A model generated the notes under the pieces. It worked only from the letters and a program-made list of their open reading frames with translations. It was not told the origin of the DNA and ran no database searches. Positions 1 through 24,518 of a stretch of 24,518 bases of DNA are shown here, in pieces. Position 1 is the stretch's first letter, and every line of letters begins with the position of its first letter. The translations under genes and the position numbers were made by a program. This stretch comes from Promethearchaeota archaeon. Its GTDB lineage: Archaea; Asgardarchaeota; Lokiarchaeia; Sigyniarchaeales; SOKP01. The stretch lies in the NCBI GenBank assembly GCA_048939015.1, contig JBHLPW010000067.1:1-24518 (forward strand). The letters are read 5' to 3'.

Positions 1-48
1 TTTTGAATAAATATTTATTTATTTTGAATAAATGTTTATTTATTTTGA
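1..48. repeat. 21-bp tandem repeat, ~2.3 copies visible, runs to the window edge
   Basis: ttttgaataaatatttattta (1-21), ttttgaataaatgtttattta (22-42), ttttga (43-48). The first unit contains the palindrome aataaatatttatt. Confidence 0.75.
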
Positions 49-375
49 CAATTGTATTAAAAAAGTAGAACCTGTATTCCTGCACTCAGATTCAACTAAA
101 ATATCTCCATTGTGAAGTTCAACTATCTTCTTTGAAATGTATAAACCTAAATCACCACCTTCAATATCTAAATATTCAAATTCTTGCCCTTATCTTTCTA
201 TTTTTCCAAATCTAGTGAAAATTTTATTTTTCTCATCGTTAGTGAAACTAATACCAGTATCAGTTACGAAAATTAAAACCCACTTTTCATTTTCTTGAAG
301 TCTAACTTCTACTTTCCCATTAGGGGGTGTATTCTTTATTGCATTTGATATTATATTTATTATTACTTGTTCTAT
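40..375 (-). pseudogene. Histidine kinase HATPase_c remnant with an in-frame stop
   Basis: Manual translation: IEQVIINIISNAIKNTPPNG...VTDTGISF...FTRFGKIER*GQEFEYLDIEGGDLGLYISKKIVELHNGDILVESECRNTGSTF. N, G1, F and G2 boxes are present. There is a TAA at 190-192, and the frame is closed upstream at 400-402, with no H-box. Confidence 0.85.
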
Positions 376-795
376 TGGTTTTAAGATATCTTTTATATAT
401 CATCCTCCTAATAAGAGAGATTTATAACTAAAAGCTATAACTAATGGAGATGATAGAAAAAAATATAATATATTGAGTTTCATGGAGTTTAAAAAAATTA
501 GAATTTGTGATAACCTAATTATTTAAATACAATTTTCTTTATTATCCAAAGCCAATAGAATCTAAAAGAATTATTAAACTCTAACTGGAGTCTTGTATTG
601 AAATCTTTTTATAAACATATTATTTTAATAATTAAAAGTACCTGTCCTATAATATGTCCTAATGTAAAAGATATAAATATGATAAGTTTTTTCTTCTTAT
701 CATTCTGAGATTTAGTATATTATACGAGGATGTTTATAAGAAATGGTAAAATGGTTTAGTAAAAATACAAATATCGATATGAGTGGTCAAAGATT

Positions 796-1542
796 ATGAA
801 AAAAAGCTTTTCAGATATATATGGTGGGCTATTAATTCATGATTTTGGTACTATCCTACAGAACATTCAATCTTCTCTTGAACTTAGTTCAGGATGTTTA
901 AATAAACCGGAACAAATCAGAAAATATTGGAGTATCATAAATAAACAAGTAATCAGGGGAAACCAATTATTATCTAATGTGATAAATTTATCTAAAATTG
1001 ATAATTCTAAGAATTCTCTTCAACATATTGACATTCTCAAAGTCTTAAATAAAGCCATAAAATTTATTGAAGCATCATATCAAGAACAAAATGTTAACAT
1101 TGAAATAAATAATTCTATAATATCAAATTCATTTTTTAATGGAGTATATATTCTAGGTGATAAATTATTACAGAATGTATTTGAAAATATAATATTCAAT
1201 GCAATCTATCATAATCGAAACCAAACAATTCATATTTTAATTAAAATATCAAGGGAAAAGTTGAACAATATTCATTTCATTAGATTAAATTTCATTGATA
1301 ATGGAGTTGGTATTAATGATGGAAGGAAAAAAATAATTTTTCAGAAAGGTGATGTGATTCAAGAAGGGAAAAAAAATATGGGTTTTGGATTAACACTTGT
1401 AAAGAAATTAGTGAAAAAATATAATGGCTATATCTGGGTAGAGGATAAAGTGAAAGGTCAACATAATAAAGGTAGTATTTTTGCTATTATGCTTCCTGAA
1501 TTATGTGAAAATCCATATATTCTAACAATGAGAAGAGAATAA
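796..1542 (+). CDS. Histidine kinase (HisKA + HATPase_c) with no sensor domain
   Basis: H-box LIHDFGTILQNI, N-box LQNVFENIIFNA, G1 FIDNGVGI, G2 GFGLTLVKKLV, then GYIWVED...GSIF. Confidence 0.92.
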   Translation: MKKSFSDIYGGLLIHDFGTILQNIQSSLELSSGCLNKPEQIRKYWSIINKQVIRGNQLLSNVINLSKIDNSKNSLQHIDILKVLNKAIKFIEASYQEQNVNIEINNSIISNSFFNGVYILGDKLLQNVFENIIFNAIYHNRNQTIHILIKISREKLNNIHFIRLNFIDNGVGINDGRKKIIFQKGDVIQEGKKNMGFGLTLVKKLVKKYNGYIWVEDKVKGQHNKGSIFAIMLPELCENPYILTMRRE

Positions 1543-1543
1543 A

Positions 1544-1622
1544 AATTTGAGCACCATATTTTAGGGAGAGATTAACCTATTTTAAGGTTAATAGAGGGCG
1601 AAATCCAATGTTGGCTCAAATT
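1544..1622. other. Nested inverted repeats (possible structured RNA or terminator) after the kinase stop
   Basis: aatttgagc (1544-1552) pairs with gctcaaatt (1614-1622). Inner attaacct (1571-1578) pairs with aggttaat (1585-1592). Confidence 0.5.
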
Positions 1623-2001
1623 AGTTTTGATTAAATTTCTCTTCTACTCTTTTCAAAATTAAACTTGTTTTTATACCTTATCAATTTAAAGCTAATATTT
1701 TCCTCAAAATAAAGAAATATTTCATGTGATGGTTTATTTTTTGTTATTTTCGAGATACTTAATAATAATATAAATAATTAGGCTTGAAAATCTATATAAA
1801 TATTCCAAGAAGTGGATAGGGATTATTATATCAAATATTCATTAAATTTTTCTTTTAAAATTAAAAAAATATCAATTCATTGTTAATTCTAACAGTATTT
1901 AGATGATTAAGTATAATTAATCCTAAAAAAAAGTTAAATTTGTAAGAATTATATACAAACTTATAACACTAAATTTAAATAACCTGCGAAATCTGTAAAA
2001 A

Positions 2002-2247
2002 TTAAGATTTCAATTCTAATCTAATAACTTTTAGGAGTTCCTCCAAAATATGTTTTTTATTGTTTCTACATTCAGTACAAATATAAATTTCTTTATTTAA
2101 TAAAGGAGGATCCTCAGCAAAATTTCCAACTGAGAAAGAACTTATCGAAGTACCAAATAATAGTTTGTAACTTCTCACAAAAATATTTTTTTTACCACAA
2201 ATATCACATTTTCCAGACATATCATAATACATAGTCAGAAATAACAA
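2002..2247 (-). CDS. Small C4 zinc-finger protein (start more likely ATG at 2220, MSGKC)
   Basis: CDIC...CTEC pair followed by a C-terminal helix. Confidence 0.65.
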   Translation of the reverse strand: MLFLTMYYDMSGKCDICGKKNIFVRSYKLLFGTSISSFSVGNFAEDPPLLNKEIYICTECRNNKKHILEELLKVIRLELKS

Positions 2248-2733
2248 AAGATTTCCTTCTAATAGAATTATTGATAATTAAATTAGTACGTTAGAGTGAT
2301 ACGAAAAGCTAATTTTCAATTAGATTTACGATTTTATAAGATTTACGAAGAAAAGTAAAATTAAACTAATTTCATTGCAGACTTATTAAATTAAATAAAA
2401 AATGTTCACCACAGATAGATTATATGTTCTTTGAGTACACAAATCAACGGAAAAGGATAATTTTATAAAAATGAGAAATTTTTAAATAAGTAGCAATGGG
2501 TTTGGTAAGACATCATAAAAATTAGACTCCTATTTATTTACCATTCTAATCTTTCTATTAAATTTCAATAAGAATTATAAACCTAAAGTGGAAAAAGTAT
2601 AACTAATAATAAGAAACTATTTCAGTTATTTTTAAAAATATCTTCAAAAGGCAGTTCAAAATTCGCTAACGGAGAAATTAATCACCAAAAGAATGAGATA
2701 ATAATTGAAAAATTTGAAAATTCTTTAGATATT

Positions 2734-3201
2734 TTGTTTTCAATGTTATTGAATATGGTTCAATTAAAAACAGGAGCGAGAATAGGGATGACTATCTCAA
2801 TAGATTTAACTCGAAGCACTTCTAAGCTGTTTACAGAAAGGATCAATAAATTACACGGTATTATAGATGAACATAGAAAAATTTTAAATGATAAAATTAT
2901 AGAAAAAATTGGAAAATACTTTGATATTATTGCCCCAACAGGATTTTTAAATCCAGAAGATTTTTTAAAATCAGATATCGCTTTAAATATATTAAAAGAA
3001 TTTATTCATAAATATAATAGAACATCGAGTTGTTTTGATCAAATTACTCTTACAATAAAAAAATTAATAGATATCTTAAATCTTGAAGGCAATTATAAAA
3101 ATCCACAACTCATAAAAGATCAGAAATTCTTTGAGGCATTGTTGAAATTAATGATTATTATTTCGAAGCCACGAAAAGGGATATTTGATCTCTTTTCCTA
3201 A
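2734..3201 (+). CDS. Hypothetical protein, mostly helical; start uncertain
   Basis: 155-codon ORF with protein-like composition, convergent with the long minus-strand gene run. Confidence 0.65.
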   Translation: MFSMLLNMVQLKTGARIGMTISIDLTRSTSKLFTERINKLHGIIDEHRKILNDKIIEKIGKYFDIIAPTGFLNPEDFLKSDIALNILKEFIHKYNRTSSCFDQITLTIKKLIDILNLEGNYKNPQLIKDQKFFEALLKLMIIISKPRKGIFDLFS

Positions 3202-3378
3202 TTTTCTTTCTTACTCAAAAATTTAGTATAACCTGTTAAATATCAAAATAGAAGAAATACTGAAAATACGATATAATTACTTAGAGTAGTATTGGATATT
3301 GATATTTTATAAATTGAATCAGAAAAGTGTTCCAACTTATTCCCAATTTGTTATGTTTCTTGTTTATTATGTTATAAA

Positions 3379-3516
3379 TCACCTCGGTTTAAACCCCTCT
3401 TTTTCTTTACAACAATAGACTCCTTGTCTTTGCACTTTGAACATAGTTCTGGAATATACATTACACGCTATCTCTTGTACAGTTAAATATTGCACAGATT
3501 TTTGATTAATATTCAT
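3379..3516 (-). CDS. Possible 45-aa small protein (not in the ORF track)
   Basis: MNINQKSVQYLTVQEIACNVYSRTMFKVQRQGVYCCKKKEGFKPR. Its ATG overlaps the TGA of 3513..3776 (ATGA). Confidence 0.35.
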   Translation of the reverse strand: MNINQKSVQYLTVQEIACNVYSRTMFKVQRQGVYCCKEKEGFKPR

Positions 3517-3776
3517 TCTCTAACATCTATATTCAATTTAATTAATGCTCGAGCCTTCCATTCAGATTTACACGTATCACAGCATAACATCACTCTGTTT
3601 GCACTGTTCCTTATTACATGAGATATTTCCCCTGCTACCCATTTTTTATTTTCCTTTTGACATTTGGGACAAGTCCAATTGAATTTAAAAAAAAATTCCA
3701 ATCCAAATTTATCAATTTGTATGGTTCCAATCTTTGGAAAAGTCTTATTTTTCTCATGGTTAGAGGGTTCAATCAT
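3513..3776 (-). CDS. Small zinc-ribbon protein
   Basis: WTCPKC...CCDTC. Confidence 0.7.
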   Translation of the reverse strand: MIEPSNHEKNKTFPKIGTIQIDKFGLEFFFKFNWTCPKCQKENKKWVAGEISHVIRNSANRVMLCCDTCKSEWKARALIKLNIDVRE

Positions 3777-3800
3777 GGTTCGGGTTCTTGTTGTCTAAGA

Positions 3801-3908
3801 TTAATTTTTTTCAAAGGATAAATCTTTTCCTTGAGTGTAATTAAAATTTTTGCTACATTTTAATCTTAGACTAAGAAATTCATTGATTCTATATTCTTGC
3901 TTGGACAT
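3801..3908 (-). pseudogene. 35-aa ORF, possibly a truncated gene start
   Basis: MSKQEYRINEFLSLRLKCSKNFNYTQGKDLSFEKN*. From memory, YRINEFLSLRL resembles an N-terminal motif common in Lokiarchaeal proteins; unverified. Confidence 0.3.
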
Positions 3909-3932
3909 ATTTTATTTTCATCATAAATTTTT

Positions 3933-4352
3933 TTATGTTTCCAAAAAACAATTCAATTCCTTAACCAATTTCTGAATTTTATTTTCTGTCAATTCGGGTT
4001 TTAATTCCTTAAAAAAGTCGATATCAAAGTGAAATTTAGGATTGGTATAATCAGCTTCGTAAATGTCAATAAAAAATGACTTAAATTCAAAGTTATTTTG
4101 TTTCTCAAATTCATAAATAACATTACAAATTAAGAAATATCGAATCATTTTATTTATCCCTTCTTCTGGAATAATTTCCTTTCGAACTTTAAAAACATGT
4201 TCTTTTAAATAATTGATAAAGCTATTGAAAAGATCAGATCCATATACCTCTTCAAATTTATTAATGAAATTCTCATAAAGTTTCAGATCTATTTCGGAAC
4301 ACTCCAAAAGTTTCATTACTACTTTCTTTTCAAATGAAATATTTACCACCAC
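3933..4352 (-). CDS. Hypothetical protein
   Basis: 139-aa ORF with GTG start, co-oriented in the gene run. Confidence 0.65.
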   Translation of the reverse strand: MVVNISFEKKVVMKLLECSEIDLKLYENFINKFEEVYGSDLFNSFINYLKEHVFKVRKEIIPEEGINKMIRYFLICNVIYEFEKQNNFEFKSFFIDIYEADYTNPKFHFDIDFFKELKPELTENKIQKLVKELNCFLET

Positions 4353-4465
4353 TTAATTTTTAATTTTTTATTAAATTTCTTTGTATATCATAACTTTTTC
4401 TTCAATTCTAGAATATCTTATAATTTTACTTTATTTGTATCAAATTTATTCATCTTTTCATTTTT

Positions 4466-4858
4466 TTATGTCGGAATAAAATAATTTTTATCAAACTTCA
4501 AATTATTTTTATCTAAATATCGCTTGAAATCTCTCATTGATTGATTATAGTATAGTTTTATTAATTTGGCAATTTTTGTAATTTTTCTATATATCTTTGG
4601 GACATTTCTAATGTCTTTAAAATAAATTGCATTAATTTCATATAACTTATTCTCTAATGTGTCAATTGTCTTCATTATTTCACTAAATCGTATATAATTT
4701 GAAACATCCTTTGGACGAAAACAGGCTATATTTGGTTGCAAAACCTCTATATATTTAAATTCACAGTAATACTCATCCGCGTCTTTCACACAATCCACAC
4801 ATCTTAAGCATAACTCTGGTATATCTTTTTTTTCTTCCTTCTCTAAAGTTTTATTCAT
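4466..4858 (-). CDS. Hypothetical protein with N-terminal Cys cluster
   Basis: CLRCVDC-x8-C...C followed by helical hairpin; GGGGGA SD-like site upstream. Confidence 0.75.
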   Translation of the reverse strand: MNKTLEKEEKKDIPELCLRCVDCVKDADEYYCEFKYIEVLQPNIACFRPKDVSNYIRFSEIMKTIDTLENKLYEINAIYFKDIRNVPKIYRKITKIAKLIKLYYNQSMRDFKRYLDKNNLKFDKNYFIPT

Positions 4859-4877
4859 TTCTTAAATCCCCCATCAA

Positions 4878-5471
4878 TTATTTTATTGGAAACTCTCTTA
4901 TAATATCATTTCCTTCAATTCTAATAATCTGTATTGTTGACTCTGGAAAAAGGACAATTTCTTTTTCATCTAGACCAATATTCAATTCACTATTTTTAAG
5001 TAGAGTTATCTTCCAATCAACATCCTTCTTAAAAATTAATCCAGTCACAAGATAAACGTTGCTATCGTTAATTTCTTCACATGGATATAAAGAATCTGTA
5101 CTCCATGTCCATACATCAGACTTACCTTTCCTTGAAACGCATAATTCTTTCTTAGAATCTTGAAGTAGCTCATTCTTCCAATCAATTTCCCAAAAACTAT
5201 AAATCTTGAAAGGATCAGTAAAAGTTTGATATATAAAGACCAATTGGTTAAACTGGTCAGTAATCTCTTTCTCAAGTATTTTCATAGCTTCTAATTTGGA
5301 TACTTTTTTGGAATATGAAATATTCTCTACATGAGTTTTCAATTGATCAGGGTAGTATTTCCTCCATTCTACTAAAAAAGGCGGTAATAGTTCATTTAAC
5401 TCTTCAGGATCTTCTACACTTATTTTTGCCCAAGGTCGATTATTATTTTTTATCCTTAATTTTTCATCCAT
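4878..5471 (-). CDS. Hypothetical protein, possible ADP-ribosyltransferase-like fold
   Basis: Motif order FKIYS...VWTWSTD...VYLVTG...DVDW...DEKEIVL...IQIIRIE resembles the R-S-ExE ART core, but the Arg position is Ser. Confidence applies mainly to the CDS. Confidence 0.6.
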   Translation of the reverse strand: MDEKLRIKNNNRPWAKISVEDPEELNELLPPFLVEWRKYYPDQLKTHVENISYSKKVSKLEAMKILEKEITDQFNQLVFIYQTFTDPFKIYSFWEIDWKNELLQDSKKELCVSRKGKSDVWTWSTDSLYPCEEINDSNVYLVTGLIFKKDVDWKITLLKNSELNIGLDEKEIVLFPESTIQIIRIEGNDIIREFPIK

Positions 5472-5485
5472 ATTTACTCACGTAC

Positions 5486-5776
5486 TCACAATTCTAATTT
5501 TCTTAATTTATTACTGATTGATTTCCTTCTAAGAATAAGCTTAAACTCTCGACGGGAGGCTTGCAATTTATCGAAATAACTATCCAAACTGCTAAAATTT
5601 GTGAAGAAATGTTTTTCTTCGCCAAAAATAATTTCAATTCCTTTATTAAATCCTTCTTTCTTAATAATTGCATAAATTCCTCCAAGATCTTCATCATGCT
5701 TTAAAAATATTTGGGAATTAGTATTTTTCTTTGACCAAAACCCATTTTCTAATAGATAATTTTGATACATACACAT
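5486..5776 (-). CDS. Hypothetical protein
   Basis: 96-aa ORF tightly packed between neighbours. Confidence 0.65.
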   Translation of the reverse strand: MCMYQNYLLENGFWSKKNTNSQIFLKHDEDLGGIYAIIKKEGFNKGIEIIFGEEKHFFTNFSSLDSYFDKLQASRREFKLILRRKSISNKLRKLEL

Positions 5777-5780
5777 TTTG

Positions 5781-5996
5781 CTAAGAAATATCCCTCCAAA
5801 GAATAATTTGTTTATAAGGTAAAGGATATCCCGCTAAAGAATAGTGACTAAACACATTGAATTCATCACAACAAATAGAAATGAAGATAGGAATGCTGCT
5901 ATTTAAATCTAGACGATGTAAATGAATATCAATAAAGATTAGCGGGATGCCCCTTGGTTTTGCTATTAAATTTAGACTCTTTTTGAATGTTCTCAT
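5781..5996 (-). CDS. Hypothetical protein
   Basis: 71 aa; ATGA overlap with the upstream C2H2 ORF; GAAGTGA SD-like site. Confidence 0.55.
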   Translation of the reverse strand: MRTFKKSLNLIAKPRGIPLIFIDIHLHRLDLNSSIPIFISICCDEFNVFSHYSLAGYPLPYKQIILWRDIS

Positions 5997-6136
5997 TTAA
6001 TCACTTCTTTTTTCTTTATGGGGTTTCGATTATTGTGGTGTTGCTGAATGTGTCTTTTTAGATCTATTTTTTGAAACATAAAACTACAATATGGACATTG
6101 CTTCAATTTATTCTTCCTTATTGACATTATATCCAT
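5993..6136 (-). CDS. 47-aa C2H2 zinc-finger protein (not in the ORF track)
   Basis: MDIMSIRKNKLKQCPYCSFMFQKIDLKRHIQQHHNNRNPIKKKEVIK. ATG directly follows the upstream TAA, and its TGA overlaps the next ATG. Confidence 0.8.
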   Translation of the reverse strand: MDIMSIRKNKLKQCPYCSFMFQKIDLKRHIQQHHNNRNPIKKKEVIK

Positions 6137-6661
6137 TTAAGACCTCCAATTTTGATATAATAGTTCATGATGTGTCTCATGAGCAATTAATTCTCGTGCT
6201 ACTTGAATTTGGGCTTGTCTGAATTCTTTAGAACATATAATAGTTTCCCATTCACTTCTTGGGAGATCTTCATATTTTATCCCATGATCTTCGAGGAGAC
6301 ATTCAAAGATATTATCATCAACACGTGAGAGTAAAATATACTTAGGACATTTGATATAATACTTTCCATCAATCTTTTCCTTCCTAACAAGTTTGTTAAT
6401 AGAAATTTGATTATCATATTTAATCGAGTGAAGGCTCTTTTTTTCTGCTTTAAACTTTTCTTTATTAAAAGGTTTTAATACCCAAATCCAGATATGCTCT
6501 TCGCTTAGTGATTCCCTTAATGAGGATGATAATTCTTCCTCAGTAATTTTTATGTTATATTGTTCATCTAAATCGCAGATGATTTCATCCTCATCTTCCC
6601 CCGTCTTTCTTACAATTTTTTCCAATGCTAACAATACATCAGCAATTTTAATTTGTTTCAT
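6137..6661 (-). CDS. Hypothetical protein with C-terminal HExxH motif
   Basis: RELIAHETHHELLY near the C-terminus; GGGAG SD-like site. Confidence 0.75.
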   Translation of the reverse strand: MKQIKIADVLLALEKIVRKTGEDEDEIICDLDEQYNIKITEEELSSSLRESLSEEHIWIWVLKPFNKEKFKAEKKSLHSIKYDNQISINKLVRKEKIDGKYYIKCPKYILLSRVDDNIFECLLEDHGIKYEDLPRSEWETIICSKEFRQAQIQVARELIAHETHHELLYQNWRS

Positions 6662-6753
6662 TTCTTTCTCCCATCATTTTATAAAATCCTGCTTAATTCA
6701 GTGTTCACTATTGTTATTTCCTTTTCCTAATAGTTTTATTTTCATTTTTTTTT

Positions 6754-7311
6754 TCACTCCTTCTTTTTGAATTTATTGGGGGTATTTTCATAGATTTTAT
6801 CAACTACTTTTCTAAATTTAGAAAAATTTTTGTAATTAGCGAGGAATTCAAAACAGTCATCTTCGATATTATCTATTAAAAAGTCAATTTCTTTGCTTAT
6901 TAAAGCGACAATAAATTCCTCAGGTCTTAATGGAATCTCTTTGCATAAGTGCGTTATAGCTTTCGAAATTAATAGAGGAATTTGAGCATCAACTTTTATT
7001 TTTTTTTCAGGTTTTTCATTGGACTTGATAAGTGGGTGTACACTACCCAATTGTGTTGTGTTAAAATATACACTAATAACATCAAAATATTCCCCTTCAA
7101 TATCATCTGCAATATTAAATAACTTGTTTCTAACTGTAGCAACAATAAATTTGCTAAACTCAATACAGAAAGTTTCGCAAAATACCTGAATTTTTTCATT
7201 TGTTTCTTCACTAAAATAGAGTTCATATTGTTGATATTTTTTATCTAAAGGAAAATTTCGAGATATTCCATCATGATTATCCTCATTTGTATATTCAATT
7301 GATTTTTTGAT
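6754..7311 (-). CDS. Two-repeat RHH-like protein, ~185 aa, probable non-canonical ATC/ATT start (track shows only 6754..7050)
   Basis: The frame is open from 7323 to 6754. The extension encodes YELYFSEETNEKIQVFCETFCIEFSKFIVATVRNKLFNIADDIEG, similar to the repeats in 7589..8287. SD GAGGTGA lies just upstream of ATT (7314) and ATC (7311). Confidence 0.7.
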   Translation of the reverse strand: MKKSIEYTNEDNHDGISRNFPLDKKYQQYELYFSEETNEKIQVFCETFCIEFSKFIVATVRNKLFNIADDIEGEYFDVISVYFNTTQLGSVHPLIKSNEKPEKKIKVDAQIPLLISKAITHLCKEIPLRPEEFIVALISKEIDFLIDNIEDDCFEFLANYKNFSKFRKVVDKIYENTPNKFKKKE

Positions 7312-7323
7312 AATTTTATCACC

Positions 7324-7596
7324 TCAAACTTCATTTTCAATGTTGTTATAATATTGGGTTATACCTTCAGAAAGATTCTTTCTAAAGGTATCTGAATCTT
7401 TCATATAGCGGAGTATTTCTCCCTCTGATTTATGAAAAAAATTAAGTTGGTCAATGATAAGTAGTGTACATAAATCATCAAGTTCTCTGTCAGTAATTCT
7501 ACATAATGATTCAATGACTGGTGTTAACTTTTCTGGAATCTTTAACGATATATTTAAAACAGAGATTTCAGTTTCATTATTTAGATTTTTATTCAT
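7324..7596 (-). CDS. Single-repeat RHH-like protein
   Basis: LNISLKIPEKLTPVIESLCRITDRELDDLCTLLIIDQL fits a strand-helix-helix pattern; overlaps the upstream gene by 8 nt. Confidence 0.7.
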   Translation of the reverse strand: MNKNLNNETEISVLNISLKIPEKLTPVIESLCRITDRELDDLCTLLIIDQLNFFHKSEGEILRYMKDSDTFRKNLSEGITQYYNNIENEV

Positions 7597-8287
7597 TTGT
7601 GTTCACATCCTCATTTTCTAATAATTTATTAATACCGTTAAATTGATTCACATCATTGGTGTCATCTCCCTTCTTGTTCTCTGTTTTATCTTTATCTGGG
7701 TTTGAAGGTTCTGTCGTATCTGATTTGAAAAAATCCTCAAGAGCCTGTTTAATTTTAGGGATATTACAGAAATATTCAATATCAGAATAATATCCCGCAT
7801 AAATCCTATCACCAATATTCGCAAACTGCAGTTCTATAGCTTTACTTATAAATAATTCTGGGATATTATGGATTTCTTCACAAATTCTCTTAATTGTAGT
7901 ATTAATCTTTCGACTTATTTCAACAGAGATATTTTTAGTTTTTATTTCTGGTGTGTCAGGTAATTCTCCCTCCAAATCATCATCGTATTCATCATCATCA
8001 TTAAAGATTTCATCAATCCCAAAATGAAGAAAACTTATCAAACTGTATTCTTTTCCTCTAATATCATTTAAAATCTCATATAAGTGATTTTCTAACAGAT
8101 AATCAAATAGGTTTTCATAAGAAGTTTTTAATCTGCTAATAAACAAATCCATCCTATCAACTATTTTCTGTGGAAAGGGAATACTATATTCAACGCCATT
8201 TTTTTCCCTTATCTCAGGTAGAATACTTGGATTTTCAATATCATTTTGTCCTATCATTTTAATATATTCTATTCTGATTATTTTCAA
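7589..8287 (-). CDS. Two-repeat RHH-like protein with acidic linker (start may be ATG ~8257)
   Basis: YSIPFPQKIVDRMDLFISRLKTSYENLFDYLL and NISVEISRKINTTIKRICEEIHNIPELFISKAI, separated by DDDEYDDDLEGE. Confidence 0.72.
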   Translation of the reverse strand: MKIIRIEYIKMIGQNDIENPSILPEIREKNGVEYSIPFPQKIVDRMDLFISRLKTSYENLFDYLLENHLYEILNDIRGKEYSLISFLHFGIDEIFNDDDEYDDDLEGELPDTPEIKTKNISVEISRKINTTIKRICEEIHNIPELFISKAIELQFANIGDRIYAGYYSDIEYFCNIPKIKQALEDFFKSDTTEPSNPDKDKTENKKGDDTNDVNQFNGINKLLENEDVNTNE

Positions 8288-8303
8288 ATTTATAATATAC
8301 TTT

Positions 8304-8537
8304 TCAAGAATTACAAATCCTAATTTTAATTTCGATTTTCCTAAATCTATTTAATTCATAAACCCTATCAGTTATCTTATCATACCAAAGTTCATAATCA
8401 TTAGTCTTTTTCCTATCCACAATTTTATTATCAACCTTATATTCGCAAATATATTGTGTGTTTTTATTAAATCTATAAATTGAATAAGACCCCTTGCAAT
8501 GCTTTGTAAAAGAGTTATTTTTTTCTGCCATTTTCAC
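8304..8537 (-). CDS. Hypothetical protein, first gene of the leftward run
   Basis: 77-aa basic ORF next to the divergent intergenic region. Confidence 0.55.
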   Translation of the reverse strand: MKMAEKNNSFTKHCKGSYSIYRFNKNTQYICEYKVDNKIVDRKKTNDYELWYDKITDRVYELNRFRKIEIKIRICNS

Positions 8538-8759
8538 TCAAAATTTTAGTCTAATCCAAGTTTTTATTGTACATTATAAATTTACTGATAAATTTTTGGT
8601 TATTATTATATATAAAAAACTTATATAAAAATTTTTATGATTATTTATAAAAGAATGTAATATAAAAAAAATATATAAAGATTACTATAAAAATTGTTTA
8701 TGTTTTTATCAATAGGATTAACATAAAAGATATATAATAAAAATAATAGATATAAATAT
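8538..8759. promoter_or_regulatory. Divergent promoter region
   Basis: Very AT-rich gap between divergent genes. Purine-rich aaaaga followed by tatataa at 8731-8737 lies ~25-30 nt before ATG 8760, which fits BRE/TATA spacing for a leaderless mRNA. Confidence 0.5.
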
Positions 8760-9086
8760 ATGAGTAAAAAACAGACGCCTCAGAATAGAAAAAAGCTTTC
8801 ATTCAAACGTGCTCCAGCAAGATCAGGCAGTGGGGAAGATGATTATCATTTTAAGATTCCCCGAGTATATATTGAAAACAAATTAGTTGATGTTGATAAA
8901 ACTTATATAATAACCCTTGGAAATTCAAACATAACATTTCGACGATCTCCTTCTAAAATGAGTAGCATCAGTGAAATGGATTACTCTTTTAAAATCCCAC
9001 GTATTTATATTAGAAATAATCTGGTAGAAAAAAATAAAACATATAAAGTAATTTTAGAAGAATTACCTTCTGGAATAAACGCATAA
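8760..9086 (+). CDS. Internally duplicated AbrB/SpoVT-like (swapped-hairpin) putative DNA-binding protein
   Basis: Repeat 1 LSFKRAPARSGSGEDDYHFKIPRVYIENKLVDVDKTYIITL; repeat 2 ITFRRSPSKMSSISEMDYSFKIPRIYIRNNLVEKNKTYKVIL. Both carry the AbrB-like IP(K/R) motif. Confidence 0.7.
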   Translation: MSKKQTPQNRKKLSFKRAPARSGSGEDDYHFKIPRVYIENKLVDVDKTYIITLGNSNITFRRSPSKMSSISEMDYSFKIPRIYIRNNLVEKNKTYKVILEELPSGINA

Positions 9087-9322
9087 AAATCTCTTCTCTA
9101 ACCTATATGTTTTTATATCTGTTTTTTTAAGATTATGCAATTTTTCTTAATTTCAAACATCCACTGAGACTATATTTGTAGTTATACTTTATTTATAATA
9201 CTCTTATTAGTGTATATTATTGTAAATACATTCAAATTCTTTTATTCAAATTTTAATTTTTAACTATCTTTTTAACCTAATACCTATAAAAATTTTCAAA
9301 AAAAATCATGATATTCTTCTTT

Positions 9323-11398
9323 CTAAATTTTTTGAGCTATATTTGGACTTGAGATAACAACACCTAACTCATCTGTAATTTCATCATCAGCTAGACCAGT
9401 TCCAGCAAAGGCAAAGAGATTAAAACTAGTTACCAACAAAAGTGAAGAGTCCATTGAGAGGTATTTCGCGTGAGAGCCCGAAGGATTATCAGATATCTTT
9501 ATTTTGTTATGTGTTTGAGTCCTAATATCTATAATTGTGCTTCTTGTGTTAGTTAAAAGATCGTTTGGAATTGATTGCAACATCTCTTTACCCCATTTTA
9601 CTTCAACATCCACATTTTTCTCAAGAGCTTTATTCAGACTTGAAATTATAACGGGTCCTATAGCTTGCCTATACATCCGGTCCGTACCTAATTGAATGGA
9701 TTGAGTAGCCTGCTCTAAAACAGCTCTTAAAAATCTTCTATGATCCAGATTTTCTATTAAACATGCTGTAGATAGTCCTCTTAACTGCCTTATATTTGAT
9801 TTGTGTTTTTCAAATATAAATTTTAAATTCTTGATAATATCTTGATTCAAGGGCTCTTCAAGTAATAACTCTGTAGTCCTTTTCATTTCATTAATAGTTT
9901 CTTTTAAAATAGATAAGTTGTGTTGATTTTCGATTATGGAATCATTATCCTTTAAAAATTTTTCACCCATAGATCCCAACCATTTCGCTTCTATCCTAGT
10001 TGTAGATATTCTTTTAAGAGCATATTCCATAATTTCCCCTATTACCGTTCCGCCTTCTAATTTACAAAATATCTCATCTGGACTCGTTTCATCGTACCAA
10101 TAGCTACCTAAATTGCAGCTAGTAATCCAAGCACTTTTATTATCAATTAGGAGAAATTTACTATGAAATGGTTTAATACTACGGACAAATGAAATATTAT
10201 CATTTTGAAATATGGAGAACTTTGAAGTGATATCTGGGACTTGTTCCGCTAATGTCCCCCATAATAATATTACTTTAACATTTCTTGAAATTAGTTCTTC
10301 AAAAAGAGGTAACAGAGCTTCTATTCCTACCTCATTTATAAATGAAGTCCCTATTACAACTAATTCTTTTGATTGTTGGAGTTCATTACTTAATATTTTA
10401 AGAAGTTTATTACCTTTTACTTTAGAAATATCAACATCCACCATGCTAGTACCAATTTCCATCATAGCGGGAATAAGCTTATTTATAACCTCATAATCAA
10501 TTTTTTTCAAAATTTCTCGGATTTCTTGCTTTTTTAAAATCCTACTTAATTGTGTCCCACTTATTCTTGAAATGGAACTACCTAAGAAACTATTAAATGC
10601 ATGCCATTTTTTCATTATCGTACCCCAATCATATGTGAGTAAGAAATCTTCATCAGCAGGAGATAAGTCACTTATCGAATATGCATCTATTTGTGTAAGT
10701 GAACGTGACCAAGATTCTAATACCGAGGGTGGTATTGTCTCAGATTCAGGAAAGTCATACTCTATATCATTAATAACTTCTTTTTTAAGTGGAATGTAAA
10801 TATTCCTACTCTCAGTTAGATGTAAGTTATGAATCTTATTAACTCTACCCGCAATATTACCTTCTTCTATATATTGTCGAAGTGTCAATCTCGCAACCTT
10901 AACAAGAGTTTGAGTCCTATATTCTTTTATTGGAATAAAGTTCCTACGTGTGATTTGGACCTGCATATCTTCATCATAATCCGCTTCTTTAAGATCAAGT
11001 GGCGTTCTAAAATGAGGAAGACCATGTTCTAACGTCATAATTTGCCCAGAAACCATGTCTTGAATCCATTTTATTGCTTCAAAACGGGGAAATTCATCTT
11101 CTAAGAATTCCACAAGTCTCCCTCTATCAATTTCATCACTTACTTCAGGTGTATTAAAAATCTTAGAATTCTCTAAATCAACTCGTACCAATTCTTTATA
11201 CATCAGGTCAATAATCGCCTCCAAAACAATTCTTCTATCTAGCTGAAATGAGTTAATAACTGTCTCTAAATCGTTATTTAGGGTGACGAGATTTAGAATG
11301 TAAGGATGGAGTGGATTCATTTGTATCTTACTTCGAATCTCAACTCTTCCTTCGTACACGTTTATAGGGATAGTCAAGTATTTATCTTTCGATTTCAT
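9323..11398 (-). CDS. mkoB: PLD-family nuclease with two HKD motifs; Mokosh type I MkoB-like
   Basis: FHSKFLLID..AWITSCNL and SHAKYLSMD..LLVTSFNL; ATGA overlap with the upstream kinase-helicase. Confidence 0.8.
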   Translation of the reverse strand: MKSKDKYLTIPINVYEGRVEIRSKIQMNPLHPYILNLVTLNNDLETVINSFQLDRRIVLEAIIDLMYKELVRVDLENSKIFNTPEVSDEIDRGRLVEFLEDEFPRFEAIKWIQDMVSGQIMTLEHGLPHFRTPLDLKEADYDEDMQVQITRRNFIPIKEYRTQTLVKVARLTLRQYIEEGNIAGRVNKIHNLHLTESRNIYIPLKKEVINDIEYDFPESETIPPSVLESWSRSLTQIDAYSISDLSPADEDFLLTYDWGTIMKKWHAFNSFLGSSISRISGTQLSRILKKQEIREILKKIDYEVINKLIPAMMEIGTSMVDVDISKVKGNKLLKILSNELQQSKELVVIGTSFINEVGIEALLPLFEELISRNVKVILLWGTLAEQVPDITSKFSIFQNDNISFVRSIKPFHSKFLLIDNKSAWITSCNLGSYWYDETSPDEIFCKLEGGTVIGEIMEYALKRISTTRIEAKWLGSMGEKFLKDNDSIIENQHNLSILKETINEMKRTTELLLEEPLNQDIIKNLKFIFEKHKSNIRQLRGLSTACLIENLDHRRFLRAVLEQATQSIQLGTDRMYRQAIGPVIISSLNKALEKNVDVEVKWGKEMLQSIPNDLLTNTRSTIIDIRTQTHNKIKISDNPSGSHAKYLSMDSSLLLVTSFNLFAFAGTGLADDEITDELGVVISSPNIAQKI

Positions 11399-14300
11399 AG
11401 TAATCCCTCCATTTCACCTGCTTTTATATGATACCCCTTTTGTTTAATGAACTCAAATACTTCATTTACGGCTCTACAGTCCCGATTAGACTTAAGTCTC
11501 GTGAACTGTTTGGAACACCCTATAATGATCATTCTCTTTTTAACCCTTGAGAATAAAACATTTAATCGGGGGTCCTCTACAAGAAAACCAAGTGCACTTC
11601 TAATATTCGACTCTTTGTTATTCCTGACCAATGAAATGATAACAATATCTGCTTGCTTACCTTGATAAGCATCAATATTGTGGCATCTCGTCGATAAGTA
11701 ACGGGGATCGAAATCTCCAATAGAACTTGATGAGAGTGATTGAGATAGTCTTTCAGTCTGCGCATTATAAGGTGTTAAAAAGACTATATCTAAATCTGCC
11801 TTTTTTTTAATGAAGAACTTATTTATCTTAATTTTCCTCAATAATTTTATTATTGTTTGGATTTCTCCAACATTGAATATACTTCTAGAACTATCTCTTT
11901 CTTCAAGGAATTTTTTGGATGCATAAGGGGTATCTATCCAAATAAGTTCATTCTCTTCCAGAAATTTTGGAAAACTGAAAGGATCTCCCATTTCAGGTGA
12001 TTTTTTTACCTTAATAAATTTAGTTTCATAAAAAATTGAGGATATTAAATCAGATATTAATGGTGGTAAGCGTCTCTGTTCATTTAGTTGAATACAAGGA
12101 TTATAATCAACCTCACTAAAGTTGACTTTTACTTTCGCAAAATTATCATACAAATTTTCAAATAGCTTAATATTATCTAAACAGTAAGTCCTAAAATCGG
12201 CCGCATCATCTAAATTTCTCTCCTCTTTTTTTTGCTCTTCATCAAGGATGTCTGCTATTTCGTTAGCCATATCTTTATACTTATAAGGAGGCAATTGCTT
12301 GTGATCTCCTATTAACAACCATCTTTGTCCCATATTCATAGGAATTAATAATTCTGCAGGATAGGATTTAGCTGCTTCCTCTAAAATAATCCAATCATAA
12401 GGACTTGCTTCTTTTCCTAACCATTCAAGCTTAGAAGATGTAGAGGTTGAGAAAACTACATTGGCTACTTTTGAAATTTCATCAGTCCAGCGGGTTGAAG
12501 GGTTTGAGGAATTTTTCTCTATATCTTCTATAAATTCTTTTCCAATATTTCCAGGCAGAAGTACATTGGATTTATTTAATTCCAAGCACTCTCCTAAAAT
12601 CTTCTTGGTTTGGTTGTTATCTCTAAATTCCAATATTCTATCTGAAGCTTCGTATTCTTTTTCTCTTTCAGCACTCATTGCTCTGATAATTATTGGAGGT
12701 GTTATATTATTAGGTATCTTTTCAATAACATCTTCAAGTAGATGATTTAATGGATGATGATCCTTGGAAGAAATCAAAATGCGTGACCTAGGATCTTTTT
12801 TCAATATCATTGAAACAATTTCTGAGGCGATCCATGTTTTACCAGTCCCCGGAGGTCCTTGAACTAAGAACATAGGTATAGTGTTCAAAATATTTTTCAA
12901 AGTTAAATTTTCGATATTATAGTTAAGTCCCAAATAGAATGTATTGTACCTGGGATTCATAATTGAAGAAACCAAGAGGTTGTTATTTCGCAGATATTCT
13001 ATAGCCAAAGCTTTTCTATCATATAGTTTCAAGGAGAGATTCATTTCAAAAGGACGGATTTTTCCTGAGATAGGAAGTGCTTTATTTTTATTCTTAATTT
13101 GACGTTCAAGAGTACATCTCATCCTTTTTTTGTCAATGTTCTTGATAAACCATATTGATGAGTGATCCCATCCAGAAGAGGCAATATTTGATGCCGAAAG
13201 TTCAATCTCACCACCATTTTCAATTTTATATTTGAAGATCTTATCTAATACTTCCTTTTTCTTTTTTCCTTCTTTATTTTGTTTTTGTCTTTTATCTGAT
13301 TTTAAATCCATATTAATCAATGCATCTTGAAGTTGAGTAGCATTAAGGTTAAAGAAGTCTCTTCCATAACCAGTATAATCCTCTCTAGGGAGAAGACTTA
13401 TAATTGCCCTTTCCCGGTTGTTACCAGGGTCCCTCTCAACCTTAATTACTTTATGATAATTAAGAATATCCTTACCTGCAAGATTAATTTCAGCCTTATT
13501 TATAAGGTCTAAGCAATCTATAAAATTCTCCCTTTCATTTTTTCCTGTGGCTTTCTTCTTTATCTCTCTTTGTGCACTGTCCCAAAGTCTATTCCAAGGA
13601 GATCTGGGATCCCTTTCGTACTTGAATTGTTCAAATTTCAATCCCTCTTTAAGTATAGCTATAGGTGATTTACCTTTTATACGCTTTAATATTATATTCT
13701 GTTCCCTTGTATTCATGAAGAACAATGATAATACTTCTCGATGAAGCTTATCAGTCTGATTATCTAAATTAGCCTTCAAACTAAAAATTAAGTCCCTTTT
13801 ATTAATTAATACTAGTGGATGCCTTTCAAATCTTGTAGAATACACGTGGGAATTTTTAAAATCATCTGTTAACCATTTATCTGGATTTAGATAGACCTCA
13901 TCAAAATTATAACCCATACTTGTCAATTTTTTTAAGAAGATAGACCCCCTTTCATTATACCAATGAACCTTGGGTTTTTCTTCAATTATAATGTTTTTAG
14001 ACGAAAAACGTTCGAGGACATACATAACCTCTTGTCTAAGCTCGCTTATCGTCCTATAGCGCTTATTTGGTTCCTTGGAAATACATTTTAATATTAAATT
14101 AGATTCATCGTTGGTTAGCGTTTTTGATTCTTCAATGAAACTTAGGTTTTCATTGTATAATTCTAACCATTCTTTTTCATTTGCTGGTTCATTCTCTGGG
14201 AATTCCATGTTGAAAATAAAGCATAGAATCATCCCTAATGAAAAAATATCACCACCAAAAATATTAGGTATCAATAACACTGATTCTTCAATTATATTTT

Positions 14301-14913
14301 CTGGGGGTGTAAATAGAGAAACATTCTTTTGCTTAGCACGATATTCGTTGGGTAAAAAGTCTAAATTATATAAGTATAAGCTCCAAGTAATCCCGCCCAA
14401 TACGAATTTTTTTTCATCGCTATCTTCAGAATAATAGACAGAACCAGGATTAATATTTCTATGAAGTAATTTCATATTATGAAGTGCATCCACACCATCT
14501 AAAAGAGTGATAAATAGATTCCAAACTTCTTTTCTTCCCTCAAGCTGGTCATTAGTGAAGAACCAAGGTAAATCACTACTACTAATCCACTCTTCAAGAG
14601 TTTTGCCATAATTACGTGAGATAATATATAAAGAATCTGAATCATCATCTAAAAAAGCATCTATTAATTCCAAAAACATATCTCCTCCCGATGGACCTCT
14701 CAACTTTCTTGCTATTCGTATCTCCCTTTCCCATAGTCTAATCGCAAGCTCTCTTGCATTACTTTTTTTAGGTAATCTCAACTTTTTTATTAGCACATCT
14801 TGATGATGTAGACTATCGTAGCCCGTATAATTGCTCACTTCGGTGTTAGTAGTTTTTAAATACTTTGAGTTAATCAGGTCTCCCAATTCATATCGATTTT
14901 GTAAGATATCCAT
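11395..14913 (-). CDS. mkoA: Ser/Thr (pseudo)kinase fused to Upf1-like SF1 helicase; Mokosh type I MkoA-like
   Basis: Kinase: VLIKKL, WEREIR, LHRNINP, TPPE, DIFSLG, RY. Helicase: VQGPPGTGKT, ILEEAAK, LIGDHKQLPP, QRR, LTPYNAQ, IDAYQGKQAD, RLNVLFSR. Confidence 0.85.
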   Translation of the reverse strand: MDILQNRYELGDLINSKYLKTTNTEVSNYTGYDSLHHQDVLIKKLRLPKKSNARELAIRLWEREIRIARKLRGPSGGDMFLELIDAFLDDDSDSLYIISRNYGKTLEEWISSSDLPWFFTNDQLEGRKEVWNLFITLLDGVDALHNMKLLHRNINPGSVYYSEDSDEKKFVLGGITWSLYLYNLDFLPNEYRAKQKNVSLFTPPENIIEESVLLIPNIFGGDIFSLGMILCFIFNMEFPENEPANEKEWLELYNENLSFIEESKTLTNDESNLILKCISKEPNKRYRTISELRQEVMYVLERFSSKNIIIEEKPKVHWYNERGSIFLKKLTSMGYNFDEVYLNPDKWLTDDFKNSHVYSTRFERHPLVLINKRDLIFSLKANLDNQTDKLHREVLSLFFMNTREQNIILKRIKGKSPIAILKEGLKFEQFKYERDPRSPWNRLWDSAQREIKKKATGKNERENFIDCLDLINKAEINLAGKDILNYHKVIKVERDPGNNRERAIISLLPREDYTGYGRDFFNLNATQLQDALINMDLKSDKRQKQNKEGKKKKEVLDKIFKYKIENGGEIELSASNIASSGWDHSSIWFIKNIDKKRMRCTLERQIKNKNKALPISGKIRPFEMNLSLKLYDRKALAIEYLRNNNLLVSSIMNPRYNTFYLGLNYNIENLTLKNILNTIPMFLVQGPPGTGKTWIASEIVSMILKKDPRSRILISSKDHHPLNHLLEDVIEKIPNNITPPIIIRAMSAEREKEYEASDRILEFRDNNQTKKILGECLELNKSNVLLPGNIGKEFIEDIEKNSSNPSTRWTDEISKVANVVFSTSTSSKLEWLGKEASPYDWIILEEAAKSYPAELLIPMNMGQRWLLIGDHKQLPPYKYKDMANEIADILDEEQKKEERNLDDAADFRTYCLDNIKLFENLYDNFAKVKVNFSEVDYNPCIQLNEQRRLPPLISDLISSIFYETKFIKVKKSPEMGDPFSFPKFLEENELIWIDTPYASKKFLEERDSSRSIFNVGEIQTIIKLLRKIKINKFFIKKKADLDIVFLTPYNAQTERLSQSLSSSSIGDFDPRYLSTRCHNIDAYQGKQADIVIISLVRNNKESNIRSALGFLVEDPRLNVLFSRVKKRMIIIGCSKQFTRLKSNRDCRAVNEVFEFIKQKGYHIKAGEMEGLL

Positions 14914-15114
14914 TCTTATTCCTCTTCTATGATTTAATTATTACTTTATTTCTCGATCCCTTAAAAAAATGACTTGTGGAATAATAATATTACATTAAAA
15001 TTATTTCTATTGTATTGATTCTAAAATTTAAATGTGGTTAAATTTCTTAGAGTTAATTAAAACAATCCAACTGTTTTCTTATATTATAATTAAAATACAA
15101 TTTGCAGCATTTCA

Positions 15115-15609
15115 TCAAATGAAAATAAATTCAGTAATTCTTTTTTGTTGAAATTGATTTTTATACATATTATAATTCTTTTTTGATTTTTTTCGAGCTA
15201 ACATCATCGCATTATAGGAGTTTCTACGTTTAATTTCTCTAATCATTGAATTAATCATAAGGTTAGGATCATTTTCTAAAAATAAGAGATTAGAAATAAT
15301 ATCTTCCCATGAAAATGTGAAAGTTTTAGAATTTAATGACCTTTCAATTATTCGGTTTAATAATTTTAGTAATAGTACAAATTTTCTTAAAAAATCTAAG
15401 TTCTCTTCGTTAAATCTAGGAAAATCATAGCAGATTAACCTTAATTGCCGCTCAATTTTAAGGATCTCGTTTTTTAAATCATCAGTATCTTTTTTTCCAA
15501 ATTTCTTTATAAAAGGGGCCATTATTTCGGGTGATTCAAACCGACTACGTGGGTATGCTTCTTTATTAATTTTTCCCTCAGCCATTTTATCAATTCTAGT
15601 TTGGAACAT
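15115..15609 (-). CDS. Hypothetical protein with C-terminal PIP-box-like motif
   Basis: Ends in QKRITEFIFI (QxxIxxFI). Confidence 0.7.
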   Translation of the reverse strand: MFQTRIDKMAEGKINKEAYPRSRFESPEIMAPFIKKFGKKDTDDLKNEILKIERQLRLICYDFPRFNEENLDFLRKFVLLLKLLNRIIERSLNSKTFTFSWEDIISNLLFLENDPNLMINSMIREIKRRNSYNAMMLARKKSKKNYNMYKNQFQQKRITEFIFI

Positions 15610-15676
15610 TAAGATTTATAAGCGACAAAATTTTAAAAATCTAAATATGAATCATTTAATAATAACCTAGTTTTAA

Positions 15677-18349
15677 TCAATCATTAAAATTATCATATTT
15701 TTTTTTTATATAATTCATTAAATCTTGCTTTTCCTCTAAGCTTAATTGATTAGTTTGAATATATGAATAAATTGATGCATTTTGTTCTTTTGTTAATGAA
15801 TCAATTATTCTATAGATATTAACACCTTCTAAATCTGGTTTATAGGAATATATTAGTTTTTGAATATTCCTGACAATTGTATCATCTGTAGAACCTAAGA
15901 ATCTTATTAAATTATTGAGAATAACATCATTACAATAGTCCATTTCAATGAGAAAGCTGGTTAAAGCTGAAATTATTGAATTCTCTTCAATTCTAGAAAT
16001 CTTTTCCAAGGATTCTAATATTAATGGCAAATTTTCTTCTTTATAATTAATTTCTAATGAAGAAATCAAACCAGGAATATTTTGAAAAGTGTAATGAAAA
16101 ATGGAATCCTTTATGTTCTTATTAAAATTAAGCATTAAGGTTTTTTCTTCATGCTTTAATTCTTGGGTTGTTTTATTGCTTTTAATTATATTAGAAATTT
16201 TTCTTATATATCCAAGAGAATCTTGACGATTCAATAAGTTTGTAACATCAGAAATTCTATTTCTAAGAGTAACTTCAGTTATGAGAAAATTTTTAGCTAG
16301 TTTTGATTGTGTAACTCCCATACCTATCTGTTTATAAATAATGTATAAAAGACCTGCGATATAACCATCTTTTATTCCTATATTTGAAAGACCTTTATTA
16401 AAGTCGATTAAAAATGGTCTTAATTTTCTACAAACTTCTTCATCATATAGTTTTCGCAAATTCATTAAGTCTTTAAAGAAAAATATTAAATCTCCTAATG
16501 GAGAATAATTTGGATTTATTTTTTCTTTATAAGGTTTATAGATTACCTTTAATGTTTTTAGGTCTTTTTTTATACCAAAATAAAGTTCCAATAGAGAATA
16601 AGATACCATTTTTCCACTATTAATACAGCTTCTTAGGTGATCATCAATAAAGATTTGAATACATTGTTCAAAAATCTTATTGACATCTCTCCCTTTTAAT
16701 AAATTAGTACCAAGAATAAAGTCTAAAATTTGATCATATAATTCTAGTGAGAGAATACTTTTAAAAAATGAAGTTCTATTTCTAAAACGCCTTTTCTTAT
16801 CTTTCCAAATAAACTCTTCTATATCAAACTCTGGTATTTCATCTTCTTCTATTGTCGACTTGCGATATTTAATGTTTTTAATAATTTCTTTACATTGTTC
16901 TTCCCATATAACTCTCGCATCAGCACAATTTTTACATTTTTTTTGAAAAGCATTATGATTTTCGCAGACTGGTGTACCAAAAATCATTTTTACATGAGTA
17001 TAAATTGAGATTGGGGATCTTTTGAGTTTTCTCGCGATTTCTAAATAAGTAAGTTTAGAATAGACATTCTTGATTATAAACAAATCATCCTCTTTTGTAA
17101 AGAACCGAATTTTCCGTTTTCTCAGTCTTAATAAGGATTTAGGTAAACCAGCTTCAGTTATAGCTACCATTTGACCAAAATCCATTAAATTCAAATCTTT
17201 TAACCTTTGGAGAGACTCTAAAGCATCTGGATTAGGGTTATGTAATTCTAATATAGTTAAATTATGAGTTTTTAATGTACTTATATGTTCTCTCTTAGTC
17301 CAAATATAACATTGTTCTCCGTTATAAATAATTCCAAAATGTCTATTTCCTATATATTTAATTGTACTATTTTCATTGCAATATACTTTCTCAGAATTTT
17401 CTACTGGAACTATTTTTATAGAAATTTCTGAAAGTGTAGGAGAAATAACAAAATCTGAAAGATTTCCTCCATCATAGATAACTTTACATCTATTAAATTG
17501 CGGTTCAAACCAGAATAACTCAGGAGAGAAAGGTAGTTTTAAGGAGGACAGAGTTCTATATTTTTTAAAAGAAGGATAAATATGAAATTCTTCTTGTGTA
17601 ACTACATATAACGCATCGTTTATGCAACAAACATCTTTTGGAATGCCCTCAAACTTCTTCAGATTGGTAATTGATAAAGGCAATTCTTTATTAATCTTAT
17701 TTCGAGGAAAACTAATATTTGCTAATCCTAAATTTTCATTGAAAGAAAAAAGATCTAAATTATCAGCAGTACTATTCCAAAAAGCTATTGAATCTTCAAA
17801 CTCAATAATTGAATTTTCAGGTTGGATTTTTGAGAATAATTCAATATTCAACAATATATAAAATCTATCTTGTTCTTTTACTATAAGACAAGCAAAATCC
17901 TTTGTCCTTTTCGTAAAGTACGCTACAATATCTAATGGGTCAAAAAGTTCAAAGAAATCTAATGAATCTTCTTCTGTACTGCCAAAATCTATTTTACCCA
18001 ATCTCTTAGATAACTTAATGGAATTTTCGTTTTGAATGGCACTCCAAATATCACCTTTTTGTGATATTATAATCAATTCATTTCTAACACGACCGGGTAG
18101 TACAAATTTTATTAAAACTTCTATCTTTAATGCAGAAGTTAATTCTTGATTCTCTTCAACCTTGCAAGAAAATTTAATTTCTGGTTCTAAAGGATCAAAA
18201 ATATATTTAAATATTTGGGAAGCAGTGATACCCTCTTTTATTGATAAAAAGATGATAATATTGTTATATCTATATGGAGATGTAAGAATTATTCCATTCT
18301 CAGTTTTAAAAAAGGTTTCAGTGAATTTTTTTGAATAGATTTTTGTCAA
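15677..18349 (-). CDS. 890-aa multidomain protein: beta-rich N-terminus, Myb-like HTH, Cys/His knuckle, TFB C-terminal HTH-like region, helical tail
   Basis: FFTKEDDLFIIKNVYSKLTYLEIARKLKRSPISIYTH; CENH-x6-CKNC; IAGLLYII...VTQSKLAKNFLITEVTLRNRI. TTG start with GGAG upstream. Confidence 0.75.
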   Translation of the reverse strand: MTKIYSKKFTETFFKTENGIILTSPYRYNNIIIFLSIKEGITASQIFKYIFDPLEPEIKFSCKVEENQELTSALKIEVLIKFVLPGRVRNELIIISQKGDIWSAIQNENSIKLSKRLGKIDFGSTEEDSLDFFELFDPLDIVAYFTKRTKDFACLIVKEQDRFYILLNIELFSKIQPENSIIEFEDSIAFWNSTADNLDLFSFNENLGLANISFPRNKINKELPLSITNLKKFEGIPKDVCCINDALYVVTQEEFHIYPSFKKYRTLSSLKLPFSPELFWFEPQFNRCKVIYDGGNLSDFVISPTLSEISIKIVPVENSEKVYCNENSTIKYIGNRHFGIIYNGEQCYIWTKREHISTLKTHNLTILELHNPNPDALESLQRLKDLNLMDFGQMVAITEAGLPKSLLRLRKRKIRFFTKEDDLFIIKNVYSKLTYLEIARKLKRSPISIYTHVKMIFGTPVCENHNAFQKKCKNCADARVIWEEQCKEIIKNIKYRKSTIEEDEIPEFDIEEFIWKDKKRRFRNRTSFFKSILSLELYDQILDFILGTNLLKGRDVNKIFEQCIQIFIDDHLRSCINSGKMVSYSLLELYFGIKKDLKTLKVIYKPYKEKINPNYSPLGDLIFFFKDLMNLRKLYDEEVCRKLRPFLIDFNKGLSNIGIKDGYIAGLLYIIYKQIGMGVTQSKLAKNFLITEVTLRNRISDVTNLLNRQDSLGYIRKISNIIKSNKTTQELKHEEKTLMLNFNKNIKDSIFHYTFQNIPGLISSLEINYKEENLPLILESLEKISRIEENSIISALTSFLIEMDYCNDVILNNLIRFLGSTDDTIVRNIQKLIYSYKPDLEGVNIYRIIDSLTKEQNASIYSYIQTNQLSLEEKQDLMNYIKKKYDNFND

Positions 18350-18393
18350 TTCTAATACTCCATTAAATTGTTGTCTCTTGGATATTACTATAG

Positions 18394-18422
18394 TTAATCT
18401 CTTTAATATAGAAAGAGATTAA
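18394..18422. terminator. Perfect 11-bp hairpin directly downstream of the SMC-like gene
   Basis: ttaatctcttt (18394-18404) / aaagagattaa (18412-18422), 7-nt loop. It could also be an operator for the next gene. Confidence 0.5.
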
Positions 18423-18426
18423 ATTC

Positions 18427-20310
18427 TTATGCAAATGTTGAAATTATATGGTTTTGAGCTAAATTCTCTTGCTTACCCTTATAAGGTTTATGTCTCGCAA
18501 CAATTACATAATCTGTTTTATTTGAAATATAATTTAAAATATCCTGAAATCTAGTATCGTCCATTTCTGTTGTTACTTCATCAACCAAGAAAAAAGGTTC
18601 ATCAGGGAGAACCATTTGTTTTACAACCCATGTGATTATCAATGTAATTAAAGATTTTTCAGCACCACTAAGTTTTTCTAATGTTGTATAAACATTATTT
18701 GCTCTTTGAATTTCTAAGAAAAGTTTGTTTTCTTTTTTATCAAATACTATCTTTTTCAGTTTTGCTAATTTTAGTAATTCAAAAGAAGCCATCAAAGCAT
18801 CGTTGATTTGTTTGAATGTTTCGTATGTTAGGTGTTGAAATCTCTCAGAATAATATTTATGAATCGCCTCTGCTCTTTTTACATATCCTTCCGCTTTTAA
18901 GTATCTTAATTGATATTCACTTGACATTTCAATTTCTTCTTCAAGTTTATTCATTAGTTTATTTTTACCATTTAATTCTCCTTGAAGTTTAAAAATTTCA
19001 TTTTGAAGTGGTATCTCTTCAGCTAAAACTTCTTGTATATCTAATAATTCTTTATTTTTTGACTCAATCTCATCCGCTAATTGTTTTCTTCGATTCTTCT
19101 TGTCTGGTAATGTTTCTCTTTTCTTTTTTATATCTTTATCCTTATTAATTTGATCTTTATTTAAGCTCTCTCTATTAGTTTTTAAAAAATTAGTTAAATC
19201 TCTTAATTCATCCTCTATTTCATTCATCTCCAAAGAAATTTCATGTTCTTTTGCTTTCAAACTTTTTACTTGCGCTTCTAGTTTTTTTACTTCGGCTCTT
19301 CCTTTAGCAACAAGGTCTTTATAGTGAACGGGGTCGAGTTTCTGGTGACATTTTGGACAAGTCTCTCGATTAATTAGTTCTTCATATTCTTTTAAATCCT
19401 TTCTTTCTGATGTCAAATTTTGTTGTGCGATTAATCTAAGATCTTTAGTTTTATCTAAATCCACCTCTAGCTTATCTCGCCTTTTCTCATTTTTTCGTAA
19501 TTTCTCTTGCATTAAAGGCAAATTCGCATCATAAGTATCAATTCTTTTCTTTATATCTTCTAATTCTCTTTTTAAATTCTCTATAGCTTCTTCTTCTTTA
19601 AAAATCACATCAGATAATTTTATCTTTTTATTTGTTAAATTTTTGATTAATTCACGTAATTTATCAATTTTATCCTTTTTCTCAGAATGCTCTTTCATTG
19701 ATAACTTATATTCTTCAGAATCTAATATTGATTCAATTTTTTCACTTAATTTTTCAGTTTCTTTTTGTAAGTTATTTATTTCTTCCCGATTTTGTGATAC
19801 ATCTTTACTCACTTTTTTCTTTAAATCATCTCTCGCAGTTTTATAGTCTGTAAGGATATTAGTTGATATTTCTAAAAACAATTCATATTTATGAGCTTCT
19901 GTAACTTTATAAAACCAAGAAGAAATAAAATCTTCATCATCGTTTATTATTCCGTGAAAAAGATCTGATTTTGCTCTTATAAAACTTAATTCTTCAGAAG
20001 GGAATTTAAAAATTTCATCATCTACATTAGAGTATGTTATAATAACTTTATCACCTTTTCTCTGAATTTGAACTTCATACTCTGTATCATCAACATTAAT
20101 TTTAACATAACCATTTATTTCTTTTTCAGTAAGGTAATTATTTAAATCATCTTGAGATATATTTTTATTTGCTATAGCTAAATGGAATGCACGTAAGAGA
20201 CTAGATTTTCCTGAACCATTAGGAGCATGCAATATGGATAAACCATCTTGTATTGTGAATTTAAATTGTCCTCTTAATCCACCAATATTTTCCCCTTCAA
20301 TATTAATCAT
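18427..20310 (-). CDS. Short SMC/Rad50-like ABC ATPase with zinc hook (Sph/ClsN-like archaeal SMC-related protein)
   Basis: ENIGGL start motif, Walker A APNGSGKS, long coiled coils, central CPKC, signature LSGAEK, Walker B/D-loop FLVDEVTTEMD, H-loop VARH. Confidence 0.9.
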   Translation of the reverse strand: MINIEGENIGGLRGQFKFTIQDGLSILHAPNGSGKSSLLRAFHLAIANKNISQDDLNNYLTEKEINGYVKINVDDTEYEVQIQRKGDKVIITYSNVDDEIFKFPSEELSFIRAKSDLFHGIINDDEDFISSWFYKVTEAHKYELFLEISTNILTDYKTARDDLKKKVSKDVSQNREEINNLQKETEKLSEKIESILDSEEYKLSMKEHSEKKDKIDKLRELIKNLTNKKIKLSDVIFKEEEAIENLKRELEDIKKRIDTYDANLPLMQEKLRKNEKRRDKLEVDLDKTKDLRLIAQQNLTSERKDLKEYEELINRETCPKCHQKLDPVHYKDLVAKGRAEVKKLEAQVKSLKAKEHEISLEMNEIEDELRDLTNFLKTNRESLNKDQINKDKDIKKKRETLPDKKNRRKQLADEIESKNKELLDIQEVLAEEIPLQNEIFKLQGELNGKNKLMNKLEEEIEMSSEYQLRYLKAEGYVKRAEAIHKYYSERFQHLTYETFKQINDALMASFELLKLAKLKKIVFDKKENKLFLEIQRANNVYTTLEKLSGAEKSLITLIITWVVKQMVLPDEPFFLVDEVTTEMDDTRFQDILNYISNKTDYVIVARHKPYKGKQENLAQNHIISTFA

Positions 20311-20425
20311 TTACTATTGCCTCTTTAATTTTTTTTTCTATAGCTTTATTTGGTCTTTTGCTGGAATTATAAATATCGATTAATTCCTCATCCAATTTTT
20401 TAAAATCAATCTTTTTTTCTTCCAT
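20303..20425 (-). CDS. 40-aa microprotein (not in the ORF track)
   Basis: MEEKKIDFKKLDEELIDIYNSSKRPNKAIEKKIKEAIVND. It fills the gap, starts 10 nt after the upstream stop, and overlaps the SMC start by 8 nt. Confidence 0.6.
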   Translation of the reverse strand: MEEKKIDFKKLDEELIDIYNSSKRPNKAIEKKIKEAIVND

Positions 20426-20435
20426 AATTTTCACT

Positions 20436-20912
20436 TTACCTCTTTATTAAATTTTTTAATTCAAAAAATAGATTAGAATTTATATCTTTAAGTTCTAACT
20501 CATCTATATTTAATAGATTCTTAAATTTATTTTCAAATTCATCAAAAAATTCATAATATTCATCATCATAATCTCTGATTTCTTTTGGAATTTCAAACTT
20601 AATCATATCTTTAATAACTCTCAATTCTATAAAACTTTCAAATTCATGTAAACATAAAAGGACTCCAAAAATTCCTTTGATAGTATTTTTCAATTCGATA
20701 AATAATATATCTTTATCTTTTAGATTCCTCTGATGTGGATCATAAGTAGCTCTACGGATAATAATTGCATCTGAACCTATTAGTTTATCGATTCTATCTG
20801 CAAATTTTCTTATCTTTTCATCTTGATATTTAGGAAATACAATATGAAATCCATCATAACTCATAAATTCATCTAACTTCAAAGAGATCACTCGGATTCT
20901 GCATCTATCCAT
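20436..20912 (-). CDS. Hypothetical alpha/beta protein
   Basis: 158 aa; overlaps the AAA ATPase end by 25 nt. Confidence 0.8.
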   Translation of the reverse strand: MDRCRIRVISLKLDEFMSYDGFHIVFPKYQDEKIRKFADRIDKLIGSDAIIIRRATYDPHQRNLKDKDILFIELKNTIKGIFGVLLCLHEFESFIELRVIKDMIKFEIPKEIRDYDDEYYEFFDEFENKFKNLLNIDELELKDINSNLFFELKNLIKR

Positions 20913-21631
20913 TCTAAATAAGTAAATATCATTTCTTTCTCAACATCTCTAAATGATAAATTCTTTATAATACCATCTCTTATTTTTTCCTTAATACGAT
21001 TTAAGACAATTTCAATATAATCATTATCCATTTTCAACTCTTTAATCCTAGATTCAATTTTCATTTTTGCTGTCTCTATGTTAATATATGGTACTTCAAA
21101 ATCAACCAATCGACTAATCACGGCATCATCTAATAAATCTCTCCTATTAGTTGTCATAATCACCCCTACTTTATCAGTCTCGAGCTTATCTAGCTCAGTA
21201 AAAAGAACATTTAAATGACCTAGATACCACGCATCTAATTTTTGATATGATCTTGAGGGAAACATTCCATCGACATCATCCATGACGATTATAAAGAAAT
21301 TTCCATTGCTTTTCGCTATTTTCATAGCAGATTCAAAATTATCTCTGATAATATCTTCGGTTTCACCATATTTTGCCTTCGCAATATCTGCTAAATTAAG
21401 TAATACATAAAGTTGATCATCAGGAAAATGTTCTAAATGAGTTTTAGCAACAACATCAGATATGACCCATTTTGCAATTGTTGATTTACCCGTCCCCGGT
21501 GGTCCGTGTAAAATAAATCCTTTAATTCCATCCGAAATTTCTCTTTCATTCTGCACTAAAAAAGTTTTTACAATTATTTGACTGATTTGAGTGTGGAGAT
21601 CTCCAATAAGAATAGGTCTTTTTAATCTCAT
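20888..21631 (-). CDS. Minimal classical-clade AAA+ ATPase
   Basis: Walker A LHGPPGTGKS, pore loop AKYGET, Walker B IIVMDDVD, NVLFTELD, sensor 1/SRH TTNRRDLLDDAVISR. Confidence 0.9.
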   Translation of the reverse strand: MRLKRPILIGDLHTQISQIIVKTFLVQNEREISDGIKGFILHGPPGTGKSTIAKWVISDVVAKTHLEHFPDDQLYVLLNLADIAKAKYGETEDIIRDNFESAMKIAKSNGNFFIIVMDDVDGMFPSRSYQKLDAWYLGHLNVLFTELDKLETDKVGVIMTTNRRDLLDDAVISRLVDFEVPYINIETAKMKIESRIKELKMDNDYIEIVLNRIKEKIRDGIIKNLSFRDVEKEMIFTYLEWIDAESE

Positions 21632-21651
21632 AATAGGTCTTCTCTTAAATT

Positions 21652-21662
21652 AAAAAAAAAAA
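21652..21662 (-). terminator. T11 tract (archaeal-type U-rich terminator candidate)
   Basis: 11 A on the plus strand, just downstream of the stop of 21666..22745. Confidence 0.4.
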
Positions 21663-21665
21663 GGT

Positions 21666-22745
21666 TTAATGTTCTTTTTCTTTCACTTTTTCTTTAATCT
21701 TATCTTTTGTTTTAATTAAAGCTTTCTCCATCGCTTCTGCAACTCCCGCATCAATTAAAAACTCCATTTTTCCAGTATCGGGATTAACACCTAGTTCTAT
21801 AAAAAAATCTTGAGCTTTTACTAATGCATTAATTGCATGCTGCCAATTTCTATAAGAAATCTTATCGCTTTGTTTAGCAATCCCATCTGAACTAAGCCAT
21901 ACTCCAACGAAATCCTCTTTTCTTTCGATATATTCTTCTTTTTTCTCTTTTGGGATATCATGATCATTTAAATGGATTAAAGCATCTTCCAAAGTATCAT
22001 ATTTTAAATTACAAGCATTTCCTTCTTCATCTACGAATTTACAGACAAATCCTCCGGTAGATAAGGTTTTGCGTTTTTTACATGACTCTAAGATATTTCC
22101 ATCTTTGTCGCAGCATTGTTTCATAAAAAGTTTCATAATAGCATTGCGATTTTTATCAAATGTTGGACGATCTAATTCAGTTGATAATCCTACAAGTGAT
22201 TCAGCACTCTTTATTACATTAGCAATGTTGTAATACCAGGAATCTAAATCTTCTCGTGCCTTTGCATCTGCAAATTTACTAATTAAAACATTCATTTTAT
22301 CACCCCATTGAGCGACTTCAGTTCCTTCTTCATCCTTAACATCCCCTATAATTCCAATCTCTTGAAATCTTTTTATATGTGGCTCAAGAGGATCTTTATA
22401 ATGCCGATTCCACAGTTTCTTTATCTCTGTTATATTAATCGGTTTAATATTCCATAAATATCTTAAAAGAAGTTTAAATAAATTTTGTTCTTTTTGATTG
22501 GCTTTATATGAATAAAAAGCATTTAGCCGAGCAAATACGTCAGCATCATTTTCATCCTTAAATTCGGAAATATTGTCGAATAAAAAATGGATCATTTGAC
22601 AATTTTCGCAAATTTTCTTCTCCTTTCCCAATCTGGTTTTGTATTCAAGAAGTCTTCTTTTTTGCATACCACATGAGGCACATTTTTCTATTGGCAAAGT
22701 AATTTCATCTTCTTGTTTTTGATTAATTTCTATAATTTCTGTCAT
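21666..22745 (-). CDS. Zinc-finger protein with putative tandem winged-helix domains
   Basis: CASC...CENC; WH-like EQNLFKLLLRYL...INITEIKKLW...LEPHIKRFQEIGII plus hairpin; C2H2-like C-x9-C...HLNDH; second WH-like WQHAINALVKAQDFF plus hairpin. Confidence applies mainly to the CDS. Confidence 0.75.
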   Translation of the reverse strand: MTEIIEINQKQEDEITLPIEKCASCGMQKRRLLEYKTRLGKEKKICENCQMIHFLFDNISEFKDENDADVFARLNAFYSYKANQKEQNLFKLLLRYLWNIKPINITEIKKLWNRHYKDPLEPHIKRFQEIGIIGDVKDEEGTEVAQWGDKMNVLISKFADAKAREDLDSWYYNIANVIKSAESLVGLSTELDRPTFDKNRNAIMKLFMKQCCDKDGNILESCKKRKTLSTGGFVCKFVDEEGNACNLKYDTLEDALIHLNDHDIPKEKKEEYIERKEDFVGVWLSSDGIAKQSDKISYRNWQHAINALVKAQDFFIELGVNPDTGKMEFLIDAGVAEAMEKALIKTKDKIKEKVKEKEH

Positions 22746-22790
22746 TATACTTTTTCCTTATATTTTTTATATGTTTTTTATTATATTTAA

Positions 22791-22880
22791 TGTTTTTACA
22801 TTTGTTAGTGTCTTTACGATATGTATGTGTAATGACACTACCAATATGTAGTTACTATCATTACTTATATTTAATATTAT
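22791..22880 (-). promoter_or_regulatory. Promoter/operator candidate, copy 1
   Basis: tgtttttacat (22791), gtaatgacactac (22829), tgtagttactatca (22847-22860), then a TATA-like AT box. Same order as at 24125-24201. Confidence 0.55.
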
Positions 22881-22945
22881 TCTTTTTACCTAAATAGTCA
22901 ATAACTATGCTTAAATAGCTAAAAATTTAAAAAAAAAAATTATTA

Positions 22946-23341
22946 CTATTTATCCTCAAGATTTTTTAATTCATCAAATAAATCTATTAGATCTGATCTA
23001 TATTGGTAATCTCTTTCAACCCAAAAATGACTTTCATCAAAATCATCAAAAAAAGAGTTGTAACAATCAGGATTATCACCAATATAAAAATCCTTTTCAC
23101 ATTCTATTTCAATAGGAGAATCTTCTTCTTCTTTTGCTTTATTATACATTTTTTCAAAACATTTCATAGCACATGCTGGACATTTGTTACATCTTAAAGG
23201 ATAATCATTCACTCCAATATAATCTATTCGATAATTTCCATCTTCTTTTCCAGTTGTCAATGCTAATCCTAAAAACTCCTCATTACAATCGTGGCAGGTT
23301 TTTATTCTCTTTTCTAATAATTCTATAATTTCATTTTTCAT
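22946..23341 (-). CDS. Cys-rich protein, paralogue of 23523..24095
   Basis: KNEIIELL..CHDC..FLG...YPLRCNKCPACAMKC. Confidence 0.8.
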   Translation of the reverse strand: MKNEIIELLEKRIKTCHDCNEEFLGLALTTGKEDGNYRIDYIGVNDYPLRCNKCPACAMKCFEKMYNKAKEEEDSPIEIECEKDFYIGDNPDCYNSFFDDFDESHFWVERDYQYRSDLIDLFDELKNLEDK

Positions 23342-23520
23342 TTCTTGACCTCCTTCATTTTATTACTAATAAAACTTCTTGCTTTGACATAACCACCTTC
23401 AATTGTACTAATTGCATTAAGCCATTCTTTATCTTCAATTCCAAATTGAGCATATAAGATAGCTTCTAATAGTGAATTTGATGTTTTTATAAGTTTATCT
23501 AATTGTTTAAATTGTTCCAT
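23338..23520 (-). CDS. 60-aa hypothetical protein
   Basis: Preceded by GAGGTGA, ATGA overlap with the downstream gene, and carries the GGAGGT SD for that gene. Confidence 0.75.
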   Translation of the reverse strand: MEQFKQLDKLIKTSNSLLEAILYAQFGIEDKEWLNAISTIEGGYVKARSFISNKMKEVKK

Positions 23521-23522
23521 TT

Positions 23523-24095
23523 TTAATTCACCTCATTTTTAATCTTATATTCAATTAATTCAAAGAGATTTATCATTTTACCACCTAAAAAATCTTCAGG
23601 TTTATCCCAAGGTTTTGGTTTTATTAATAAATCATGAGCTTTATATTCCTCATCCCATTCAGGAAAAAAATAAAATTTATCCATATATGGTCTGCAAGGT
23701 ACATTCTCCATAAAGGAATCTATAAAATCTATAATTTCTTCATCTGTGAATTTTTTTTTATCATTTTCTTCAATATCATAAAATTCACATATAGTTAAGT
23801 CATCACAAGGAATCTTACCTGTTTTTCTTACATTTTTAACTAAATTATTATATTTAAGATCAGATTTATCTAATCGTTCAATATTTCCTACATAACAGTT
23901 TTTAGCACATTCTGGACATTTTCCACAGCCACAGGGATATGGTTTAATCTCAATATTTACAGCTCCAGGATGAAGACCATCAGGATTAGAGTTATCAATA
24001 TCAATAGTCACTCCTAATAGTAATTTTCCACAATCAAGACATTTTTTATCGTATCTTCTAATCAATTCAATAATAGTATTCTTCTTATCTTCCAT
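23523..24095 (-). CDS. Cys-rich protein, paralogue of 22946..23341
   Basis: KNTIIELI..CLDC..LLG...YPCGCGKCPECAKNC. Confidence 0.8.
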   Translation of the reverse strand: MEDKKNTIIELIRRYDKKCLDCGKLLLGVTIDIDNSNPDGLHPGAVNIEIKPYPCGCGKCPECAKNCYVGNIERLDKSDLKYNNLVKNVRKTGKIPCDDLTICEFYDIEENDKKKFTDEEIIDFIDSFMENVPCRPYMDKFYFFPEWDEEYKAHDLLIKPKPWDKPEDFLGGKMINLFELIEYKIKNEVN

Positions 24096-24124
24096 AGAAA
24101 CACGCTCTTTGTTTGTTTTTTAGG

Positions 24125-24201
24125 TGTTTTTACATCATATTAATGTCATTACAAATATAAGTGTAGTTACTATCAATACCTTTTTCAAATATTTAAATAT
24201 T
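24125..24201 (-). promoter_or_regulatory. Promoter/operator candidate, copy 2
   Basis: tgtttttacat (24125), taatgtcattac (24141), tgtagttactatca (24162-24175), atatttaaatatt (24189-24201). Confidence 0.55.
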
Positions 24202-24216
24202 TATGTCTATTAAAAC

Positions 24217-24516
24217 TTAATATTGGGGATTATTAGATAAATTTCTGAGTAAATCTTCAGGTATCCCCATCTCTAAGAGTTCTTTTTTAAGACGCCATTT
24301 TGTCTGACGAGAATTTTTATTTATTTTAAAATCAATACGAGCAAAATCTATTAATGCCTTAACATTATCAATTCTTCCAGCATTAAATGCTTCTATTATT
24401 GCAGTGAAATAAAAGTACCTCTTACCCTTTCTTTTTCCTTTTCCTTGATTTACCTCAAATTGTTTACCTATTGAATATATTCTTTTTAAATCTAAGATAC
24501 GTTTCGTTAACTTTAT
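24217..24516 (-). CDS. 3' end of a basic hypothetical protein, truncated by the window edge
   Basis: Open frame IKLTKRILDLKR...GKGKRKGKRYFYF...NSRQTKWRLKKELLEMGIPEDLLRNLSNNPQY*. Confidence 0.7.
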   Translation of the reverse strand: MKLTKRILDLKRIYSIGKQFEVNQGKGKRKGKRYFYFTAIIEAFNAGRIDNVKALIDFARIDFKINKNSRQTKWRLKKELLEMGIPEDLLRNLSNNPQY

Positions 24517-24518
24517 TT

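Follow-up and report, generated by a model that had tools for sequence, protein, structure and literature searches.

Coalescin, the ClsN protein of Sulfolobales, is active in compaction and transcriptional quieting, or in stable holding, of DNA. Together with haloarchaeal Sph it belongs to the ASRP family of SMC-like ATPases, whose flanking genes showed no consensus in an earlier survey (Yoshinaga 2022, PMC9389158). Partners, loaders and unloaders of ClsN have been listed as an unresolved question (Bell 2022, PMC9764264). Here we describe a cassette in which an ASRP, in a departure from that survey, lies in a fixed operon with four partners. Neither the cassette nor the pairing of a zinc-hook SMC-like ATPase with a Cdc48-clade AAA+ ATPase was found in the literature searched, its coverage ending at subscription papers; within this scope the cassette partners of the ASRP are undescribed. 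The cassette names candidate partners for ClsN.

Results

Organization of the cassette

Within the window, i.e. the whole 24,518-nt stretch from a Promethearchaeota archaeon that was analysed, five open reading frames share one orientation on the minus strand and span positions 18427 to 22745 (Table 1). Along the operon the intergenic distances are 34, −25, 1 and −8 nt; the third becomes 10 nt if the microprotein (43 aa from GTG) starts at the ATG at 20425, which gives 40 aa. These coordinates bear out the co-oriented genes with overlaps of 25 and 8 nt and gaps of 10 and 34 nt proposed in a sequence-only reading of this DNA. The 25-nt overlap may disappear if the 158-aa gene begins at residue 11, as in its Atlas record and one close relative. 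In comparison with relatives, dN/dS is 0.06–0.33 for all five genes (0.09–0.32 for the microprotein), which are real and under purifying selection. The bounds drawn in that first reading hold for the five genes, but left out two downstream genes (890 and 164 aa) that accompany the cassette in its closest relatives. In a sister lineage the 164-aa gene occupies an upstream, divergent position instead of the downstream one seen here. Domain and PADLOC searches found no nuclease, protease, NADase or toxin encoded in the cassette.

Table 1. Features of the cassette and its surroundings, in window positions
Feature	Position	Strand	Basis or remark
164-aa helical protein, lineage-specific	15115..15609	-	hhalign 95.5% to sister-lineage gene
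890-aa protein: internal helix-turn-helix, Cys/His cluster, TFIIB-like cyclin repeat	15677..18349	-	lineage-specific sixth gene
A/U-rich hairpin, 11-bp stem	18394..18422	-	weak, z -1.5
627-aa ASRP-family SMC-like ATPase	18427..20310	-	NF045487 match, motifs, tree
40-43-aa helix-loop-helix microprotein (predicted)	20303..20434	-	32 positional homologues
158-aa (or 148-aa) ferredoxin-like protein with C-terminal helices	20436..20912	-	predicted fold, pLDDT 82
247-aa single-domain AAA+ ATPase, Cdc48/VAT neighbourhood	20888..21631	-	domain and motif searches
359-aa Zn/tandem-winged-helix protein	21666..22745	-	model pLDDT 87
Four phased TGT-N4-ACA boxes, starts 22791, 22809, 22828, 22847	22791..22856		probable cassette operator

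The SMC-like ATPase

Judged by size, motifs, profile match and tree position, the 627-aa protein is an ASRP (coalescin/Sph family) and not a new SMC class. Like other ASRPs (about 600–650 aa) it has a split ABC head and a zinc hook, with an N-terminal Walker A (residues 29–36), a C-terminal signature (LSGAE) and Walker B with the Glu retained, and a coiled coil in between that carries CPKC at its apex (residues 318–321 of 627). Both hook cysteines are present in 72/72 rows. NF045487 is the best NCBIfam match over the full model, and its 244.7 bits (next family 72 bits) lie below the cut-off of 300 bits, which other cassette ASRPs pass (310, 307 and 345 bits). In a quick tree with long branches, from which canonical SMC, RecN and LmuB were left out, ASRPs of this type form a group with ClsN and Sph that excludes Rad50 (SH-aLRT 99 for the non-Rad50 side, 91 for the 79-row clade containing ClsN and Sph). 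A tree of the kind suggested by the sequence-only reading, run with Sph, ClsN and Rad50, separates the protein from Rad50, but places it inside a named family that had been considered there solely as a comparator. What stands of the candidate undescribed SMC system is its partner set, including the AAA+ pairing, whereas the SMC itself belongs to the known ASRP family and is not a new class. The sister clade of ClsN carries the full cassette (SH-aLRT 99), which fits the proposed derivation of clsN from an extrachromosomal element (PMC11344861). A second, longer Rad50-type gene is encoded in the same genome, on C88.

The constant partner and its probable counterpart in Sulfolobales

The constant partner gene of the ASRPs is the 158-aa ferredoxin-fold gene, rather than the AAA+ gene. 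Its family adjoins 72/78 ASRPs, some of which are fixed in the chromosome and lack AAA+ and winged-helix genes. Among 401 Thermoproteota genomes it occurs in 17, 16 of which are those with an ASRP over the cut-off, and always within 1.3 kb of the ASRP gene. The AAA+ gene is missing both at the coalescin locus and at the locus where one Asgard family has a fixed ASRP; it is an optional module, and the gene first listed as 'unknown' is the constant one. A one-query search of five Sulfolobales and five family-f16 genomes found no cassette AAA+, only matches of Cdc48, PAN or Vps4 size.

The model of the 158-aa protein has the strand-helix order of a ferredoxin-like fold, and its top fold matches are all ferredoxin folds; fold searches gave no specific relative outside this generic class. 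A HORMA reading was dropped once folding had yielded this model. Atlas feature searches returned no usable match for the 158-aa or the 359-aa protein. A weak match to DUF7855 was also noted (9/65 members, best E 3e-4), a family that occurs in Haloferax volcanii.

A remote homologue of the 158-aa gene abuts clsN in 15/15 Sulfolobales sampled, which count as one event because all Sulfolobales are one lineage. When the partner profile was built without Sulfolobales, the clsN-adjacent gene ranked 1st to 8th of 408 ORFs in 8/8 loci (E 2e-6 to 3e-4). This gene is M164_0055/arCOG05886. The relationship is remote (hhalign 72–81%, genome-wide top match in only 2/5 genomes, weak reciprocal search), and arCOG05886 looks like a distant relative and probable counterpart of the cassette protein. 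It has been described as essential, uncharacterised and present in 52/52 Sulfolobales (PMC9425974). In a Tn-seq study M164_0055 (log2FC −4.71, adj. P 0.018) and clsN (log2FC −3.28) both fell into the class 'unassigned'; the two genes are convergent, with non-essential flanks on either side (PMC6249222). From these data arCOG05886 is as depleted of transposons as clsN. With a probable, reportedly essential counterpart in genetically tractable Sulfolobus, the idea of a ClsN partner becomes testable with strains and antibodies that already exist.

AAA+ ATPase, winged-helix protein and microprotein

The 247-aa AAA+ protein has an intact Walker A and sensor 1, one arginine finger and an altered pore loop 1. 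Its family deviates from classical AAA unfoldases (Cdc48/VAT), which have a DE Walker B and an aromatic pore loop 1: Walker B is DD in 54/54 members, and the first pore-loop aromatic is replaced by R, L or K. Both features speak against a fast translocating motor and make a slow switch more likely.

The 359-aa protein is predicted to comprise an N-terminal C4 zinc finger, a first winged helix, a second winged helix with an inserted C2H2 finger, and a basic C-terminal helix. Fold searches gave generic winged-helix matches only (Z 5–6.5), with Nse, JetB-complex and ScpB chains among them (Z 4.8–5.8). It is a remote homologue of a 240–290-aa gene in another cassette layout (hhalign 89%, E 2e-6), where winged-helix homologues are at times doubled and accompanied by a histone, and where an AbrB regulator is found instead of the upstream boxes. 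The microprotein, which may resemble the helix-loop-helix of Mre11, gave no meaningful match among solved structures.

Flanking DNA elements

The repeated motif noticed upstream proved to be an array of four TGT-N4-ACA boxes spaced 18–19 nt apart, two exact and two with one mismatch, that probably serves as operator of the cassette. The window contains 11 exact boxes against 3.8 expected. Exact boxes precede 12/12 cassettes of the Loki/Hel type, 0/5 of the TACK-like type and 1/27 of the other layout. Among the seven non-coding box clusters of the genome, each of its two cassette copies is preceded by one, and another is located 1.3 kb upstream on the contig described here. The closing hairpin exists as an A/U stem, but is unconvincing as a terminator: with its weak z-score, no U run and poor conservation in relatives, this role was rejected.

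Distribution and neighbours

The order WH-AAA-partner-(micro)-ASRP was found in 54 non-redundant loci, gathered with the AAA+ protein as bait, from Asgard archaea, TACK archaea and Dehalococcoidia, i.e. also in true bacterial chromosomes. Thermophilic copies occur in Zestosphaera and Methanodesulfokora. This conserved synteny across distant lineages agrees with the expectation of the first reading, and AAA+ and ASRP distances are correlated (Mantel rho 0.735; 0/500 permutations). The cassette is mobile. It is patchy (5/154 genomes of the order), present in two divergent copies in this genome, and set in unrelated flanks among 87%-identical relatives; integrases and Cdc6 lie near some copies. 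The second copy of this genome sits among Cdc6-, RadA- and RPA-like genes. On the viral contigs searched there was no ASRP of the cassette type, one contig having a broken AAA+ and partner only; the plasmids searched yielded Sph genes and lacked the cassette AAA+. In soil bacteria, members of the AAA+ family are found beside cupin genes without any SMC.

In a scan without control, neighbours included methyltransferases, BrxP, ShosA, Cas1, AbiEii and Schlafen, and many flanks were housekeeping genes. Related ASRPs adjoin DndC-like and TGT-like DNA-modification genes. The Mokosh genes (MkoA/MkoB) noted about 3.5 kb away are indeed present, 3.5 kb downstream; they are not kept beside the closest relatives, and Mokosh was rejected as partner.

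Discussion

Comparison with known systems

No PADLOC system fits the cassette in full, and Mre11/SbcD, JetA/JetD, LmuA and ScpA partners are as unrecognisable as the sequence-only reading had stated. Within the ASRP family, ClsN retains only the ferredoxin-fold neighbour, and haloarchaeal Sph genes adjoin rdfA. Like Lamassu (LmuABC), the cassette resides on mobile islands and pairs a zinc-hook SMC-like ATPase of small size with a putative small accessory subunit. The cassette, however, keeps the Walker B Glu, adds AAA+ and tandem-winged-helix genes and has no LmuA effector (no PADLOC match; no nuclease, protease or hydrolase domain). The ASRP score far exceeds that for LmuB (245 vs 62 bits, from different libraries). 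LmuC, which spans eight fold types, had no PADLOC match and was not among the fold matches listed. Rad50-Mre11/SbcCD shares zinc hook and head architecture, but none of the cassette genes encodes a metallophosphoesterase, and ASRPs branch away from Rad50. The tandem-winged-helix neighbour recalls the KITE subunits of Wadjet and Smc-ScpAB; here the winged helices have zinc fingers and are no closer to KITE than to other winged helices, a zinc hook replaces the hinge, a kleisin is unrecognisable, and JetA, JetD and ScpA gave no match in the cassette. Finally, a stand-alone AAA+ beside a small protein resembles HORMA-TRIP13/Pch2 of type III CBASS, and TRIP13 is the best PADLOC match (E 5e-15). 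Yet the small protein is predicted to be ferredoxin-like rather than HORMA, a cyclase is absent, and profile searches of solved structures favour VAT/Cdc48 for the AAA+.

A model for cassette function and coalescin origin

We tentatively prefer the reading that the complex belongs to mobile islands, compacts or silences DNA without cutting it, and gave rise to coalescin by domestication. By analogy to Rad50-type proteins, two ASRP chains, linked by the zinc hook and by heads gated by ATP, would clamp or bridge DNA. The ferredoxin-fold protein, with the microprotein where present, would be the obligatory small subunit of the clamp, in the place of Mre11 or LmuC in related machines. The winged-helix protein, with the histone in the other layout, may bind DNA and select the clamp site. 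For the AAA+ ring we envisage a slow ATP switch, by which the clamp or the winged-helix protein would be loaded, released or reset. Island or incoming DNA would as a result be compacted and transcriptionally quieted, or stably held. In this scenario domestication, which would have led to coalescin and to the ASRP fixed in one Asgard family, left the core of ASRP and ferredoxin-fold partner in place, while the AAA+ and winged-helix genes disappeared. The findings support an origin of coalescin from a mobile element. Several observations count against the preferred reading: defence genes are common among the neighbours, the AAA+ family occurs outside the SMC context, and ASRP functions differ, as haloarchaeal Sph proteins, encoded next to rdfA, act on cell shape.

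It is also conceivable, albeit speculative, that the cassette is the ancestral full coalescin machine (clamp, small subunits, winged-helix targeting factor and AAA+ loader/unloader) spread by mobile DNA, with arCOG05886 (Saci_0045, SiRe_0054) as the missing coalescin subunit. If true, an AAA+ switch would drive a class of SMC-like complexes, and the question of ClsN partners would have an answer.

The main rival, which we consider rather unlikely, is a Lamassu-like defence, in which foreign DNA, once sensed by the ASRP core, triggers release of an effector that arrests the cell. The AAA+ could be this effector by unfolding a host target; other candidates are the winged-helix protein and the variable gene downstream, which here encodes the 890-aa TFIIB-like protein and would act by blocking transcription. 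Size and zinc hook fit LmuB (PADLOC LmuB E 1e-17; PMC10586767), patchiness is typical for defence, and the defence-type neighbours, with Mokosh at this locus, and the DNA-modification genes beside related ASRPs point the same way. On the other hand, the layouts share no recognisable effector, the uncontrolled scan also met many housekeeping flanks, Mokosh is missing beside the closest relatives, and the descendants have become fixed and are essential in Sulfolobus.

An aid to replication, repair or segregation, tethering or protecting element DNA ends in excision, replication or partition, appears improbable. A winged-helix protein, an ATPase and repeated boxes recall partition logic, and the replication-type neighbours of the second copy and the integrases flanking some copies would suit it; these neighbours are not conserved, however, and the searches yielded no ASRP of the cassette type on viral contigs, one of which has a broken AAA+ and partner, and no cassette AAA+ on plasmids. 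Least credible is a separate regulatory pair of box repressor (winged-helix protein) and remodeller (AAA+) that does no more than regulate the ASRP core at the level of expression, without ever becoming part of it: the boxes would fit a winged-helix dimer, both genes were lost jointly in domesticated forms and the AAA+ family is active in other settings, but winged-helix homologues stay, some doubled and with histone, in box-less layouts that have the AbrB regulator.

A conserved five-gene cassette on DNA resembling an island

The five open reading frames, their spacings and the upstream repeat are as the sequence-only reading had described them, and the closing hairpin is likewise present, although it is weak and relatives do not conserve it as a terminator. 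The proposal that the genes form one module held up when homologues were collected: these co-occur in the order winged helix, AAA+, ferredoxin-fold, optional microprotein and ASRP (the SMC-like ATPase family of ClsN/coalescin and Sph) at 54 non-redundant loci of Loki, Hel and other Asgard groups, Thermoproteota and Dehalococcoidia, one Dehalococcoidia copy lying on a 3.3-Mb chromosome. In a second layout the winged-helix genes, one or two in number, are shorter and only remotely homologous to the 359-aa gene; there is often a histone gene before the set and AbrB after it. Purifying selection acts on all five genes (dN/dS 0.06-0.33). The correlation between AAA+ and ASRP distances (rho 0.735) shows that the two are inherited together, not that they interact. 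The contig recorded as 'Candidatus Deferrimicrobium' (L027, identical to L298) has the same genes as G155:C242, from an Asgard-class genome; its title is probably wrong.

The window is the entire contig C68 (24.5 kb; genome total 4.86 Mb), and the named contigs most closely related to it are from Promethearchaeota (Loki-type Asgard). Since it carries numerous small orphan genes, several of them common to other low-GC contigs of the genome, as well as a Mokosh pair, it looks like island DNA. Another sample from this study contains near-identical DNA throughout the cassette, which confirms the assembly. The cassette is patchy (5/154 genomes of the order), and the window's genome has two copies with 28-38% identity. 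In 87%-identical relatives it is located within unrelated flanks. The earlier remark that Mokosh lies nearby is true for the window (MkoA kinase-helicase, E 4e-169; MkoB with PLD domain, E 1e-44), but no Mokosh was found beside the cassette in these relatives. The GC content of the pair (0.32-0.34) exceeds that of its flanks, suggesting a separate insertion. Two further proteins accompany the cassette in the lineage to which the window belongs, one of 890 aa with a TFIIB-like repeat and one of 164 aa. An uncontrolled scan of cassette neighbours returned a mixture of defence and housekeeping genes, along with integrases and Cdc6.

The upstream repeat consists of TGT-N4-ACA boxes in a phased array. 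Exact matches to the box precede 12/12 Loki/Hel-type cassettes, even where AAA+ identity is down to ~35%, versus 1/32 others; of the seven non-coding box clusters in the genome, two precede the two cassette copies. The array is probably an operator. Homologues of the Cys-rich genes upstream in the window also precede the cassette in loci L093 and L096.

Features in the window and in comparison sequences
Feature	Sequence	Positions	Remark
Contig start	window	1-400	within repeat family; many diverged genome copies, 65-71% identity
Mokosh pair	window	9323-14913	
Cassette	window	18427-22745	minus strand
Cys-rich genes, paralogous	window	22946-23341; 23523-24095	upstream of cassette
TGT-N4-ACA boxes	window	24125; 24144	before Cys-rich gene 23523-24095
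Second, divergent whole cassette copy	G000:C82 (L001)	18561-22792 (6562-10793)	among Cdc6-, RadA-, RPA-like genes; then stand-alone TFIIB-repeat gene
Truncated cassette AAA+ and intact ferredoxin-fold partner	L170 (IMG/VR contig)	10031-11008	partner of Dehalococcoidia type
Ferredoxin-fold partner homologue	L323 (3.3-kb contig)	2774-3127	no ASRP in view; contig ends just upstream

The cassette SMC is an ASRP

Against the ASRP model, the 627-aa protein scored 244.7 bits over its full length, with the next family at 72; the cut-off of 300 was not reached. It has a CPKC hook mid-protein, and in the head-domain tree it groups with ClsN and Sph, apart from Rad50. By architecture and tree, the cassette SMC is thus an ASRP, albeit below the model cut-off. 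The notion of an undescribed SMC system survives in part: the SMC family is known, whereas the cassette, judged by the defining genes of each system, is not Lamassu, Wadjet, Rad50-Mre11 or HORMA-TRIP13.

The closest solved structures to the 247-aa AAA+ protein are VAT/Cdc48 domains, and its best PADLOC model is TRIP13. Walker A Lys, sensor-1 Asn, one arginine finger, lid Arg and pore-2 Trp are invariant in 54 members, all of which have DD as Walker B and another residue in place of the first pore-loop aromatic. DnaA, which also has a DD Walker B, behaves as a slow switch. Because of this likeness we read the cassette AAA+ as an active yet slow remodeller. Members of this DD-type family are also found where there is no SMC, next to cupin-like genes in soil Alphaproteobacteria, Binatia and Chloroflexota (L031-L085, e.g. 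L036, L061, L044), and next to KaiC-like genes on other contigs (L152, L162). The 359-aa protein is confidently predicted to contain a C4 finger and a pair of winged helices, with a C2H2 finger inserted in the second; its structure matches are generic. The 158-aa protein is predicted to be a ferredoxin-like domain with extra helices rather than a HORMA domain, and the microprotein is an amphipathic helix-loop-helix.

The ferredoxin-fold gene as a putative partner of ASRPs

Previous work reported no shared neighbours of ASRP genes (PMC9389158) and named the partners and loaders of ClsN as open questions (PMC9764264). Searching from the ASRP side, we found the ferredoxin-fold gene adjoining 72/78 ASRPs. 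When a partner profile built without Sulfolobales was run on 408 ORFs of eight Sulfolobales loci, the 108-aa gene abutting clsN in convergent orientation ranked at the head of the list (first to eighth) in 8/8. With Sulfolobales rows added, the family was detected in 17/401 Thermoproteota genomes; 16 of the 17 are those with a full-score ASRP, in each case within 1.3 kb. hhalign gave 72-81% between partner and clsN-adjacent gene, which was the top genome-wide match in 2/5 genomes; the reciprocal search placed the partner at four of the top seven. The clsN-adjacent gene is probably a remote homologue of the partner. In the tree, the sister group of ClsN is Zestosphaera plus Methanodesulfokora, which have the full cassette (SH-aLRT 99, subject to a long-branch warning).

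Its position, length and orientation identify the clsN-adjacent gene as M164_0055 (arCOG05886; SiRe_0054, Saci_0045). A transposon screen in S. islandicus found it depleted (log2FC -4.71, adj. P 0.018) and placed it in the same class as clsN, with non-essential flanking genes (PMC6249222). Another study lists it, for all 52 Sulfolobales, as both essential and uncharacterised (PMC9425974). Our literature search found no published link between the arCOG05886 gene and ClsN.

In one Asgard family, the ASRP occupies a fixed chromosomal site in 17/22 genomes, accompanied only by the ferredoxin-fold gene and microprotein (L289-L294, L297); the cassette AAA+ was not found in five genomes of this family. 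The locus is a candidate for a second domestication, like coalescin.

Other ASRP contexts were seen as well. Loci L299, L301 and L303 combine ASRP, partner and microprotein, without AAA+, with PAPS-reductase/4Fe-4S and Dnd-associated methyltransferase-like genes, possibly a DNA-modification system with the ASRP replacing DndD. In a deep ASRP-like clade of Loki genomes (L302, L304-L306), the SMC is flanked by two paralogues of ~150 aa and accompanied by an IteA-like AAA+ and by genes of either TGT/ArcS-like or PAPS-reductase type. In Thermoproteota (L321, L322), short ASRP-like genes (~500 aa) have sugar-nucleotide enzymes and a small helical gene as neighbours.

Possible function of the cassette

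Alongside the gene content, order, predicted folds, co-inheritance, mobility and operator-like boxes documented here, we propose a core clamp that would consist of an ASRP dimer, the ferredoxin-fold protein and the microprotein. DNA would be selected by the winged-helix protein (and histone), and the AAA+ protein would load, release or reset the assembly. As there is no cutting or toxic domain, and the only well-studied relative is coalescin, we tentatively favour an outcome in which island or incoming DNA is compacted or silenced. The cassette may work like a Rad50/Lamassu-type clamp. The main alternative, a Lamassu-like defence, is less likely. Element replication or partition seems improbable, and a purely regulatory winged-helix/AAA+ pair more improbable still.
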